Shown piece after piece: positions 1 through 64,000 of a stretch of 64,000 nucleotides of DNA. The stretch covers positions 108,782 through 172,781 of the forward strand of contig CBDCWP010000026.1 of assembly GCA_965223505.1 (NCBI GenBank), read 5' to 3'. The notes below the pieces were generated by a model. The model saw only the letters and a program-made list of their open reading frames with translations. It was not told where the DNA came from and ran no database searches. Each line of letters starts with the position of its first letter. Position 1 is the stretch's first letter. The DNA comes from Planctomycetota bacterium (GTDB taxonomy: Bacteria; Planctomycetota; PLA2; JAEUHO01). The position numbers were made by a program, and so were the translations under genes.

Positions 1-1
1 C

Positions 2-925
2 CGCGCCATCCAGGGCGAGCAGGATCTCGACGCCGTGCCCGAACCGCCCGACGAGGCGGTCACGCAACGGGGCGATCTGATCCTGCTGGGTGAGCACCGC
101 CTCTTGTGTGGTGACGCCGGAAGTACCGAGGATCTGGACCGACTACTCGACGGAGCGCCGATCCACTTGGCGAATTGTGACCCTCCCTACAACGTCAAGG
201 TCGAGCCCAGGTCGAACAATGCCATCGCAGCCGGCCTGACGACGAAGAACGACACGCGCGCCAAGACGCACCATCAGCAACTCGACGTGGCGCGCCATCC
301 GGGCAAGGCCAAGGCGACGCACGATCGGCTGCGCGCGAAGGACCGTCCGTTAGAGAACGACTTCGTTTCCGACGAGGAGTTCGACCAACTCCTCCATGCG
401 TGGTTCGGCAACCTGTCGCGTGTGCTACTCCCCGGTCGTGCAGCATACATCTGGGCCGGCTACGCCAACGTCGTGAACTTTCCGCAGGCGCTCAAGGAGG
501 CGGGGCTCTACTTCTCACAGTGGATCATCTGGGACAAACAGTGGCCGGTGCTGACGCGCAAGGACTTCATGGGCGCCCACGAGGTCTGCTACTACACCTG
601 GAAGGAAGGCGCGGCACATCAGTTCTTCGGCCCGCCTAACGTGCCCGACGTATGGGCGGTGAAGAAGGTCAACCCGCAGTCCATGGTTCACCTCACGGAG
701 AAGCCCGTCGAGTTGGCGATCCGCGCGATTGAGTACAGCAGCGTTCCCGGTGAGAACGTGCTGGATCTGTTCGGCGGATCCGGTTCGACGCTGATTGCCT
801 GTGAGCAAACGCAGCGCAACGGCTACCTGATGGAGCTGGATGGTCTGTATTGCGACATCATCGTCGCTCGGTACGAGCATCTCACCGGGAAGAAGGCGGA
901 ACGCGTCCGTTCCGAACCGTCGTGA
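2..925 (+). CDS. Site-specific DNA methyltransferase (N6/N4 family, phage/integrative-element type), 5' end outside window
   Basis: DPPY motif (NCDPPYN), HLTEKPVELA and VLDLFGGSGSTLIAC motifs; frame is open from base 2. Confidence 0.9.
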   Translation, partial: RAIQGEQDLDAVPEPPDEAVTQRGDLILLGEHRLLCGDAGSTEDLDRLLDGAPIHLANCDPPYNVKVEPRSNNAIAAGLTTKNDTRAKTHHQQLDVARHPGKAKATHDRLRAKDRPLENDFVSDEEFDQLLHAWFGNLSRVLLPGRAAYIWAGYANVVNFPQALKEAGLYFSQWIIWDKQWPVLTRKDFMGAHEVCYYTWKEGAAHQFFGPPNVPDVWAVKKVNPQSMVHLTEKPVELAIRAIEYSSVPGENVLDLFGGSGSTLIACEQTQRNGYLMELDGLYCDIIVARYEHLTGKKAERVRSEPS

Positions 926-1093
926 CCGAGGACCCGGCCAGCGCCCTGGACCCCGCCGACCTCGAAGAACAGGCCAAGGCCACGATCGAGTCGTTGTCTC
1001 CCTCGACGAATAGGTGACCTGCGAAGGGCAGGAAACCGGTGTTGATAAGGCTCTCTCCTTTGGCTGGCCTATGTGCCAGGGAAAGGAAGAGAG

Positions 1094-2455
1094 ATGAACG
1101 ACGATACGAAGGCGCCCGAGAGGTTGGACGGCCCGCTTCCGAAGGGAGGCGGAGGCGACGAAGTCGCCGGAGCCGAGCGGAGGAAGCGGGCCGTGAGCGG
1201 CTACGTGCCCCGCGGCACACGCAGCCGTCGTGCTCGAACGGTGCGAAGCGACGCATCGCGTAGCGCGGAGTTCACGGGCGAGCAGCGCCTGTTGGCGCTT
1301 GACTGTTGGTTTCGCAGCGAGCTTGCGGCCACGGAGTTCGCGCCGCTGATCGGCGTGAGCACGGCGTCGCTGTACGCGTGGCGTCGCAAGTTCGAGGAGG
1401 AGGGCCCCGCCGGTTTGCTCGGGCACAAGCGCGGCATGAAGGGCAGCGGGCTGCCCGAGCCGGCGCGCCGTGCGATCCTGATGATGAAGGACGCGCATCC
1501 GGACTGGGGCCAGGATCGGATCCACGACATGCTGATCCGAACGGAGGGTATCTCGGTTTCAGGCGGCGCGGTTCAGCGCGTGCTGAAGGAAGCGGGCTAC
1601 GAGGTGGAGGCGGTTGCGCCGGCGCGCAACCCGCCCAAGGTGAAGCGATTCGAGCGCAAGCGACCGAACGAGCTTTGGCAAACGGATCTATTCACGTTTC
1701 TCCTGAAGCGCGAGCGTCGGCGCGTGCACCTGGTTTGCTACCTGGACGACTTCTCGCGTTTCATCGTGGGCTTCGGGCTTCACGCATCGGCGTCGGGTGC
1801 GATGGTTCGGGAGACGTTCGAGCAGGCGATCGCGAACTTCGGCGCGCCCGAGGAGATTTTGACCGACAACGGCGCGCAGTATCAGACCTGGCGCGGGAAG
1901 AGCTCGTTTCGCAAGCTTTGCGAGAAGCGCGGCATCAAGCAGATCGTGGCCAGGCCGAGGCGGCCGCAGACGCTTGGCAAGATCGAGCGTTTCTGGGGCA
2001 CGCTGTTTCGCGAGCTGATCGACGGAGCGATCTTCCGCGGCATGGAGGACGCCAAGACGCGCATTGCCCACTTCATCGGCTTCTACAACTTCCAGCGCAC
2101 CCACCAGGGCATTGGCGGCCTGGTTCCAGCGGACCGATTCTTCGAAGCCTCGCAGAGCGTGCGCAGCGCCCTGCAGGAGGCGGTTGCAACGAACGCCAAG
2201 GAGTTGGCGCTTCACGGTGAGCCGCGCAAGCCCTTGTACCTGGCGGGTCGAATCGGCGACGAGCCGGTGTCGCTTCACGCCGAGGGCGACAAGGTGCTGT
2301 TGACGGACAAGGACGGCGTTCGCGAAGAGGTCGACTTGCGGGCATCGGGCAAGCGCAAGGATGCGGCCAAGGAGGGGCCGGGCGAGAGCGTGCTCGACGA
2401 CGTGCTCGAGGAGCTCAAGGCCCTTGACGAGGCGCCCACGAAGGAGCAGGAGTAA
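1094..2455 (+). CDS. DDE transposase A (HTH + rve integrase core, IS481-like)
   Basis: WQTD, TDNGAQY, GKIERFW triad; YNFQRTHQGIG; ATG at 1094 after AGGAAGAG. Confidence 0.9.
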   Translation: MNDDTKAPERLDGPLPKGGGGDEVAGAERRKRAVSGYVPRGTRSRRARTVRSDASRSAEFTGEQRLLALDCWFRSELAATEFAPLIGVSTASLYAWRRKFEEEGPAGLLGHKRGMKGSGLPEPARRAILMMKDAHPDWGQDRIHDMLIRTEGISVSGGAVQRVLKEAGYEVEAVAPARNPPKVKRFERKRPNELWQTDLFTFLLKRERRRVHLVCYLDDFSRFIVGFGLHASASGAMVRETFEQAIANFGAPEEILTDNGAQYQTWRGKSSFRKLCEKRGIKQIVARPRRPQTLGKIERFWGTLFRELIDGAIFRGMEDAKTRIAHFIGFYNFQRTHQGIGGLVPADRFFEASQSVRSALQEAVATNAKELALHGEPRKPLYLAGRIGDEPVSLHAEGDKVLLTDKDGVREEVDLRASGKRKDAAKEGPGESVLDDVLEELKALDEAPTKEQE

Positions 2456-2961
2456 TGCCTACGAAGAAGAAGAACGTGACGACGATCACGGCGAGCAAGA
2501 CGTCGCGCAAGCACGTGGCAGTGATATTGGAAGCGCTCTCAGGCGAGATCGGCACGAGCGAGGCGGCTGAGCAGATGGGCGTGTCGCTCTCGCGCTACTA
2601 CCAGCTCGAAGGCCGTGCTTTGAAGGGCATGCTGCGGGCGATGGAGCCGAAGAAGCGCGGCATCCAGAAGACGCCGCAGCGCGAGATATTGGCGCTGAAG
2701 GCCGAGAAACAGCACCTGGAGAAGGAGCTTCGGCGGCACCAGTCCCTGCTTCGTGCGGCCAATCGAAGCCTGGGGCTGGCGCGCGGCGGGCGCAAGCAGG
2801 CATCCTCGAAGAAGGGCCGCAGCGCCAAGCGCGGCCACCGCGGCAAGACGGTGCTGAAGACGCTGCGCACGGGCCTTGAAGAGAAAGGAAACGGCGATGG
2901 GACGGCGAAGCGAGATGCCGACGCTGGTGGCGCGCACGTCGGCGAGCGAGACGGCGCGTGA
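2455..2961 (+). CDS. Small HTH/coiled-coil accessory protein of the transposon (ORF2)
   Basis: EAAEQMGVSLSRYYQLE HTH-like segment; TAATG coupling to ORF1; identical in copy 2. Confidence 0.75.
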   Translation: MPTKKKNVTTITASKTSRKHVAVILEALSGEIGTSEAAEQMGVSLSRYYQLEGRALKGMLRAMEPKKRGIQKTPQREILALKAEKQHLEKELRRHQSLLRAANRSLGLARGGRKQASSKKGRSAKRGHRGKTVLKTLRTGLEEKGNGDGTAKRDADAGGAHVGERDGA

Positions 2962-3292
2962 GCGCGTGAAGGTGATTCTGCTCACGCTTGGCCGGCAGTG
3001 GAGCGTTGGCGATGCGTGCGAGCGTTTGGGCATCGGCCGAACGCGCTTCCAGGATCTTCGACGTAGGTTCTTGCAGGCCGGCGTTGAGGCGCTTGAAGGC
3101 GGCGCTTGTGGCCGGCCGCGCGCCGTGCTGCCTGACGACGATCATGAGCTTGAGCGCGAGGTGTCGAAGCTACGGCACCGAGTGCGCGTGGTGCGCACGC
3201 AGGTGGACATCTTCGATTGCGGGCTTGGCGAGGCGCCGCGGGTTCGGCACGCGCTGCATGTGGCGCACCAGGAAGGTTGGAGGCAGCGATGA
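2897..3292 (+). CDS. Small HTH accessory protein of the transposon (ORF3)
   Basis: SVGDACERLGIGRTRFQDLRRR HTH followed by GRP; AAAGGAA RBS; stop overlaps ORF4 ATG (ATGA). Confidence 0.75.
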   Translation: MGRRSEMPTLVARTSASETARERVKVILLTLGRQWSVGDACERLGIGRTRFQDLRRRFLQAGVEALEGGACGRPRAVLPDDDHELEREVSKLRHRVRVVRTQVDIFDCGLGEAPRVRHALHVAHQEGWRQR

Positions 3293-4395
3293 GCGAGAAG
3301 ATGTCGTACGAGGAGCAGGTGAAGTTCCGGCTTCAGGCCGTGGAGGTGATGCGGCGAAGTGGCTGGGACAAGGAAACACGCGCCTACCTGGCGCGAGTCC
3401 TTGGCGTGGCCGAGCGAACGATCAGGCGTTGGGAGCTTCGCGTTCGCCAGGGCAAGCCGGTGTACGAGAAGCGTGGCCGCAAGGCCGATGACGTACCACG
3501 AGCGAAGCGGCAGAAGGTGCTGCATGCGATGTTCAAGCTGGGGCCGTTCTCGGGTGTGGCCGTACTTCGGGGCATGTTCAGCGACGTACCGTATCGCGTG
3601 CTTTCAGAGATGAAGAGGCGCCTGCTACGGGTGGCGCTGCGTCGATGGCGCTGGTATCGCAAGCGGCTAGAGTGGGTTCGTTCCGGGGCGGTGTGGGCGG
3701 CGGACTTCACCAGGCCCAAGGCTGGCCTCTGGCAGGGCAAGGATCGACTGTTCCTGGTTCGCGATCTCGGAAGCGGAGCGCAGCTGGCGGCCGTAGCCTG
3801 CCGGGGCGAGAAGACGAAGACTGTGTGCGCGGCGCTGCTCGCTTTGATCACGCTGTTCGGAGCGCCGCTGATTCTGAAGAAGGACAACGCGGGCGCGTTT
3901 CGCTCGGAACAGACGGCCGCGTTGCTCGAGGAGCACGGCATCACGCCACTCACGTCGCCGCCGTACACGCCCGCCTACAACGGCGCGTGCGAGCGCAGCG
4001 GCGGGAACTTCAAGCGACGTGTACAGCACATCGCGCAGATGGAAGGACATCCCCGCATCTGGCTACCTCAAAACCTCGACGACGCCTTGCTCGTTGCGAA
4101 TACGACGGCGAGGCCATGGGGTGCGACTGGGCCGACGCCGGCGGAGGCTCTTGAAGACCGCCGGCCGATCACGAGGCAAGAGAGAACGGCATTTGAGCAC
4201 GATCTGAAGTTCGAGACCGATGCCGCGCTCAAGACATTCAAGGAAAGAAACGCTAGAATGCCGACGTGCATCGAGCGCGCGTCAATCGACCGCAGCGCGA
4301 CGCAGAGAACGCTCTGCAAGCACGGCTATCTACAGTTCCGGAGAGGGCGCTTATCAACACTAGTTTCCGCTTGGCGGACGCGGCCTAACGCGTAG
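3289..4395 (+). CDS. DDE transposase B (HTH + rve integrase core)
   Basis: WAAD, KKDNAGAF, YNGACER triad; N-terminal LARVLGVAERTIRRW HTH; GGAGG RBS; stop lies within the right IR. Confidence 0.85.
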   Translation: MSEKMSYEEQVKFRLQAVEVMRRSGWDKETRAYLARVLGVAERTIRRWELRVRQGKPVYEKRGRKADDVPRAKRQKVLHAMFKLGPFSGVAVLRGMFSDVPYRVLSEMKRRLLRVALRRWRWYRKRLEWVRSGAVWAADFTRPKAGLWQGKDRLFLVRDLGSGAQLAAVACRGEKTKTVCAALLALITLFGAPLILKKDNAGAFRSEQTAALLEEHGITPLTSPPYTPAYNGACERSGGNFKRRVQHIAQMEGHPRIWLPQNLDDALLVANTTARPWGATGPTPAEALEDRRPITRQERTAFEHDLKFETDAALKTFKERNARMPTCIERASIDRSATQRTLCKHGYLQFRRGRLSTLVSAWRTRPNA

Positions 4396-4403
4396 GGGAC
4401 ACA

Positions 4404-5607
4404 GTACACGGACGTCGGTGGGACTACGCAGGTCTCAGATTCAAACGGGAATCTGACGGACAACGGAACGTATCTGTTCGAATACGACTACAGGAACCAG
4501 ATCGTTCGCGTGAAACTGAAGTCAGATAGCTCGACTGTGGCGGAGTACCTCTACGACGCGCTGGGGCGGCGGGTCGAGAAGGAGGTAGGCGGCGACGTCT
4601 GGCGGTTCATCTACTCGGACCTAGAGACAGTCGCCGTCTACGATGGGAGCAATAGCTGGCTGCAAGACTTCGTGTTCGGTCAACGAATCGATGAGGTCTT
4701 GATGCTCGAGCAGGCGGACGTGCTCGACTTCGATGGGGATTCGAATACGACCGAGACGACGCGATCCTTCTACCATCTAAATGCCCTGGGGTCGGTGACT
4801 GAGATCACCGAGATGGACGAGGACGTTGCCGCCAGCTACCGCTACGACCCCTACGGCGCCGTGACGATTATTCGGAACAGCACCGAAGAGTCCGAGGACC
4901 CACTTGGGCAACCCTGGATGTTCACAGGCAGGTTTGCCGATGAAGAGACGGGGATGTACTACTACCGCTCAAGGGCGTACGATCCGGAAGTTGGGAGATT
5001 CACTCAGCGAGACGGACTCAGCTACGCATCGGGTCCCAATCTATACGAGTACGTCGGGAGCCATCCTCCTTCCGGAAGAGATCCTCTCGGGCTTGAGGAA
5101 GAAGACACCGACGAGAAGAGCGCCGAAGACAAGCCGGACCAAGGTCCGGACACAGAGAAACTCATGAAGCCCAGGTGGCGGCCACCCGGCCGCGCAGGCT
5201 GGACCGCCGCATTTACGAAGGCACACCTCGAGTGGTGGGAGGTTATTATCCGCGAGTACGAGCTGCACGGGCATCCGGCGGAGCGCCGCCGTCCCGCTCC
5301 CGCGAAGCCCGAGAAAACCGCGTTCGACAAGGACGGCACGTCCCCACCGCCCTGGATGGTGATCCCCCATGTACCTGCAGGTGGGGGGGGGACGACCGTC
5401 TGCCCTGGGTCTGGGCCGAAGTCTCTGCGTGATTGGCTGGGTGATAAGGATCTGCCTCCGTGGCTGGTCGCGCCCCATCTTCTTGACGAACCGCTCGACG
5501 GCGAGAGTAACGCTGACGGCTCGGACGACGCGGGAAGTGACGGCGCGGGCAAGGGTGAGACAGAAGGCGACAAGAAGACCGGCGAGAGCGGGAAGCCCGC
5601 CAAGTAG
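4404..5607 (+). pseudogene. Rhs/YD-repeat protein, 3' part only (Rhs core + divergent C-terminal extension), 5'-truncated by the transposon
   Basis: Frame open from the IS end (YTDVGG...DSNGNL...YDYRNQ), YDALGRR, FTGRFADEETGMYYYRSRAYDPEVGRF, NLYEYV...DPLGL. Confidence 0.85.
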
Positions 5608-5720
5608 CGCCCCCCCGGGGGAGCTTGGCGGCCGCCCAATCACTTGAACCTGAAGCAGCGATTCGCGGTTCCGGTACGATAGCGATGTGGTGCCGTACGC
5701 ACTCTCGGAGTTTCGCCCCG

Positions 5721-7229
5721 ATGGCCCTTCGTATGACTCTAGCGGTCACTCTTCTATTGGCAGCGCCTTCAATTTGGGCTGACGAGTCGCCAGAGATGGG
5801 ACGCATGACGGAGGCAACAAGTGTTGTCGAGCGCAACCTTAGGATGCTGGTCCAGGGCCAAGAAGTTGGCGGTACGCGCGTCCGTGTCGGAAGGACGAAA
5901 GATGGGAACCGGCTGGCCGAGACCGAATCGCTTATCCGCATGACACTCGGGGACGGCGATCGCGACGACAGAGTGATCGAGTCGCGAGCATACTCGCTTG
6001 AGTGCTTCGACAGCGACGGCAGGATGCGTTGGATACGCACCCGAGCGACCGAAGGCGAAGCCGCGACGACGATGAGTGTCCGGTTCAGCGTCACCCACGC
6101 ACGAATCAAGTGGGACTCGCCCGACGGCGATGGAGAGGAGCGCATCGAACTGCCCGCAGACTTTAGTTCGGACTACCAGGTCTTTCAGTCACTCGTGAGA
6201 GACTTCCGTCGGAACGAATCAAGTGCGGCGTCGTACTCGAGATGGGTGGGGGGAGACATCCCGTTCGAAGCAGCTCAAATGACCGTCATTGAGAAGACGT
6301 CAGTCACGCATCGGGGCAAGAAGCACGACGGCTTTCTCATTCAGATGGAAGGGGGCCGAATCGTCGTGGACGCGGATTTCGTTCCCATGCGCGCTACTAG
6401 GTTCGGGATATACGAAATTAAGTGGATCGACGCCCCCCCCTTCGATTTCTCGCCTAGTGGCTGGAACGTAAGCAGTTCCATCCCGGTCGAAGGGCTGGCT
6501 CCGACCTCAAAGCACCTCGAATCGCTAGAGATGATCGCGACCCTCGTTGAAGATGATCCGGCGCCAGTGTTCTCGAGCAATCGATATCAGGACGTGAAAA
6601 GGGATGGAAAGACCTACTCTCTCACCCTAGGTTCGACGCGGCCCAAGTTAGCCGCCCGCCTTGAGTTTCCTCTTGAAGTCACAGATGAAAGGGCCAAGCA
6701 CTATCTCTCGCCGACTCTCCTGAGCCAGTCCGACCACCCGCTGATCGTCGAACGGGCGAAGAAGATCGTAGACGGGTCGGGCGACGCGATTGAAGCCGCA
6801 ACGCGCATCGTGCAATGGGTCTACACAAACCTTGAGAAGTCGAGCGGTACGATCAGTTCTGCGTCCTCCATTCAAGCCCTCAGGGCGAGAATCGGCGACT
6901 GCACCGAGCACGCGGCGCTTGTTGTGGCGCTTTGTCGTGCCGTTGGAATCCCCGCTCGCAACGTTCGTGGGATCATGTACTTCGTGGCACGCGGCGCGCC
7001 CAGAGCTGGATATCACGCGTGGGCGGAGATATGGCTGGGAGTGTGGACTGGTGTTGATGCGACTATTCCTGAGGTAGGGACTGCGGCCCGCTACATCCTA
7101 CTCTACGTCGATGAGCCAGGGGAAAGCGTGAGTCTCGCTGAGCGCTCTCGAGCATTGCTCGGAAAAGTCCGCCTGCGCGTCACCGCATATAGGCCCCAAG
7201 GCGGAAAGCGAACGGTCGTAGAGCGCTGA
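5721..7229 (+). CDS. Secreted transglutaminase-like domain protein
   Basis: Signal peptide; GDCTEHA...GIPAR...YHAWAE...VDAT gives a Cys-His-Asp triad. Confidence 0.85.
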   Translation: MALRMTLAVTLLLAAPSIWADESPEMGRMTEATSVVERNLRMLVQGQEVGGTRVRVGRTKDGNRLAETESLIRMTLGDGDRDDRVIESRAYSLECFDSDGRMRWIRTRATEGEAATTMSVRFSVTHARIKWDSPDGDGEERIELPADFSSDYQVFQSLVRDFRRNESSAASYSRWVGGDIPFEAAQMTVIEKTSVTHRGKKHDGFLIQMEGGRIVVDADFVPMRATRFGIYEIKWIDAPPFDFSPSGWNVSSSIPVEGLAPTSKHLESLEMIATLVEDDPAPVFSSNRYQDVKRDGKTYSLTLGSTRPKLAARLEFPLEVTDERAKHYLSPTLLSQSDHPLIVERAKKIVDGSGDAIEAATRIVQWVYTNLEKSSGTISSASSIQALRARIGDCTEHAALVVALCRAVGIPARNVRGIMYFVARGAPRAGYHAWAEIWLGVWTGVDATIPEVGTAARYILLYVDEPGESVSLAERSRALLGKVRLRVTAYRPQGGKRTVVER

Positions 7230-7266
7230 GTTCACTCGCGTTCAGTCGCCAACTCGCTGAGCGATC

Positions 7267-8340
7267 CTACTTGTTGGAGAGAGCGCGCAAGATGCCGGAG
7301 TTCGAGTCGGCGACAGCGGCAATCGAGTCTCCGTCGCCCAAACCTAGCTGGCTGCGAGTCATGACTCTCACACTTCCGTTGGCGAAACCAACGATAGCCA
7401 CGTCGCGAAAGTGAAGGTCGGCTACTAGCGGCTCCGAGCCGCTGCCGTCTTCGGACGCTAGCCTGTAGGCAGCTTCCGCGTTGCGCCGGCCGGCGTACGA
7501 CGTCAGGTCGCTGAAGTCGTCGACGCGTGAGAACTCACCGCTCGCGATCGCGTCATAGCGACTTCGCCCCACTGACGCAAGTGAGCGGTGCCTGTCCGCC
7601 GGACTGAAGAGGATCTCTAGATGGGCCTCACCGCGAACATCCAGTCGGCCATCCGCCACGAGCGCGACAATGAACGCCTTCCCGGAATAGGGCGGATACC
7701 CTCCCGTGTTCGGCTTGTTGAGTGCAGTCAGGATCTTTCGGATGTTGTCGATAGAGCGAGCCTGGTCAGCTGCGACCCGCTGCCCCGCCAGCAAGCCCTT
7801 CATGTAGCGTCCAGGTGACTTCGCGGACTCCGCCCACTGACGCTTCAGAAACGTAGTCATCATGCCATGAGCACCCGTACCGGTATCCACGAGCATCGGC
7901 CGCCCCGTGTTCGACGAAGTAGCCCAATCGAGATGGACGCGCCGAGAGCCAACTGTGTACGTCACCCTCCGCGACCCAGTCGAGAGTTCGCTTGAGACCA
8001 GCTCAGTTTCAGCCGGATTGTCTGGTCTGGGGGCCCTATCGATCAGACTGACCACGAGAAATCGCGCAAGATCGCGCATTAGTGAGTCGCTCTCGGCGGC
8101 CAGACTCGCGACGGCACGAACGCCAAAGACCCGTCGCGCGATCTCAGGCACGTCAACATAGCGCGCCAGAACATCGAGGCTATCGGGCTCACCCAAATTC
8201 GCCGGAACCCGTAGGAGATTGCGGGTTGCCGCGGTGACTGCCTCCTCGCTCGGTGCACGTACTCCGTCGTTTTCCTTCGCGGACACGTGCACTACGCCCC
8301 AGAGACCAAGAACAACAGCTATGCAAAGCGCGCGACGCAT
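7267..8340 (-). CDS. Secreted protein: possible MlaC-like N-terminus + H-X9-DG/DUF1559-like C-terminal domain
   Basis: GGAGG RBS, signal peptide; C-terminal AIVGFANGSV motif; C-terminal half paralogous to 12520-13092. Confidence 0.6.
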   Translation of the reverse strand: MRRALCIAVVLGLWGVVHVSAKENDGVRAPSEEAVTAATRNLLRVPANLGEPDSLDVLARYVDVPEIARRVFGVRAVASLAAESDSLMRDLARFLVVSLIDRAPRPDNPAETELVSSELSTGSRRVTYTVGSRRVHLDWATSSNTGRPMLVDTGTGAHGMMTTFLKRQWAESAKSPGRYMKGLLAGQRVAADQARSIDNIRKILTALNKPNTGGYPPYSGKAFIVALVADGRLDVRGEAHLEILFSPADRHRSLASVGRSRYDAIASGEFSRVDDFSDLTSYAGRRNAEAAYRLASEDGSGSEPLVADLHFRDVAIVGFANGSVRVMTRSQLGLGDGDSIAAVADSNSGILRALSNK

Positions 8341-8562
8341 GTGAATCCTCCGTGCCACTTCCGCCAGAACACGGCGAAGGGCAGCCGCGCTCATCCCCGG
8401 TCTCGACGGCCCGCCACAGGATACCGTAGGTTGTCGCTCCCACGCCGACGGCGATCGTGCAGAGTCGTGCACGGACGTGCGCACAGTCATGCCGATTTGT
8501 GGCAAAGACACCCGAGGCTGAATCTGCAACTTACGCCGTTGCAAACAGTTACGACTTGGGCT

Positions 8563-8614
8563 CGCCGGCCTGTCAAGCCGGAGGTCGCGGGTTCGAGTCC
8601 CGTCACTCCCGCCA
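8563..8614 (+). pseudogene. tRNA-Asp(GUC) 3' fragment (att core), copy A
   Basis: Anticodon arm CCGGC-CTGTCAA-GCCGG, T arm GCGGG-TTCGAGT-CCCGT, CACTCCC-G-CCA; no D arm or 5' acceptor strand upstream. Confidence 0.9.
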
Positions 8615-8721
8615 TTCTTGTTGCGCCCAGTTGCACTATCTCGCGCCCCGGTGCGCACTTCGGGCGATCTCGCGCCACGGCCGCCGATTCCTTACATCTC
8701 GCAACGATGTGCGAGGAAGTG

Positions 8722-8766
8722 CGAGGTCGTGGCAGAAGAACAGCAAAGAAGTGGTCATAGTCACTT
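8722..8766 (+). repeat. 45-bp invariant site, copy 1 (CGAGGTCGTGGCAGAAGAACAGCAAAGAAGTGGTCATAGTCACTT)
   Basis: Exact match at 13499, 15191 and 21445. Confidence 0.95.
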
Positions 8767-8793
8767 TGCGGCGCGGGTTCTTCGTGGACCCAC

Positions 8794-9728
8794 TCACACC
8801 TTCCAGAGGAGCTGACTTCCCTCTCGGCGCACGCGGCCTCGCTGTACCAGCACATCCAGCCCCAGGCTCATGCGGGCCTTCAGTTGCTTGCCCATTCGGT
8901 TGAACCCTAGGACACGGCCGGCCTCGCGAGACAAGTCGTCCGCGTCCATGCTGACTTGGTCGCGCAGCACCGCTGCAGCGGCGTTGGCAACCTCTTCGGG
9001 GGGGATTTCGTTCGCGTTGCGGCGGTCCCGATCTTCACGGCCCTGGACTCTCACGACGTCGTACGTGCGGGGGTCCTGGTGCGAGGCCCATAGGAACGTC
9101 GACGGTCCGGCCTTCGTCTCGATCAATGCGAGAGGTCGCAGTGCCTGCGCCATGCGACCAAGGACACGGTCTGTTGCTTTCTGGAGCCCGAATGCCTCCA
9201 CAACCCGGCGGCAGAGCAAGCGGTACTCGATCGGTGCCTCTTGGTCGAGCACGCGCTGGGCGAGTTCCTGTATTGCTGCGGTTCGGGAGCTTGAATAGAA
9301 GGCATCCGGTCCGCCACGGGCCTTGAGCACCGGGGTTGCTCGGTACGTCCGGCCCGCCGGCGCGAACACCTGTTTCGCTGGCGCGGGTGAAGGTGAAGCT
9401 ACGGCCGCCATGTGTGCACTGGACGCGAAGAGGCCGGAGCTAGTCGCCATGACGTCATCAGCTCCGCCGCCTTCGGCATTGGTTGAGGTGGGACGTCCGA
9501 GTTCCTCAAAACGTTGAACGACACGCTCAATCTCGCGATCCGGATCCAGCCACCAGTCCGTCGACCAGATGCGGTGCAATGACCAACCGAGACTTTCCAA
9601 CACGGCTTGTCGTAGGCGGTCTCGGTCACGAGCCGTCTTGCCGCTGTGGTACATGGCTCCGTCGCACTCAATCCCCAATCGGAACCGGCCCGGCACGTCG
9701 GGGTCCTTGATGCCAAGATCGACACGGT
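8794..9728 (-). pseudogene. C-terminal fragment (REase/Vsr-like + DUF3320-like wHTH) of a DUF4011-type SF1 helicase
   Basis: RVDLGIKDPDVPGRFRLGIECDGAMYHS...RDRDRLRQAVLESLGW.LHRIWSTDWW; reading frame cut at the junction with the partial transposon at 9729. Confidence 0.8.
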
Positions 9729-10517
9729 GAGGCGCCTGCTACGGGTGGCGCTGCGTCGATGGCGCTGGTATCGGAGGCGGCTAAAGTGGGTTCGTGCCGG
9801 GGCGGTGTGGGCGGCGGACTTCACCAGGCCCAAGGCTGGCCTGTGGCAGGGCAAGGATCGACTGTTCCTGGTTCGCGATCTCGGAAGCGGAGCGCAGCTG
9901 GCGGCCGTAGCCTGCCGGGGCGAGAAGACGAAGACTGTGTGCTCGGTGCTGCTCGCTTTGATCACGCTGTTCGGAGCGCCGCTCGTTCTGAAGAAGGACA
10001 ACGCCGGCGCGTTTCGCTCGGAGCAAACGAAGGCGTTGCTCGAGGAGCACGGCATCACGCCACTCACGTCGCCGCCGTACACGCCCGCCTACAACGGCGC
10101 GTGCGAACGAAGCGGCGGCAACTTCAAGCGACGTGTGGAGCACATCGCGCAGATGGAAGAACATCCCCGCATCTGGCTCCCTCAAAACCTCGACGACGCC
10201 TTGCTCGTTGCGAATACGACGGCGAGGCCATGGGGTGCGACCGGGCCCACGCCGGCGGAGGCCCTCGAAGACCGCCGGCCCATCACGAGGCAAGAGAGAA
10301 CAGCATTCGAGCACGATCTGAAGTTCGAGACCGATGCCGCGCTCAAGACATTCAAGGAAAGAAACGCTAGAATGCCGATGTGCATCGAGCGCGCGTCAAT
10401 CGACCGCAGCGCGACGCAGAGAACGCTCTGCAAGCACGGCTATCTACAGTTCCGGAGAGGGCGCTTATCAACACTAGTTTCCGCTTGGCGGACGCGGCCT
10501 AACGCGTAGGGGACACA
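9729..10517 (+). mobile_element. Partial copy 3 of the four-ORF transposon (3' part of transposase B + right end)
   Basis: Matches 3615-4403 (offset 6114); ends GGGGACACA; left part deleted. Confidence 0.9.
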
Positions 10518-11020
10518 GAAGCACCATGCCGAGAAAGAATGGACCTGGACTATGGTCTGTGATCCACAGGACAGCCTTTACTACGTGACGTCGCACTACA
10601 CAACGTCAGCGCAAAGCTACATGTTCACAGAGGTTGACGATATCCTGGACTGTGATTACGCCAACGCGATTAACTACATTCGGATCAAGAACAGAGGTTG
10701 ACGATATCCTGGACTGTGATTACGCCAACGCGATTAACTACATTCGGATCAAGAACGACAATCTGGGCGAAGCATACCGCACCTACAAGGACGAGATTGA
10801 ATCTGAGAACACCAATTCCAGTTCAGAAAATGTCAGAAGCAAGCAAAGCGGCACCGGAACAACGGCCGCAGTCGGGGATGGGTCGTTGTTCAGCGCGAGC
10901 ACGAAGATAGAGTGTCACACGTACGCAAAGAGCGAAGCACACGCACACGGCAACTTGGTCGAGTACACCTGTGGCCCGAATTTCCTTCCGATTCCAGCAC
11001 CTCCGGATGACGACGACTAG
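10518..11020 (+). pseudogene. 3' fragment of an unknown gene, truncated by the IS and frameshifted by a 64-bp duplication
   Basis: Removing one repeat unit gives a continuous frame KHHAEKEWTW...MFTEVDDILDCDYANAINYIRIKNDNLGEAY...PPDDDD*. Confidence 0.6.
10627..10754 (+). repeat. Perfect 64-bp tandem duplication
   Basis: ACAGAGGTTGACG...CGGATCAAGA at 10627-10690 and 10691-10754. Confidence 0.95.
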
Positions 11021-11026
11021 GCTCCT

Positions 11027-12514
11027 TTGCGATTCCGTACCGTCGTTTTCCTTCTGGTCTTGGCAGTGGCGGGCGCCTTCTCATGGGTCGCGATACGAGA
11101 CCGGCCGCACGCCAACAGTACTCAGCAGACTGGCGCATGGCCCATTCCCGCTACTGAATCACCATCGCTTTCGGGCGCGGCAGCTCAGACGCGGCCAGAC
11201 GATGAGGCCCCATCGCGTCATGATCCGCTATCGCGGCGCATGCGAGCGCTAAGTGATGCGATCTTGAACGCGGGTCCGATGGAAGTCAGGGCGACCCTGA
11301 TGTCTCTCGCAGAGCTTGTATGCCGTGACCCGAGACTTGCAGGTCGGCTTGCGTCCGAGGCCCTGAGTGCTAGCGAGCGCGGGAACCAACGCCTCGCGGC
11401 CGACATTCTCTATGCGATGGGGCGATGCAAGAACAGCGAGGTCTTGGAACACTTGATCCGAGTGCTCCGGGACGAAGACGCGCCCGCGCCGCTACGCGGA
11501 GCCGCAGCGATCGGCCTGGCGCAGCGTCGAGTTATCGACCTGCGCTACAGGGCCGGGCGAGTGGGAATTGCATTCGGCGATACGCATCTTGACGGGCCAA
11601 TCGAAGAGGCGTTTGTACGAGAGGCCATACTCGAAACACTTGTCACCATGTTTCGTGATCGGAACATCTCCAAGGAACACAGCGGCCATACCCTTTACCA
11701 GTTAATTCATGCGCTTGGAGGCAGCGCCACAGTGGACCATGGCGTGTTTTCGACACTGGAAGAGATCGGAGATGCGGCTCCTAGCTACACACCCTGGGTT
11801 CTGTCTGCGTTCCAACTCTCCCTTGGCAGCAGCCAGGCGGCGTATGCCAGGGCGATATTGTTTCGCCCCGATGCAGACGACGCCACCCTTCAAGCTGCGA
11901 TGTCGCTATTGATCCGTTCGGACCTAAAGGGGGCGGCTGCTATCGCGGCGTCTCTCCTCGCCGCACGTTCCGGCTCCGATGCCGTCGCGCTCCTAACCGC
12001 AATGGGCACCATAGGCGTTGTCGAGGAGGGCGAAATGCATGCAGTTGAAGCGCTGTGTCAAGCGGCGGTTGAGTGGGCGCGGCAGCATCCGACAGTTCGG
12101 CTAGAGGACCAAACCGAGGTGAGTACTGGAAGCGCATTGCAAGGGGTGCTCAGCGTGGCTCTCGCTCGAGGCGCATCCGAGTCGAGAGTCATAGTAGGGT
12201 ACTGCGCGAACGCCTTACTCGAACGCCTCGAGTCAGACAATTTGTCATCCGATCGGGAGCTGGCAATCGCTGTCCAAACATGCGTGTCGCTCGGTCGGTC
12301 ACAGTTCATTGACGAGTTCGTCTCGCGGCTAAGGGGAAGCACCCTGAACTCTGAACGTTTGGCGCATACGATACTCTCCATTCGCCAAGGGACATCGCGC
12401 AAGAGATGGGAGAAGTTTGAGGCGAGAATACTCAGCCTCCTGGACCGTCTTCCACCAGAACTGATGAAGCGCACCGAGAAGGCCCTAGGAGAGTTCCCAG
12501 ACCCACGGAAGTAG
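11027..12514 (+). CDS. Membrane-anchored HEAT/alpha-solenoid hypothetical protein
   Basis: N-terminal TM segment, Ala/Leu-rich helical repeats (LRGAAAIGLA). Confidence 0.6.
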   Translation: MRFRTVVFLLVLAVAGAFSWVAIRDRPHANSTQQTGAWPIPATESPSLSGAAAQTRPDDEAPSRHDPLSRRMRALSDAILNAGPMEVRATLMSLAELVCRDPRLAGRLASEALSASERGNQRLAADILYAMGRCKNSEVLEHLIRVLRDEDAPAPLRGAAAIGLAQRRVIDLRYRAGRVGIAFGDTHLDGPIEEAFVREAILETLVTMFRDRNISKEHSGHTLYQLIHALGGSATVDHGVFSTLEEIGDAAPSYTPWVLSAFQLSLGSSQAAYARAILFRPDADDATLQAAMSLLIRSDLKGAAAIAASLLAARSGSDAVALLTAMGTIGVVEEGEMHAVEALCQAAVEWARQHPTVRLEDQTEVSTGSALQGVLSVALARGASESRVIVGYCANALLERLESDNLSSDRELAIAVQTCVSLGRSQFIDEFVSRLRGSTLNSERLAHTILSIRQGTSRKRWEKFEARILSLLDRLPPELMKRTEKALGEFPDPRK

Positions 12515-12519
12515 CGCCT

Positions 12520-13092
12520 CTACTCGGAGAGGAGTCTCAGCAATGGTGACAATGAGTCAGGCCCGGCGCGAATCGGGTCGTCCCCAGAAATTCCAAGCTC
12601 CTCGCGGCTGAGAACTCTCACGGAGCCGTCAAAGAACGCAATGACCGCGAAGTCCTCGAAGCACAGCTCAGCGATCAGCGGGGGAGGAAGACTAGACTGC
12701 CTTGGTTCGTTTGCGCGATCGGTGCTGCGCCCGACCGGACCTACGAAGCTCGTCAGATTCGGGAACCGCTCGCTTCTGAGCGCCTCTCCGGTGACCATCG
12801 CGTAGGCGCCTGCCGCCGGTCGCCGGCGACTGTCGTTCGGCGAGAAGAGGAGTTCAAGGTGATCCGGGTTTCTGAGCGGGTCGAGAGTGCCGTCCGCAAC
12901 CAGCGAAAGGACGTAGCTCTTCCCGACTTCGATCCGGTTGGCGCTCGATCGCATCAGCAGGGCTGAAAGCGTCTTCAGCCTGTCAACGGAGACACTCAGA
13001 TCGCGGTCCAAACTCGAGTGTGCAGGCGTGAGCAGCCACGCGCCGAGCGCTGCGGCGGCCACAAACAGCAGAAGAGCTACGTATCTTGACAC
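12520..13092 (-). CDS. Membrane-anchored H-X9-DG/DUF1559-like domain protein
   Basis: AAAAGAGGT RBS; TM segment; GKSYVLSLVADG.LD...LELLFSPND...AVIAFFDGSVRVL paralogous to 7267-8340. Confidence 0.65.
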   Translation of the reverse strand: MSRYVALLLFVAAAALGAWLLTPAHSSLDRDLSVSVDRLKTLSALLMRSSANRIEVGKSYVLSLVADGTLDPLRNPDHLELLFSPNDSRRRPAAGAYAMVTGEALRSERFPNLTSFVGPVGRSTDRANEPRQSSLPPPLIAELCFEDFAVIAFFDGSVRVLSREELGISGDDPIRAGPDSLSPLLRLLSE

Positions 13093-13338
13093 ACCTCTTT
13101 CATTTTACTCCAGTGGAGCAACTTCGCCACTGTATCGAGCGTGTCGACCCCATCGCGCGCGGGCAAGGTGGCCCGGTCGGTCGAGACGGACCTCGCGCGC
13201 CAACGATCGTCGGAGCCATCGCCGCTCGCTCAACGCGAGGTCGTGCAACGACGCGCGCACAGTCATGCAGATTTGTGGCAAAGACGCTCGCGGCCGGTCT
13301 TGCAACTGACGCCGTTGCAAGCAGTTACGACTTGGCCT

Positions 13339-13390
13339 CGCCGGCCTGTCAAGCCGGAGGTCGCGGGTTCGAGTCCCGTCACTCCCGCCA
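13339..13390 (+). pseudogene. tRNA-Asp(GUC) 3' fragment (att core), copy B
   Basis: Identical to copy A over 54 bp (8561-8614 = 13337-13390); 5' half absent. Confidence 0.9.
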
Positions 13391-13498
13391 GTCTTCTTGC
13401 ACGACGTCGCCCCAACTTGCGCGACGTTGCACGCTTGCGGCGATCTCCCTAGCGGAGCGCCCGATCCCTTACTTCTCGCAGCAATGTGCAAGGACGTG

Positions 13499-13543
13499 CG
13501 AGGTCGTGGCAGAAGAACAGCAAAGAAGTGGTCATAGTCACTT
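13499..13543 (+). repeat. 45-bp invariant site, copy 2
   Basis: Exact match to copy 1. Confidence 0.95.
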
Positions 13544-13651
13544 GGCGCTTCTCAGTCAGCCGGCCGAGTGTGGCGTTCCGACCGATCGGCAGGGACGGAG
13601 TGGTGACCCGGGTCCCAACTTCCGGTTACCGAGCGGGGTGAAGCTACTCGC

Positions 13652-15176
13652 GTGAGGCGTTGTCTTCCCCATCTGCTCTTGCTCGGCGCCATCACACTGG
13701 TAACAGCCTTCACGGCCTCGACGGTCGGAGAAACGTCTGCAGCACCTGAGGCCGACGCTGGCGGGCCGTGCGGCCTACCCGACAGCGGTGCCGTCTGCGA
13801 ACGGCCGCTTCTCGGCGCGAAGCCATCAGACGGAATCGATGAAAGTCCTTGGACGCAATCGCCGCCAGTCGAGCTTCCGACGAAGGCCCGCGGGCTCGGC
13901 GCGAGACCGTTTGGCGGCATGGATTTCGATCCTTGGACGCAATCATCGCCCACCGATCCTCGGACGCAGTTGCCACCGGCCGTTCCGCGGAAGCGATCGC
14001 CGCCCGCCGTTGTTCCGTCGCGAGCCGGACGGCGCGACAAGAGCAAAGAGAAGTGGCGAGTTCAACGCGCACTACCGGGTACGAACGGCGAACTGATCGT
14101 CGCTGAGGAGTATCTCGAAGAAGCGAGCGCGACCAAAGCGGCCCTCGTCGCCTATGACCTGTCCTCGCTTGCACCTAGTTTCCGTGGGCATAGCGCCTCC
14201 GCGCCGCTCAAAGGCCACGAGCCACTTGCTGCATGGCCCCCCCGCGACCATGACTGGTGGACCCGGCTCGCTACGGCCATCGTGGACAGGGTCGGCGAAT
14301 CCGGCTGGGCGAAAGACAGTACGCTCCTCGCCTGGGACAAGGAACGGGCGCTGCTCTTCGCGGCTAGGGGACATCGACCTCGAGGTGTCGTGGTGCACGC
14401 ACGCACCTCGCTTCGGGACGTTCTCGACGAGTCTCGTTGGATCCCACGTCAACGTCACGATCGAGATCCCAGACACAGACCCGTTGAGCTGGCGAGGCCG
14501 CCTGCCCGCAGTGCCGGGCACCAGCTCGGTGATCCCCCTGGGCGAGGGCCTCTCGTGTGAAATCGAAGTAGGCGAGCCGAAGCGCGCCGACCGACCCCTG
14601 AAGCGCACCTGGCGCCGCGCCTCACCGTCGTTAGGTCCCCCACCCCCAGCGGGCGAGGGCTCGGTACTCGTGTTCGATCTCTCAGGCTCCGAGAGCGGGA
14701 AACTCGGCGAGGGGCAAGTCACCCTGCGTGGCCCACATCAGGTCGTCCAAAGTGATGTCCGACGCTGTTCTCCTGCGTGGCTTGCGGCGGCGTACGACCG
14801 AGACCCTCTCCGACCGCCAGGAGTCGGCACCGGACCCGTTGCCTGTGGGCAGATTCGCGTGCAGGCATCGTCGTTCGACGCCACCCGCGAGCCCTCTCGT
14901 ATCGATCTTGTGCTCGTGGTCAGCGAGTGGACCGGGGACACACGGCTAGTTCAACTGCGACCTGGCGGCACGCCGGAGTTTGACCGCAGCCGCTTAGTGG
15001 AACTTCCGTCGGATCATGCCGTGGTCACGAGCCGCCACGTTTTCATTTCGCCGGAAGGCGAAGGCTCCGTCTCCTTTGCCGGCGACATCGGCCGCGGTCC
15101 CGAGCTCTTCACCCTTGCCTTACAGCGACGTCAGGTGCCGCAAGATACGGATGCAGGCTCGCGTCGCGGGCAGTGA
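13652..15176 (+). pseudogene. Putative secreted protein split across two frames (13652-14560 and 14154-15176)
   Basis: Signal peptide and duplicated LGA(K/R)P..G.D..PWTQS.P motif in frame 1; protein-like sequence appears to switch frame near 14370. Confidence 0.4.
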
Positions 15177-15190
15177 CCAGTCAGGAAGCA

Positions 15191-15235
15191 CGAGGTCGTG
15201 GCAGAAGAACAGCAAAGAAGTGGTCATAGTCACTT
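15191..15235 (+). repeat. 45-bp invariant site, copy 3 (no tRNA fragment)
   Basis: Exact match; 14 bp after the stop at 15176. Confidence 0.95.
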
Positions 15236-15325
15236 GGCGGCGCGGGTCTCGGGTGCGCTCACGAGCGTCAAGCGCTACTCTCGTCGGTAGCTCCCCCTCG
15301 ATGGGCGTGTCCTCAGGGCCTGGCC

Positions 15326-15769
15326 ATGACCGAGCTCATGATCATCCAAGACAGCCTCTGTCGTCCCACGGCGTTCTTCTGGAACGGTGCGATCGACGCA
15401 GCTCGCCTGCGAGCGTGGCTTCACCGCAACGGTCTAGAAGCCAAGTGCCCGAACGACCTTGTCCGACTGTGGCAAGTCACAGGCGGCGGAAACTTCTTCG
15501 AGTCGGAGACCATCCTTGGGCCGTACGGAGATGCCCAAATGGGGGACGACTTCTTGGGAGCGAACGAGCACCTGAGGGCTCGGGGGCTGCCGCCCCGGTT
15601 CCTGGCGTTCTCTACGGGAATGTCCATCGGTGCCGTGGATGTTTCCACAGGTGAGTTCGTGGAGCTGGGCAATGAAGGACTTGACGTGCGCTGTCGCTAC
15701 GTGTCGCTGGACCATTGGTACTCAAGTACGGTCAGAGACGAACTCGGCGCGAGGTATGGCTTGGCCTGA
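15326..15769 (+). CDS. SMI1/KNR4 (SUKH) family protein
   Basis: CPNDLVRLWQVTGGG.F and YVSLDHWY match the LP.DY..FL....GG ... SF.EWL pattern of SUKH domains. Confidence 0.7.
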   Translation: MTELMIIQDSLCRPTAFFWNGAIDAARLRAWLHRNGLEAKCPNDLVRLWQVTGGGNFFESETILGPYGDAQMGDDFLGANEHLRARGLPPRFLAFSTGMSIGAVDVSTGEFVELGNEGLDVRCRYVSLDHWYSSTVRDELGARYGLA

Positions 15770-16042
15770 GCGTCCCCAGCGCCGCGACGACGGCGCGGGC
15801 CAGCGTCGCCGTCGTCAGGGCAACTGCGAAACTCCATCCGTTCACCGGCGTATGACTCCAATCGGCACAATGATGGATCATACTGGACCGAATCGCCGCC
15901 GCCCCTGCGGAAGTGCAGCGGGGGCCAATAGGGCGGAGTATGGCCCGGAGAGCACTCGGGTATGAGACGTCGCTTCCGTCTAAGCTAGCCGGCCGTCCGG
16001 GAAGAGCACTTCGATGCGGATCGAACGGAAGTACGTCGGCGA

Positions 16043-16905
16043 GTGAGCACAGCTAGAGCACATCTTCAGCAGGCTACAGTCGTGTTCGCACTCGTGGCCG
16101 CTTGCGGCCTGCGAACACCCACGACAGTTCATGGGGAACCAACTCCGGCGGACTCCACACTTGATGTTCACATAGTCGGCGCGACAGATGCCGGCGACAA
16201 GTGGATGCGAGTTGTGGTTCGCGAGTTGATTCCGTCCTCAACGAGACGACATCACTCGATTGGACAACTGCTTTGGGTTGCTAGAGTCAAGTCTAAGGGT
16301 GGTAGAGCGCGGACTTCTCTTCCTCATAGCGCAGTTCGCGAGTTTCTGGCGGTCTCTGCGTCAACTTCGCAGTCCTGCGAGTACTGGAACGCCGCGGGCC
16401 CGCTGCAAGTGGACAAACCGAATGTGGTAAGGATCCCTGTAGAACTGACGCTGGCACGAACCGCCACTGGTAAAGTCCGTCACTCCAATGAGTGCCGCTG
16501 CGAGAAGTCAGTCGTCTGGTTTCGCAGAGCCAAAGCTCCCTGGGCACCACGCGGTTCAGCGGCCTCCGCGATGCGCCTTTTCCCACTTGATTTGGGCGGT
16601 GAGCCCAAAGCAGTAGTCTCCAGGCTGTGGGTATCCCGGTCTGTGCAGGTGCAGCCGTCTGGCCGATATGTACTTAGAGGGATCGAAGCCGGCGCTGACT
16701 ACGATCTTGACGTGGTCTCCTCTACCTGTGGAGAGTCTCAGACCGTTACCTGGAAGGCCGAAGATGGAGAAAGGGCGCCCGAGCTTGTGGTTCAAGAGCC
16801 GGGCGACCTTGTCGTACGCATCGATTGGCGCGTCGAGCAATCGAAGTCCCGCTATTCGCTCGATTTGGGACCCGCTCCCTTCAGACGCCGACGGTTCAGC
16901 GCGAC
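16043..16905 (+). pseudogene. Secreted protein with carboxypeptidase-regulatory-like beta domain, 3'-truncated by transposon copy 2
   Basis: Signal-like N-terminus; SGRYVLRGIEAGADYDLDV motif; frame runs into the IS end at 16906. Confidence 0.5.
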
Positions 16906-16913
16906 TGTGTCCC

Positions 16914-18020
16914 CTACGCGTTAGGCCGCCTCCGCCAAGCGGAAACTAGTGTTGATAAACGCCCTCTCCGGAACTGTAGATAGCCGTGCTTGCAGAGCGT
17001 TCTCTGCGTCGCGCTGCGGTCGATTGACGCGCGCTCGATGCACGTCGGCATTCTAGCGTTTCTTTCCTTGAATGTCTTGAGCGCGGCATCGGTCTCGATC
17101 TTCAGATCGTGCGCGAATGCCGTTCTCTCTTGCCTCGTGATGGGCCGGCGGTCTTCGAGGGCCTCCGCCGGCGTGGGCCCGGTCGCACCCCATGGCCTCG
17201 CCGTCGTATTCGCAACGAGCAAGGCGTCGTCGAGGTTTTGAGGTAGCCAGATGCGGGGATGTCCTTCCATCTGCGCGATGTGCTGTACACGTCGCTTGAA
17301 GTTCCCGCCGCTGCGCTCGCACGCGCCGTTGTAGGCGGGCGTGTACGGCGGCGACGTGAGTGGCGTGATGCCGTGCTCCTCGAGCAACGCGGCCGTCTGT
17401 TCCGAGCGAAATGCGCCGGCGTTGTCCTTCTTCAGAATGAGCGGCGCTCCGAACAGCGTGATCAATGCGAGCAGCGCCGCGCACACAGTCTTCGTCTTCT
17501 CGCCCCGGCAGGCTACGGCCGCCAGCTGCGCTCCGCTTCCGAGATCGCGAACCAGGAACAGTCGATCCTTGCCCTGCCACAGGCCAGCCTTGGGCCTGGT
17601 GAAGTCCGCCGCCCACACCGCCCCGGCACGAACCCACTTTAGCCGCCTCCGATACCAGCGCCATCGACGCAGCGCCACCCGTAGCAGGCGCCTCTTCATC
17701 TCTGAGAGCACTCGATACGGCACGTCGCTGAACATTCCCCGAAGTACGGTCACACCCGAGAACGGCCCGAGCTCGAACATCGCACGCAGCACCTTCTGCC
17801 GCTTCGCTCGTGGTACGTCATCGGCCTTGCGGCCACGCTTCTCGTACACCGGCTTGCCCTGGCGAACGCGAAGCTCCCACCGCCTGATCGTTCGCTCGGC
17901 CACGCCAAGGACTCGCGCCAGGTAGGCGCGTGTTTCCTTGTCCCAGCCACTTCGCCGCATCACCTCCACGGCCTGAAGCCGGAACTTCACCTGCTCCTCG
18001 TACGACATCCTCTCGCTCAT
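16914..18020 (-). CDS. DDE transposase B (copy 2)
   Basis: Near-identical to 3289-4395 with several substitutions. Confidence 0.85.
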   Translation of the reverse strand: MSERMSYEEQVKFRLQAVEVMRRSGWDKETRAYLARVLGVAERTIRRWELRVRQGKPVYEKRGRKADDVPRAKRQKVLRAMFELGPFSGVTVLRGMFSDVPYRVLSEMKRRLLRVALRRWRWYRRRLKWVRAGAVWAADFTRPKAGLWQGKDRLFLVRDLGSGAQLAAVACRGEKTKTVCAALLALITLFGAPLILKKDNAGAFRSEQTAALLEEHGITPLTSPPYTPAYNGACERSGGNFKRRVQHIAQMEGHPRIWLPQNLDDALLVANTTARPWGATGPTPAEALEDRRPITRQERTAFAHDLKIETDAALKTFKERNARMPTCIERASIDRSATQRTLCKHGYLQFRRGRLSTLVSAWRRRPNA

Positions 18021-18412
18021 CCCTGCCTCCATCCTCCCTGGTGCGCCACATGCAGCGCGTGCCGAACCCGCGGCGCCTCGCCAAGCCCGCAATCGAAGAT
18101 GTCCACCTGCGTTCGCACCACGCGCACTCGGTGCCGTAGCTTCGACACCTCGCGCTCAAGCTCATGATCGTCGTCAGGCAGCACGGCGCGCGGCCGGCCA
18201 CAAGCGCCGCCTTCAAGCGCCTCAACGCCGGCCTGCAAGAACCTACGTCGAAGATCCTGGAAGCGCGTTCGGCCGATGCCCAAACGCTCGCACGCATCGC
18301 CAACGCTCCACTGCCGGCCAAGCGTGAGCAGAATCACCTTCACGCGCTCACGCGCCGTCTCGCTCGCCGACGTGCGCGCCACCAGCGTCGGCATCTCGCT
18401 TCGCCGTCCCAT
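18017..18412 (-). CDS. HTH accessory ORF3 (copy 2)
   Basis: Near-identical to 2897-3292. Confidence 0.75.
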   Translation of the reverse strand: MGRRSEMPTLVARTSASETARERVKVILLTLGRQWSVGDACERLGIGRTRFQDLRRRFLQAGVEALEGGACGRPRAVLPDDDHELEREVSKLRHRVRVVRTQVDIFDCGLGEAPRVRHALHVAHQGGWRQG

Positions 18413-18854
18413 CGCCGTTTCCTTTCTCTTCAAGGCCCGTGCGCAGCGTCTTCAGCACCGTCTTGCCGCGGTGGCCGCGCTTGGCGCTGCGGCCCTTCTT
18501 CGAGGATGCCTGCTTGCGCCCGCCGCGCGCCAGCCCCAGGCTTCGATTGGCCGCACGAAGCAGGGACTGGTGCCGCCGAAGCTCCTTCTCCAGGTGCTGT
18601 TTCTCGGCCTTCAGCGCCAATATCTCGCGCTGCGGCGTCTTCTGGATGCCGCGCTTCTTCGGCTCCATCGCCCGCAGCATGCCCTTCAAAGCACGGCCTT
18701 CGAGCTGGTAGTAGCGCGAGAGCGACACGCCCATCTGCTCAGCCGCCTCGCTCGTGCCGATCTCGCCTGAGAGCGCTTCCAATATCACTGCCACGTGCTT
18801 GCGCGACGTCTTGCTCGCCGTGATCGTCGTCACGTTCTTCTTCTTCGTAGGCAT
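18348..18854 (-). CDS. HTH/coiled-coil accessory ORF2 (copy 2)
   Basis: Identical protein to 2455-2961. Confidence 0.75.
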   Translation of the reverse strand: MPTKKKNVTTITASKTSRKHVAVILEALSGEIGTSEAAEQMGVSLSRYYQLEGRALKGMLRAMEPKKRGIQKTPQREILALKAEKQHLEKELRRHQSLLRAANRSLGLARGGRKQASSKKGRSAKRGHRGKTVLKTLRTGLEEKGNGDGTAKRDADAGGAHVGERDGA

Positions 18855-20215
18855 TACTCCTGCTCCTTCGTGGGCGCCTCGTCAAGGGCCTTGAGCTCCT
18901 CGAGCACGTCGTCGAGCACGCTCTCGCCCGGCCCCTCCTTGGCCGCATCCTTGCGCTTGCCCGATGCCCGCAAGTCGACCTCTTCGCGAACGCCGTCCTT
19001 GTCCGTCAACAGCACCTTGTCGCCCTCGGCGTGAAGCGACACCGGCTCGTCGCCGATTCGACCCGCCAGGTACAAGGGCTTGCGCGGCTCACCGTGAAGC
19101 GCCAACTCCTTGGCGTTCGTTGCAACCGCCTCCTGCAGGGCGCTGCGCACGCTCTGCGAGGCTTCGAAGAATCGGTCCGCTGGAACCAGGCCGCCAATGC
19201 CCTGGTGGGTGCGCTGGAAGTTGTAGAAGCCGATGAAGTGGGCAATGCGCGTCTTGGCGTCCTCCATGCCGCGGAAGATCGCTCCGTCGATCAGCTCGCG
19301 AAACAGCGTGCCCCAGAAACGCTCGATCTTGCCAAGCGTCTGCGGCCGCCTCGGCCTGGCCACGATCTGCTTGATGCCGCGCTTCTCGCAAAGCTTGCGA
19401 AACGAGCTCTTCCCGCGCCAGGTCTGATACTGCGCGCCGTTGTCGGTCAAAATCTCCTCGGGCGCGCCGAAGTTCGCGATCGCCTGCTCGAACGTCTCCC
19501 GAACCATCGCACCCGACGCCGATGCGTGAAGCCCGAAGCCCACGATGAAACGCGAGAAGTCGTCCAGGTAGCAAACCAGGTGCACGCGCCGACGCTCGCG
19601 CTTCAGGAGAAACGTGAATAGATCCGTTTGCCAAAGCTCGTTCGGTCGCTTGCGCTCGAATCGCTTCACCTTGGGCGGGTTGCGCGCCGGCGCAACCGCC
19701 TCCACCTCGTAGCCCGCTTCCTTCAGCACGCGCTGAACCGCGCCGCCTGAAACCGAGATACCCTCCGTTCGGATCAGCATGTCGTGGATCCGATCCTGGC
19801 CCCAGTCCGGATGCGCGTCCTTCATCATCAGGATCGCACGGCGCGCCGGCTCGGGCAGCCCGCTGCCCTTCATGCCGCGCTTGTGCCCGAGCAAACCGGC
19901 GGGGCCCTCCTCCTCGAACTTGCGACGCCACGCGTACAGCGACGCCGTGCTCACGCCGATCAGCGGCGCGAACTCCGTGGCCGCAAGCTCGCTGCGAAAC
20001 CAACAGTCAAGCGCCAACAGGCGCTGCTCGCCCGTGAACTCCGCGCTACGCGATGCGTCGCTTCGCACCGTTCGCGCACGACGGCTGCGTGTGCCGCGGG
20101 GCACGTAGCCGCTCACGGCCCGCTTCCTCCGCTCGGCTCCGGCGACTTCGTCGCCTCCGCCTCCCTTCGGAAGCGGGCCGTCCAACCTCTCGGGCGCCTT
20201 CGTATCGTCGTTCAT
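18854..20215 (-). CDS. DDE transposase A (copy 2)
   Basis: Identical protein to 1094-2455. Confidence 0.9.
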   Translation of the reverse strand: MNDDTKAPERLDGPLPKGGGGDEVAGAERRKRAVSGYVPRGTRSRRARTVRSDASRSAEFTGEQRLLALDCWFRSELAATEFAPLIGVSTASLYAWRRKFEEEGPAGLLGHKRGMKGSGLPEPARRAILMMKDAHPDWGQDRIHDMLIRTEGISVSGGAVQRVLKEAGYEVEAVAPARNPPKVKRFERKRPNELWQTDLFTFLLKRERRRVHLVCYLDDFSRFIVGFGLHASASGAMVRETFEQAIANFGAPEEILTDNGAQYQTWRGKSSFRKLCEKRGIKQIVARPRRPQTLGKIERFWGTLFRELIDGAIFRGMEDAKTRIAHFIGFYNFQRTHQGIGGLVPADRFFEASQSVRSALQEAVATNAKELALHGEPRKPLYLAGRIGDEPVSLHAEGDKVLLTDKDGVREEVDLRASGKRKDAAKEGPGESVLDDVLEELKALDEAPTKEQE

Positions 20216-20295
20216 CTCTCTTCCTTTCCCTGGCACATAGGCCAGCCAAAGGAGAGAGCCTTATCAACACCGGTTTCCTGCCCTTCGCAGGTCAC

Positions 20296-21120
20296 CTATT
20301 CGTCGAGGGAGACAAGCCATGCACGCCAGAGTCGCACATCAGTTCCGAAGTCCTGGCCCGTTGCCGCCTTGAGTGCCTTGGAACATAGGTCGCGCCTGCG
20401 CGTCGTTGTCTGTCGCGCGAGAGCATCAACGAGAGCGCTTGCCGCCTTTGGATATGGATGCGTCCGGAACCAGTCGAGTACGAACTCTTCATCATCCGCT
20501 TCCAGGCCGGCATCGAGTGCACGCACGAGTCGAGGTGCTGCGGCCGCCGCATCCACTGCAGCGAGGGCTTGGAGAGCGGCGAAGCGTACCTCCGAATCCC
20601 CGGCGCCCGTGAGGTTCGCTAGGCGAGCGGAGAGTTGTCGCGCAGACGCTCCCAGCAACTCGACGGCACCAAGCACAGTCCGGCGAACGTAGGAGGGCTG
20701 GGATTCGTCTTCAGCGACTTCGAGCACCTCTGAGGAGTGGGCCCGAGCGGCGTCACGTATCCCGTCTCGGGCGGCTGAAACCACGTCACCGGGTTGAGTC
20801 TCGTCGAGAGCCGCGAGCAATACGGAACGACTCTGCTCGAACGAGAGCGTGCCCAAATGGCGGAGCGCCTTCAGCTTCGCTTGGTCGTGCCCTGACGCGC
20901 GGGCGCGATCGAGAAGTGCCTTCGTGGCCTGGCGGTCACCGGTGGCCGCCCTTAGAGCCAGCATGGCGGCGCTGGCTTCCGCGGCATTGAGCTCCGGTTC
21001 TGATTGGACGATGGCGGAGGCGAATTGCTGCACGTCGCTCCTGCGCCGAGATGAGCCTCTATGTGAGGCGCCTGCCAGCCTCTCTTGCGCGCGTGTTGCT
21101 CGGTCGGCTTGAGGATCCAA
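20296..21120 (-). pseudogene. HEAT-repeat protein fragment; stop codon supplied by the transposon end
   Basis: DSEVRFAALQALAAVD HEAT repeats, C-terminal ALKAATGQDFGTDVRLWRAW; last codons lie inside the IS; 5' end unclear. Confidence 0.6.
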
Positions 21121-21440
21121 AGGAGGACATAGAGGTTGCGCTCCCCTGCGCGCGGACCCTGAATCGGCACGAACGCTGGCTCACTCAGCGGCTGTTCGAT
21201 GCCGTCATGGCGCTGCACGGCCGGCATCCGAAACGCGGTGAGGTCCTCCTTCACCTCAACGCGTTCGTCCGCACCCACACCGACGTCGTCCTGAAGATTT
21301 GGGCCGACGCAGTCGAAGCGACGATCGTGAACTGGTTGAACTTCGCCGGATCGCTCCGGGACCTTCCTGCAAGCGCCCTCGATCCGTATCCAGAGGCACG
21401 CAAGGCGGTGGCGTTCATCAGGAAACTGCCGCGCCGATGA
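21051..21440 (+). CDS. Hypothetical protein or gene fragment ending just before the 45-bp site
   Basis: Protein-like helical composition; stop 4 bp before site copy 4; no family recognised. Confidence 0.35.
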   Translation: MSLYVRRLPASLARVLLGRLEDPKEDIEVALPCARTLNRHERWLTQRLFDAVMALHGRHPKRGEVLLHLNAFVRTHTDVVLKIWADAVEATIVNWLNFAGSLRDLPASALDPYPEARKAVAFIRKLPRR

Positions 21441-21444
21441 AGTG

Positions 21445-21489
21445 CGAGGTCGTGGCAGAAGAACAGCAAAGAAGTGGTCATAGTCACTT
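21445..21489 (+). repeat. 45-bp invariant site, copy 4 (no tRNA fragment)
   Basis: Exact match; last copy before core-like genes. Confidence 0.95.
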
Positions 21490-21743
21490 CGCGGCACGCG
21501 CCTCGGCGTGCCCCGAGCGCGACTTGCCCGCTTCCTATGTCACAGGCGATTCACGATGTGGCGCGTCGTTGCTCGCCGCTCCTACTGGCTCTCGCTACGC
21601 GTCGCTGGTTCGACGGGAGGCGCCCCGACCAACACGACGCCCCTCATGCCAATCACGGCGCGCGTCTCCAATCGTGAGCTCCGTAGCAAGCGGAGCAGGG
21701 TCAAGCGCCCGGTCGTGCGATGCAGGCCGGCCGCGCAAGGGGG

Positions 21744-24344
21744 CTAGACGCTGCTTGAGGCCTGCGTCGGGCCCTCTGAAGCGGTTGCGATCGGCTCTCT
21801 TGCCTTCTTCACCTTGCAGACAAGCAAAGTCAGGTCGTCGTCCGTCTCCTGCCCTGCGGCAAAGGAGTGGGCGGAGTCGTAGAGGGCTTCCACGATGCCC
21901 GACGCCGTCTTCCCACGCTGGTCGCGAACCGTCCCCAGCACGCGCTCGGACTCGTAGAGCTCCCCATCGGGTGCATGCACCTCCGTGATCCCGTCCGTCA
22001 CGAGCGCGATGACATCGCCCTCGTGAAGTCCAAGCGGCTCACCCTCACCATACGTGGCGCCTTGAAGCAAGCCCAGGGCCGGTCCCGTCGGGGCGAGCTC
22101 TGCACGAACCGCGCCCATTGCCCCCATGACCAGGCCCGCCGGGTGACCGGCATTGGCGTACGCCAGGTGCAGCGTCCGATGGTCGAAGCGCACCAAGAGA
22201 AGCGACACGAAGCGATCGTCCGGAATGTCCTCGCACAGGAGCTCGTTCAGGAGCGCAAGCGCCTCGTGGATGGAGTTGCCGGCGGTCAGCAAGGAGCGCA
22301 GGTGGGCGCGCACCTCCATCATGATCAGTGCGGGCCCGACGCCATGGCCGCTGACGTCACCAATGACGAGCGCCACCGTGTCGTCAGGCAACGGAATCAC
22401 GTCGAAGTAGTCGCCGCATGTGACGCCTGCCGGATACACCACGCCCGCGACGTCAAGGCCCGCGACGCGAGGTGTGTCCGTGGGATAAAGCCGCTGCTGG
22501 ATGATCCCCGCCACGCGCATTTCAGCCTCTCGCTCGTGCAGCAAAATCCTCTCCGTCATGTCCTTGGTAACCGAGACGAAGTGGGTCACCTGCCCCTGTG
22601 TGTCCCGGATCGGCGTGACCGACTGCTCGCCATGCCAGAGGGCGCCGTCCTTCCTGCGATTGACCGTCGTGCCCCGGTAGACGTCCCCCCGCAGGATCGT
22701 GTCCCACATCAGCCGGAAGTGTTCGGCGTCATGGGTACCGGAGTTCAAGATGCGGGGCGTCTTGCCCAGGGCCTGCTTTCGCGTGAAGCCCGTCGTCCCC
22801 TCGAACCCGCGGTTGACGTAGTGGATCTTCCCAACGCGATCGGTGACGAAGATCGCATCGGCAGACTGATCCACCGCCGCCGTGAGCCGCCTGATGCTGT
22901 CGTCTTTGGCCTTCGCTGCCGTGATGTCGTGGAACACCACGACGCCACCGAGCGCCTCGCCCCGGTCCGACCGCAAGGGGGCGCCGCTGACAAGCAGCCA
23001 CACGCCATCCGTCGCCGAGGCGCGGCGAACGAAGAACTCCTCGTCCTCGAAGTGCTCTCCCGCGACCGCACGGGCCAGGGGCAGGGTGCCCGGCGCCTCG
23101 GGGGATGCCGGATCGCCCACGAGGCTGCCGACGCCGACCGCGGCCCAGCCCCGGCGCGCGACGGTGTCCTCGAGCCCACCGACGATCCGCGTCGCCGCCT
23201 CATTCACGAGCTGGATTTCGCCGCTCTTGTCCGCGACGACAACGCCTTGGTCCAGGCTCCGCAGGAGCGAACGCGTCAGGTGCAGGCTGCGTTTCTCTTG
23301 CGCGAGCCGCTCCCTCGCCTCCCGGAAGCCCAGGCCCGTCGCCGCCAGCGTGAGCAACAACCACACCAGCAGACCGAGCAGGATCGAGCCACGGCTCCTG
23401 CTCCTCGCCATGAATGCGGGCCCTGGCGCAGCGCCGAACCGCAGTGCGCGACCGGCGACCTCCAGTCGTGCCGTCGCTCGGAAGTCTCCGGAGCGGGCCC
23501 CCTGCCGGTCGGCATCAGCGACCAGGGGCAGCCAGATGCGATCGTCGCGCGCGTCCCGCAGCTCGACGCGGTCGCCGCGAAGCGTGCCGTCCAGCACTCC
23601 GTGAGCCAGCCTCGCGAGGAGGTTGTCGACGCGCCATGACAACAGCACGACGCCCAGCGGGTTGTCGGACGCATCACTCGTGACGGTGCCGGCCGTACGG
23701 AAGATCGGCAGCATGACGAGCAGCGCATCCGAAGAGGTCGTCTCGTGGACGAGGCGCACGGGATCCGAGAGCTGCGGTCGACCGGTTGCAACCGCCCGCT
23801 GGAGCGCCGCGCTGCAGATGGCGTCCGACGCCAGGTCGAAGCCAAGCGACGGCTCTACGCCTTCTCGGGCCTCTATGTACGTGACAGGAAAGAGCTCCGG
23901 GGACGGGGGCGCGGCCGAGAGCTGCCCCTCGCGTCCGCGGTGCGTAATCGCGTAGTCCTTGAAACCCTCCGCCCGCATGCGAGCGACGTGCGCCTCCCGA
24001 CCCTGCGCGGTTACCCGCGGCGCCCACTCGACCGCTTGGATGTCGGGATGCCTGGCGAGCGCCAGCCGCGCGAAGTCCAAGAACTCACGACGGGTCACGA
24101 ACTCGGAGCTTCGGTAGAGTCCCGCGAGGTACTCGAGCATCTCGACAGAGGACCCGATCTCCGCTTCGACGGAGGCGACCTGCTTGGCGAGGTACTCGCG
24201 AAACCGCTCGTGTACTTCTTCCCGCTCGCCCGTGCGGGCCACGTGGTAGGCCCCGAAGCCGGCGATCGGAGCCGCAGTGAGAAGGAGCAGCAAGAACAGG
24301 CGGCTGCGGCGGGCGGTCGTCAACATGGGGCGGGCGGGGTTCAC
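21744..24344 (-). CDS. CHASE + PAS-PAS + SpoIIE/PP2C-type phosphatase
   Basis: AVEWAPRV...FPVTYIE...LGFDL (CHASE); two PAS domains; GDYFD, IGDVSGHG, TDGITE, DDLT PP2C motifs. Confidence 0.92.
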   Translation of the reverse strand: MNPARPMLTTARRSRLFLLLLLTAAPIAGFGAYHVARTGEREEVHERFREYLAKQVASVEAEIGSSVEMLEYLAGLYRSSEFVTRREFLDFARLALARHPDIQAVEWAPRVTAQGREAHVARMRAEGFKDYAITHRGREGQLSAAPPSPELFPVTYIEAREGVEPSLGFDLASDAICSAALQRAVATGRPQLSDPVRLVHETTSSDALLVMLPIFRTAGTVTSDASDNPLGVVLLSWRVDNLLARLAHGVLDGTLRGDRVELRDARDDRIWLPLVADADRQGARSGDFRATARLEVAGRALRFGAAPGPAFMARSRSRGSILLGLLVWLLLTLAATGLGFREARERLAQEKRSLHLTRSLLRSLDQGVVVADKSGEIQLVNEAATRIVGGLEDTVARRGWAAVGVGSLVGDPASPEAPGTLPLARAVAGEHFEDEEFFVRRASATDGVWLLVSGAPLRSDRGEALGGVVVFHDITAAKAKDDSIRRLTAAVDQSADAIFVTDRVGKIHYVNRGFEGTTGFTRKQALGKTPRILNSGTHDAEHFRLMWDTILRGDVYRGTTVNRRKDGALWHGEQSVTPIRDTQGQVTHFVSVTKDMTERILLHEREAEMRVAGIIQQRLYPTDTPRVAGLDVAGVVYPAGVTCGDYFDVIPLPDDTVALVIGDVSGHGVGPALIMMEVRAHLRSLLTAGNSIHEALALLNELLCEDIPDDRFVSLLLVRFDHRTLHLAYANAGHPAGLVMGAMGAVRAELAPTGPALGLLQGATYGEGEPLGLHEGDVIALVTDGITEVHAPDGELYESERVLGTVRDQRGKTASGIVEALYDSAHSFAAGQETDDDLTLLVCKVKKAREPIATASEGPTQASSSV

Positions 24345-24827
24345 GGATCGTGCCTACGAGAGACACGCCACATATCGTGCCGCCCACCGAGAGCCTCGAT
24401 CTGGGCGTCTCGGACTCGAGCTAGGACCTGAGGATACTCGTCCCCTGCGGGTGGACGGCGCATAAAGGGGCCGTCCCCCCCTCGCTCGGTGCAAGCCAGG
24501 CGAGAAGAGCCTGCGCTGCAGGCGCAACGGCAGCGAGCGGGCAGGGCTCGTGTGCCCACTTCGGAATCCGACCCGGATGCCGGGCGATGGTGCCCTTGGG
24601 ATGTTCTGCCCCCGACTACGCTCTACTTGTTCCCTCCAACTCGAATCGGACACCGCCCCATGAAGTCGCACTCAATGCCATCCCCCTTGCTTAATATCTG
24701 TCGAACCCCGGCCCTCTGCGTTGCACCGAGCGCCACCGTGAGCGACGCGACTCGTGTGATGGTCGAGAACCGGGTCGGGGCCGTCGCCGTCGTCAAGGAC
24801 GACGTCCTGGTGGGCATCCTCACCGAG

Positions 24828-26225
24828 GAGGGTGTACCGTTCTTTCTGTAAATGGCTCCCCGGAGGAGAGGCGCTCGCTTCGCTTGAATCAGCTAGCTGA
24901 TTCAAGCGAAGCGGGCGCGCCGCCATCTCCCGGGGCGAACTGAGTGGCGGATCAACGCCGTACCTTTGCAGGTAACGACACCACGCAAAGGAGGAACGAC
25001 GTGACCCACCACGAACAGCGTACGCCTTGGGGCGACGCACTGGAAGCGCTCAGCGAGAACGGGTTCGACGGCATGGCTGAGGCGATGCGGGTGCTGGTGA
25101 ACGAGGCCATGAAGGTCGAACGCAGTGCCTTCCTCGGCGCCGAGCCCCACGAACGCACGGATCAGCGCCGCGGCTACGCCAACGGCTTCAAGCGCAAGCG
25201 CGTCAGAACCCGCTTGGGCGAGATCGACGTCCAGGTGCCCCAGGTTCGCGACGTCGAGGGCGGCGACACGTTCTACCCCTCCAGCCTCGAACGCGGCCAG
25301 CGAAGCGAGAGAGCGCTCACGCTGGCCCTGGCGGAGATGTACGTCCAGGGCGTCTCGACGCGGCGTGTCGAGGCGATCACGAAGGTGCTTTGCAACGGCC
25401 TGGAGATCAGCTCCACGAGCGTGTCTCGAGCAGCTGCGCTGCTCGACGAGGAGCTCGAGCGCTGGCGCACACGTCCGCTCGGCGCGTTCAAGTACCTCGT
25501 ACTCGACGCTCGCTACGAGAAGGTGCGCCACGGCGGATCGGTGCGCGACTGCGCTGTGCTGATCGCCATCGGCGTCGATTCTCACGGCAAGCGCAGCGTG
25601 CTGGGAACGAGCGTGAGCCTCTCGGAGGCCGAGGTCCATTGGCGCGAGTTCCTCGCTTCTCTCCAGGATCGCGGCCTTCACGGCGTCGAGCTCATCACCA
25701 GCGACGGCCACAAGGGCATTGCGGCCGCGCTGGCGGCGCGGTTCGCCGGCGTGGCCTGGCAGCGCTGCCAGTTCCACCTGCAGCAGAACGCGCAGAGCTA
25801 CGTTCCGCGCCAGAAGCTTCGACGCGACGTTGCCGCTGACCTTCGCGCCGCGTTCAATGCGACGTCGCGTCGCGAGGCCGAAGAGAAGCTCAAGGCCTTC
25901 GTGAAGAAGTGGGACAAGCCCGCGCCCGACCTGGCGCGCTGGGCCGAAGAGAACATTCCGCAGGGCTTCACCGTGTTCGATCTCGGCCTGAACGAAGCGC
26001 AGCGCAAGCGCCTTCGCACCACCAACAGCCTCGAGAACCTGAATCAGCAGATCCGCCGCCGCACTCGCGTCGCCGGATTGTTTCCGAACGAAGCGTCCTT
26101 GCTGCGGCTCGCAAGCGCGGTGCTCATCGAGATCAGCGAGGAATGGGAAACCGGACGGAGGTACTTGCCGAGGGACGACGCTTGATCAACCGCTCAGCGA
26201 TTTACAGAAAGAACGTTGCTCTGCC
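24828..26225 (+). mobile_element. IS256-family insertion sequence
   Basis: IRs share CGTTCTTTCTGTAAAT; 8-bp TSD TCACCGAG at 24820-24827 and 26226-26233. Confidence 0.93.
25001..26185 (+). CDS. IS256-family transposase
   Basis: GVSTRRV, LDARYEKVR, SDGHKG, QRCQFH, RTTNSLENLN motifs; AAAGGAGG RBS before GTG. Confidence 0.95.
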   Translation: MTHHEQRTPWGDALEALSENGFDGMAEAMRVLVNEAMKVERSAFLGAEPHERTDQRRGYANGFKRKRVRTRLGEIDVQVPQVRDVEGGDTFYPSSLERGQRSERALTLALAEMYVQGVSTRRVEAITKVLCNGLEISSTSVSRAAALLDEELERWRTRPLGAFKYLVLDARYEKVRHGGSVRDCAVLIAIGVDSHGKRSVLGTSVSLSEAEVHWREFLASLQDRGLHGVELITSDGHKGIAAALAARFAGVAWQRCQFHLQQNAQSYVPRQKLRRDVAADLRAAFNATSRREAEEKLKAFVKKWDKPAPDLARWAEENIPQGFTVFDLGLNEAQRKRLRTTNSLENLNQQIRRRTRVAGLFPNEASLLRLASAVLIEISEEWETGRRYLPRDDA

Positions 26226-26694
26226 TCACCGAGCGCGACTTGATGGTGAAGGTCACGGATCGTGACGGCGACCCGGCGCGCCTCCTCGTCGAAGGCACGA
26301 TGGAGACCGACGTGCGGACCGTCGCACCGAGTGCTTCCCACGAGCATGCCGCGAACGTGATGCTCACGCACCACTGCCGGCATCTGCCCGTGATCGACGC
26401 CCGTGGCAAGGTCTTGGGCATGCTCTCGATCCGTCATCTATATCGGGAGCAACTGCGGCGCTTGCAGGGCCAGATGGACTCCCTCGAGGCGTACATGAGT
26501 GCGGACGGACCGGGCGGCTAGGACGAGAATGCCACATTGCCAGCCTGTCCCGTACGCCCTCGCTCCGTCGCGACCCTGTGCAGGCCCGTTCGCGTCCGCT
26601 GGCTTGTCTCCGGTCAAGCGCAGACCGTCCGCCACCAGAGCTTCCCGCGAGAGGAGCCCGCCAAGGAGCGGGCCTCCGCAGCTGGAGAACGAAC

Positions 26695-27027
26695 ATGTAC
26701 CGCCACGATGAGCCGAGCCTGCGCAGCGCGTCACGAGACGGCAAGTCGCTGTACGTCCACCTGGCCGAGCGCTTGGACGGACTTTGTGCGAGTCACGATA
26801 GGGCGGCCGCCGAACTCTACCTCCTTGGGCGCCGCGACTTCGAGCGTGCCCGCGGCGCGATGCGTCGCTTCGGGCACCTCCGGGACCTCATGCGCCTGCG
26901 CTTGTTCGCCGCCGACTGCTGTCAGCCTGAGAACTCGTCCGCGACGAGAACGCGACTGCTGGCTGAGTGGGCCGACTTGGTTCGCGCAGCGAAGCGGTTC
27001 GACCATTTGGCGAGGGCACTGCCGTGA
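26695..27027 (+). CDS. Hypothetical protein
   Basis: GGAGA RBS + ATG, helical composition; no family recognised. Confidence 0.45.
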   Translation: MYRHDEPSLRSASRDGKSLYVHLAERLDGLCASHDRAAAELYLLGRRDFERARGAMRRFGHLRDLMRLRLFAADCCQPENSSATRTRLLAEWADLVRAAKRFDHLARALP

Positions 27028-27294
27028 GCCGCGCCGCACTTGCAGCGCAACGTCAGTGCTGCGGTGGCGGTGTCCCTGCCCCTTGGTCTCGGCAATTCCG
27101 GGTCCGATCCTCAGCCTGGGGTAGTATGGTTGCGACAGATCTTCTCTCGCTCATCGGGCGCAGCGTGGAACGGGTCCAACCCGTTTCCCTTACCTCCGAC
27201 GCTTTGGCGGCTTTGTCATTGGACAAAATGAAGCCCCAGCGTGCCCGATCCCGTATTTGGCCGGGGGCATAACCTAAGGATTCGAAGAATACAC

Positions 27295-27579
27295 ATGTCT
27301 CAGAACAAGCTCTATGTGGGCAACCTGTCTTTCAACAGCACGGAAGACGATATCACCGGCGCATTCTCCTCCTACGGGACGGTGACCAGCGTCAACCTCA
27401 TTACCGACCGGGAAACCGGCCGGCCGCGCGGCTTCGGCTTCGTGGAGATGAGCTCCGATGCGGAGGCGCAGTCTGCGATGCAGGCCATGGATGGCCAGGA
27501 CCTGGACGGTCGCAGCCTCAAGGTCAATGTTGCCAAGCCGCGCGAGTCGCGCTCCGGCGGCGGCGACAACCGCTGGTAG
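27295..27579 (+). CDS. RRM RNA-binding protein (RbpA-like)
   Basis: LYVGNL (RNP2) and RGFGFV (RNP1) motifs, Gly-rich tail. Confidence 0.95.
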   Translation: MSQNKLYVGNLSFNSTEDDITGAFSSYGTVTSVNLITDRETGRPRGFGFVEMSSDAEAQSAMQAMDGQDLDGRSLKVNVAKPRESRSGGGDNRW

Positions 27580-27600
27580 TCCAGCTCAAGACAACTGCGC

Positions 27601-27634
27601 ATCGGCCGGGTCCGACCCGGCCGATTGCGTTTTT
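27601..27634 (+). terminator. Intrinsic terminator-like hairpin after the RRM gene
   Basis: ATCGGCCGGGT-CCG-ACCCGGCCGAT followed by TGCGTTTTT. Confidence 0.65.
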
Positions 27635-27662
27635 GGGTGCAACGATGGAAGCGGAGAATCTC

Positions 27663-27767
27663 ATGGCCAAGGGTCAAGTGAACAGAAGCAAGAGCAACAA
27701 ACCCAAGCTCACGCCGAAGCAGAGAAAGGCCAAGAAGCAGGAGAAGCAGGCCAGGACGCGGAAGTAG
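27663..27767 (+). CDS. Small basic protein, 34 aa (MAKGQVNRSKSNKPKLTPKQRKAKKQEKQARTRK)
   Basis: GGAGA RBS, ATG...TAG, Lys/Arg-rich; below the ORF-track cutoff. Confidence 0.6.
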   Translation: MAKGQVNRSKSNKPKLTPKQRKAKKQEKQARTRK

Positions 27768-27933
27768 CACTCGGCCGACCGCCTGCCCTCGCCTGCCACC
27801 AACTCCAGCGTCAGCTCGTAGCGTCCCGCCGGGAACGGGTCGTCTCGGTCGGGCGCCTCGACTCGCACCGAGCACAAGCCGCCCTCCTTCTTGTCCTTGT
27901 CAGCTTTCACTTCCTCGAGCTTCGCGTTTGGTC

Positions 27934-28620
27934 CTATGCAGAGTTGCGACTGCCTGCCCCGCGCGAGGCGGAGAACTCGACCGCTGATCGAAGGTCCAGC
28001 AGCCGCACATCGGTGTACGTGCGCATGGTCAACTCGAGCTTGCTGTGCCGCGCCAGCGCCTGGGCCGCTCGAGGATGGACTCCTGCCGCTGCGAGTCGGC
28101 TAATCATCGTCACGCGCAGGCTGTGGAAGTCGACGACGCGCCCCTGGTCGTCCTCGCCGTCGAGTTTGGCGTAAGCAAGATCGGCGTTGACGGTGCCGTG
28201 GGTCGGGAACAGGCGGCCGGGAAACAGGCGATCCTGCGGCCCCGTTCCGAACCCGGCAGCCTGAACGCGGGCGCGATGCGCTGCCAGCCCGTCGGCCACG
28301 TCGCTACGAAGCGGCAGCTCGGCCTGCCTCCTGGACTTCGTAATCGAGGCCCGCACCGTCAGCGTGCGCCGTTCCTCGTCCACGTCGGCCCAGGTCAGCC
28401 CCCGGAGCTCGCCCTTGCGAAGTCCTGTTCCGAGGGCGAACAGATACAGGTAGGCGCGTACCTCCCCCAGCCGGCGGAGCTTCGCTTCCTGGTCTGACGT
28501 GACGCCGGTCCTGGTGCGCTTGATGCGCGCACGCTCCAGGGGGCGCCGTCGGGCAGCGTCGAGCAGCCGCTCAACCTCGTCGTCGGTCATCGCCCGCCGC
28601 ACGCGACGTCGATCCGTCTC
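27934..28620 (-). pseudogene. Tyrosine recombinase/integrase, catalytic domain only (N-terminus lost)
   Basis: TGLRKGEL, TKS, FHSLR, LARH, TMRTYT give the R-K-HxxR-H-Y residues; fused upstream to an IS fragment. Confidence 0.8.
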
Positions 28621-29249
28621 ACCGAGCCGACAAACATGGGTTTCACCACACCCTTGAGGCGCGTGAAGTCGATCATCCAGATGTGGTTCGGGCGCGTTGC
28701 AAGAAGGCCCGGCGCTACCTGGGTTACGAGTCGGTCCTCGGGAGCGGGCGACGTCGGCCTGCGCAGGATGCGCTGCACACTCGAGCGCGACGCCTCCACT
28801 CCGAGCCGAGCCAGCTCTCCGGCGATGCGCCGCGTGCCCCAACGCGGCCACTCGCGCTTCATCCTGCGGGCCAGTTCAATGACGAGATCCGTGAGCGTTC
28901 CGATTCGCGGTAGCAGCCGCGGGTCTTTCCGGCGCGACAAGCGCCTCCAGTTCAGAATCGTCTGCCGCGTGATTCCGAACGCCGCGGCCGTTCGCGTCAC
29001 GGACATGCGATATCGCGCGGCGTGCCACAGGATCTCGAGTCGCTCATGCGGGCGGTAGTGAGGACGTCGGCGGGAAGCAACGCGGGCAAAGCGTGCGCGA
29101 AGGAGTCCGTTCTCGGCTTCGAGCTGCTCGACCCTCTCCTCGAGCACGGCGATCTTGCCCGACAGCGGGCGGCGCCTGCCGACCGACCTTCGCCAGTGGT
29201 CGTGAGCCAGGGCGATGGCGCGTGCGAATAGGATCAGGGCCTCGTGCAT
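28621..29249 (-). pseudogene. IS3/IS481-like transposase, N-terminal fragment
   Basis: HTH (TAAAFGITRQTILNW), PRWGTRRIAGEL, RPNHIWMIDFT; ends before the second D and the E. Confidence 0.7.
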
Positions 29250-29524
29250 CGCGGGAATCTAGCCGCGGATGAGGGCTCGGCTTCAAAGCCCAGAAGTCAG
29301 GCGTTTGCGGCGAGCTGTCAAAGGTCGTGGGCCGCTACAGTGGAGCGTGTAGTAACGGGTGACGGCAGCTCGGGTAGAGACATCCAACTCCCAGAAGGAG
29401 CACCCGTTACCCGGGGGGAGCGGTTCAGCGCGGCCCGTCCTCGCAGGTGCGCCCGGTTACGAAGTAGCCGAACACAAGGACCGTCTTTACACCGTGCGCT
29501 CCCGCACGGCTCCGCTGCGCGCGT

Positions 29525-30379
29525 CTACTTCTTCGCTCTTGCCCAAGCCTGCGTCTCCTTGAGGAGCGTCACTTGCTTCGCAAGCGCTTCATCCAGCTTG
29601 ACGACGAGTTGCTGCAGCCGCTCGGGGCTCGTGCCGAGCCACTCTCTGACTTCTGCGGCGCGCTCGAATTCCTCTCCTGTCAGGTCTTCAACGGCCTTCG
29701 AGACTGCAGGTCGAAGCTTCGTCTTTCCGAGGAGTCGACGTCCTCGGCCGCCGGATAGCGCTCCGTTCCCCTGCGCCCCCCCGGATCGCGACCTTGCTTC
29801 CGCTCGATCGCTCTCGGCCCAAATGCTCACAAGCGCATCCATCATCCGCACGTCGCCGAGTTTCGCGATCGCGGCGATGGACGACTTTTGCACGGAGACA
29901 TCTGGATGCTTGAGCAGCTTCTTCCACACTCTCTCCGATGGCACAAAGGGAAGAAGCTGAAGTCGTTCGATGACGGTCAGGACAGATGTGGAGTCCTTTC
30001 GGATCTTCCGCTTCTCCAATGCGCGTGACAAGTGCTCTCCGGCATACGCAGGCATGTCTTTCATAGATCCCAGTGCAAACAGTGCACTCGTCCGAATCTC
30101 CTCGGTGCCCGAGTTCGTTGCGATCCTGAGCAGCTTGTCAGCAATCAGAGGGTGAGCGACCTTCGCAAGCTCCTGCAAAGCGTCGCTCTGCGCCCACGTC
30201 TTTGCGGCCCCCTTCTTGCCTTTCGCCCGAAACGCGATTGAGAACGCATCAAGCGCCGCAATTGCCTTACTCCGGGCTGCAAGTCGGGCTGACGCGTCTG
30301 GGTCCTTGACGATCAGAGCGTCCGCTGGAGCAGCAAGAAGCAGGAGCACCATCAACCCCGTAATTCCAATTTCACGCAT
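29525..30379 (-). CDS. Secreted HEAT-repeat protein
   Basis: GGAG RBS, signal peptide ...APADA; HEAT motifs; AVEDLTGEEF...VREW. Confidence 0.7.
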   Translation of the reverse strand: MREIGITGLMVLLLLAAPADALIVKDPDASARLAARSKAIAALDAFSIAFRAKGKKGAAKTWAQSDALQELAKVAHPLIADKLLRIATNSGTEEIRTSALFALGSMKDMPAYAGEHLSRALEKRKIRKDSTSVLTVIERLQLLPFVPSERVWKKLLKHPDVSVQKSSIAAIAKLGDVRMMDALVSIWAESDRAEARSRSGGAQGNGALSGGRGRRLLGKTKLRPAVSKAVEDLTGEEFERAAEVREWLGTSPERLQQLVVKLDEALAKQVTLLKETQAWARAKK

Positions 30380-30531
30380 GTCGGAGTTCGAGCAAGTGCT
30401 ATGCCAGCTCGTCGCCGGCGCCGCCAACGACCAACCAGCGTGACGCATTCCGCCCTTCGCTAGCCACTCGAGATCAGTCGATACACCTCGAAGATTGCAC
30501 GGTCTCCGTCCTTCTCATCCCACCTGGGGAG

Positions 30532-33500
30532 CTAGGGCAGCCCCCATGCCACGAACGACGCCCAAGCGCTGGGATGGGCCAGAGGCCCGCCAGCCGCCAG
30601 GCGCTCGAGCTGCGCCAGGCGGAGCGCACTGACCACCTCACGTTGCTGCCCCGCCCAGGCTTCGTAGAAGCGCGCCATGAACGCCGGCGTGTGCTCGTCG
30701 CTCACGCGCCAGCACGACGCGACCACGCGCCGAGCGCCCGCGATGAAGAACGCGCGTACGAGCCCGCGTTGTCCCTCGCCCGCCGTGGGCGTACCCCGGG
30801 CACTATCGCAGCACGAGAGCGTCACGAGGTCGCACTCGAGCCGCATGCGTCGCACGGTATCTACGGTGAGCATCTCGCCCCCGGTCAAGGCGATGCCGCT
30901 CCGCGCAGGATTGAGACCGTCGACGAACGCGTGCGCTGCGACATGCAGAGCGCGCAAACCGCCCGATCGCTCCTCGCAGGCCCGGCGCAGCGCGGCCACG
31001 CCGGCCTCCGCGCCCGTCAGTCGAGTGCGCACCGACGGATCGAATGGGCCTTCCACACCCGCAGCCTCCTTGCCCGCATGCGGCAGCGATACGAGTCCCG
31101 TACCCGCATAGTCGGGGGCAGCCACGACCACGATCCCCGTGCGACGCGTGTCGTTCGCGCCGGCGCGCAAGATCGCGTAGCTCGTGGCGCTCGGCACATA
31201 GAGCACCTCGTGATCCTCGATCACGCGGCGGCCATCGGACGTGACGAGCGCGCCGAGCGGAATCGCAGCCAGCGCGCCGGCGGGCGCAATCAGAATGCGC
31301 CGCACGCCCTGCAGCGTCGCAGCAAGGGGCGCAAGTAGACGGACGTGTAGCTTGCGAGCAAGCGGACGATCGTCCGCTCCCGGCGTGGAGACCGCCCGCC
31401 GCCAGTCTTCGAGAGCGCGCTCGATGGACGCCCGTGCTCCGAGGTCAGCCAGCGTCAGCACTTCGCGGCCCACCCCTAGCGCCACGATCGACTCGCCCGC
31501 GTCGTGGAACGCGATGCAGATCTCGTCCGACGCGAGCATTCGGCGGAACTCGTCGAGTCCGATGCTCCGCCCCCCCACGGCGAGGGCGGCCCTGCGACTG
31601 ACGCGCTCGATCTCCGTCACGGCGCGCTCGCGCGCCTTCCAAGCGGCCTCGAGTACCTGCTCGGCCCGACGCATGTCGAGCGCAGGGACGTCGGCTTGCT
31701 GCGCGAGGCGCACGACGTTGCTGCGGGCATCCTCGACGGCCGACCGCGTACTCTCCTCCCGCGCGCGAAGCGTCGCGGGCAAGGCAGCGAGACTCTCCGA
31801 GCGCACCGAATGCAGGGCGGCATTCAGCTGCATCGCCCGACCGGCTTCGATGAACGCGAACGCGTCCGATGCGCGGCCGAGAGCGACGGACGAACGCAGG
31901 CCGTAGGCGGCCGCATTGGCGAGATGCCGCTGACCGAAGCGCGTGTCGCCCTCCGGCATGCCGCCCAGGAGGTCACGACGCAACGCGATGGACCGCCGCG
32001 CCTCCTCGATGCACTCCCCGTGGCGTCCGAGCGCATAGAGCGCGGCACATCGCAGTCGTGCAAATCGTTCCTGGAAGGCGTGCCGAGCGTGCAGCAGTGC
32101 GCTGCCGCGGTCCGCTGCGGCAAGCGCCGCAGCGGCGTCGCCGGCTTGCATGCGGTAGGCCCCGGTACCCCACAACGCGAACGCCTCGCCGAGTCCGTCG
32201 CGCCGGCTCTCAGCGGCGGCGCGGGCCCGCTCGAGCAACGCATACGCCTCTTCGCGCGAGCCGCCACGCCACAGCAGGCTCGCGACGATGCGCTGCGCCT
32301 CGCTGTGCCGCACCGGATCGTCGGCCTCCTCCTGGATGCGCAGGCCCGCGCGGGCCGAGGCGAGGGCTTCGGCAAAGCGCCCCAGGCCTGCCTGCGCCTT
32401 GGCGAGGTGCAGAAGATCTTGCGCTTCGTCAGCGCGCTTGCCGAGCTTGCGAGAGAGGGCGAGAGCGCGACGCGCCTCGGTCTCGGCCTCCGCGTACCGT
32501 CCAAGCTCGCTCCAGATCCCTGACAGGCCGATGCGCACGAGGCGCTCGACGCGCGGTACGGACGTCAGATCCAGTGCGAGGGCTTCCTGATAGCGCTCGA
32601 TTGCCTCCGGGATGCGCCCGACCGCTTCCAATGCATGTCCCATGCTGCGGAGCGCGTGCGCCCGGGCGCCGGGCTGGTCCACACGCGTTGCGACGGCCCA
32701 CAGATCGTGCGCGGTTGCCAGCGTGCGCTCGGGCAGGTTCGAAACCGACCGAACGTTGAAGGCGACCAGGTAGAACGCGTAGCGGTCGCGGAGGTCCAGC
32801 CAGTCCTCCGTGGGCTCGTTGGCACGAAGCGTGGCGAGTGCCTCGGCCCGCTGTCCGGCCCAGAACAGCAGGCTCGTGAGCAGCGTCGCGCTCCGGCAGA
32901 TCTCGCGCGGATGACCCGCTGCTCGGGCGACGGCAAGAGCCTCGCTTGCACTGTCCAGGGCGCGCTGCCGCGCGCCGCGCTGATGGGCCGCTCGGGCGGC
33001 ACCGACCAAGGAGTGCGCACGCGACGTCAGCATGTGAGAAGCACGTGCGTAGGCCGCTGCATCGAGGAAACGCGCTTCGGCGTCCTCGAGCAAGCCGAGT
33101 CTTTGAAGGCGCTCGGCGTAGTGGTGGCGCAAGCGCCACGCGGCCAGGCTGCCAGGCTCCTCGAGCGCCTCGGAGACCGACGCCAGCACGTGCTCTGCCG
33201 CCGCAGCGTCTCGAGCGCGCTGCATCGCCGCGATGCGTGCGGTGATCGTGCGCTCACGGTCACGTACCGCGCCCCCCGCGGCCGCGACACGCTCGATCAG
33301 ACGGTCCAGGCCGCCGAGATCTCGATGCCCGGCCGCGTCCGCGCGCCAGCGGCGAAGGTGCCGAAGGGCGGACTCCGCATCCGGTGCCGCCTCGAGCAGC
33401 AGTGCGCCTACGCGTGCCGGGTCGTGTTGGAGTGCGGACGCGATCTTGCGTGCGGTTGCGTCGTCGCCTGCCGAACGGGCCCGGGCCCACGCGTTCGCGG

Positions 33501-33597
33501 CCGCATTCAGCTCGAATGGCACCTCTGCCTCGTCGCCGGCTCGTGCCGGCGTAGCGACGAGAGTCAGCACGATCAGTGCGGCGACGACGAAGCGCAT
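30532..33597 (-). CDS. Secreted TPR-CHAT (caspase-like HetF) protease
   Basis: Signal peptide, TPRs, LHVAAHA and LSCCDS dyad, GLVRAF..AGA, HPSAWASF. Confidence 0.92.
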   Translation of the reverse strand: MRFVVAALIVLTLVATPARAGDEAEVPFELNAAANAWARARSAGDDATARKIASALQHDPARVGALLLEAAPDAESALRHLRRWRADAAGHRDLGGLDRLIERVAAAGGAVRDRERTITARIAAMQRARDAAAAEHVLASVSEALEEPGSLAAWRLRHHYAERLQRLGLLEDAEARFLDAAAYARASHMLTSRAHSLVGAARAAHQRGARQRALDSASEALAVARAAGHPREICRSATLLTSLLFWAGQRAEALATLRANEPTEDWLDLRDRYAFYLVAFNVRSVSNLPERTLATAHDLWAVATRVDQPGARAHALRSMGHALEAVGRIPEAIERYQEALALDLTSVPRVERLVRIGLSGIWSELGRYAEAETEARRALALSRKLGKRADEAQDLLHLAKAQAGLGRFAEALASARAGLRIQEEADDPVRHSEAQRIVASLLWRGGSREEAYALLERARAAAESRRDGLGEAFALWGTGAYRMQAGDAAAALAAADRGSALLHARHAFQERFARLRCAALYALGRHGECIEEARRSIALRRDLLGGMPEGDTRFGQRHLANAAAYGLRSSVALGRASDAFAFIEAGRAMQLNAALHSVRSESLAALPATLRAREESTRSAVEDARSNVVRLAQQADVPALDMRRAEQVLEAAWKARERAVTEIERVSRRAALAVGGRSIGLDEFRRMLASDEICIAFHDAGESIVALGVGREVLTLADLGARASIERALEDWRRAVSTPGADDRPLARKLHVRLLAPLAATLQGVRRILIAPAGALAAIPLGALVTSDGRRVIEDHEVLYVPSATSYAILRAGANDTRRTGIVVVAAPDYAGTGLVSLPHAGKEAAGVEGPFDPSVRTRLTGAEAGVAALRRACEERSGGLRALHVAAHAFVDGLNPARSGIALTGGEMLTVDTVRRMRLECDLVTLSCCDSARGTPTAGEGQRGLVRAFFIAGARRVVASCWRVSDEHTPAFMARFYEAWAGQQREVVSALRLAQLERLAAGGPLAHPSAWASFVAWGLP

Positions 33598-34500
33598 TCA
33601 CTCGACCATCGGTGCGAGGAGCGCGCGCAAGCGCTTGACGCGGGCATCGTCGGGCATGTGCGCCTCCAGTTCGGTCAATCCCTCTAGCGCAACCGCGTAT
33701 CGCTCGCGCGATGCCGCATGAAAGGCCAGCAGCAGCGTGCGTTCGTCCCCGCTGGTGCGAGATTCGATTGCCGCTCGCGCCGCTGCGTGGTCGGCGCGCG
33801 CTGTCGCATCGGCTATGCGGAACATGCTCGTCGTTGTGTGTTCGCCGAAGGGGCCCCGCGTGCGCACCTCGAGCAAGTAGCGCGTACCGTCCGTAAGCGG
33901 CTCGGCATCGGCCGGCCACGCCATGGGCGAGTGATCGGCGGAGAAGGTGCGGACATCCTCGCCTGACTCGGTGGCAATGCGGATCTCGTAGCGCGACGCA
34001 CCCGCGACGCGAACCCAGCGGATTTCCGGTCGCGCGGTCAGGCTCTCGCCGTGCGGCGCGAGGACCCGCAGGCCCCCCCGGTCGACCGTCGCCCGTACGG
34101 CTGGACCCGACGCGGTGATCGCGGCACGCAGCCCGCCGAAGCGCTCCCCGTCGTCGGCGGCCAGGCGGTCGGCGGCCGCGAGGAGACTGGCGAACGACTC
34201 GGGGGGCGGCGGTTCGTCGCGCCCCCACAGAACCCAAAGGACGCCGACGGCCACCAGCACGGAAGCCGCGATCGCGAGCGGGGCCAGTGGCAGGCGGCGA
34301 GGCGCCACGGAGGAGGCCGCTTCGGTGGCCGGCAGCGCACTACGCAACGCGCGTACGAGCGTGCGTGCCTCGGCATCGTGGACGAGTCGCTCCTCGACGA
34401 CGTCGCGCTCCTCGTCGGTGAGTCGGCTCTCCACGTAGCTGATCAGCAGGTTGTCGTCGAGCGGCTCGAGCTCGGTCGGGGACGGGTCATGCGTCGTCAA
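33598..34500 (-). CDS. Putative anti-sigma factor (degenerate zf-HC2-like N-terminus, TM, extracytoplasmic DUF928-like domain)
   Basis: LLISYVESRLTDEERDVVEERL, LAIAASVLVAVG TM; TTG start overlaps the sigma stop (TTGA) after GGAGG. Confidence 0.75.
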   Translation of the reverse strand: MTTHDPSPTELEPLDDNLLISYVESRLTDEERDVVEERLVHDAEARTLVRALRSALPATEAASSVAPRRLPLAPLAIAASVLVAVGVLWVLWGRDEPPPPESFASLLAAADRLAADDGERFGGLRAAITASGPAVRATVDRGGLRVLAPHGESLTARPEIRWVRVAGASRYEIRIATESGEDVRTFSADHSPMAWPADAEPLTDGTRYLLEVRTRGPFGEHTTTSMFRIADATARADHAAARAAIESRTSGDERTLLLAFHAASRERYAVALEGLTELEAHMPDDARVKRLRALLAPMVE

Positions 34501-35390
34501 CGGCCACCTCCAGCTTCGTGACCCTCGATCGTAGGAGGCGCAACAGTGGGCAAAGTTGCGAGCGCCCGTGCCGCCGTCGCGACCGCCACGGCCCACGTTC
34601 GCTGCTCGAGCCCGTCCGGCAGCCGCGGGACAGCGACGTCCCGAAGGCGCTGGTGGGCGCGGTGAAGCACCTGGCTTACGCGCGGCACACCAACGCCCAA
34701 GGTGGCGGCGATGTCGCGATGCGGAAGATCGTCGCGATGCTTGAGGACGAGCACGAGCCGCTCGCGCGGCGTGCAGCGGGCCAGGCCGTCGCGAAGCGCG
34801 GCGGAAACGACCGCCACTACGTCGGCCTCGTCCGATGGGAGCGTGGGGTCCCCGTGCTGCGCCGCACGGTGCGCGGCGTGGTCGGGAGAGAGCCGCTCGG
34901 GGCTCTTGCGCCGGGCGCCTGCCGCGATGCGACGAACGAGGATGGTGGCCAGCCAGCCGAAGAGACTGCCCCAGCCCTGGAAGGTGCCGAGTAGGGTCGC
35001 GGCGGCCGGGCGTCGCGGAGGCGGCAACGCGAGGTCCGCCAACAAGGACTCCGCCAGGTCCTCGGCGTCTGCGCGCGCCTTGCCTTGTTTGGTGGCAAGA
35101 CCCACGAGCCGCGGCATGTACTCGTCACGCAGCACGGTCCACGCGCCGGGCTCGCCGCGGTCGCACGCGATTGCCAGCACCAGGTCTTCCAGGCAGAGGC
35201 GCTTCACGGCTGCAGCCATTCGCTCGGTCGTGGGCTCGAGGTCGAGGGCGACCAGCCGATCGTGCACGCGCGCATCCACGATCCGCGCGAACTCCCCGAA
35301 CGAGAGCGCAAGACCACCCGCGCGTGCGAGCCCCGCTGCGTGCGCGTGCCGCAGGAGCAACTCGTCAGCGGGAACCGGCTCATCGTCCAT
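34497..35390 (-). CDS. ECF sigma-70 factor with N-terminal extension
   Basis: EDLVLAIACDRGEPGAW, DAEDLAE, GSLFGWL, region 4 HRDIAATLGVGVPRVSQVLHRA. Confidence 0.85.
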   Translation of the reverse strand: MDDEPVPADELLLRHAHAAGLARAGGLALSFGEFARIVDARVHDRLVALDLEPTTERMAAAVKRLCLEDLVLAIACDRGEPGAWTVLRDEYMPRLVGLATKQGKARADAEDLAESLLADLALPPPRRPAAATLLGTFQGWGSLFGWLATILVRRIAAGARRKSPERLSPDHAAHRAAQHGDPTLPSDEADVVAVVSAALRDGLARCTPRERLVLVLKHRDDLPHRDIAATLGVGVPRVSQVLHRAHQRLRDVAVPRLPDGLEQRTWAVAVATAARALATLPTVAPPTIEGHEAGGGR

Positions 35391-35416
35391 CTGCCAGTCA
35401 GTGTACCGACGGGGCC

Positions 35417-35444
35417 TAAACAAAGGGGCTCCAGCGCATCCTAC
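35417..35444 (+). promoter_or_regulatory. Shared ECF-type promoter-like motif, copy 1
   Basis: TAAAC-N13-CGCATCCTAC, 21 nt before the LamG ATG. Confidence 0.5.
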
Positions 35445-35465
35445 GCGCATCAAGGGAGCTCCCCC

Positions 35466-36236
35466 ATGCAGACGAGCCTGCGCCCGATCCTGATCACCCT
35501 TGTTCTGTTGTCCGCAAGCTGCGGCAGTTCGGGCCCCTGCACGTGCCCCGAACTCGCGGAGGCCCCGATCGCGGACGCGGCGCTTTCGTTCGACGGCGTC
35601 GACGATCTGGCTCAGATGAGTGCGCCGCCCGGCCACTTCTCGTTTGCCGGCGGTCTCACGCTCGAGGCGTGGATCCGCCCCAATACGATTCCCCAGCTCA
35701 GCGAGACCTCGCAGCGATTCATCGGACAGGACGGCTCGGTGGTCTTCGCGCTCGTCACCGGAGCCAGCGGCGTCCTGCGGGGCTCGATCTGGACCGGAGG
35801 CAGCACGGCCCTGCTCTCGCCGCCCGCGACCATCCAAGCCGGCGTGTGGCAGCACATCGCCCTCACCTACGACCTGACGACCGTGCGTATGTACGTGGAC
35901 GCCTTCGAGGTCGCCAGCATGCCCCTGTCCGCGGGACCGGCCGACCCGATGACCGACCTGTACCTGGGCAACATGCCCACGATGATCCACGACGGCGCCT
36001 ACGAGGGCGAGATCGATGACGTCCGTGTGTGGGGCTTGGCACGCACACCCTTCGACATCGCAGCGGGGATCTTCGGAACCGTCGGCCCCACCAGTCCGGG
36101 CCTGCTTGCGCACTACCGATTCGAGGGCAGCGGCCAGACGGTGACCGATTCCAGCCAGCACGGTATCGACGGCGCACTGGGCTCGAACGGCTTCATCGTC
36201 GATCCCCGCGACCCGGAGCGCGTGTCCTCGGAGTAG
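35466..36236 (+). CDS. LamG/ConA-like domain lipoprotein
   Basis: Lipobox LSASC; ALSFDGVDD, TLEAWIRP, WQHIALTYD, GEIDDVRVW, LLAHYRF. Confidence 0.9.
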   Translation: MQTSLRPILITLVLLSASCGSSGPCTCPELAEAPIADAALSFDGVDDLAQMSAPPGHFSFAGGLTLEAWIRPNTIPQLSETSQRFIGQDGSVVFALVTGASGVLRGSIWTGGSTALLSPPATIQAGVWQHIALTYDLTTVRMYVDAFEVASMPLSAGPADPMTDLYLGNMPTMIHDGAYEGEIDDVRVWGLARTPFDIAAGIFGTVGPTSPGLLAHYRFEGSGQTVTDSSQHGIDGALGSNGFIVDPRDPERVSSE

Positions 36237-36402
36237 CCCCCGCGACGCGCGATCGATACGGGGCAAGGGCCGGGCCATGGGCGCTCCGACCGGCACGGCG
36301 CCGGTTCTTCCGTGTGGGATGCACTCGGCACCAGGAGTTGCGTCCGAAAACCCACTCGCCTCTGGACGTCCGCACCAGCGCTTCTCGACTTCGCTTGGCC
36401 CC

Positions 36403-36430
36403 GCAACTCCAAGGACCCCACGCATCCAAC
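36403..36430 (+). promoter_or_regulatory. Shared ECF-type promoter-like motif, copy 2
   Basis: GCAAC-N13-CGCATCCAAC, 38 nt before ATG. Confidence 0.55.
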
Positions 36431-36468
36431 CCAGGAACCGACCCCTTTGCTCGACCCGGAGGCGCCTG

Positions 36469-37968
36469 ATGCGCACCCTCGCTTCCCTCTGCTCCCTGAC
36501 ACTCCTCCTCCTGCTCGCTGCCTGCGGCGGTGGCTCCGGCGGCGGCGCCGCCGGCCCGAGCAGCATCTCGTTCGCGGTCGGCATCGGCGGTGGCTCGGGA
36601 GACACCGCCGAGGCCGTTGGCGTCTTGTCGGACGGCACGACAGTGGTGGTCGGCTCCTTCCGGGACACCGCGGTCTTCGGGCAGGGCGAGACGAACCAAA
36701 CGAGCCTCACCTCCGCAGGCGTGAGCGATGTCTATGTCGCTCGCTACGACGCCGCGATGCACCTCATGTGGGTACGTCACATCTACGGGCCGGCGAACGA
36801 TCAGGGGCTCGCGATCGCCGTGACGTCGAGCGACGCCATCCTTGTCGCCGGTTCCTATCGGCAGGCGCTGACGTTCTCTCTCGGCGAGCCGAACCCCGTC
36901 ACGCTCCAGTCGAATGGCTCGAGCGACACGAACGGGTTCCTGGCCCGCTTCTACGCCGACGGCTCGCTTGACTGGGTCCAGGACATCACGGGTTCCGGCA
37001 TCCAGGCCGTGCAGGGGCTCTCCGTCGCGTCCGACGGCACGGCGTTCGTGACGGGCCTATTGACCGTGGGGGCCGTCTTTGCCCCGTCCCAGTCGGGGGA
37101 GACGACGCTCCCTTCCTTCGGCGCGGAAGACGCCTTCGTGGCGAGCTACGACGTGAACGGGCAGCTGCTCTGGGCGAAGCTCGCCGGGGGTACCGGCAAC
37201 GAGTGGGGCGAGGCGGTCGGCGCTCATCCCGCCGGCGGGTGCGTGGTCACCGGCTCGTTCAGTGGCTCGGCCATCTTTGGGTTCTTCGAGGTCAACAACA
37301 CCGTTTTGACATCCGCAGGAGGCGACGACGCCTTCATCGCGCGATTCGATTCCACCGGCGACCTCCTCTGGGCGAAGCGCGCGGGCGGCCCCATGGCGCA
37401 ATCCGGCCGATGCATCGCAACGACGCCGAACGGCGCCATCTACGTGACCGGCGACTTCGAGAGCACGATGGTCTTCGCCCCCGGCGAGACCTCCTCGACG
37501 GTGCTCAATGCCATCGGTACGGCGGATGTATTCCTCGCGCGCTACCTTTCGGACGGGAGCATCGACTGGGCAACGCAGGTTGCAGGCTCCTCCGGCGCCT
37601 TCGGGAAGGCCGTCGCCACGCGGCCGGACGAGTCGATCGTCATCGGCGGTCACTTCAAAGCCAACGCGACGTTCGATCCCGGGATGGGAACGCAGACGAT
37701 CCTCACGACGGGGGCGGAGCAAATCGATGCCTTCGTGGCCTGCTACACGACGACGGGGGCCGTCCAGTGGGCCCTGCGCGCGGGGGGGATGGGAACGGAC
37801 CGAACTCGCGGCCTGGCGTGCCTGCCGAGTGGACACACGATGGTCGTGGGGAACTTCCAGGAGACCGCTGCATTCGGCATCGGGGACGCGACCGAGACGA
37901 CGCTCCAGTCGTTCGGTGCGAGCGACGCCTTCGTGGCGCGCTTCGGACCGACAGGCGTCTTGCAGTAG
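36469..37968 (+). CDS. Beta-propeller (SBBP-like) repeat lipoprotein 1
   Basis: GGAGG RBS; lipobox LAAC; repeated VxGxF...DAFVARY..G.L.WA..AGG units. Confidence 0.85.
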   Translation: MRTLASLCSLTLLLLLAACGGGSGGGAAGPSSISFAVGIGGGSGDTAEAVGVLSDGTTVVVGSFRDTAVFGQGETNQTSLTSAGVSDVYVARYDAAMHLMWVRHIYGPANDQGLAIAVTSSDAILVAGSYRQALTFSLGEPNPVTLQSNGSSDTNGFLARFYADGSLDWVQDITGSGIQAVQGLSVASDGTAFVTGLLTVGAVFAPSQSGETTLPSFGAEDAFVASYDVNGQLLWAKLAGGTGNEWGEAVGAHPAGGCVVTGSFSGSAIFGFFEVNNTVLTSAGGDDAFIARFDSTGDLLWAKRAGGPMAQSGRCIATTPNGAIYVTGDFESTMVFAPGETSSTVLNAIGTADVFLARYLSDGSIDWATQVAGSSGAFGKAVATRPDESIVIGGHFKANATFDPGMGTQTILTTGAEQIDAFVACYTTTGAVQWALRAGGMGTDRTRGLACLPSGHTMVVGNFQETAAFGIGDATETTLQSFGASDAFVARFGPTGVLQ

Positions 37969-38019
37969 CGCGCGCCGGATCGCATGCGGCGACCGCGCCG
38001 CCGAAGACCGATTCGACCC

Positions 38020-38047
38020 GCAACTCGAAGGTCTGGACGCATCCAAC
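38020..38047 (+). promoter_or_regulatory. Shared ECF-type promoter-like motif, copy 3
   Basis: GCAAC-N13-CGCATCCAAC, 36 nt before ATG. Confidence 0.55.
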
Positions 38048-38083
38048 GGTAAGAGTCGGCCCCCTGCCGGCCGGAGACCTGCC

Positions 38084-39571
38084 ATGCCCATCCGCCCCCA
38101 CCTCCCTGCCTTGCTCCTCGCGCTGCTCCTGGTGCCGGCCTGCGGCCTCGGCGACTTCCCGACCTTCAGCTTTCCAGGTCCGGTGCGCAAGGCCGGCAGC
38201 GCGCTCTCGGATCGGGCAGTGGACGTGGCGTGCCATGTCGATGGGTGCATCAGCGTCACGGGCACGTTCGAAGGCACCGCCACGTTCGGCGCCGGGAGAA
38301 CGGCAACGACGCTCTCGGCGTCTGGGCAACGGGATGTGTTCGTTGCACGCTACGACGCGGCGATGGAGCTCGTGTGGGTCGTTCACGGCTCGGGCCCGAC
38401 CTTCGCAGACAGCTACGCGATCGCGGCGGGACCCGCGGGCTCGTGCGTCGTCGTCGGCGACTTCGACGACCAGATCACGTTCACGGGCAGCAACGGATTC
38501 GTGACGCAGACGAGCACCGGTCCGACGGATCGTGACGGATTCGTCGTGAGCATACTCGCCGACGGATCGCTCTCCTGGACGGATCACATCCACGGTGCCG
38601 ACTACCAGTCGGCTCGGGGCGTCGGCTTCGCGCCGGACACGCGCCTCTACGTGACCGGTTCGATGTCCGGCACGACCGTGATCGGCGACAACCACCCCGG
38701 TGAAGAGACGCTGCTGTCCTTCAGCGAGAAGACGGACATGTTCCTCGCCTGTTACGGGGGCGACGGGCTCATCCTATGGGCGACGCAGGCCGGGGGTGTC
38801 ATGGACGATGCCGGCAAGGCTGTCGTTGCTGACCCCGCAGGCGGCGCCGTCGTGGTCGGAGGGCAAAACGACAGTGCGGTGTTCGGGCTCCTCGAGCCGA
38901 ACGCCACGGTGCTGTCCACGATGGGTTCCAATGCCATGTTCGTGGCGCGATTCGCCAACGACGGCTCACTCGTCTGGGCCAAGGGGGCTAGCGGGACACT
39001 GCCGATCTTCGCCACGGATGTGGCTCTCCTCTCGGACGGCTCGGCCGCGCTGACCGGGTCCTTCCAGGGTGCCGCAACGTTCGGCGCAGGAACGCCCCAG
39101 CAAACGACCATGAGCGCGAGCGGCACCTTGGACCTCTATCTCGCTCGCTACCTGCCCGACGGCACGCTCTCGTGGGCTGAGCAAGCCGGAGGCGACGAGT
39201 ACGTCTTTGGAAACGGCATCGCGGTGGCTCCCGGCGACGCGCTCTACGTGACCGGTGGCGTGGAGGGCACGGCAACGTTCGGCGCGGGTCAGCCGGCGCA
39301 AACGACGCTCGGTGCCGGCCTCTTCTCCGACATCTATCTCGCGCGCTACGACAGCAACGGCTCGCTCGATTGGGTACGTTCAGCCGGAGGGGGCGCCATC
39401 GACACCGCCCACGGCGTCGCGCACACCTTCAGCGGGGGCGCTGCGGTCGTCGGATCGTTCAGCATGACCGCCACATGGGGCGCGGGCGCGCTCGACGTAG
39501 CGACGCTCACCGCCGAAGGCGGCCAGGACGCCTTCGTAGCCCGTTATGACCCCAACGGCTACCTGGATTAG
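38084..39571 (+). CDS. Beta-propeller (SBBP-like) repeat lipoprotein 2, paralog of the previous gene
   Basis: GGAG RBS; lipobox VPAC; same repeat units (DVFVARYDAAM shared). Confidence 0.85.
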   Translation: MPIRPHLPALLLALLLVPACGLGDFPTFSFPGPVRKAGSALSDRAVDVACHVDGCISVTGTFEGTATFGAGRTATTLSASGQRDVFVARYDAAMELVWVVHGSGPTFADSYAIAAGPAGSCVVVGDFDDQITFTGSNGFVTQTSTGPTDRDGFVVSILADGSLSWTDHIHGADYQSARGVGFAPDTRLYVTGSMSGTTVIGDNHPGEETLLSFSEKTDMFLACYGGDGLILWATQAGGVMDDAGKAVVADPAGGAVVVGGQNDSAVFGLLEPNATVLSTMGSNAMFVARFANDGSLVWAKGASGTLPIFATDVALLSDGSAALTGSFQGAATFGAGTPQQTTMSASGTLDLYLARYLPDGTLSWAEQAGGDEYVFGNGIAVAPGDALYVTGGVEGTATFGAGQPAQTTLGAGLFSDIYLARYDSNGSLDWVRSAGGGAIDTAHGVAHTFSGGAAVVGSFSMTATWGAGALDVATLTAEGGQDAFVARYDPNGYLD

Positions 39572-39916
39572 ATACCGAGCCCGTTTGTAGATACCGAGCC
39601 CGGCTTTTCTGTTTGATATTCGATCTACGAGAGCCGCCCGGTGTGAACCCCGTAGCGCCCCGGTGAGCACGAAGCGGCCACGGAAGAGAGCCGACGATCG
39701 AGGTCGATGATCGCTAGGCAGGCCCGACGCCTGCTCAGGGGGATGGAGACACCGAGTGCGTCGGTCGCGCACCTCTCGTCGAATGTCGTGGGAGTTCACC
39801 GCACTCAGTCCCGGCGGGCCGGGAACTGATCATGAGACCAGCTGGTCTCGTTACAGCCCGGTACTCCCATACCTCGCACCGCGTGACCACCCAGGCCGCT
39901 CGTGCGATGATGGCAC

Positions 39917-40438
39917 ATGACAACCATGACCACCCTCTTCACACGCGCTCAATACAACCTGCTTCCTGAGGGCTTCCCGGCCCAACTCGTCGAGGGCATG
40001 CTCGTCCGTGAGCCGGCGCCGACGTATGGGCACCAGTACATCGCGAGCCGCCTGCACGCCCAACTCGTGAAGCTGGTTGGCCCCGATCGTGCGCTCACGG
40101 GGCCCGTTGACGTCGTCATCGACGAGGTCAACGTCTACCAGCCCGACTTGGTCGTGCTCGCTCGGCCGACTGATCCTGCACAAAGCAGTGTCGGCATCCC
40201 TTTGATTGCAATCGAGGTATTGTCGCCCTCCAGTCGCAAGCGCGATCGTGAGGTGAAACGCCATCGTCTCCTGGCGGCCGGTGTGCGCGAGGTCTGGCTC
40301 GTCGACCCGCAGGTACGTGCGATCGAACGCTGGAACGTCGACGGCATGCGGGAAGCCACAGGTCGCTCTTCGTTGTCCTCCGACGCCGTCGAAGGGTTCT
40401 CATTGACACCCGACGAGCTACTCTCGCCGCCGCGATAG
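39917..40438 (+). CDS. Uma2/DUF820 family PD-(D/E)XK endonuclease
   Basis: QPDLVV, IEVLSPSS, DREVK, GVREVWLVDP. Confidence 0.9.
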   Translation: MTTMTTLFTRAQYNLLPEGFPAQLVEGMLVREPAPTYGHQYIASRLHAQLVKLVGPDRALTGPVDVVIDEVNVYQPDLVVLARPTDPAQSSVGIPLIAIEVLSPSSRKRDREVKRHRLLAAGVREVWLVDPQVRAIERWNVDGMREATGRSSLSSDAVEGFSLTPDELLSPPR

Positions 40439-40469
40439 AGCAGAGTCGGGAGTCGTAGAATGCTCACCC

Positions 40470-40760
40470 ATGACGTCAGATTCTCATCGCGTCCGGGAGT
40501 TGGTCGATCGCGGCAGGGTTTTCGCACGAGACCTCGCCGCGTCCGTGCCCGGATACCCGATGTATCCGGCAATCCTTCGGGATTTGGATAGGATCGCGTC
40601 CTACCCGCTACCGGGGGCCGCCGCTGAGGCAAGCAGGATCGCCGACGGTCTCGGGGTCTTGGCCGCTCGGGAACTAGACGCGGCAACGGGACCGGCGGCA
40701 CAGTTGGCGCAGACGCTCCACGGCTTGTCTGGAGCGCTCCGCCGATTGCGATCAGTGTGA
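40470..40760 (+). CDS. Hypothetical protein
   Basis: 96-aa helical ORF following Uma2. Confidence 0.45.
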   Translation: MTSDSHRVRELVDRGRVFARDLAASVPGYPMYPAILRDLDRIASYPLPGAAAEASRIADGLGVLAARELDAATGPAAQLAQTLHGLSGALRRLRSV

Positions 40761-40883
40761 CGTAGCGCGCGGGCTGGCGTCAGCCTATCGGGCCGCGCGC
40801 TGCAGAGTGAGTACCGAGCCGGAGCAGAGAGTCACCGACCGAGTTCACAGGCGCGAATGGTGAGTAGTTGCTCTTGCTCCGTA

Positions 40884-41288
40884 CTATGCCCTGAAGCTAT
40901 CGCGAAGCGCAGTTAGGCCAGCGTCGTAGACGCCCTTGATCACGGCGATCGTGTCTTCAGGCGAATCGGCGGTCACCTCGAAGCCCGAGGCCCACTCCAC
41001 GGAGCAGCCACCCTCCGCGTCCACAACCCTCAGCGTGGCAAGGTACTCGCTCAGAGGCAGCGGGCTCTCGACAATCCGGTAGGTGTAGGACCGATTGGCC
41101 TCGTCGATCTCATCGATCTGCTCATCGATAAGGGCCCCGTCAGCCAGTGTGCAAAGACGGCGGGTGCCGTCCAGCGAACTCTTGGACACGACCGGGTGCC
41201 ACTCACTGATGGCGCCGGGATCGCCGATTGCGGACCAAACTCGTTCGGGTGTTGCAGAGATGTGTGTGGACACGCTGACGGTATGCAC
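40884..41288 (-). CDS. SRPBCC/polyketide cyclase-like protein
   Basis: ATPERVWSAIGD...WHP, RSYTYRIVESPLP. Confidence 0.88.
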   Translation of the reverse strand: MHTVSVSTHISATPERVWSAIGDPGAISEWHPVVSKSSLDGTRRLCTLADGALIDEQIDEIDEANRSYTYRIVESPLPLSEYLATLRVVDAEGGCSVEWASGFEVTADSPEDTIAVIKGVYDAGLTALRDSFRA

Positions 41289-41491
41289 CTGGGGCTCCTA
41301 TTGGATACGAATCTCCGCGAAGTTACCTCGGAGCCCACTCGCGCCTCAAGAGCCAAACGGGTCCCATCGCATCACGCCAAGGATCAGTGCGAACGCGCGG
41401 AGCCGGGACTTGCAGCCCACCCCCGAGCCTGCATAGATTGCGCGGCGTCGCACATTCCCCGCGATGCGGCCGCCGCGCCGAGAGGAGCAAC

Positions 41492-41908
41492 ATGAGCACG
41501 ATCAGGACCCAGGCCGAGAAGTTCTTTGAGGCGTGTGAGACGGGCAAGGGCTGGGAGACATGCCACGAGTTCTGCCACCCGAATGCGAGCTTCTCCTGCC
41601 AGGCGGGCGCGTTGGCCGACGCGAGCACGCTCGAGAGCTACACGGACTGGATGAAGGGCCTTTTCACCCCAATTCCCGACGGCAGCTACGAAGTCAAGTC
41701 GTTCGCCGTGGACGAGCAGCGGGGCAACGTCACGGCGTTCGGTGTATTCCGCGGGACGCAGACCGGAGAAGGCGGGCCGGTTCCACCCACGGGCAACAGC
41801 GTCGAATCCGAGTACGTCTACGTCATGGAGTTCGACGGAGACCGCATCCGTCACATGACGAAAGTCTGGAACGACGCCGCGTGTCTTGCACAGCTCGGCT
41901 GGACATAG
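41492..41908 (+). CDS. SnoaL-like ester cyclase (NTF2 fold)
   Basis: GAGGAG RBS; FRGTQTGEGGPVPPTG, YVYVMEFDGDRIRHMTKVWND. Confidence 0.88.
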   Translation: MSTIRTQAEKFFEACETGKGWETCHEFCHPNASFSCQAGALADASTLESYTDWMKGLFTPIPDGSYEVKSFAVDEQRGNVTAFGVFRGTQTGEGGPVPPTGNSVESEYVYVMEFDGDRIRHMTKVWNDAACLAQLGWT

Positions 41909-42555
41909 TCGGCTCAGAGCGCGCGTGCGATGCGGGACATCGTCAGAGAGCGCATGGAGATCAAGAGAATCAAACGTGGCGATCAGTCAACGCCATGCGC
42001 CTGAGACCCTCGGCCTTCCGTTCGGTCATTCCGACGCACACCTCGATTCGACCGAACCGGTTTTGTGATTTGTGAACTTCACTATGAGTGCGCACCGCAT
42101 TCACTAGAGTCGAGCGGTGCGTCAGCAGTCTCTCGAATTCGTTCGAGTCCTCCGAGCAGGTTTAGCGACTCTTTGGGGAAGTGGCTGCTGGCGCACTTTT
42201 TGCCTCCGCGCAAAGCACGGACCGATGACGAGCCATGCTCCACGACGCGTGACCTCGTTGCTGATTACGAGTTTGGGGATTGACGGCACTCCAACTCAGT
42301 ACTACGGTCGGATTCGCTAAACCTGCTCGGTGTCGACGAACGCGTTCGGGAGGGTTGGGGGATCTTCTCGGGCCGCTCTGAGCCGGCAGCCAAACCCACG
42401 CAAGCGTGGTCGGCCGGCCATGGCGAAACGCCAACGGTCGAACGTGCCGTGCGTGGGCCCAGCCTGAGACGCCCTTGCACCAAACACCGTGCTCGGATGC
42501 CTCAGGTGCAAGAGAAGGACCATTGGCGTCGCGTCTGACGCAGAGAGGAATCGCA

Positions 42556-43038
42556 ATGAGACTACGATGGGATTGGGTGTTTTTTGCAGTGAGCGTGTCC
42601 TTGACCTGTTGGGCAGGTCTTGCCGAGGCGGCCAACGAGGACTGTCAACTGGCGGTCGAGTGGGTCACGGACTCCGAAGGGAATCCGACGCACGTACGCA
42701 TGGCGGTGAAGGACTACACGCTCTTTCCGACGAACGTCACCTACGAGGGGTGTCCCGATATCATGTGCGAGGGAGAAGAGCCTGACGAATGCGCGTTGAT
42801 GGTTCAGACACCGAGCACGTATCACTGCAGTTGCGGTGGTGCGGACAGCCCCGGCTGCGAGACCTACTTCACCGCGAATTCGGCGCCCTACGGCGGGAAC
42901 TACTACTATGGGACCGTGTACTGCGCGAAGAACAGCGCGTGTTCCGGTACATGCGACAAGCAAGAGTCGCTCAGCCCGTGGTACACGTCGCTCGACGGCG
43001 CCATGGCCTGGATGAAGGTCGAGTGCGTCTGCAACTGA
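42556..43038 (+). CDS. Secreted Cys-rich protein (12 Cys in the mature part)
   Basis: GAGGA RBS, signal peptide ending AEA; ends ECVCN. Confidence 0.75.
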   Translation: MRLRWDWVFFAVSVSLTCWAGLAEAANEDCQLAVEWVTDSEGNPTHVRMAVKDYTLFPTNVTYEGCPDIMCEGEEPDECALMVQTPSTYHCSCGGADSPGCETYFTANSAPYGGNYYYGTVYCAKNSACSGTCDKQESLSPWYTSLDGAMAWMKVECVCN

Positions 43039-43044
43039 CCCCAT

Positions 43045-45168
43045 ATGACCCGGCGTGGAGGTCATGTCGTGTGGCTCCATAGGATCGCTCCGGTCACACT
43101 TGGAGCCGCGTGGCTCTTTTTCGGCTCTGCGAAAATGGCCTCCGGCGGGATCGCGAGGTCGCTGGAGACAGTGCTTCCGGCGACCTCCTTTGCGGTCGTA
43201 CTTGCGTGGGCGCTGGCCGGGTTGGAGATCTGCCTGGCGCTCACGCTCCTATTCGCCCCCCGTGGCCCCGCACGCTTCGCCGCGCTCGGATCCGGACTGT
43301 TGGCGATCGTGTTCGGCGTCTTCGTGGTCTCTTCCGAGCCGCAAAGCTGCTGGTGCGCGGGACGCGTAGTCGCCTTCGACGTCGTCGAGCACTCCTTGGT
43401 CGTCGCAGCACTCGCGCTTCTTTCGGGACTGGCGTGGCGAGCTCTCGACCACGGGGAGAGGGCGCTGCGCGCCCGAGCCGTTTCAGGGGTCGCGGTCGCG
43501 GGAGCGATCGCACTCTGGCTCGTCTGGGCTCCGGCATCGAACGACGATTCACACGCGACGGCTGCTGCCGACGCCGGCGCCGCGACGGCATCACCCACGT
43601 CCGAACGACCGCTGTTGATTTCGCCGGATCCAGCGAAGGCGTCCGACGCATTGACCGAGGGGAACGGCCCGACGGACGAAACGGCTGGGATTCACGGCTT
43701 CGTCGTCTCCGCTACCGACGCCTCCCCCGTCGCCGGCGCAATCGTGCTGGAGCAGGTCGACGACGACGCGGTCGCCTCGCGAAGCGGTGAGGACGGATCG
43801 TGGTCGATGCAGCGTGCCGCCGGCGATCGCGCCGTGGGCGTTCGACTCGCCGCGTGGGCACAGGGATACCTGCCGTACGTCGCGGCCGACGCCGTCATCC
43901 CCACCGACGCACCGATCTTCATCCGTCTCGAACAAGGCAAGACCATCTCCGGGAAGACCATCGATCAGTTCGCCCGGCCTCTTCCTGATGCACGTGTCGT
44001 GGCGCAGGGCGCATTGGCAGCCGACTTCCTCGAAACGCCGGTGCGTGTGCTCGGCCATGGGAACGTGCCGCGCTTCGGCTCTGCCACGTCGAATGAAGAC
44101 GGCGAGTTCCGGATAACCGGTTTGGCGCACGGTACGTACCGCCTCTTCGTGTATCCGGAAGGCGACGTTCGCTCGGCGATGGCCACGGGCGGGGTCGAGG
44201 TCCGTGCGGGCGAGGCCGACGTCGTCCTCACGGTCACGGTCGTTGATCGATTGCGCGTGCGGGCGGTCGACGCGAAGACAGGAGAGGTCATTCCCTACGC
44301 GGACATTCAGATCAGCATCCGGAAGTGGGATCAGAAGAGTCTGCCGCACCCCGACCCGGCCGTTCGAACAGAGCTTCGCGCGGGAAGCGCCTACCCGTTT
44401 TCCGGATCGACGTCGATTGCGATGGCGGCACGGGATGCCGATCGCCCTTGGACGATCGAGGTGACCGCACAGGCGGTTGGGTATGAACGCAAGCGAGTGA
44501 GCGCGGCGTTGCGCGCCCGAGATGCGGACGCCCCGTTGGACGTTGCGTTGTCAGCGACGGACGGGCTCGGCGTCGAGATGATCCCGGTGACGGCCGTCTG
44601 GTCGAGCGGCCGGGTGTTCGACGGCATCTTGGATCTTCGGGTCGGCTCGCCCGCGAATCGACGTGGCTGGCCGCAGATTCCGATGGCGTTCCGCGACGGA
44701 CGCGCCGTCGGACGCCTGCCCGTACCGCGTGGCAGTGCGGTCGTCGAAGTCCGGGGGATGCGTGGCTCGCCGTACGGTGGCCCGGGCGTCGAGCAGGAGA
44801 TTCGCCTCGTGCCGTCCGACGGCATCGCAACGCCGAGGCACCTCGATCTCGTCCTGAAGGGAGCCGAGCTTCGCATTCGTGCGCGGGCGGGCGAGCACGG
44901 TGCTCTGCTGCGACGCTTCCTGCTCAACGTCGGCTCGCGCACGAGCGGCGGACCGCAAGGCGAGTTCGGAACCGAGGGTGGTCCCTTCAGCCTCACACGC
45001 CTCGTGCGCGAGCGCTTCTCTACGGGCATCTGCCTGCCGCCGGGCAAGCATCACCTTACGCTGCGCGCGTCGGGCTTCGAACACGTGTCACGCGACGTCG
45101 AGGTCGACGGCGAAGAGGATCTGATCCTCTGGGACGTGATCCTGCGCGCCGCCGGCGAGGACGGCTGA
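43045..45168 (+). CDS. MauE/DoxX-like membrane domain + carboxypeptidase-regulatory-like repeats
   Basis: WLFFGSAK, LEICLAL, SCWCAG (cf. the MauE CGCFG motif), several TMs; DGEFRITGLAHGTYRL beta-sandwich repeats. Confidence 0.7.
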   Translation: MTRRGGHVVWLHRIAPVTLGAAWLFFGSAKMASGGIARSLETVLPATSFAVVLAWALAGLEICLALTLLFAPRGPARFAALGSGLLAIVFGVFVVSSEPQSCWCAGRVVAFDVVEHSLVVAALALLSGLAWRALDHGERALRARAVSGVAVAGAIALWLVWAPASNDDSHATAAADAGAATASPTSERPLLISPDPAKASDALTEGNGPTDETAGIHGFVVSATDASPVAGAIVLEQVDDDAVASRSGEDGSWSMQRAAGDRAVGVRLAAWAQGYLPYVAADAVIPTDAPIFIRLEQGKTISGKTIDQFARPLPDARVVAQGALAADFLETPVRVLGHGNVPRFGSATSNEDGEFRITGLAHGTYRLFVYPEGDVRSAMATGGVEVRAGEADVVLTVTVVDRLRVRAVDAKTGEVIPYADIQISIRKWDQKSLPHPDPAVRTELRAGSAYPFSGSTSIAMAARDADRPWTIEVTAQAVGYERKRVSAALRARDADAPLDVALSATDGLGVEMIPVTAVWSSGRVFDGILDLRVGSPANRRGWPQIPMAFRDGRAVGRLPVPRGSAVVEVRGMRGSPYGGPGVEQEIRLVPSDGIATPRHLDLVLKGAELRIRARAGEHGALLRRFLLNVGSRTSGGPQGEFGTEGGPFSLTRLVRERFSTGICLPPGKHHLTLRASGFEHVSRDVEVDGEEDLILWDVILRAAGEDG

Positions 45169-45389
45169 CCCGGATGCAGGGTCGAGGTGTGGCGGCAGCG
45201 TGTCCCCCATCGAAGTCGTCTACGCGGCTCCGGTCGATTTAGTTCGTACGGCAGAACTCCGGTCGGCGGACCACGATGTGTTTGCGCTCGGCCCGGAGCG
45301 TGCCCAGCCACCTCCCGCTTCGTCCCGGACACGGAAAGCTGGTGATCCGAGCGCTTGGACGCTAGCCTCCGCGCACCAGGAGGAATCCC

Positions 45390-45515
45390 ATGAAGCTCGT
45401 TCGCAACATCGCCCTCGTCGCACTCGTCGTCTCGGCGTTCGCCTTCAGTGCCTGCAACAGCGGCGGAGCATGCTGCGACGCCTGCGGACAGGGCAACCCC
45501 TGCGAGTGCAGGTAG
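45390..45515 (+). CDS. Small Cys-rich lipoprotein, 41 aa (MKLVRNIALVALVVSAFAFSACNSGGACCDACGQGNPCECR)
   Basis: AGGAGG RBS, lipoprotein signal with lipobox FSAC; below the ORF-track cutoff. Confidence 0.75.
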   Translation: MKLVRNIALVALVVSAFAFSACNSGGACCDACGQGNPCECR

Positions 45516-46262
45516 CCGCACTCACCTCGGACGGATGCTAGACAACGTGCGGTGAGGGCGCGCCGCAGTCAGCGCCCTCCCTTGCGTGCCGCGGGCCTCG
45601 CCTCTGCGTTTTCCTGCGCGGCGAACGCGCGTACGAAGAGCGAGCGTTCGTACCGGTCATGAGGATAGGCAGCCAGGTGCACGAGGGTGTCCTGATGCCA
45701 GATCCCGCTCCCGAAGACGCCCGGACCTCGGACCGTCTTCGCCTTCACGTCGGTCTCGATCACGCTCTTCCGGCGCATAGTGCCAATAGGTCGCGAGCCG
45801 AATGCTCGATGGCATGTTTCGCGTCCTCACCCGTGGCGCTTCAGGATCAGCGGAAGGACCGCCGTCGTCGAGCCTCCCCGCGTCCAGGTGGGACGTTCGC
45901 AAAGCGCAGTGCGGAACGCCATCGCTTTCCCCGAAGGTCCGCTCGGCCACCTGCGTGGCATTGGTCAGGTCCGCGGAAATGACAACGCGGCCGTGGAGGA
46001 CGACGATGGTGCTTCCGTACTACACGCCGCGGCCGGGGCCCATCTTCTGCGGCGACGCCCGCCGACATCGGTGTGAATCCCGCTCCCGAGGCGGCGGAAA
46101 CACCTGGTGTGTACGCTCTACACACCCTGCAGGCGCCACGCGCGCACCCCCGATTCTTCTGGGCTTGGCACACGTCATGCGTAGCTACGCGGCGAGAACG
46201 GACGCTCGTTCGTTGCGCCGCATCACGGCGCTCCGCGACGTCCCGAACAATGGGAGCCTGTC

Positions 46263-47072
46263 ATGAAGGTCAAGAGGCCACGAATCGTGTTCGCCGTCGC
46301 CGCCGCGGCGGCCCTGATGGTCATCGCGCCCGCGTGGGCGCAGGAGGACGCCGCGATCCCCGCGCCGTCCGCAATCGATGCGGACTGTCGCATCGAGGTC
46401 CTGCCCGCGCACACCCGCCGGATGTCACGCACGATCGAAGTTCCGCCGGTCGTGTGCGAGCGGCAGGTGCCGCGCTACGAGACGGTGCGCGTTCCCGTGT
46501 ACGAGACGCGGCGCGTGCCCGTGTTCAAGACGGTCGACCGGCCGGTGTTCGAAGAGCGAGAGGTCCCCGTCTACAAGACCGAGCGTGTCCCCGTGTGGGG
46601 TGAGAAGGAAGTGACGACGTACCACGAGGTGCGTACGCCGGTCACGATCAAGCTGTGGAGCCCGTTCAAGTGCGAGGACCGCTGCATCGAGCTTTGGGAC
46701 AAGTGCGAGAAGGTCCCGAGCGGCACCGCCGTCGTTCCTGCGATCGTCGACTACGAGGAGCGTCAGGTCGAATGCGGCCGTCGAATCGAGCGCGTGCAGG
46801 TCGGCACCGAGCCGGAGCGCGTTCTTTGCGGGTACGAGACGGTGCGCGAGCAAGTCGGCGAACGCGAGGAGCAGCGCCTGGCCGGTTTCGAGTCGCAGAG
46901 CGTGGTCGTCAAGCCCGCTTCCGTACGCACGGTGACGGACTGCGTCGAGGTGCCGCGTGAGCGCGTGACGGTCATCCCCGACGGTACGCACCGCGACACG
47001 CCGCTCGAAGGCACGAATCGGGTCCTGACCGAGTCGGAGTACCGCTCGACGCTGGCCGACACGACCCGGTAG
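46263..47072 (+). CDS. Secreted Val/Pro/Glu-rich repeat protein
   Basis: GGGAG RBS, signal peptide; 8-residue repeats RVPVYETR / RVPVFKTV / EVPVYKTE. Confidence 0.75.
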   Translation: MKVKRPRIVFAVAAAAALMVIAPAWAQEDAAIPAPSAIDADCRIEVLPAHTRRMSRTIEVPPVVCERQVPRYETVRVPVYETRRVPVFKTVDRPVFEEREVPVYKTERVPVWGEKEVTTYHEVRTPVTIKLWSPFKCEDRCIELWDKCEKVPSGTAVVPAIVDYEERQVECGRRIERVQVGTEPERVLCGYETVREQVGEREEQRLAGFESQSVVVKPASVRTVTDCVEVPRERVTVIPDGTHRDTPLEGTNRVLTESEYRSTLADTTR

Positions 47073-47115
47073 CACCAACGGATTCCCCTCGCGCGGCTTC
47101 GCCGCGCAGCACCCC

Positions 47116-47152
47116 CGGCCGCGACCGATCCGTCGGTCGCGGCCGTTTCTTT
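47116..47152 (+). terminator. Intrinsic terminator
   Basis: 13-bp stem CGGCCGCGACCGA-TCCG-TCGGTCGCGGCCG followed by TTTCTTT. Confidence 0.8.
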
Positions 47153-47168
47153 GCGCACCTGAATCGCA

Positions 47169-48212
47169 CTACTTCGCCGGCGGCTTGGCCCAGCTCTCCG
47201 CGGCCCACGTCTGTCCGTCCCACATGCGGATGCCCCGCGTGTTCCAGATGACGATCAAGGGCGACGGGCGACCGTGGAAGTATGCGACGCCTCGCCGCTC
47301 CGTGTTGAAGAAGCTCGTCAACACGTTCGGCGTCGCCGCGGCGTGCAGCTCGACCGGCTTCGATCCGTCGAACGCGAACAACCTCGACGGTCCCGGACCG
47401 CCGTCGGGCATCACGCTGTGCGCTCGCCCTTTTGCGAAGGCGAAGACCTGGTGCCCGTACGGAAGGTCCGTGACCTTGCCCGTCTCCGTATCGACGACCT
47501 TCTTCCTGCCCGCCACGTACCGCCCGTCGAACGCTCGGATCGAGCCCACCGCAGGAAAGGAACGCGACGTCTTCGTCTTCAGGTCGAACACCGACGTCGC
47601 GAAGGCGATCTTCGAACCGACACGGAAGAACGGCCAGTGCGTATTGCAGTACACGCCCCTCTCGTCCGTGATCGGGACGCGCTTCTTCATCTGCGGCGTC
47701 GTGCCCTCGAGCGGAACCCAGTAGAGCGGGAAGTAGGCCATCGAGCGCCAGGGTTGCACGACGAGGCCTTCCGGGTCCGCGTATCGCGCGAACGCCTCCG
47801 TGGTCCCGCTGCCGGGCACAGGCGGCATGTCGAACGTCGCCTCGTGCCGTAGGACGTTGCTCATCACCGGGGCGTCGGGTGCGACCCACCAGACCTGCCG
47901 GCCGTAGTGGAACATCAGCGTTCCGTCCTTCAGCACGGTTGCGACCTTCAGCGGGTAGTGGTTGACGAACTCGGCGCGCAGGACCGCCTTGGCGTCGCTC
48001 GTTCGCTGCGTCCAATACCAGTAGCGACTGTGGCCTCCGCGAAGCTGCGACGGGATGCGCTCGGACTTCGCCCAGACGACGAATTCGTCGGTCACGTGGA
48101 CGGGCTCGGCTTTCGGTGGCGCGAAGGCGGGCCGAAACACCTCGGCCTTTTCGTCACCCCAAGCGAGCGGGGCACCGAGGCACAGCAAGACCAGGAGAAG
48201 ACGCGGGACCAT
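47169..48212 (-). CDS. Secreted hypothetical protein
   Basis: Signal peptide ...LAWG; beta-rich composition. Confidence 0.65.
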   Translation of the reverse strand: MVPRLLLVLLCLGAPLAWGDEKAEVFRPAFAPPKAEPVHVTDEFVVWAKSERIPSQLRGGHSRYWYWTQRTSDAKAVLRAEFVNHYPLKVATVLKDGTLMFHYGRQVWWVAPDAPVMSNVLRHEATFDMPPVPGSGTTEAFARYADPEGLVVQPWRSMAYFPLYWVPLEGTTPQMKKRVPITDERGVYCNTHWPFFRVGSKIAFATSVFDLKTKTSRSFPAVGSIRAFDGRYVAGRKKVVDTETGKVTDLPYGHQVFAFAKGRAHSVMPDGGPGPSRLFAFDGSKPVELHAAATPNVLTSFFNTERRGVAYFHGRPSPLIVIWNTRGIRMWDGQTWAAESWAKPPAK

Positions 48213-48296
48213 GCAAGGGTTTGAACGAGCCGCGCCGTTCGGCCGCCGTCCAAAACTCGACGGCCCCCGCGCTCCGACGGCCTTTCGGCCCGCCTC

Positions 48297-49244
48297 CTAC
48301 CGCGCGACGCGAATCTCGACGGGCTCGCTCACGATGCGCCCGCCGCCCGTCCGGAGGCTCTTCAGCGCCACGGTCAGGCGCACGACCTCGGCGTCGGCAT
48401 CCGGCTTCAGATCGTGCCGCGCGGACCAGCCTGCGAACGCCACCGAAGACCCGCCGGGGGCGAGCTCACGCGGGTTGTCGTGGTCGACGGGCATGACGAC
48501 GTCGTTCTTGCTCAACCAGCCACCCTCGATCTCGACCTGCGGCTTCCACTCCATCGGTTGCCAGTGCAGCGGCTTCTTCGTGTTGTTGACGCCGCGAACG
48601 TTGATCACCGATCCGATCGACGCTCCGTTTGCTGGCACGTCGCCAAGCACCTCGATCTTCACGTCGAGCGGTCGCTCGAGCGTGAACGGGACGGCATCGC
48701 TGACGATCTGAAACGCCGGGACGTCACGCATGCGTCCGAGGTCGCCGTCGGTGCCGGCAACCGGCTGCCGTCGCCACGCGTAGTGCGCAGTGAGTCGATA
48801 CGCCCCCGGCTTCTGCAGCGCGTACCGGCTCGGATCGCGGGCCCACGAACGAACGTCGAGCTCGCCACCCGCGGAGATCTCCACCACGTCCTCGCGCCAG
48901 TCCGGCTTGTGCGACTTGCAGCGAACGACCTTGCGTTTCGGCGCCTGGGCCCAGGCGCCGTCCGCGGTCTTGCGGTGAACCTCGAACCAGACGTGCGGCT
49001 CGCGCCAGCCCTCGTCCGAACCGTCGCCCGGACGAACGACGCGGTGCGGCCCAAGCGGCGACGTGTTCCTCAGCACGAGCCCGGTCTCGAGGATCTGTCC
49101 CGGCCGGACGACGTCGGGGAAGCGCTTGACGATCACGAGCTCGAGATCGGCGGTGGGCGAGCCGTCCGACTTGCGGTCATCCGCGAGGGACGTCCCGGCG
49201 GCGACCACGGCCAACAGCGCGGCGATCGGCGTGAACATGCGCAT
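48297..49244 (-). CDS. Secreted hypothetical protein (Ig-like beta-sandwich)
   Basis: Signal peptide ...TSLA; LQKPGAYRLTAHY, IVSEPVEIRV. Confidence 0.65.
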   Translation of the reverse strand: MRMFTPIAALLAVVAAGTSLADDRKSDGSPTADLELVIVKRFPDVVRPGQILETGLVLRNTSPLGPHRVVRPGDGSDEGWREPHVWFEVHRKTADGAWAQAPKRKVVRCKSHKPDWREDVVEISAGGELDVRSWARDPSRYALQKPGAYRLTAHYAWRRQPVAGTDGDLGRMRDVPAFQIVSDAVPFTLERPLDVKIEVLGDVPANGASIGSVINVRGVNNTKKPLHWQPMEWKPQVEIEGGWLSKNDVVMPVDHDNPRELAPGGSSVAFAGWSARHDLKPDADAEVVRLTVALKSLRTGGGRIVSEPVEIRVAR

Positions 49245-49445
49245 GCGGTCGCGTCTCCGAAAGGACCTCGGGCGATTGGACACGCTCGTTCCGCGCTCGT
49301 TCTCGCTTCGGGCGCGGGACCGAGACCTTCGTCCGTGGACCGCGTGGGCCTCCGACGTCTGGGCGGAGTTTTCGAGTCCGCTTTCGCGGGGAGGTGGGTT
49401 CGGCATCCCTACCGGACGATGGGTGCCCGGGGATTGGAGCGAACG

Positions 49446-49946
49446 ATGTCGAACACCGACCCGAAGCGGCAGGACGCGCAGGGCCGCACGTTTTGCCTGG
49501 TGCTGGGGGTGTTGCTCGCTCTCTCGCTGATTCTGCCCTGGATCCAGGGCACGCAGTCCTACCTGGGATTCCAGTGGTTCCTGACCGCTCTCACCGGCGG
49601 GGCCGAAGGAGAAGACCGAGGCGCCATGTGGGTCTCGGACGCTCGCGCCACGTTTCCGCCGGTCGTGATGGTGACGCTCGTCGGCGTCGTGCTGTGGATG
49701 GTCGCGGTCGTATCCTGCGCACGCGATCGTGACGGCGCACTCGGCCTCCGCAATCGGGTTCTCTGCATCCTGGGCAGCGTTCTCGCCGTTCCGATGATCA
49801 CGATCATGCTCGACACGCACCGCAAGGGAGAATCGGCGTTCTATGCGGTCGGCTGGTACCTGACGTGCGCGCTCGCGATCGGCTTCCTCGTGCTCGGCAT
49901 CTTTGCGCCGCGCCGACCGGCGCCGACAGCCAGGTCTGCTCGGTAG
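49446..49946 (+). CDS. Integral membrane protein (about 4 TM)
   Basis: GGAG RBS; four hydrophobic segments. Confidence 0.7.
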   Translation: MSNTDPKRQDAQGRTFCLVLGVLLALSLILPWIQGTQSYLGFQWFLTALTGGAEGEDRGAMWVSDARATFPPVVMVTLVGVVLWMVAVVSCARDRDGALGLRNRVLCILGSVLAVPMITIMLDTHRKGESAFYAVGWYLTCALAIGFLVLGIFAPRRPAPTARSAR

Positions 49947-50102
49947 CGCCCGAGACCGATCCGCCGGTGTGCCGCGTCGCGCCCCGGAGGGCGCGATCCC
50001 GTCGGCGCCTTCGCGCGCTGACAGGGAAGAGTATCTGGCCATGAGACATGCGGGCGAGAGCCCGGCCGTGGCGGCTCCGGGCGGCGGGTGCATAATCCGC
50101 CG

Positions 50103-51272
50103 ATGCAGGCAATCGATCTCGTACTGGTCGGGAACCGGCCCGGGGCGCTCCACGCCGCCGCCCGACTCGGACTGAACGTCCTGCTGGTCGACGATCGGAC
50201 GCCCTCAGCGGTCGCGAGGCGGCGCGTCGCCGAGTGGCTGTCCGCGCCGCTCGAACGCGATTCCGTCCCACTGAGCGAATCCGTTCGAGAACACCTCGGC
50301 GATCGCGAGCCGCGCGCCGTCGTCGCCTCGGGGGAACGGGGCGTCCTCGGCGCGGCCGCCCTGCGCACCCTGTACGGACTCGCCGGCGTCACCGATGTCG
50401 TCGCGTCCCGCGCGCGCGACAAACCGACGATGAAGGCCGCGGCGCGGGCGGCCGGCGTTCCATGCACCGACTGGCTGGTGCTCGAGGCGGCGTCCGAGGC
50501 CGACGAGCTCGTCGAAGCGCTGGGCCTGCCCGTCGTCATCAAGCAACGCGCGGGCGTCGGCAGTCGCGAGCTCGTTCGCGCGAGCTCCCGCGCCGAAGTC
50601 CGAGACGCCCTCACGCGTATTCCCGCCGGCGAGCGCAGTGGATGGATGGCCGAGCGGTTCGTCAAAGGGGTGGAGATGAGCGTAGAGAGCTTCCTGCTCG
50701 ACGGACGAACGCTCCTCGTGAATCCCACCGAGTACTACCGGCCGGCTTTCGCGAACATCGCCCCGGCGAGGCTCGACGACGAAGTGCGGGCTGCTGTCGA
50801 GGCGCTCAATGCCGCCGCCCTGGACGCGCTCGACATCCGCGTGGGCATGACGCACCTGGAGCTGTTCCTCACGGAGGACGGTCCGATGTTCGGCGAGGTC
50901 GCCGTGCGGCCGCCGGGGGGGCGCATCATGCGGCTCCTGCGCCGCGCGTACGGCTTCGACCCTTGGGAAGCGCTGATCCGGCTCGAGCTCGGCGAGCAGC
51001 CCCAGCTGCCTGCGCGCGCCGCGAGAGCCGCCGGCGTCTGGATGCTGCACCCCGGCGCCGGCAACGTTCGCTCGGTTCGCGGGCTCGCCGCTGCGCGACG
51101 CATCCGTGGGGTTCGCAAGCTCGTCTGCCGGATTCGAGCGGGCAGCGTCGTCACGCGGCGCGAGAGCACGGGCGCCGACGTCGGCTGGATCGAAGTGACG
51201 GCGCCGAACCGCGATCGCGTGGCGGAACGGCTACAGGCTGCGTACGACCTGGTGCGGATCGAGATGGAATAG
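50103..51272 (+). CDS. ATP-grasp domain protein (L-amino-acid ligase-like)
   Basis: RDKPTMK, LPVVIK...GS, ERFVKGVEMSVE, THLELF, GEVAVRPPGG. Confidence 0.88.
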   Translation: MQAIDLVLVGNRPGALHAAARLGLNVLLVDDRTPSAVARRRVAEWLSAPLERDSVPLSESVREHLGDREPRAVVASGERGVLGAAALRTLYGLAGVTDVVASRARDKPTMKAAARAAGVPCTDWLVLEAASEADELVEALGLPVVIKQRAGVGSRELVRASSRAEVRDALTRIPAGERSGWMAERFVKGVEMSVESFLLDGRTLLVNPTEYYRPAFANIAPARLDDEVRAAVEALNAAALDALDIRVGMTHLELFLTEDGPMFGEVAVRPPGGRIMRLLRRAYGFDPWEALIRLELGEQPQLPARAARAAGVWMLHPGAGNVRSVRGLAAARRIRGVRKLVCRIRAGSVVTRRESTGADVGWIEVTAPNRDRVAERLQAAYDLVRIEME

Positions 51273-51299
51273 AACGCCGCGCCTGCGCAACGACGCCGG

Positions 51300-54200
51300 T
51301 CACTCCGGCAGCCCCCACAGCACCCACGCCGCCCAATAGAACGGGTGCCGCCACTCCTCGTGGCTTCGTACGTGCGACTGCGCTTGCTTCAGCGCCTCCG
51401 CCGCCGCGATGCCGTCGCCCTCCTTGGGGTTCCACAGCTCGTAGAACTTCGACATCAACGCCTGCGTCGCGCGGTCGTCCACCTTCCAGAGCGAACACAA
51501 AACGCGCGGCGCGCCCGCATACATGAACGACCGCGTCAGGCCGAGGATCCCCTCGCCCTTGACGATCTCGCCGGTTGCCGTCTCGCATGCCGAGAGCACC
51601 GCGAGATCCGTCGGGACATTCATCCGAAGCACCTCGCGCGCCGTGAGGAAGCCGTCTTCGTCCTTCGACTTCGAGAGCGCCAGGAACGAGTGCGTCGGGT
51701 GGTCGTCATTCACAATGCCGTGGCAAGCGAGATGCACCGCCCGCCACCGCTTGCTCTTCAGGAGCGTCTGGTAGAGCAACTCCTCGCTGGCCTCGGCGCC
51801 CAGCAAAACGACGTCCCCCACCGCCCGGGCCTCGGGGCCGGTCGCAGGGAGCGGCGTGAGCTCCCTGCCACGAACGTAGATCTCGCGCTCGACCTTCGTG
51901 AGCTCGGTGTACGTGGGGTTGCCGAGCGCCAGCACCTTGCTTCCCCTTGCGCTCGTCTCCTTCTTCAGCAGGACATGCGTGGTGCCGGACGGCGTCAGCG
52001 CGGCTGGTTGGCGAAACAGCGCTCCGAACGGTACGTAACAGAGCGGCCCCTCCGGCGAGACGAGGACGCGTTTGACGTTCTTCTTCAGGCCGAGCGGCTT
52101 CACGAGCAGCTCGCCGAGTCGCGTCAAGGCGGCGGCGGGATCAGACTCTCGTTCCGACGCCCGAAGCGCCGCGCAAGCCGCCGTGACATCCGCGACGTCG
52201 CCCAGCATGGCGATTCGCTCGGTGTCGGGCGTCAGCACCATCGCGAGCGCTTCGCTTCGACAGAGCCCGTAGATGATCAGCGCCTCGCCTCGATGGAGCT
52301 CGTCGCGAATCTCCTCGACCGTAGCGGCGCGCGGGTAGAAAAGATGCCGGGCGTGCCCCTTCAGCTGCCGCTGGTTGCGCGCGGCGACCTCCGCAACTCG
52401 CTTGGACGCCGCCTCGAGCGCCGCCGCGGTCTCTCGAATCGCCGCGAGGTTGCCGCCCTCACTCGCCTTGCGGTGTGCCTGGCGCGCGCGCTCTTCCTCC
52501 GCCGCGGCAAGCGACTCGGCCTGGCGCAGGTGCTCCGGCAGATCCTCCCAACGAAGTGACGTGCGCCCGCCCAACGTCTCGAGCAGCGAACCCGCACGGC
52601 CGCTTTCCAGAAACGTCGCCGCCAGGCCGGGATCGTTTGCACGCGCGGCGGCGAGAGCGCCGATCTCGAACACGTCCGTGTAGCGGCCCCTCGCCGATGC
52701 GCCCTGCTCGTCGTCCAGGCGCCCCAGCAGGTGCTCGATCTCCGACAACGCCTGCTGCGCCTCGCTGAGCGCGAGCTCGACCTCACCCCCATCCAGGTGA
52801 ATTCCTGCGAGCGTACGAAGGCACCAGACGACGAGCGGCCGAATGCGGCGACTGCGCGCTTCGCGCAGCGCCCGTCGAAGCGACGTCAGCCCCTCCTCCC
52901 GCCGCCCCAGCTTCACCTGGATCTCGCCGATCTTGCTCAGCGCGGTGGCGATCTGCGCACGGTCCTTCATCTGCTCGTGCAGCGGCAGTGCGCGCTGAAG
53001 GAACTCGAGGGCCTTCTCGTACTCGCCGCGCTCGGCGTGCACGGCGCCGATGTTCTCGTACACCGTCGCCGTGCCGGGCTTGTCCATGATCTCGTGCTGG
53101 ATGGCCAGCGCGCGGTTCAGATGCGTGAGGGCCTCGTCGTAATCGCCGATCGCCGTGTAGGCGTCCCCGAGATTGGACAGCTGGGTTGCCACGTCGGGCA
53201 TTCGATTCAGCTTCTGGTAGACGCCGAGCGCGCGCTCGATGAACGTGCGGGCGCGTTCGTGATCCCCCAAGTCGCTGTATACGTTCCCCAGGTTGGCATA
53301 GGTCGTGGCCACGCCGACCTCGTCGCCGAGCTCCCGGAACAGGCGCAACGCACTCTCGTGATAGGCCAACGCCTTGGCGTAGTCGCCGAGCGCTTCGTGC
53401 GCGCTGCCGACACTGGCCAGCGCGGCGGCGGCGCCCGGCTTGTGGCGAAGCTCTTTGAACGAGTCCAGCGCGCGGCTGAAGGCGTCGAGCGCCTTGACGT
53501 AGTTGCCGAACACGAGATGGACATTCCCGATGCTGATGAGCGTGGCGGCGACGCCGAACGTATCGCCGAGCTCCTTGGCGAGGTCGAGGGAGCGCTGTTG
53601 GAACGAAAGCGCCGTGACGGGATCGCCGAGCACGCGATGCACCTGGCCGAGCAGGCTCAAGGCGATGGACTGCCCCTCCTTGTTGCCGAGCTGCTCGAAC
53701 AGGAACAGCGCACGCTGCACGTGCGCTTGGGCCCGCGCGAACTCACCCAGCGCCAACCGGGCCTCCCCCATCTCCTTGAGGACCCAGGCCTGCCTGGCCG
53801 TGTTGCCCAGCTCCTTCTCGAGGGCTTCGGCTCGCTCGAGGTGCTTCAGCGCATCGTCGAGCGCGCCGGACGTGCGGTGCAGGTTCGCGAGATCGGCTGC
53901 CGCATCGGCGATGTAGCGCTTGTCGCCCGTCTGCTCGGCAACGACGAGGGCGCGCTGAAAGTACGGAAGCGCCTTCGCGGGCGCGCGAAGTTGCACGTGG
54001 ATCCGCCCGATCCCGGTCAACACCTGTCGTAGATGGACCTTCTCGCCGCCGTCCTCGAGAACCGGCAGCGCCTTCTCCCAAGCCGAGAGGGCGCCGGGAA
54101 TGTCCCCTCGATACGCGGCGCTGATGCCCGCTTCGCGGTACGCGGTCCCGAGCGCCGCGTTCCACCCCAGCGCTTCGGCTCCCGCCGCGGCGGCGAGGAG

Positions 54201-54668
54201 CGCCTTGCTGCTCTCATCGAGCTTGCGCAGTCCGCGCAGCGCATGGCCCCGTGCGATTGCGATGCGGATCCAAACGACGGTGTTCTCGGGCGCGTCTGTC
54301 TCGTCCGCGTGCGCGAGCGCGTCCGCGAAGCGATTGGCCTCGAGTCCAGCCTCGATCTCGGCGAATGCCTTGCGGGCTGAGACATCGTCGGTCAGGCCCT
54401 TGCGCGACTTGACGTACGTGACGAGGCGCGCGGCGTCGTCACCGGCGGCAGCAAAGGCCTCCGCCGCGGCGATCGCGTCCCGTGCACAAAGCACGTCCGC
54501 GACGAGCCACGGGTCCGGGCGGGGTCTCGCCGCAAGGGCTGCGAGCGCTTGCGGATCCTTGGCCTCGACCGCAGCGACGACGCGATCGGCCGCCTCTTGC
54601 TCGGTGAGCGAGACGTCGTCGGCCGCAACGGACGAGCCCATTTCACGGAATCGACGCGTAGGCCGCAA
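51300..54668 (-). CDS. TPR-CHAT (caspase-like HetF) protease
   Basis: Long TPR array; VHLACHG and LSACET dyad; GEGILGLTRSF, HPFYWAAW; start uncertain. Confidence 0.93.
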   Translation of the reverse strand: MRPTRRFREMGSSVAADDVSLTEQEAADRVVAAVEAKDPQALAALAARPRPDPWLVADVLCARDAIAAAEAFAAAGDDAARLVTYVKSRKGLTDDVSARKAFAEIEAGLEANRFADALAHADETDAPENTVVWIRIAIARGHALRGLRKLDESSKALLAAAAGAEALGWNAALGTAYREAGISAAYRGDIPGALSAWEKALPVLEDGGEKVHLRQVLTGIGRIHVQLRAPAKALPYFQRALVVAEQTGDKRYIADAAADLANLHRTSGALDDALKHLERAEALEKELGNTARQAWVLKEMGEARLALGEFARAQAHVQRALFLFEQLGNKEGQSIALSLLGQVHRVLGDPVTALSFQQRSLDLAKELGDTFGVAATLISIGNVHLVFGNYVKALDAFSRALDSFKELRHKPGAAAALASVGSAHEALGDYAKALAYHESALRLFRELGDEVGVATTYANLGNVYSDLGDHERARTFIERALGVYQKLNRMPDVATQLSNLGDAYTAIGDYDEALTHLNRALAIQHEIMDKPGTATVYENIGAVHAERGEYEKALEFLQRALPLHEQMKDRAQIATALSKIGEIQVKLGRREEGLTSLRRALREARSRRIRPLVVWCLRTLAGIHLDGGEVELALSEAQQALSEIEHLLGRLDDEQGASARGRYTDVFEIGALAAARANDPGLAATFLESGRAGSLLETLGGRTSLRWEDLPEHLRQAESLAAAEEERARQAHRKASEGGNLAAIRETAAALEAASKRVAEVAARNQRQLKGHARHLFYPRAATVEEIRDELHRGEALIIYGLCRSEALAMVLTPDTERIAMLGDVADVTAACAALRASERESDPAAALTRLGELLVKPLGLKKNVKRVLVSPEGPLCYVPFGALFRQPAALTPSGTTHVLLKKETSARGSKVLALGNPTYTELTKVEREIYVRGRELTPLPATGPEARAVGDVVLLGAEASEELLYQTLLKSKRWRAVHLACHGIVNDDHPTHSFLALSKSKDEDGFLTAREVLRMNVPTDLAVLSACETATGEIVKGEGILGLTRSFMYAGAPRVLCSLWKVDDRATQALMSKFYELWNPKEGDGIAAAEALKQAQSHVRSHEEWRHPFYWAAWVLWGLPE

Positions 54669-54826
54669 GGGCCGGAAACGACCGCAGAGAGTTCGGACGG
54701 TATTTCAACGACTCGCCGCTCATGCGAGGGCTCTCACCAAGCCCGCGGCTACGACGCGAAGCGGTAGAACCGCATCGACGCAATTCCTATACTCGTTCAA
54801 CTACTCGATGTGACGGGGAGTGTGTC

Positions 54827-56767
54827 GTGAAGAAGATCGCAGCTTGGGCCGCCCTCATTTCCATCTTGGCGTTCGCTCGCTCCACGGCGGCGGACGAGGA
54901 GGATTGGTTCGTCGTCGCGAGCGAAGGAACGGAGCGGCTCGCACCAGAGATCAACGCGCTCGTGCGTACCGGCGGCACCCTCGACGCACTCCTGCCCAAC
55001 GATCTGGCGATCATGCGTCTCACCCCGGAGCAGCGGAAGCGCGCACTGCTCAACCGAGTCGAGGTCGCTCCTGCCGGCGACAGAAGAAGCGAGGCGGATC
55101 CCATCCGCGAGATCATCGTCCTCTACAAGAGCGCGCCGCCGCACACATGGGCGGACTTTCCTGCCGGAACCGACGCGGTCACGAGAAGCGTGGACGGCAA
55201 CTTCGTCGTCTTGCGCGCCGCCAATGGCGTGACGTCCGCGTCGGTGCAAGCGCTCCTCGAGAACGAGGAGGTCCGGTATATCGAGCCGAACTACACGATC
55301 ACACTGCAGCCGCCCGAGCAGGACGAGCAGCCGATCGATGTGACAGAGGCGACGGTGGCGCCGGACGACCCGAAATTCGGCAAGTTGCTCTGGGGCATGC
55401 ACAACATCCAGGCGCCGCGCGCCTGGGCGACGGCGACGGACTCGACGGTCACGGTCGCCGTCATCGACACCGGGGTCGACTACACCCACGAAGATCTCGC
55501 CGCCAACATGTGGACCAATCCGGGCGAGAAGCCCGGCAACGGCTTGGACGACGACAACAACGGCATCGTCGACGATGTGCACGGCGCCGACTTCGTCAAC
55601 AACGACGGTGATCCAATGGACGATCACAGGCACGGCACGCACTGCGCGGGGACCATCGGCGCGGTCGGGAACAACAGCAAAGGCCTCGTCGGCGTCTGCT
55701 GGAAGGTCGAGATCATGGCGTTGAAGTTCTTGAACAGCGCCGGTAGCGGAGACTCGGCGAACGCCGCCAAGTGCATCGACTACGCCCGCAAGCAGGGCGC
55801 GCAGATCCTGAACAACAGCTATCAAGACGGCAACGCCTCGACGGCCTTGAAGGAGGCGATCACACGCGCTCGAAAGGCGAACATCCTGTGTGTCGCCGCC
55901 GCAGGGAACAAGCTGAACAAGTACGACAACTCCCCGAGCTATCCGGCGTCCTTCACGCACCGAAACATCATCTCGGTCGCCGCAATCACCAACACCAACC
56001 GTCTTGCATACTTCAGCAAGCACGGCAAGGAGAGCGTCGACCTCGCCGCGCCGGGCCAGGCGATCAACAGCACGGTGCCTGGGAACCGCTACCGCTTCAT
56101 GAAGGGCACCTCCATGGCGGCGCCTCACGTGGCAGGCGCCGCGGCGCTCGTCTTGGCCCATCGGGCGTACCGGCACCTGTCGCCGCTGCAGGTCAAGAGC
56201 CTGCTGATGCGCTATGCCCGGCGAGAACCCGATTTGACGGGGAAGTGTGTCACGGACGGAACGCTGGACGTCGGGTTCCTGAACCTGCGCAACCCCAAGG
56301 AGCTCGCCACGTCGGTGCAGGCTTCGACCGTGTTCGAGAGGCAGTCCATCACGACCAAGGTGACCAAGCTCGCTTCGCTCACGTTCGAGCTGCTCGAACC
56401 CAAGTTCGTTCAATTCGACGCGGATTCGACCGTCACGTCTTCGTCTGCCCTCCCCGTGCGTGTCAATAGTGGGTTCTCGTTGAACAACGATCTGCGCACG
56501 ATCTACCGACCGTCTCGACGGGAGGCGATTGCGACCAAGGATGTCCCCGTTCGGATCGGGACCTCTCTTGCCGTCCAGCTTCCGGCGGGGCGCTACACCG
56601 TTCGTTGGGTCGTCTGGAGCCTCGGCAGCAAGATCCAACTGAAAACGGGGGCCGGCGCGCTACGGCTCGGGGGCTTCCCGCACTCGGTCGGCGGACGCGT
56701 CGTTCATCCGAGCTCGATACAGAAGTGCACGCTCGGCACCGATGACGCCATCCGGTGCGGCAACTAG
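54827..56767 (+). CDS. Secreted S8 subtilisin-like serine protease
   Basis: GGGGAG RBS + GTG, signal peptide; VIDTG, HGTHCAG, AAAGN, GTSMA. Confidence 0.95.
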   Translation: MKKIAAWAALISILAFARSTAADEEDWFVVASEGTERLAPEINALVRTGGTLDALLPNDLAIMRLTPEQRKRALLNRVEVAPAGDRRSEADPIREIIVLYKSAPPHTWADFPAGTDAVTRSVDGNFVVLRAANGVTSASVQALLENEEVRYIEPNYTITLQPPEQDEQPIDVTEATVAPDDPKFGKLLWGMHNIQAPRAWATATDSTVTVAVIDTGVDYTHEDLAANMWTNPGEKPGNGLDDDNNGIVDDVHGADFVNNDGDPMDDHRHGTHCAGTIGAVGNNSKGLVGVCWKVEIMALKFLNSAGSGDSANAAKCIDYARKQGAQILNNSYQDGNASTALKEAITRARKANILCVAAAGNKLNKYDNSPSYPASFTHRNIISVAAITNTNRLAYFSKHGKESVDLAAPGQAINSTVPGNRYRFMKGTSMAAPHVAGAAALVLAHRAYRHLSPLQVKSLLMRYARREPDLTGKCVTDGTLDVGFLNLRNPKELATSVQASTVFERQSITTKVTKLASLTFELLEPKFVQFDADSTVTSSSALPVRVNSGFSLNNDLRTIYRPSRREAIATKDVPVRIGTSLAVQLPAGRYTVRWVVWSLGSKIQLKTGAGALRLGGFPHSVGGRVVHPSSIQKCTLGTDDAIRCGN

Positions 56768-56868
56768 CCCACTGATGACCGGGTTCTCGAGTGCCCGGGT
56801 CTGACCGCAGGACGCAGCCCGCATGTCCAATGAACCGGCGCTGAAGTCGCGCGGTTCTCGCGCTTCCT

Positions 56869-59800
56869 CTAGCGGAAGAGCTCGTCGAACGCGGGAAGCT
56901 CACGGAGCGACGCGAGATCCGGATCCTTCTCGCGCGCATGCTCGAGATGCCGCTCCAGCCGCTCGCCCGAGTGCTCCGCACGCCGCTGTCGCAAGTCCGC
57001 CGCGAGCCACATCATCGCCCGTTCCGGCTGACCGGCCAACGCGGCCGAACACGCCGCGTTGTAGCGGTTGCCCCGCGCCAGGTCGGTCGCGAGCTCCTCG
57101 TCGGCGAGCGCCTCCGCGTAGTGATCCGCCGAACGCTCGAAGTCCTTCTGCTCGTACAACAGGTAGGCTGCTTCGAGATGCTCACGCGGCGTCTCGGGAC
57201 CGACGGCCAGCGCGACCCTCCCCAGCGCCCCCTGCCAATAGTGATGCTCGTGCGCCCACGCTGCCAGACCGCGGTGAATCGTCTCCGCCTCGCGAAGCAG
57301 CGGCAACGCATCGTCAGCGCGCCCAACCGTCTCGTACATCGTCCCGACGTTGTAGAGCCCGAGCGAGAGCTCGCGCCTACGCGACGGCGTTGGATCGGCG
57401 GCCACGACGTGCCGGTGGATCGGGACGGTCTCCTCGAACAACGCGATCGCTTCGTCGTTCTCGCCCGCGTCTCGGGCCAGCGAAGCGAGGCGTCCGAGCC
57501 CGTACAACAGGTCGCTCCGAAACGCGAGGTTCGACGAATCGGCCCCGACGAGCCGGCGCTTGATCGTCAGTGACTCGGCGTGCCTCGCGCGCGCGTCTTC
57601 CGGTCGGTCGCGCGCCGCCGCGACATCGCCGAGCTGCCCGAGGGTCAATGCGACATCGCGCTGCCAGCTGGTGTTGCGCGGGTCCTTTGCGGTGAGCTCC
57701 TTGGCGACCGCGAGCGCCTCCTCGAACGCCACCTGCGCCTCCGGCAGCATGCTCTTGAGTCGGCACGCCTGGCCGTAGCGATAGAGCGCGGAGTTCAGGT
57801 CTTCCTTCCACTCGGTGTTGTCGCCGTCCTCCGCGACGAGCTCTCGCGCGATGCCGAGCGCCTTTTCGTAGCTTCGAAGCGCGGCATCCGGGTCTCCTGC
57901 GCCCTTCGCAATGTCGCCGAGATGAATGTACGCCTTGCCCACATCGTGCCGCGCTCGTCGATTCGTTCGGTCACGGGCCGCGATGCCCTGCTTGATGGAG
58001 AGCGCCTCCTCGAAGTTCGCCCGCGCACGTTCGTTGTCTCCGGCGCCCTGCGCCATGTTGCCCAACGCCTCGAGGCTGAGCGCGATGTTGCGCTGCACCC
58101 ACATGTCGGTCGGGGTCAGTCGGCCCTGATCGCGATAGAGCGCGAGCGACTCCTCGTAGTGCACGCGTGACGCCTCGGTGTTGCCTTCCTCGTTCAGGCA
58201 GTAGGCGACGCGAAAGAGGCTTGCTGCGAGGTCGGTTCGCGCTTTGGCGTCGTTCGGCACCTCTTCGAACACCTTCCGGCGGATCGCCAGCGATTCGTTG
58301 TAGCGTTCCAGTGCGGCCGTGAGCCCCTCGGCGTGAATCACGACGTCGCCGACGGACTCGACGCTCATGGACAACGAACGCCGAAGCTCCACATTCGTCG
58401 GATCTTCTGCAACCAGCCGACGGCGGATGTCGAGGGACTCTTCGAAGATCGCGCGCGCGGGCGCACGCTCGCCCATGCGCATCAACACCGTCGCGACGCG
58501 GTCGAGACTTCGCGCGAGGTCCTTCGGCGCGAGCTTCCGGCGAAGCTCTACGGAACGCCGGTAGCTCGCAAGCGCCGCAGCCAGGTCGCCGCCCTCCTGT
58601 TCCGCGTCGCCGGCCACGTTGACCGCGAGCGCGAGGTCTTCCTGCAGTCCCTTGTTGTCGGGATCGGTCGCCAGCAGCTCCTCGAGCACGCGCTGCGAGC
58701 TGCGCGCGGCCTCGAGCGCCCCGGCGAGATCACCCGAGTCGACCAACGCTTCCGACAGGTGCGCCAACGCCATCGCGTGCGAGCGGCGCACCTCGGGTGT
58801 CACGCTGCCCTCGGGGAGTCCTTCGTAGTACTCGAGTGACTTGCTGGCGACGGAGCCGAGCAGGTCGAGCCGCCCCATCGGCTTGAGCCCCTCGCGCAGG
58901 TCGGTCAGCATGAACCGCGCCATCTCCTGCGCGCGCCCGCGTTCGTCCTCCGCCAAGCGCCGCTGCTCGGCTTCCCGGGCGCGCGCATCCTCCGCCTCGC
59001 GGCGCTTGCCGTCGAGCAAGAGCGCAACCAAGATGGTCGCCGCCGTCGCCAGGCCCATCCCGACGATCGCAACACGCTTCATCACGCGACGGCGCGCAGT
59101 GCTCTCGCGGTGCTCGATCGCGCCGTCGCGCAGGTTGCGGGCCTCCTCCTGCGTCGCCTCCGCCATGGTTTCGCCGGGGCGAAGCTCGAGCGCGCGCGCG
59201 GCGACCGCGATCGCGTGATCGAGCTGCTTGAGCAGCGCGTCACCTTCCATGCCTACCGCGGCTTCGAGGGCGAGCCCGGCTTCCTTGACGAGTGCGTCGA
59301 CCTCGCGCTCGACGGAGCTCTCGGTCAGCCACCCACGAATCGCCGTCGCGAGCTCGCCGACACTCGCGTAGCGCTCATCGCGCTCCGTCGCAAGCGCCGT
59401 CAGGCAGATGCCGGCGAGTCCCTCCGGAACACCCGGCACCTCGGTGATGCCTCTTCGCACGCCGTCCAGGAACTGAGGATACGTCGTGAACTCGAACGGA
59501 AAACGGCCGGTGAGGATCTTGTGGAGGATCGCGCCCAGGCTGTAGATGTCGGAGCGGTGATCGACGAGCTCCACTTGTCCTAGTGCCGCTTCGGGCGACA
59601 TGAAGCCGGGCGTCCCGAGCGCGCTCGTAAGCGTCTTCAGGCTCGTCTCTTCGCGCAGCGTCTTGAGCCGCGACTGCCAACGGGTGCCCTCGGCGTCGGG
59701 CTGCGACGTCATCTTGGCCAGGCCCCAATCGAGCACGACGACCTCGCCGTACGGCCCCAGCGCCACGTTCGCGGGCTTCAGGTCCCTGTGGATGACACCG

Positions 59801-60549
59801 CGCGAGTGCGCGTAGCCGACCGTGTCGCAAACCTTCAAGAACGGCTCGAGCAGGTTGAGCCGATGCTCGACCGTCTTCACGTCTCGGACGGCGTCGTCCA
59901 GCGTGCGCTCGCCGCGCACGACGCGCATCGTGTAGTAGGGCACGCCGGCAGGCGTGCTGCCAAGCTCGTACACGGGCACGATGCCCGGGTGTTCGAGGCC
60001 GCCGGTGACGACGGCCTCCTGTACGAAGCGCGCCGCCGTGTCCTCGGCGACGGGACCGGACTCGTGTGCGAGGGGGCCGGTCGTACCGGCGTGCACCATC
60101 TTGAACGCGACGCGCCGGTTCAACTCGGTATCGAGGGCTAGATAGACGATCCCCATGCCGCCTTCGCCGAGCGGCAGGAAGCCCATGTAGCGCTTCTCGT
60201 CCATGCGTCGCAGCGGAGCCCGGAGCCGGGCGCCGCTGTCGCTGAGCGCATGCGCCGTCTCGGCGTCCAGCCTCGACGGAAGGTCGCGGGCGACACCGCG
60301 TTGCGCGACCGCCTTGCGGACGTCTCCGGCCGCTTCGACGATCCGTTGCACCTCCGTTTCGACTCGCGCTCGATCCGCCGGGGTGATCGACGCGGCCCCG
60401 AGCACGCGATACTCCTTCGAGTCCCAGTACCGGCCGAGCGACGCCGCTGCATCGGGACTTGGCAACACGCCCATCTCCACCGCGACGTCCGCGCGGAGGA
60501 TCTCGAGGAAGAACGCATCTTCCAGCACGGAGTTTTCGCGCGTCGCCAT
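56869..60549 (-). CDS. Membrane Ser/Thr protein kinase with C-terminal TPRs
   Basis: GEGGMG, VAFK, HRDLKPAN, DWG, GTPGFMSPE; TM segment; TPR array; YNAAC. Confidence 0.95.
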   Translation of the reverse strand: MATRENSVLEDAFFLEILRADVAVEMGVLPSPDAAASLGRYWDSKEYRVLGAASITPADRARVETEVQRIVEAAGDVRKAVAQRGVARDLPSRLDAETAHALSDSGARLRAPLRRMDEKRYMGFLPLGEGGMGIVYLALDTELNRRVAFKMVHAGTTGPLAHESGPVAEDTAARFVQEAVVTGGLEHPGIVPVYELGSTPAGVPYYTMRVVRGERTLDDAVRDVKTVEHRLNLLEPFLKVCDTVGYAHSRGVIHRDLKPANVALGPYGEVVVLDWGLAKMTSQPDAEGTRWQSRLKTLREETSLKTLTSALGTPGFMSPEAALGQVELVDHRSDIYSLGAILHKILTGRFPFEFTTYPQFLDGVRRGITEVPGVPEGLAGICLTALATERDERYASVGELATAIRGWLTESSVEREVDALVKEAGLALEAAVGMEGDALLKQLDHAIAVAARALELRPGETMAEATQEEARNLRDGAIEHRESTARRRVMKRVAIVGMGLATAATILVALLLDGKRREAEDARAREAEQRRLAEDERGRAQEMARFMLTDLREGLKPMGRLDLLGSVASKSLEYYEGLPEGSVTPEVRRSHAMALAHLSEALVDSGDLAGALEAARSSQRVLEELLATDPDNKGLQEDLALAVNVAGDAEQEGGDLAAALASYRRSVELRRKLAPKDLARSLDRVATVLMRMGERAPARAIFEESLDIRRRLVAEDPTNVELRRSLSMSVESVGDVVIHAEGLTAALERYNESLAIRRKVFEEVPNDAKARTDLAASLFRVAYCLNEEGNTEASRVHYEESLALYRDQGRLTPTDMWVQRNIALSLEALGNMAQGAGDNERARANFEEALSIKQGIAARDRTNRRARHDVGKAYIHLGDIAKGAGDPDAALRSYEKALGIARELVAEDGDNTEWKEDLNSALYRYGQACRLKSMLPEAQVAFEEALAVAKELTAKDPRNTSWQRDVALTLGQLGDVAAARDRPEDARARHAESLTIKRRLVGADSSNLAFRSDLLYGLGRLASLARDAGENDEAIALFEETVPIHRHVVAADPTPSRRRELSLGLYNVGTMYETVGRADDALPLLREAETIHRGLAAWAHEHHYWQGALGRVALAVGPETPREHLEAAYLLYEQKDFERSADHYAEALADEELATDLARGNRYNAACSAALAGQPERAMMWLAADLRQRRAEHSGERLERHLEHAREKDPDLASLRELPAFDELFR

Positions 60550-60772
60550 CGTGCCGTCAGGCCTCCGGCTTGCCGAACGAAGGGTCGATACGTCGCAGCA
60601 TCAATTACCCGTAGGACGAGGAAGGCGCCCAGCCTAGGTTCGGACCGCCGCGCACGCATCAGCCGAGTTGCATTTGAAGCCGCCGAGTCGACCGATCTGT
60701 CGATCCCCGTGTCGACAGTCAGAGTGACTTCGGAGCCCCCTGACAAGAGCCCCCGACAACGGAGCCCTCGTC

Positions 60773-61414
60773 ATGCGAACCATGCGCTACGCCATTGTCG
60801 CCGTCATTCTGCTCGGGCCCCTGTTCGGCGGGTGCGGCAGCGGTCTGGACGACCCGTTCGGCATCAACTCCCTACTCGTCAACACGTTTCCGACCCCGGT
60901 GCGCACCCTCGAGGGTTCGCTCGCCAACGACGGCACCGTCGATCCCGACGCCCCCTTGCGCGTCGGCGACGACGAAGACGACAAGAGCTGGCGCGCATTC
61001 ACCAGCTTCTCGCTGTCGGTGCCGGCGGGCAGAACCCTGCACCGCGCCGACCTACGACTGCATCAGGGCAGTCTCGTCGGTGATCCCTACGGGAAGCTCG
61101 GTCTACTGTTCGTCGAACGAATCGAGATGGGGCCGACGCGGGACGTCGCCGACTGGAGCGCGCCGGCAGGCGCGCGCTCGATCGGTCACAGCGATCCGGC
61201 CACGGGACCGCTCTCCATCGACGTCACGGCGCACGTCGCAGAAGCCCTCGCGGCGGGGCTCACGCGCGTGGACTTCCGCATTCGATTCAGCGTCAGCGTG
61301 ATTCCCGACGGCGTTGCCGAGCACACACACTTCACGAGCTTCTGGCACGAGGCCGAACCGGCGTCGCTTCCGCCGACGCTGCAGCTCGACTGGAGGGCGA
61401 CGCCCGGGGACTGA
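60773..61414 (+). CDS. Lipoprotein, possible DNRLRE-like beta-sandwich
   Basis: Lipobox FGGC; RVGDD...RAFTSFSL...ADLRL; PTLQLDW. Confidence 0.6.
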   Translation: MRTMRYAIVAVILLGPLFGGCGSGLDDPFGINSLLVNTFPTPVRTLEGSLANDGTVDPDAPLRVGDDEDDKSWRAFTSFSLSVPAGRTLHRADLRLHQGSLVGDPYGKLGLLFVERIEMGPTRDVADWSAPAGARSIGHSDPATGPLSIDVTAHVAEALAAGLTRVDFRIRFSVSVIPDGVAEHTHFTSFWHEAEPASLPPTLQLDWRATPGD

Positions 61415-61424
61415 CGACGTTCGG

Positions 61425-62252
61425 CTACGAATCCTCGCCGTACAGCGACTGCACCGCGCCCTTGTCGCCGTCATTGAGCGTACGACGCATGTATTCGCCG
61501 GAGTCCGTGCAGGAGTACATGGACTCGGCGTAGCACCTGTCCCTGGCGCTGCAGCGGTTGGTGGGGTGACTGATGCCGAGCGCGTGGCCGATCTCGTGCA
61601 GCAACACGGAGAGCAGGTCGTAGGACGACGTGTTGCCGTTGGCCACCTCCACGGCGCACCCGTCTGCGTCTACGCTCGGCGCCGGCCCCGCGGTCCACGT
61701 GAACGCGGACTGGTTGCTGTTCATGGTGATCGTCGAGGTCTGGATCACGCCGCCGAAATACGTCGTGAGAGCCTGGCCGAGGATGCCGGTGCTTCCCACG
61801 TCGCCCCACCCGATCACGATGTCCGCCGACGCCGCGTTCGCAGCGGTCGTGAACGTGATCGTCTCGCCGAGGCCGGAGTGGCAGTCCCACTCGTCCAGGG
61901 CGAAGTCGGTGTAGCTGTCGAGCACGCCGGCGGCGATCGTCCCGGGACGGCCGGTGTCGTCGACGTAGATGCTGATGGTCGACTGGTCCCAGCTCGCGAA
62001 GGTCTTCCCGCACGTCAGCTTGTCGCCTCCGCCCTTCTGGCCGCCGCCGCCACCGCCGTTGCCCGGTGTGCCATCGGGTTTGTCGTGCTGAATGCGATGC
62101 GCGAGGCTGCCGTGCGCGGCGAGCGTACAGGCGTGGCTCTTCGTGCCTCCGCCCTTCGCTTCGGCGACGCGAACCGAGGTGCTGAGCCCCGGGCCCGCGA
62201 CGAACGACAACACCAAAACGATGAACAACGTCAGACCGAGCAGATAGCGCAT
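61425..62252 (-). CDS. Secreted matrixin-like (M10) metalloprotease
   Basis: GGAGG RBS, signal peptide; HEIGHALGISH, Met-turn SM, DKGAVQSLYG. Confidence 0.9.
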   Translation of the reverse strand: MRYLLGLTLFIVLVLSFVAGPGLSTSVRVAEAKGGGTKSHACTLAAHGSLAHRIQHDKPDGTPGNGGGGGGQKGGGDKLTCGKTFASWDQSTISIYVDDTGRPGTIAAGVLDSYTDFALDEWDCHSGLGETITFTTAANAASADIVIGWGDVGSTGILGQALTTYFGGVIQTSTITMNSNQSAFTWTAGPAPSVDADGCAVEVANGNTSSYDLLSVLLHEIGHALGISHPTNRCSARDRCYAESMYSCTDSGEYMRRTLNDGDKGAVQSLYGEDS

Positions 62253-62478
62253 CCATACCTCCGGCCACATTCTATCCGAACCGCGCTCGAACCTCCATCC
62301 GGAGGCTGCAACGCCTGATTGAAGCGGCCCCTGCAGCTCACCTCGACGCTGCGGATCACCTGTCCTTGGCGACGTCGGCGTCGTCTGCTAGCTACACTCC
62401 CGCCGCGCCAATTCGATGGCGAAGGGGAAATGAGACATGCAACTCGTCTACAACAAGACCGGCCCGCTTCCAGGACAT

Positions 62479-63009
62479 CTAGCGGCCTTCGTCGACGACC
62501 GGCAGGTACGCCCGCCACGGGCCGACGTCGTCCGCATGGCGTTTCGCCATCACCCGGCAGATCTGCCGCAGGTGCGAGAGGTCGTGAACGACCCAGGTCG
62601 AGAGCAGCTCGGCAAGCGTTACCGTTCCGAGGTCGGGATGCGTGCCCTTGCGGGCCAGATCGGCGTCCGAGAGTCCGAGCTCTTCGAGCCGGGAGAGGCT
62701 CTCCTTTCGTGCCCGTTCGAACGCGTCGAGCAGCTCGCCGGCCGTGAGCCGCGCGACCTCGTCCTCGTGGCCGAATCGATCGAAGGGCTCGAAGGGGCGG
62801 GCTTCGCCATCCTCGAGGATGCGGCGTGCGCGCGGGATCCAATCCGTCCGCTCGCCTTGTACCAGGTGGCCGACGACGTCGATGGGACGGAACGTCCCCT
62901 CGCCTTCGCTGCAGGTGAGCCACGGGTCCGGGAGACCGTCGAGCAGCGTGCGCAAGACGGACGGCGTGCGACGCAGCAGCTCAGTGGCTTCGGAGAGGTC
63001 GAAGGTCAT
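62479..63009 (-). CDS. DinB family protein
   Basis: DVVGHLV, WIPR, HDLSHLRQI. Confidence 0.88.
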   Translation of the reverse strand: MTFDLSEATELLRRTPSVLRTLLDGLPDPWLTCSEGEGTFRPIDVVGHLVQGERTDWIPRARRILEDGEARPFEPFDRFGHEDEVARLTAGELLDAFERARKESLSRLEELGLSDADLARKGTHPDLGTVTLAELLSTWVVHDLSHLRQICRVMAKRHADDVGPWRAYLPVVDEGR

Positions 63010-63110
63010 CGGGACATTCAAAACGCCGAACCGGGGCGATTGCCGCTCGGCCACTGAAAATTCCGACAAAGAGCGGAACGCGAAGGCCGCCGGCGGGATC
63101 CTTTTCCGCG

Positions 63111-63644
63111 ATGGCCGACCACCTGATCGCTCTCGCCCGCAGCGCGCACAACGCCGACCGGGCCGCGTTGGAGGAGCTCCTGCGGGAGACCGCGGGATTC
63201 CTCCATGCCCTGGCCAGAGCGCGCATGGGCGACGGCGCCGAGGCCGAGGCCGTCACCGCCGACGCGTTGACGCGCATCGCGGGCGGACTCGCGCGGCTGC
63301 GCGATCCGCAGGCCTATCCACACTGGGCCTATCGCATCTTGCAGCGCTGCGTGGCCCGGCGCGGCGGGCGCATTCGCGCAACCATCGACCCCTCGACGCT
63401 GGGCCTGGCCGACACGTCGCAAGGCCCGGTCGAGACGGCCGTGAGCGTGGAGCGGCGGCAGATGATCCACAGCGCCGTCGCGGCCTTGCCGTCGAAGCTG
63501 CGCGAGCCGGTGCTGCTTCATTTCGTAAGCGGCCTCGCCTACCGCGAGATCGCGGTCGTGCTGGGGACCGGAATCGGAACGGTTGCGCGCCGCATGAAGA
63601 AGGCCCTGGCTTCGCTGAAGCCCCACCTGGGGGAGGCACGATGA
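63111..63644 (+). CDS. ECF sigma-70 factor
   Basis: LRDPQAYPHWAYRI (region 2), LAYREIAVVLGTGIGTVARR (region 4). Confidence 0.9.
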   Translation: MADHLIALARSAHNADRAALEELLRETAGFLHALARARMGDGAEAEAVTADALTRIAGGLARLRDPQAYPHWAYRILQRCVARRGGRIRATIDPSTLGLADTSQGPVETAVSVERRQMIHSAVAALPSKLREPVLLHFVSGLAYREIAVVLGTGIGTVARRMKKALASLKPHLGEAR

Positions 63645-64000
63645 GCGATCGAAGCTGCCACGACTGCATGCTCGATTCGAAACGCCATGACGAGTTGGCG
63701 CAGGTGCTGCGCGCCGGTGAGCTCGACGTGTTCGCGCGCGCCGATTTGGCCGCCGACGCCATCGATCTGGCCGAGGCCGAAGCGAGGGTCGGCGCGCCGC
63801 GGTTCGCGTTGACGCGTCCCGTGCTCGCCGCCGCCGCGGTGCTCGTCGGGTTCGGGCTGTGGGTGTTGCTGTCGATCGGCGCGCCCGAGCACCGCGTCGA
63901 CGACGTGACGGTGAGCGTTGGTAGCGTCGAGGCGGAACGAGCCGCGAACATCGCGTTTCTCGACGACCCAGACACCAAGGCGCGCATCGCCAAGGTGAAG
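63641..64000 (+). CDS. Putative anti-sigma factor, runs off the window
   Basis: ATGA overlap with the sigma stop, GGAGG RBS, CHDC motif, TM segment VLAAAAVLVGFGLW. Confidence 0.7.
   Translation, partial: MSDRSCHDCMLDSKRHDELAQVLRAGELDVFARADLAADAIDLAEAEARVGAPRFALTRPVLAAAAVLVGFGLWVLLSIGAPEHRVDDVTVSVGSVEAERAANIAFLDDPDTKARIAKVK

Follow-up and report, generated by a model that had tools for sequence, protein, structure and literature searches.

A planctomycete insertion sequence with a four-gene operon, two intact DDE enzymes and a possible heteromeric transposase

Why would a single bacterial repeat carry two different DDE transposases, both with intact active sites, between one pair of ends? The well-studied bacterial DDE elements known to us all have one catalytic transposase, sometimes accompanied by an ATPase or (in Tn7) a restriction-like nuclease, and a full-text literature search, which did not extend to ISfinder or TnCentral, returned no description of an insertion sequence (IS) with two DDE enzymes. 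We address this question for a repeat in a 64,000-nucleotide stretch of a Planctomycetota contig (hereafter the window), starting from an earlier note made from its letters alone. We read the repeat as an active IS of a large family descended from IS481/IS3, with a four-gene operon whose two DDE proteins may be the catalytic subunits of one heteromeric transposase (probability about 0.5).

A 3.4-kb unit that moves as one

The element moves as a single 3.4-kb unit (Table 1). Five full copies of the 3,409-bp sequence, 99–100% identical, are present in the whole genome (one on contig C39 and two each on C26 and C44); they have exact common boundaries and unrelated flanks on three contigs, and two pairs of them, on different contigs, are identical in sequence. 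In every copy compared, the four ORFs remain open. An IS256-like transposase gene with seven intact identical copies is disrupted by one copy of the element; the gene continues only on the IRL side, and its missing half is absent elsewhere in the assembly (7 upstream versus 8 downstream halves at 100% identity).

Comparison of all copies sets the ends at TGT (995) and ACA (4403), bearing out the repeated 3,409-bp unit and the TGT...ACA termini of the earlier note, whose count of two full copies and one partial copy holds inside the window but not genome-wide, where the full copies number five. Positions 994–4405 and 16904–20315 of the window are inverted copies of 3,412 nt with 99% complementarity. 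The genome also holds two partial copies: the right fragment (element nt 2621–3409), which is the partial copy inside the window, and a left fragment (nt 1–1277) detected on contig C10 by whole-genome comparison. Logan contigs from four runs (two samples, one study) break at 995 and ~4402, and in the contigs of these runs depth within the element is ~4–5 times that of the flanks. A promoter and terminator scan of positions 900–4500 gave nothing meaningful.

Table 1 Features of the element and its copies in the window.
Feature	Position	Strand	Remarks
Full element, copy 1	995..4403	+	3,409 bp, TGT...ACA; ends set by comparison of 5 full and 2 partial copies
Full element, copy 2	16906..20314	-	Inverted; 12.5 kb from copy 1; 34 positions differ from copy 1
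Partial copy	9729..10517	+	Element nt 2621-3409: 3' part of tnpB and IRR; 96-97% identical
IRL terminal block	995..1019	+	Starts TGTCTCCCTCGACGAATAGG...; family consensus TGTcccCCtccCCGAAAT
IRL inner (subterminal) block	1031..1058	+	GGAAACCGGTGTTGATAAGGCTCTCTCC; non-coding, upstream of tnpA
tnpA, IS481-like DDE transposase	1094..2455	+	ORF opens at GTG 1073; likely start ATG 1094, after GGAAAGGAAGAGAG
ORF2, small HTH protein	2455..2961	+	Start overlaps tnpA stop (TAATG); weak HTH_28 match (Pfam)
ORF3, small HTH protein	2897..3292	+	ATG 2897 after AAAGGAAACGGCG; HTH_28/HTH_23 (Pfam)
tnpB, second, divergent rve/DDE protein	3289..4395	+	368 aa; ATG overlaps ORF3 stop (ATGA); stop 8 nt inside right end
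IRR inner block	4340..4368	-	Reverse complement GGAAACTAGTGTTGATAAGCGCCCTCTCC; within tnpB C-terminal codons (..GYLQFRRGRLSTLVS..)
IRR terminal block	4379..4403	-	Reverse complement TGTGTCCCCTACGCGTTAGG...

Four coupled genes and their relation to known families

Between one pair of ends, the genes form a single coupled operon, tnpA–ORF2–ORF3–tnpB. The overlaps and translational coupling proposed earlier are present, with TAATG at the tnpA/ORF2 junction (2453–2457) and ATGA at the ORF3/tnpB junction (3289–3292), and a 65-nt overlap of ORF2 and ORF3 adds to them. Pfam and NCBIfam searches of all four proteins found no ATPase domain, upholding the reported lack of an AAA ATPase. Both DDE triads read from short motifs were also recovered, WQTD/TDNG/KIER of TnpA as D205/D265/E305 and WAAD/KDNA/ACER of TnpB as D139/D199/E235, as were the two small HTH proteins, although the start given for ORF3 (TTG 2876) is less likely than ATG 2897.

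TnpA (Pfam domains rve, rve_3 and HTH_32) is a borderline case that, judged from its sequence, sits just beside the IS481 family, because its score against the IS481 profile NF033577 (207.2 bits) falls below the curated cutoff of 224, yet IS481 is the best profile for 39/39 TnpA family members (best E 3.3e-70) and some homologues carry the NCBI name 'IS481 family transposase'. Against the IS3 profile NF033516 it scores 146.9 bits, under the cutoff of 160. The triad is invariant in sets of 39 and 62 sequences, with D-D-E present in 62/62 distinct intact TnpA ORFs. An AlphaFold2 (AF2) model of TnpA comprises HTHs, a core and a small beta domain, and its top Foldseek matches are TnsB, IstA and integrases, those to TnsB and IstA extending over nearly its whole length.

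TnpB is more divergent. Its frame opens at 3217, and ATG 3289 yields the 368 aa typical of homologues. It matches Pfam rve at 43 bits, and its best profile is IS3 (NF033516, 68.9 bits), followed by IS481 (65.1 bits), both far under their cutoffs (160 for IS3). The TnpB triad is nonetheless invariant in sets of 43 and 86 sequences, D-D-E being present in 86/86 distinct intact ORFs at identities down to ~27–35%. The AF2 model (pLDDT 86) has an integrase fold, and both enzymes are modelled with an integrase/TnsB/IstA fold; in these models TnpB lacks the C-terminal beta domain. Between copies in the genome, codon changes number 12 synonymous and 0 non-synonymous in TnpA, and 27 synonymous and 16 non-synonymous, with no stops, in TnpB; these comparisons place both under purifying selection. 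No match to TnpB was found in a plasmid collection.

The two small HTH proteins are paralogues of each other (34% identity over 64 aa, E 9e-9), and ORF2 is conserved in relatives. Together with TnpB, ORF3 looks like a split OrfA/OrfB pair of IS3 type. In the IS3 family, OrfA is an HTH protein, OrfB carries the DDE domain, and OrfAB arises by −1 frameshifting; here, similarly, an HTH gene directly precedes an rve-core gene read in the −1 frame with respect to it, the best profile of TnpB is IS3, ORF3 and TnpB form a single ORF in some relatives (fused in 6 of the 15 long family members examined), and terminal TG...CA is common to both. Positions 3200–3292, however, contain no A-rich slippery heptamer, on which ground a programmed frameshift from ORF3 into TnpB is rejected, and the two genes are instead coupled through ATGA. 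Further differences from IS3 elements are the low score of TnpB, the additional full-length transposase and second HTH gene, and the lack of a 3–5 bp target-site duplication (TSD).

Several element-encoded proteins conserved in a transposition operon are also a feature of Tn7, IS21 (IstA+IstB), Mu (MuA+MuB), Tn552 and Tn5053, and the predicted fold of TnpA matches TnsB of Tn7 and IstA of IS21. In these systems a single DDE enzyme works with an AAA+ ATPase (such as TnsC, IstB, MuB or TniB), to which Tn7 adds the restriction-enzyme-like TnsA; in Tn7 (TnsA+TnsB+TnsC), two different nucleases share the chemistry. The present element differs in encoding no ATPase domain and in having a second enzyme that is itself an rve/DDE protein.

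The closest likeness of TnpA is to IS481, as a one-frame HTH and rve DDE transposase with that best profile, in an element with TGT...ACA ends, inverted repeats and a transposase gene reaching into the right end. IS481 elements have a single DDE protein and TSDs of 2–15 bp, mostly 6, according to the family description in Kojima and Bao (2023; PMC10045372). The present element departs from that pattern: at ~3.4 kb it has four conserved genes where IS481 has a single transposase ORF, the second DDE enzyme is among the three extra ones, no consistent TSD was found across 47 insertions, and TnpA falls short of the NF033577 cutoff. The view that the element lies outside the standard IS families was nevertheless overturned, TnpA being of IS481 type and ORF3–TnpB resembling a split IS3 pair. 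ISArsp14 and ISBli29 ('large IS with passenger genes') were rejected as matches; according to PMC6305408, they are elements with a transposase, a resolvase and an ATP-binding protein.

Asymmetric ends without a consistent target-site duplication

The inverted repeats are bipartite, and this organization is conserved family-wide. Inside the terminal blocks, the subterminal repeat that had been noticed earlier was found again, GGAAACCGGTGTTGATAAGGCTCTCTCC (1031–1058) pairing with the reverse complement of 4340–4368. The two ends are not equivalent: the terminal block of IRL exceeds that of IRR by 1 nt in 30/42 distinct elements, and the fourth base of the end is G in 44/47 IRR and C in 26/47 IRL. 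This 1-nt asymmetry does not require two enzymes, because IS2, a member of the IS3 family with one transposase, also has left and right inverted repeats that differ by one base and ends that are used differently.

No consistent TSD was detected across 47 insertions, a set that includes rearranged copies and flanks taken from short-read contigs of MAGs or metagenomes. Abutting repeats of 1–9 nt were no more frequent than in shuffled pairs of these 47 insertions, except at k = 4 (2 observed versus 0.2 expected), and flanking repeats of 4–45 nt at no less than 85% identity occurred in 2/45 insertions. When offsets of up to 5 nt were allowed, flank repeats were found at 11/47 insertions versus 6.6 ± 2.4 expected, which is not significant (34/500 shuffles reach 11). 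Single suggestive cases include AGC flanking copy L001 and ACGAC flanking L003 after 2 nt (CT) are skipped, and the offset (2,1) recurs three times. In two inverted pairs on one contig, flanks cross-match between copies (ACCT, L003 left with L005 right; GTCG, L002 left and L004 right at offset 1), and an inversion model covers only half of this pattern because the reciprocal flanks mismatch.

Linkage of the two enzymes and their possible roles

Among 57 TnpB loci in which TnpB is near-full and the upstream sequence spans 3 kb or more, TnpA lies upstream on the same strand in 50, and 45 of those 50 have two HTH genes between the enzymes. Conversely, genomes found through TnpA (at least 54% identity) have TnpB downstream in 12/12 assessable cases, five others having been left out with TnpA at a contig end. 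Even for TnpA relatives at 38–45% identity, a TnpB-like gene lies downstream in 9/12 loci, five of them with an ORF2-like match between the two. As judged from these gene neighbourhoods, the order tnpA–HTH–HTH–tnpB dates far back and hardly varies. The earlier note had weighed its single element against two nested or fused IS and against A and B usually occurring alone; internal blocks resembling the element's own ends are present in 1/44 elements, and TnpA and TnpB occur together in 50/57 and 12/12 assessable loci, so two nested IS are rejected. TnpA and TnpB also co-diverge (Mantel r = 0.78, reached by 0/999 permutations), with TnpB evolving faster (mean pairwise identity 40% versus 58%). 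A TnpB profile at E ≤ 1e-30 matches 1,115 clusters (50% identity); by these searches the family is large and mostly planctomycete, and its layout is widespread in uncultured bacteria, the placing of some relatives in other phyla resting on short, possibly mis-binned MAG contigs.

Exceptions do occur, as 7 of the 57 TnpB loci have no TnpA. At locus L107, an IRL-like sequence lies directly upstream of ORF3–TnpB–IRR, and thus a B-only derivative can occur; the B half there could be able to stand alone, or could be a deletion derivative moved in trans. No convincing left end was found at the solo TnpB loci L076, L081, L084, L092 and L169. In one MAG the halves lie apart at two loci, with ORF3–TnpB–IRR separated by 2.0–2.3 kb of unrelated DNA from IRL–TnpA–ORF2.

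A heteromeric transposase with two enzymes is a plausible reading of these data: both DDE proteins would be needed in the same transposition pathway, as catalytic subunits, and the transposase would thus be heteromeric. ORF2 and ORF3 would then be paralogous end-binding or adaptor subunits, by analogy with OrfA in IS3, probably one per enzyme (TnpA with ORF2 and ORF3 with TnpB). TnpA, which shares its full HTH–core–beta-domain build with single-protein IS481 transposases, IstA and TnsB, most likely would carry out classical 3'-end cleavage and strand transfer, and TnpB, without the beta domain, would add another, distinct step of cleavage or joining. For that step we lean, at somewhat less than even odds, toward the other strand (excision, as by TnsA of Tn7); action at the other end is almost as probable, and work at another stage, either in junction cleavage or in integration, is somewhat less so. 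A structural role for TnpB as the 'outer' subunit of an intasome-like tetramer is improbable because its active site is invariant.

That TnpA may suffice is suggested by the fact that IS481-type enzymes transpose as single proteins, and any two genes that share an element should stay linked and co-diverge, so that these patterns are no proof of interdependence. TnpA alone would then be the transposase, and TnpB with ORF2 and ORF3 a transposase-derived accessory (a regulator, inhibitor, or factor in target choice or immunity) that is useful without contributing chemistry; such regulators are known from other elements. The full single-protein build and best IS481 score of TnpA, the missing beta domain of TnpB, its faster divergence and its more numerous non-synonymous changes between copies all agree with this. 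A non-catalytic derivative should, however, lose its active site, whereas D-D-E is kept in 86/86 TnpB sequences at identities to ~27% and the AF2 model gives the whole TnpB core an intact integrase fold at high confidence, and we consider such an accessory role rather unlikely.

Somewhat less probable again is that two autonomous IS recognizing the same ends fused long ago, one of IS481 type (TnpA and ORF2) and one of IS3 type (ORF3 and TnpB), leaving redundant enzymes of which either suffices. Each half does have the make-up of a complete transposition module, ORF3 and TnpB resemble OrfA/OrfB (including the fused long forms), and the separated halves in one MAG and the single B half with its own IRL-like end fit this history. 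Redundant genes should often vanish, yet both are kept, with intact triads, at the 50/57 and 12/12 assessable loci; internal ends are as rare as noted above, only one solo B element had both ends (the other 4 solo TnpB loci show no IRL), and solo A elements number 0/12 in assessable genomes found through TnpA. We regard it as highly improbable that the repeat is immobile now, a segmentally duplicated relic whose genes merely look intact. The absence of clean TSDs would agree with a relic, as would the contigs of the four Logan runs (two samples, one study), which contain neither an empty site (a contig skipping the element) nor an IRR–IRL joint or circle junction. Against it stand the five exact-boundary copies in unrelated flanks, two pairs of them identical, their open ORFs, the interrupted IS256-like gene, and identical multi-copy elements in two other genomes (G167 at 100% and G276 at 99.95%).

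The two-enzyme reading could be taken further, to a first bacterial IS family with an obligate DDE–DDE heteromer, an HTH adaptor for each enzyme, asymmetric bipartite ends, and integration without a staggered cut and hence without a TSD; we advance this more specific proposal tentatively, with the odds against it. For annotation, units of 3.4–4.3 kb that are now labelled as two unrelated 'transposase' genes belong together, and these units break planctomycete genome assemblies. In members of this family, one operon retains two distinct DDE enzymes, both of them intact. Should both be needed, these elements would provide a natural system for splitting the chemistry of transposition among paralogous subunits, by strand, end or step, and could show how asymmetric transposon ends, and integration that avoids target duplication, originate.

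Gene content and linkage of the two transposase genes

The element carries, in the order tnpA, ORF2, ORF3 and tnpB, genes for an IS481-like DDE transposase (TnpA), two small HTH proteins and a second, divergent rve/DDE protein (TnpB). The tnpA/ORF2 and ORF3/tnpB junctions read TAATG and ATGA, and ORF2 overlaps ORF3 by 65 nt, which makes this a translationally coupled operon. TnpA matches the IS481 profile best, its 207.2 bits falling just short of the cutoff (224); TnpB scores no higher than 65-69 bits with the profiles for IS3 and IS481. With 26% identity over 240 aa and the same layout, TnpA and TnpB are distant paralogues; ORF2 and ORF3 are likewise paralogues (34% identity over 64 aa, E 9e-9). 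Profile searches found no ATPase domain in the element, bearing out the earlier note's statement that no AAA ATPase is present.

Table. Positions in the window of element copies, genes and inner end blocks
Feature	Position	Strand	Details
Full copy 1	995-4403	+	3,409-bp unit
Full copy 2	16906-20314	-	3,409-bp unit; inverted relative to copy 1
Right-end fragment	9729-10517		part of 3,409-bp unit
tnpA	1073-2455		ORF from 1073, likely start ATG 1094; HTH_32, rve, rve_3
ORF2	2455-2961		small HTH protein
ORF3	2897-3292		small HTH protein
tnpB	3289-4395		ATG 3289; 368 aa; rve core
Left inner end block	1031-1058
Right inner end block	4340-4368

Internal ends would mark the unit as two nested or fused insertion sequences, an alternative that the earlier note had set against its own reading. 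Among 44 distinct elements searched with up to 25% mismatches, only one had a sequence in its interior that matched either of its own end blocks, terminal or inner, and this match was weak. Nor do the two genes usually occur alone elsewhere, as separate elements would. A TnpB alignment search yielded 80 genome loci and 80 metagenome loci; same-strand TnpA lay upstream in 50 of 57 assessable TnpB loci (TnpB nearly complete and 3 kb or more of sequence ahead of it), with two separate HTH genes between them in 45 of these 50. Conversely, when 401 genomes of the phylum were searched, TnpB was downstream of TnpA in all 12 assessable genomes with TnpA of at least 54% identity (five further matches at this level lay at contig ends, outside the 12). 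A distant TnpA branch (38-45% identity) is represented by loci L237-L248 in 12 genomes of the phylum; TnpA is followed by a TnpB-like gene at 9/12 of these loci, five of the nine with an ORF2-like match in between, suggesting from gene order a three-gene variant of the two-DDE layout. Pairwise TnpA and TnpB identities are correlated across 40 elements (Mantel r = 0.78, reached by 0/999 permutations), which fits long co-inheritance, as would be expected of any two genes in one element.

The seven exceptions among the 57 loci comprise four solo TnpB genes, locus L076 and two loci of one MAG. The solo genes have no detectable left end and are likely remnants; L076 keeps an ORF3-like match upstream of TnpB and likewise shows no left end. 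In the MAG, the element is split at L088 (5440-11270) and L107 (5318-10962), on contigs of 72 and 80 kb, in the order [ORF3-TnpB-IRR], 2.0-2.3 kb of unrelated DNA, [IRL-TnpA-ORF2], where IRL and IRR are the left and right inverted-repeat ends. The halves are 82-87% identical between the two loci, the spacers are unrelated, and at L107 ORF3 is preceded by an IRL-like sequence. Such an arrangement may represent a B-only derivative, or else a composite that carries cargo between its halves.

Catalytic state and the relation of ORF3 to TnpB

The TnpA triad (D205/D265/E305) is invariant in 39 curated aligned sequences and in all 62 distinct intact ORFs from the loci; the TnpB triad (D139/D199/E235) is invariant in 43 curated aligned sequences and all 86 distinct intact ORFs, despite identities down to about 27-35%. 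Between copies in the source genome, codon changes were 12 synonymous and 0 non-synonymous in TnpA, and 27 synonymous and 16 non-synonymous in TnpB, with no stop in any copy compared. In the AlphaFold model of TnpB (pLDDT 86), a helical HTH region at the N-terminus leads into an integrase-type core, which is intact, and the C-terminus is helical. The TnpA model (pLDDT 76) starts with a disordered N-terminus; two HTH regions precede the core, after which come a long helix and a small C-terminal beta domain, the last absent from the TnpB model. Foldseek placed both among retroviral integrases, TnsB and IstA, TnpA aligning almost from end to end with TnsB and IstA. On this evidence TnpB looks catalytically competent.

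An ORF3-like N-terminus is fused in frame in 6/15 unusually long TnpB-family members, giving predicted polypeptides of 529-598 aa with an ORF3-like HTH region and TnpB (P0221, P0225, P0231, P0247, P0304 and P0305) that are analogues of OrfAB in IS3. These fusions provide a 'Rosetta-stone' hint that ORF3 may be a DNA-binding partner of TnpB, as OrfA is for OrfB. The window TnpB lies in the -1 frame relative to ORF3; since no slippery site is present between them, coupling is expected rather than programmed frameshifting.

Ends, copies and insertion sites

The ends are bipartite across the family: a terminal block (consensus IRL TGTcccCCtccCCGAAAT, IRR TGTGCcCCccACGAAAT) is accompanied, 35-45 bp further in, by a second one that is better conserved, extending to the whole family the subterminal repeat first noticed in the window. 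The right inner block sits within the conserved codons for the TnpB C-terminus. Of 42 distinct elements, 30 have an IRL terminal block that exceeds the IRR one by exactly one base (8 were uninformative), and the fourth base is G in 44/47 right ends and C (26/47) or G (20/47) in left ends. This conserved asymmetry fits differential use of the two ends. A comparable one-base asymmetry is known from IS2, a single-enzyme element, so asymmetry alone does not call for two enzymes.

The whole assembly contains five full copies (99-100% identity, three contigs) and one left and one right fragment; the two full copies and one partial copy described for the window were recovered with their coordinates fixed. 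Copies aligned with their flanks end in TGT and ACA. Contig breaks in four public runs coincide with these ends, and depth within the element on contigs of these runs is four to five times flank depth. Two pairs of copies on different contigs are sequence-identical (L001 = L002, L003 = L004), and differences between copy types (L001-L005) are clustered, which suggests mosaic exchange by recombination or gene conversion between element variants. In L003/L004 there are 34 differing positions, nearly all of them within element nt 2202-3385, and in L005 there are 42, in nt 1074-2735, some common to the L003/L004 set.

Around 47 two-flank insertions, part of whose flanks come from short-read assemblies and are possibly chimeric, abutting direct repeats of 1-9 nt were no commoner than in shuffled left/right pairs except at k = 4 (2 observed vs 0.2 expected). 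When repeats of 4-45 nt with at least 85% identity were sought, 2/45 insertions had them, and the count with a few displaced bases allowed (11/47 vs 6.6 +/- 2.4 expected) was not significant. Genomes with recent identical copies (G000, the source, G167 and G276) showed no clear TSD except AGC around L001. Two inverted pairs, with members 12.5 and 24 kb apart, account for four of the five full copies, and each pair has one of two predicted cross-matching flank pairs (ACCT; GTCG, offset by 1 nt). One copy lies inside an IS256-like transposase gene, intact twins of which exist; that gene continues only on the IRL side and its upstream half is absent from the assembly, showing that rearrangement or deletion occurs beside element copies. 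Insertion may as a rule produce a short TSD (3-5 bp) that intramolecular events often erase, or none. A is rare immediately outside the left end (4/47) and T immediately outside the right end (3/47); this mirror-symmetric bias might stem from a preference in targeting or cleavage, or simply from a high G+C content.

The interrupted IS256/Mutator-type IS is the most abundant repeat seen, with about 20 matches in the source genome (7-8 of them identical, about 10 others at 89-90% identity) on contigs C1, C4, C30, C31, C34, C39, C44 and others; one lies at window 24944-26185 (Pfam Transposase_mut, E 5e-101). Element copies sit in a variable region (window 35-925, 4510-7229, 8794-9696 and 8464-8671 / 13240-13447) with an N6/N4 DNA methylase, an RHS/YD-like fragment without Pfam match, a transglutaminase-like protein, a truncated REase_MTES_1575/DUF3320 protein adjoining the partial copy, and a direct repeat of 208 nt (84% identity). 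A sensor protein of 866 aa, whose domains are CHASE, PAS and SpoIIE (PP2C phosphatase), is encoded at 21744-24344 (minus strand) and has no relation to the element.

Affiliation and proposed joint action of the two enzymes

IS3 elements combine OrfA and OrfB with frameshifting, and in Tn7, IS21, Mu and Tn552 a DDE enzyme works alongside an ATPase (in Tn7 also a restriction-like nuclease). IS481 elements share the TGT ends but encode a single DDE protein, with TSDs of 2-15 bp (PMC10045372). None of these systems is known to have two rve/DDE enzymes, as the present element does, and full-text literature searches gave no description of such an element, which may nonetheless have an entry in ISfinder or TnCentral. 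Public annotations read 'IS481 family transposase', 'transposase InsO family protein' or 'DDE-type integrase/transposase/recombinase'.

The TnpB-bearing family is large: of 1.84 billion cluster representatives, the TnpB profile matches 1,115 at E <= 1e-30 and 2,809 at E <= 1e-10. Most relatives are labelled Planctomycetota; some on long contigs are labelled Myxococcota or Alcaligenaceae, and some on short, possibly mis-binned contigs are labelled as other phyla.

The observation in the earlier note is confirmed. Its interpretation, a heteromeric-transposase element outside the standard IS families, stands in part: the unit is one conserved four-gene IS whose two DDE enzymes are, judging from sequence and models, apparently both active, and it is placed within the IS481/IS3 lineage, as a derivative. 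We infer as the best reading, at roughly even odds, that TnpA and TnpB work together as a heteromer.

Follow-up and report, generated by a model that had tools for sequence, protein, structure and literature searches.

Lambda-type attP, attL and attR sites with arm-type integrase sites are familiar from phage lambda and mycobacteriophage L5, and integron gene cassettes are mobilized through attI and attC sites. Tandem islands at tRNA genes are ordinary; little is understood of how cargo is acquired and shuffled in the stretch from the att site to the integrase gene, which is often a defence hot spot, and to our knowledge almost no mobile elements have been studied in the planctomycete phylum. 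In the accretion of ICE/IME elements, as far as the main outlines of the published account go, CIMEs are bounded by core att repeats (PMC5704250). The locus analyzed here resembles these CIMEs, in the features outlined in that account, through serial integration at one tRNA-type site, related integrases in cis and an integrase-less decayed member between att sites (8.8–13.2 kb), but departs from them in having two modules bounded by arm-site units without a core (PMC5704250). It also resembles the Prochlorococcus tycheposons, as these are outlined in their description, by combining a tyrosine recombinase, a primase/helicase module and cargo, by targeting tRNAs, and by the presence of stacked elements with partial tRNA copies between them and of remnants in islands (10.1101/2020.12.28.424599). 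However, the phylum differs, a cargo-subdividing arm-site repeat does not figure in the main outlines of that description, and the likeness is one of described features (10.1101/2020.12.28.424599).

Within the window, by which we mean the whole analyzed stretch of 64,000 nucleotides, scanning detected a 45-mer at positions 8722, 13499, 15191 and 21445, in all cases on the plus strand and with 0 mismatches; its chance expectation in the window was 0, and matches were obtained in 0 of 100 dinucleotide-preserving shuffles. Only the 45-mer and a few flanking bases are common to the four copies, whereas copies 1 and 2 additionally share ~200 nt upstream, including a 52-nt tRNA-Asp 3' fragment that extends from the anticodon stem to CCA (plus strand, 8563–8614 and 13339–13390) and past which their 45-mers start at 107 and 108 nt, respectively. 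Copies 3 and 4 lack the tRNA fragment and are located 14 nt beyond the stop of ORF 14154–15176 and 4 nt beyond the stop of ORF 21051–21440. In all these respects (exact same-strand copies, loosely conserved flanks, tRNA fragments before copies 1 and 2 alone, and the distances to the stops), the original prediction was accurate. The comparison with the whole assembly that it had called for raised the number of genomic copies to seven, the three additional ones being found outside the window at C26:96526 (1 mismatch; 12 kb upstream of the window and 108 nt past the only complete tRNA-Asp of the genome, C26:96339–96417) and on contig C44, at 291626 (2 mismatches) and, in diverged form, at 292406–292450. 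All seven lie in two island loci, none is scattered through the genome, and inverted copies are lacking within either locus. A REP/MITE, for which many scattered copies and terminal inverted repeats are expected, was rejected on these grounds, and the 45-mer is, as had been supposed, no coding remnant either.

The 45-mer turned out to be the core of a ~65-bp unit, hereafter S, which starts with the tandem 10-mers GAGGACGTG/CGAGGTCGTG. On the plus strand, S spans 8712–8778 and 13489–13553 at the two junctions (45-mers 8722–8766 and 13499–13543), and 15181–15247 and 21435–21501 in the two solo copies (45-mers 15191–15235 and 21445–21489). The same 10-mers were also found across the tRNA fragment, on its other (P arm) side, an arrangement expected of the arm-type sites of a lambda-like integrase. 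Copies 1 and 2 and a C44 copy are preceded by the tRNA fragment, which begins at tRNA position 28, together with ~100 nt of common upstream arm, and the P-arm cluster of junction 1 (8460–8491, plus strand), consisting of the tandem 10-mers CAGAGTCGTG and CACGGACGTG followed by CGCACAGTCATG, is also conserved in the junctions of copy 2 (13236–13267, plus strand; CGAGGTCGTG, CAACGACGCG, CGCACAGTCATG), of C44 and of contig C39 of another MAG (G019). Tandem GGWCGTG 10-mers occupy the P' arm in all junctions and the P arm in four of the seven junctions having an arm; since the 9-mer GAGGTCGTG is frequent here (300 matches in the genome), only its tandem and positional pattern counts. The spacer between the tRNA end and the 45-mer, r107 (107 nt; 8615–8721, plus strand), which copy 3 lacks, is of fixed length across the family and free of indels over 12 loci, at an identity of 57–90%, and the repeated motifs of both arms stand at a fixed distance from the core, as in lambda-type sites. 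Across the S variants of the family, the conserved elements are the tandem direct 10-mers and a GGTCATRG box, a pattern that appears arm-site-like. No inverted-repeat core is conserved across the family variants compared; AAGTG-N8-CACTT, the sole inverted repeat of S, is absent from the other S types, and the proposal that it forms the recombination core did not hold.

Two observations bear on where recombination may have taken place. Between c1 and c6, identity amounts to 88% in the P arm and 69% in r107, and such discordant kinship of the P arm and r107 of one junction places a crossover inside the tRNA fragment. The 45-mer is identical between copies whose neighboring r107 is only 68–79% identical, which points to a breakpoint at the border between r107 and S and sets these elements apart from the lambda and L5 systems.

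No whole tRNA was called in the window by ARAGORN. The core lies in the target gene and is duplicated as direct repeats at the element ends; it is well supported that the copies at 8722 and 13499 mark junctions between elements that integrated serially, the first tRNA fragment being the core of an attR(A)/attL(B) junction and the second that of junction 2. Element A is bounded by the S copy at C26:96526 on one side and by the junction at 8460 on the other, and its right part (1–8459) contains a 444-aa ORF, a 3.4-kb IS (994–4405), an RHS-core fragment (4510–5607), a transglutaminase-like ORF (5625–7229) and a right-end gene (7267–8658, minus strand). Element B (8779–13235) is decayed, integrase-less and CIME-like, and comprises the C-terminal fragment of a ProA/Hhe-type defence helicase (8794–9696, minus strand), an IS fragment (9729–10518), the ORFs 10634–11020 and 11027–12514, and a remnant of a right-end gene (12520–13092, minus strand) that is kin to that of element A. 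Only this interval, lying between two tRNA-fragment junctions, lacking an integrase and keeping its right-end gene remnant, has the makings of a CIME formed by accretion; modules 1 and 2, described below, do not. Integration would have taken place at the anticodon-stem/loop region of tRNA-Asp, placing S 107–108 nt past the end of the tRNA; the S copy lying upstream of the window would represent attL, copies 1 and 2 attR/attL junctions, and the array three serial integrations (accretion), of which the 8.8–13.2 kb interval would be the decayed, integrase-less member. This first step is well supported. The expectation that a tRNA-Asp hot spot is served by a site-specific recombination system, with integrase-less DNA stacked between 45-mer copies, was thereby supported, although the intervals of copies 1 and 2 had been attributed to events at the 45-mer itself, and their classical att junctions indicate serial integration at the tRNA core instead.

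The island had also been described as integrase-less, which proved incorrect; two integrase genes lie just outside the interval then considered. The full-length gene sought was found upstream of the window (C26:102220–103527), between the first two S copies and together with HTH_17 and PrimPol/AAA_25 genes, and a truncated one, int2 (27934–28851, minus strand), is located downstream of copy 4. The latter is 85–88% identical to residues 195–422 of the complete integrase of element A, and an IS-type HTH ORF (28587–29249) stands in the place of its own N-terminal part. Catalytic and core-binding domains were detected in the integrase (Pfam Phage_integrase, 1.2e-20; Phage_int_SAM_1, 3.3e-08), and its model matches the folds of lambda Int, Brujita Int and XerA (Z 15–17). 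In a comparison that used the whole integrase model, full-length lambda Int chains aligned over 311–316 residues with model residues 1..399 and lambda Int 75–356 over 251, and the model predicts an extra N-terminal domain ahead of the core-binding domain, a sheet-plus-helix at residues 2–59 (strands 2–35, helix 41–59; pLDDT about 95). Pfam DUF6538 scored 23 bits, below its cut-off of 27. The lambda and L5 systems share several features with these elements, namely a tyrosine integrase extended by an additional N-terminal domain, a core that lies within a tRNA gene, short direct repeats clustered about 100–150 bp to either side of that core, an int gene that reads towards attL and an HTH_17 (excisionase-type) gene. 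Unlike in those systems, the candidate arm cluster also occurs solo, kilobases from any core, framing cargo modules.

Judging from the sequence, the 45-mer is most likely an integrase-binding arm of elements that stack behind tRNA-Asp in an uncultured planctomycete. S would be a ~65-bp protein-binding unit and part of the attachment-site P' arm in a family of tRNA-integrating elements equipped with a lambda-Int-like tyrosine integrase, a primase-helicase and variable cargo, often defence-type. In a second step of the proposed explanation, the GAGGACGTG/CGAGGTCGTG 10-mers and the GGTCATRG box, mirrored in the P arm, would bind the extra N-terminal domain of the integrase; we infer this role as arm-type sites from their pattern and placement. 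Serial integration at tRNA-Asp and the arm-type role of the S 10-mers, taken together, appear quite probable.

A search of 40 genomes of the class with the S model yielded strong matches in six (17 sites), plus one weaker site in G002. The expected clustering downstream of tRNA-Asp was recovered, as 13 of the 18 sites, which are spread over seven genomes of one planctomycete family, lie 107–108 nt 3' of tRNA-Asp or its 3' fragment. The exact 45-mer (<=3 mismatches) was restricted to its own genome among the 40, and the degenerate site pattern gave 0 matches in GTDB contigs and 0 in JGI metagenomes. Two candidates were judged chance matches, namely a metagenome contig (L119) retrieved with a broader pattern, which scored no more than 11.5 bits against the S model and lacks a tRNA, and a pattern match in G033 with no tRNA context. 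Searching genome contigs with the integrase returned only the G019 MAG. Solo-containing arrays are known from two genomes, both MAGs, and the solo/module pattern extends to another genus and to an element at tRNA-Leu. The repeated unit of the latter likewise begins at CGAGGTCGTG, its P' arm contains GAGGAGGTG and CGAGGTCGTG, and its integrase has the N-terminal domain in common with the tRNA-Asp integrase; the module there comprises two complete ORFs, one of 263 aa and one for a DACNG/DACNH/DAC protein, with an HTH-M78/DUF4411 pair as resident cargo. On C39, a 73-nt repeat close to a tRNA-Pro element was recognized as an integrase 3'-end remnant and not an S-like unit.

The solo copies bound modules of another kind. 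Module 1 (13554–15180, plus strand) consists of one gene, encoding a secreted protein of ~560 aa and unknown family and split by a frameshift into ORFs 13652–14560 and 14154–15176 with both gene ends intact. Module 2 (15248–21434) harbors ORFs 15326–15769, 15630–15965 and 16043–16924 (plus strand), an inserted 3.4-kb IS (16904–20315), a HEAT-repeat ORF (20296–21120, minus strand) and the orphan ORF 21051–21440 (plus strand; 129 aa), for which no relatives were found and whose stop codon sits in the degenerate first 10-mer (CGATGAAGTG) of S copy 4. The DNA from this copy to the truncated integrase (21502–27933) encodes a CHASE-PAS-SpoIIE phosphatase (21744–24344, minus strand), an IS256-family IS (24828–26225), CBS, 149-aa and RRM ORFs and a 78-aa ORF. 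The claim that the intervals carry no recombinase is right for site-specific recombinases but not in general, given that the 3.4-kb IS, partial at 9729–10518 and complete at 16904–20315, carries two rve transposase ORFs. Six solo units were identified, five of the S family (c3, c4, c5, g2 and x) and the tRNA-Leu unit; each shares the orientation of its junction copy, and the five whose integrase is known are all situated between their junction copy and int. Their modules measure 0.7–2.8 kb without IS and form one-directional arrays between att and int, with varying gene orientation. No homology was detected between the ORFs following c0 (505 aa) and g2 (506 aa).

In the third step, copies 3 and 4 and the other solos would have arisen when small integrase-less modules inserted by recombining at the CGAGGTCGTG box, on the left edge of S; each module would carry its own copy of the unit and thereby regenerate a functional P' arm beside the tRNA, in the way that the tRNA itself is restored by the islands that target it. 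S would then act both as arm site and as cassette docking site between the att site and int. We know of no strand exchange at arm-type sites by lambda-type integrases. Near-identity of the units begins at or within 2 nt of CGAGGTCGTG in four of the six solos, and cassette capture gains support because the boundaries adjoin intact genes, backbone remnants are lacking, and the pattern recurs in two genomes and at two tRNA targets. No empty and filled site pair emerged among 20 sites in an all-against-all BLAST (2.5 kb on each side), and no excision product, circle or deletion variant was seen. The sole shared downstream block in that comparison (G002 and G019:C24) was an IS transposase gene.

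The modules invite comparison with integron cassettes, with which they appear to share small size, mostly single genes, the lack of a recombinase, a one-directional array beside an integrase gene, sites that abut ORF ends and, as in chromosomal integrons, uniformity of the sites within the genome. In contrast to integrons, the array lies inside the att-int interval of a mobile element, the integrase falls far below the integron-integrase model (NCBIfam integrase_gron, 21.8 vs 265 bits) and is thus not of the IntI type, and attC sites are lacking, in agreement with the prediction of a site that is not attC-like: S has no conserved imperfect palindrome, its consensus fold has no covariation, and there is no sign of a substrate that folds as a single strand. 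Capture of cassettes at the 45-mer, originally proposed for all copies, is retained as a possibility for copies 3 and 4 and abandoned for copies 1 and 2. Module insertion at S is the least certain of the three steps, plausible but unproven, and the explanation as a whole (arm unit, serial integration and cassette docking) stands tentatively, at somewhat below an even chance. The extra copies framing integrase-less modules may mark an undescribed route of cassette capture.

The most serious rival holds that accretion and decay suffice. Each S would once have been the P' arm of a complete tRNA-Asp element, with no recombination at S, and the solos would be leftovers once deletions had taken the integrase, backbone, P arm, tRNA fragment and spacer; deletion ends would pile up at protein-bound S (fork stalling), or only arrays with intact S would be recognized. 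Hot spots of this type as a rule carry tandem arrays in which members have decayed, in the outlines of both accounts (PMC5704250; 10.1101/2020.12.28.424599), and element B is such a remnant. ISs capable of causing deletions are abundant, and adjacent units differ in sequence type (c6/c5, a/x), as independent elements would give. The left limits of similarity at the solos vary (about -2, -10, -11, -13/15, up to -21 and about -33), one copy (G019:C24 b) even retaining r107 and 13 nt of tRNA, a spread that fits deletion end points as well as one fixed crossover. Yet both deletion ends would have to be non-random in all six cases: the right end lies within ~33 nt of S out of about 260 nt of arm, tRNA fragment and spacer, and the left end falls just past intact cargo genes, 14 and 4 nt after stops, leaving module 1 at whole length. 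Moreover, no integrase or backbone remnants were found in the solo-bounded modules (tblastn with seven backbone proteins, E<=1), nor any S-like or 10-mer sequence past the integrase stop that could have guided such deletions. We regard decay alone as unlikely.

Improbable, in our judgment, is a different cis element copied near each cargo module, such as replication-origin iterons serving the primase-helicase, an operator for a regulator of the element or a transcriptional insulator. S does contain direct repeats, as iterons do, and the elements encode PrimPol/AAA_25 or DUF3987, but S is common to elements with these different replication genes, the fixed 107–108 nt from the tRNA core and the mirrored P-arm cluster fit an attP architecture, and the orientation of neighboring genes relative to S is not constant. 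The minus strand of S copy 4 scores as a weak terminator-like hairpin with a T-rich tail, a hairpin not conserved in other S types; one of the four window copies passed the terminator scan, and the scans as a whole were at chance (2 promoter-like vs 1.6 expected; 11 terminator-like vs 10.9).

An assembly artefact, in which the repeats are real and the order and number of modules come from mis-joins at a 45–65 nt repeat, is very improbable. The genome is a 44-contig MAG, and module order rests on the deposited assembly; public contigs of four runs from one study end within each of the copies and speak neither for nor against this arrangement. One X4 contig (depth 2.16) joins 13498 to 15191, i.e., copy 2 to copy 3, skipping module 1, which may be a graph collapse, because the shared 49 nt exceed the contigs' 31-letter words and the other runs break in S; gaps in X3 and X4 cover carry no meaning at depth 2–5. 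On the other side, the deepest run (about 7) covers every flank to the same depth, ordinary reads are longer than the repeat, and arrays of the same design occur on two contigs of an independent MAG.

Scarcely credible is an RNA or small peptide encoded by S, or a sigma-54 promoter (TGGCA-N7-GCA): rpoN is present, but the promoter-like letters fall in a part of S that differs between types; the minus-strand ORF (MTTSLLFFCHDLA...) starts at an invariant CAT and keeps its ATG and frame in all S variants but one, but ends after 28–76 codons at unrelated places, and its motifs recur in the P arm, where the frame continues into a gene that probably starts only farther along, at a signal peptide; and for a tRNA-trailer RNA, RNAalifold on spacer plus S gave no covariation (term -0.42) and Rfam no match.

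Returning to module insertion at S, its furthest-reaching form would be a second, integron-like layer of mobility, in which the elements' own lambda-type integrase or a partner protein recombines S with S-bearing circles, allowing individual defence or accessory genes to be taken up, stacked and lost again between att and int, each insertion rebuilding the arm needed for excision of the host element; we hold this doubtful. In this locus, exact copies of a unit resembling the integrase's own arm site divide the cargo into discrete modules. If no strand exchange occurs at S, the locus would be a clear example of accretion and decay that defines the att architecture of a new element family; if it does occur, these planctomycete elements would harbor a cassette system different from that of integrons, and arm-binding tyrosine integrases would be credited with a new activity.

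A pattern search recovered the four copies of the 45-mer that the original prediction had reported, all on the + strand of the window and without mismatch, at positions 8722, 13499, 15191 and 21445, and none of 100 shuffled sequences contained a match. With flanks of 200 nt included in the alignment, the four copies agree in nothing more than the 45-mer and some adjoining bases. The tRNA-Asp 3' fragment said to precede copies 1 and 2 was confirmed, within ~200 nt of upstream sequence shared by both, and the stop codons placed 14 and 4 nt before copies 3 and 4 agree with the ORF list. ARAGORN detected no complete tRNA in the window, and an Rfam search gave no match. In the whole source genome (5.15 Mb, 44 contigs, 92% complete), of which the window covers C26:108782-172781, six copies were found at up to three mismatches, those beyond the window being C26:96526 (c0, upstream on the same contig, one mismatch) and C44:291626 (c5, two mismatches); a diverged copy on C44 (c6), preceded by a tRNA-Asp fragment, was found by BLAST. 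The c0 copy lies 108 nt past the sole complete tRNA-Asp gene (C26:96339-96417). The exact 45-mer occurred in none of the 39 other genomes of the class, and a degenerate-pattern search of GTDB contigs and JGI metagenomes returned no matches. A ~75-nt repeat at C26:94808-94881 (~6027-6100 of stretch L007) recurs dozens of times across many contigs (77-85% identity); this REP-like family has no relation to the 45-mer.

The 45-mer is the core of a ~65-bp unit, here called S, that extends across the family. Searching with the tRNA and its trailer DNA matched 39 of the 40 genomes, most by the tRNA alone, with homology continuing through the trailer in G019, G003, G017, G002, G012, G011 and G015. In G019, which belongs to another genus, an integrase 71% identical to that of the source genome lies 5 kb from tRNA-Asp; one S variant follows that tRNA at 108 nt, and another is found 0.8 kb deeper. 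Seventeen S sites align internally without gaps, bar a 2-nt deletion in one site, and exhibit a conserved GCGAGGACGTG-CGAGGTCGTG, ~20 nt in a few sequence types, and then GGTCATRGTCAC with a GC-rich box. A sequence-only covariance model, by which 137 first-look candidates were scored per genome, gave strong matches in six of the 40 genomes (the source genome, G000, with seven, G019 with six, and G017, G012, G011 and G003 with one each) and a single weaker one in G002; six further partial matches (two in G001, one each in G019, G021, G026 and G006) are outside the count of 18 sites. The clustering downstream of tRNA-Asp that the original prediction had proposed to examine by BLAST of the 45-mer was indeed found: in 12 of the 18 sites S follows a complete tRNA-Asp or its 3' fragment at 107-108 nt, one site retains 13 nt of the tRNA together with the spacer (the DNA between tRNA end and 45-mer), and the other five are solo. 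The spacer exhibits conserved blocks and no indels across 12 loci. A small ORF, a structured RNA, a sigma-54 promoter, a terminator and a dispersed repeat were each tested as the identity of S and rejected. A second tRNA-Asp in G019 (G019:C24:24630-24707; L054 4630-4707) has no S after it and houses an element whose integrase is distant (38% identity); S-type junctions lie 20 kb beyond on the same contig, which indicates two element families at one hot spot.

Downstream of tRNA-Asp and c0, an ORF with a SEC-C motif, one of 282 aa and a SecB-like one (PADLOC PD-T4-9_C) are followed on the minus strand by the gene of a 435-aa tyrosine integrase and two small ORFs, and then by genes for a PrimPol/AAA_25 protein and an HTH_17 protein. 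The source labels of the integrase homologues are Planctomycetes/Planctomycetota. This first element extends into the window to a junction at 8460-8778; this portion carries a 3.4-kb IS and an RHS-core fragment, then a transglutaminase-like ORF and, last, a right-end gene. Between copies 1 and 2 lies a decayed element in which no integrase was found. It contains the C-terminal part of a ProA/Hhe-type defence helicase, followed by an IS fragment and two ORFs, and before copy 2 a remnant akin to the first element's right-end gene. A truncated integrase gene (27934-28851) lies 6.4 kb past copy 4 and matches residues 195-422 of the complete integrase at 85-88% identity; on C44, the order c6, c5, integrase remnant is that of the window. 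The helicase fragment (8794-9696, minus strand; 300 aa of a ~1900-aa anti-phage protein, cut by the IS fragment) and the ORF with the RHS-associated core domain (4510-5607, plus strand) look like broken cargo. The 3.4-kb IS (994-4405, inverted at 16904-20315, partial at 9729-10518) encodes rve-type transposases in two ORFs (460 and 392 aa) and has two small ORFs besides; its copies are 99% identical, with more on C44, C39 and C10. An IS256/Mutator-family IS at 24828-26225 has many copies (C4, C30, C39, C44 and others) at 88-100% identity. The decayed element also holds a perfect 66-nt tandem duplication (10627-10692 and 10691-10756) just upstream of or within ORF 10634-11020. Just past the truncated integrase, a 1021-aa TPR-CHAT protein (30532-33597, minus strand), beside a 332-aa ORF, may add another defence-type gene to the island.

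At the junctions of copies 1 and 2, of c6 and of G019:C39, similar tandem 10-mers and then CGCACAGTCATG occur in the ~100 nt before the tRNA fragment (the P arm), together mirroring S in shortened form; three further junctions have unrelated arms. In the structure model of the integrase, whose mean pLDDT is 88, a sheet and a helix at the N-terminus, modelled with confidence, precede the core-binding domain. Full-length lambda Int chains aligned over 311-316 residues from model residue 1 (Z 16.6-16.9, rmsd 9-10), and lambda Int 75-356 over 251 residues. Motifs on both sides at a set distance from the tRNA core, together with a three-domain integrase, match the lambda-type attP architecture, in which the integrase would bind these motifs. 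The 9-mer GAGGTCGTG has 300 matches in the GC-rich source genome, so its presence by itself proves nothing. Judging from sequence, we consider it likely that S is an arm site of the integrase and the array an accretion array.

Block-wise identities across the junction copies are discordant. Copies c1 and c6 agree at 88% in the P arm and at 69% in the spacer, a mismatch in kinship that places a crossover inside the tRNA fragment, where integration at a tRNA would put it. Between c0 and c6, the spacer is 88% and S 72% identical, and c0, c1 and c2 share the same 45-mer with spacers 68-79% identical; these discordances indicate a second breakpoint at the spacer|S border. Several genomes have S types in common, that of c6 resembling three G019 copies (g1, g2 and x) and those of G011 and G012, and that of G019:C24 resembling G017; hence the type is not free drift.

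The solo copies comprise c3 and c4 in the window, c5 on C44, and g2 and x in G019. Self-comparison around other integrase genes added a sixth case, a related tRNA-Leu element on C40, whose integrase is 33% identical over its full length, N-terminal domain included. The side corresponding to S (the P' arm) contains GAGGAGGTG and CGAGGTCGTG, and a 51-nt unit beginning exactly at CGAGGTCGTG, ~82 nt past the tRNA, has a second copy 2.6 kb inward, toward the integrase, at 98% identity. Solo copies are oriented as their own junction copy in all six cases, and wherever an integrase is known (five cases) they lie between that copy and the integrase. Module lengths are about 0.8, 0.8, 0.9, 1.7, 1.8, 2.7 and 2.8 kb (the last without its IS), and tblastn with seven backbone proteins (E<=1) found no backbone remnants in those bounded by solos. 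Module 1, between copies 2 and 3, is a single frameshift-split gene: ORF 13652-14560 corresponds to the N-terminal part of one protein from a set of 553-586 aa in length, and ORF 14154-15176 to the C-terminal ~230 residues of these proteins, reaching to 0-8 residues from their ends; an intact gene therefore stops 14 nt ahead of the 45-mer. The tRNA-Leu module encodes a 263-aa ORF and a DACNG/DACNH/DAC (diadenylate-cyclase domain) protein, and the resident cargo beside the integrase an HTH_3-Peptidase_M78 protein and a DUF4411 protein; these two adjacent candidate defence modules occupy C40:142941-147351 (L120 8942-13352). A 73-nt direct repeat close to a tRNA-Pro element (G000:C39:246479-246551 and 248026-248098) was set aside: it corresponds to the 3' end of an integrase ORF, and its second copy is what remains of a deleted integrase gene. 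A tRNA-Pro repeat of 43 nt (C39 237639-237681 and 251386-251428) flanks a 13.8-kb element.

Solo copies could arise if an S-bearing circle inserted, Campbell-type, at the left edge of S, whereby the incoming S unit would end up beside the tRNA; the integrase putatively binding S would be the obvious candidate enzyme. Such insertion would account for the direct repeats, the sharp limits, the lack of backbone, the neighbours of unlike type and the spacer|S breakpoint. Against it count the left similarity limits at the solos, which range from -2 to about -33, and the failure to observe any S recombination product; it counts against insertion, too, that no inverted-repeat core, such as the one originally noted in the 45-mer, is conserved across S. 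As far as sequence comparison goes, insertion of the modules through recombination at S is a tentative reading, with somewhat less than an even chance, and a reversible, integrase-catalysed cassette system seems rather doubtful. Unless some site-directed process were at work, random deletions in a tandem array seem an unlikely source of the solos, since ends within ~33 nt of S would be needed in 6/6 cases, with starts just past intact cargo genes and no backbone left behind.

Four public runs from one study cover the region. Contigs built from their 31-letter words over 12900-22000 break within every S copy, and depth is even (about 7) across the modules in the deepest run. In the shallowest run (depth 2.16), one contig joins 13498 to 15191; the shared 49 nt exceed the word length and the neighbouring parts are uncovered in that run, so the join may be a graph collapse and was not counted as evidence. 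Module order rests on the deposited assembly, and all arrays come from two MAGs.

Any resemblance to integrons concerns the outcome and not the structure, in line with the original prediction: the integrase does not resemble IntI, nor does S resemble attC. Core-less arm-site units dividing cargo between att and int are not described in the available portions of PMC5704250 or 10.1101/2020.12.28.424599, the two sources compared. According to the former portion, accretion and CIMEs involve serial integration with decayed integrase-less members, as does the island here; according to the latter, tycheposons are stacked with partial tRNA copies, as are the present elements. Several of the modules look like self-contained defence or accessory units.
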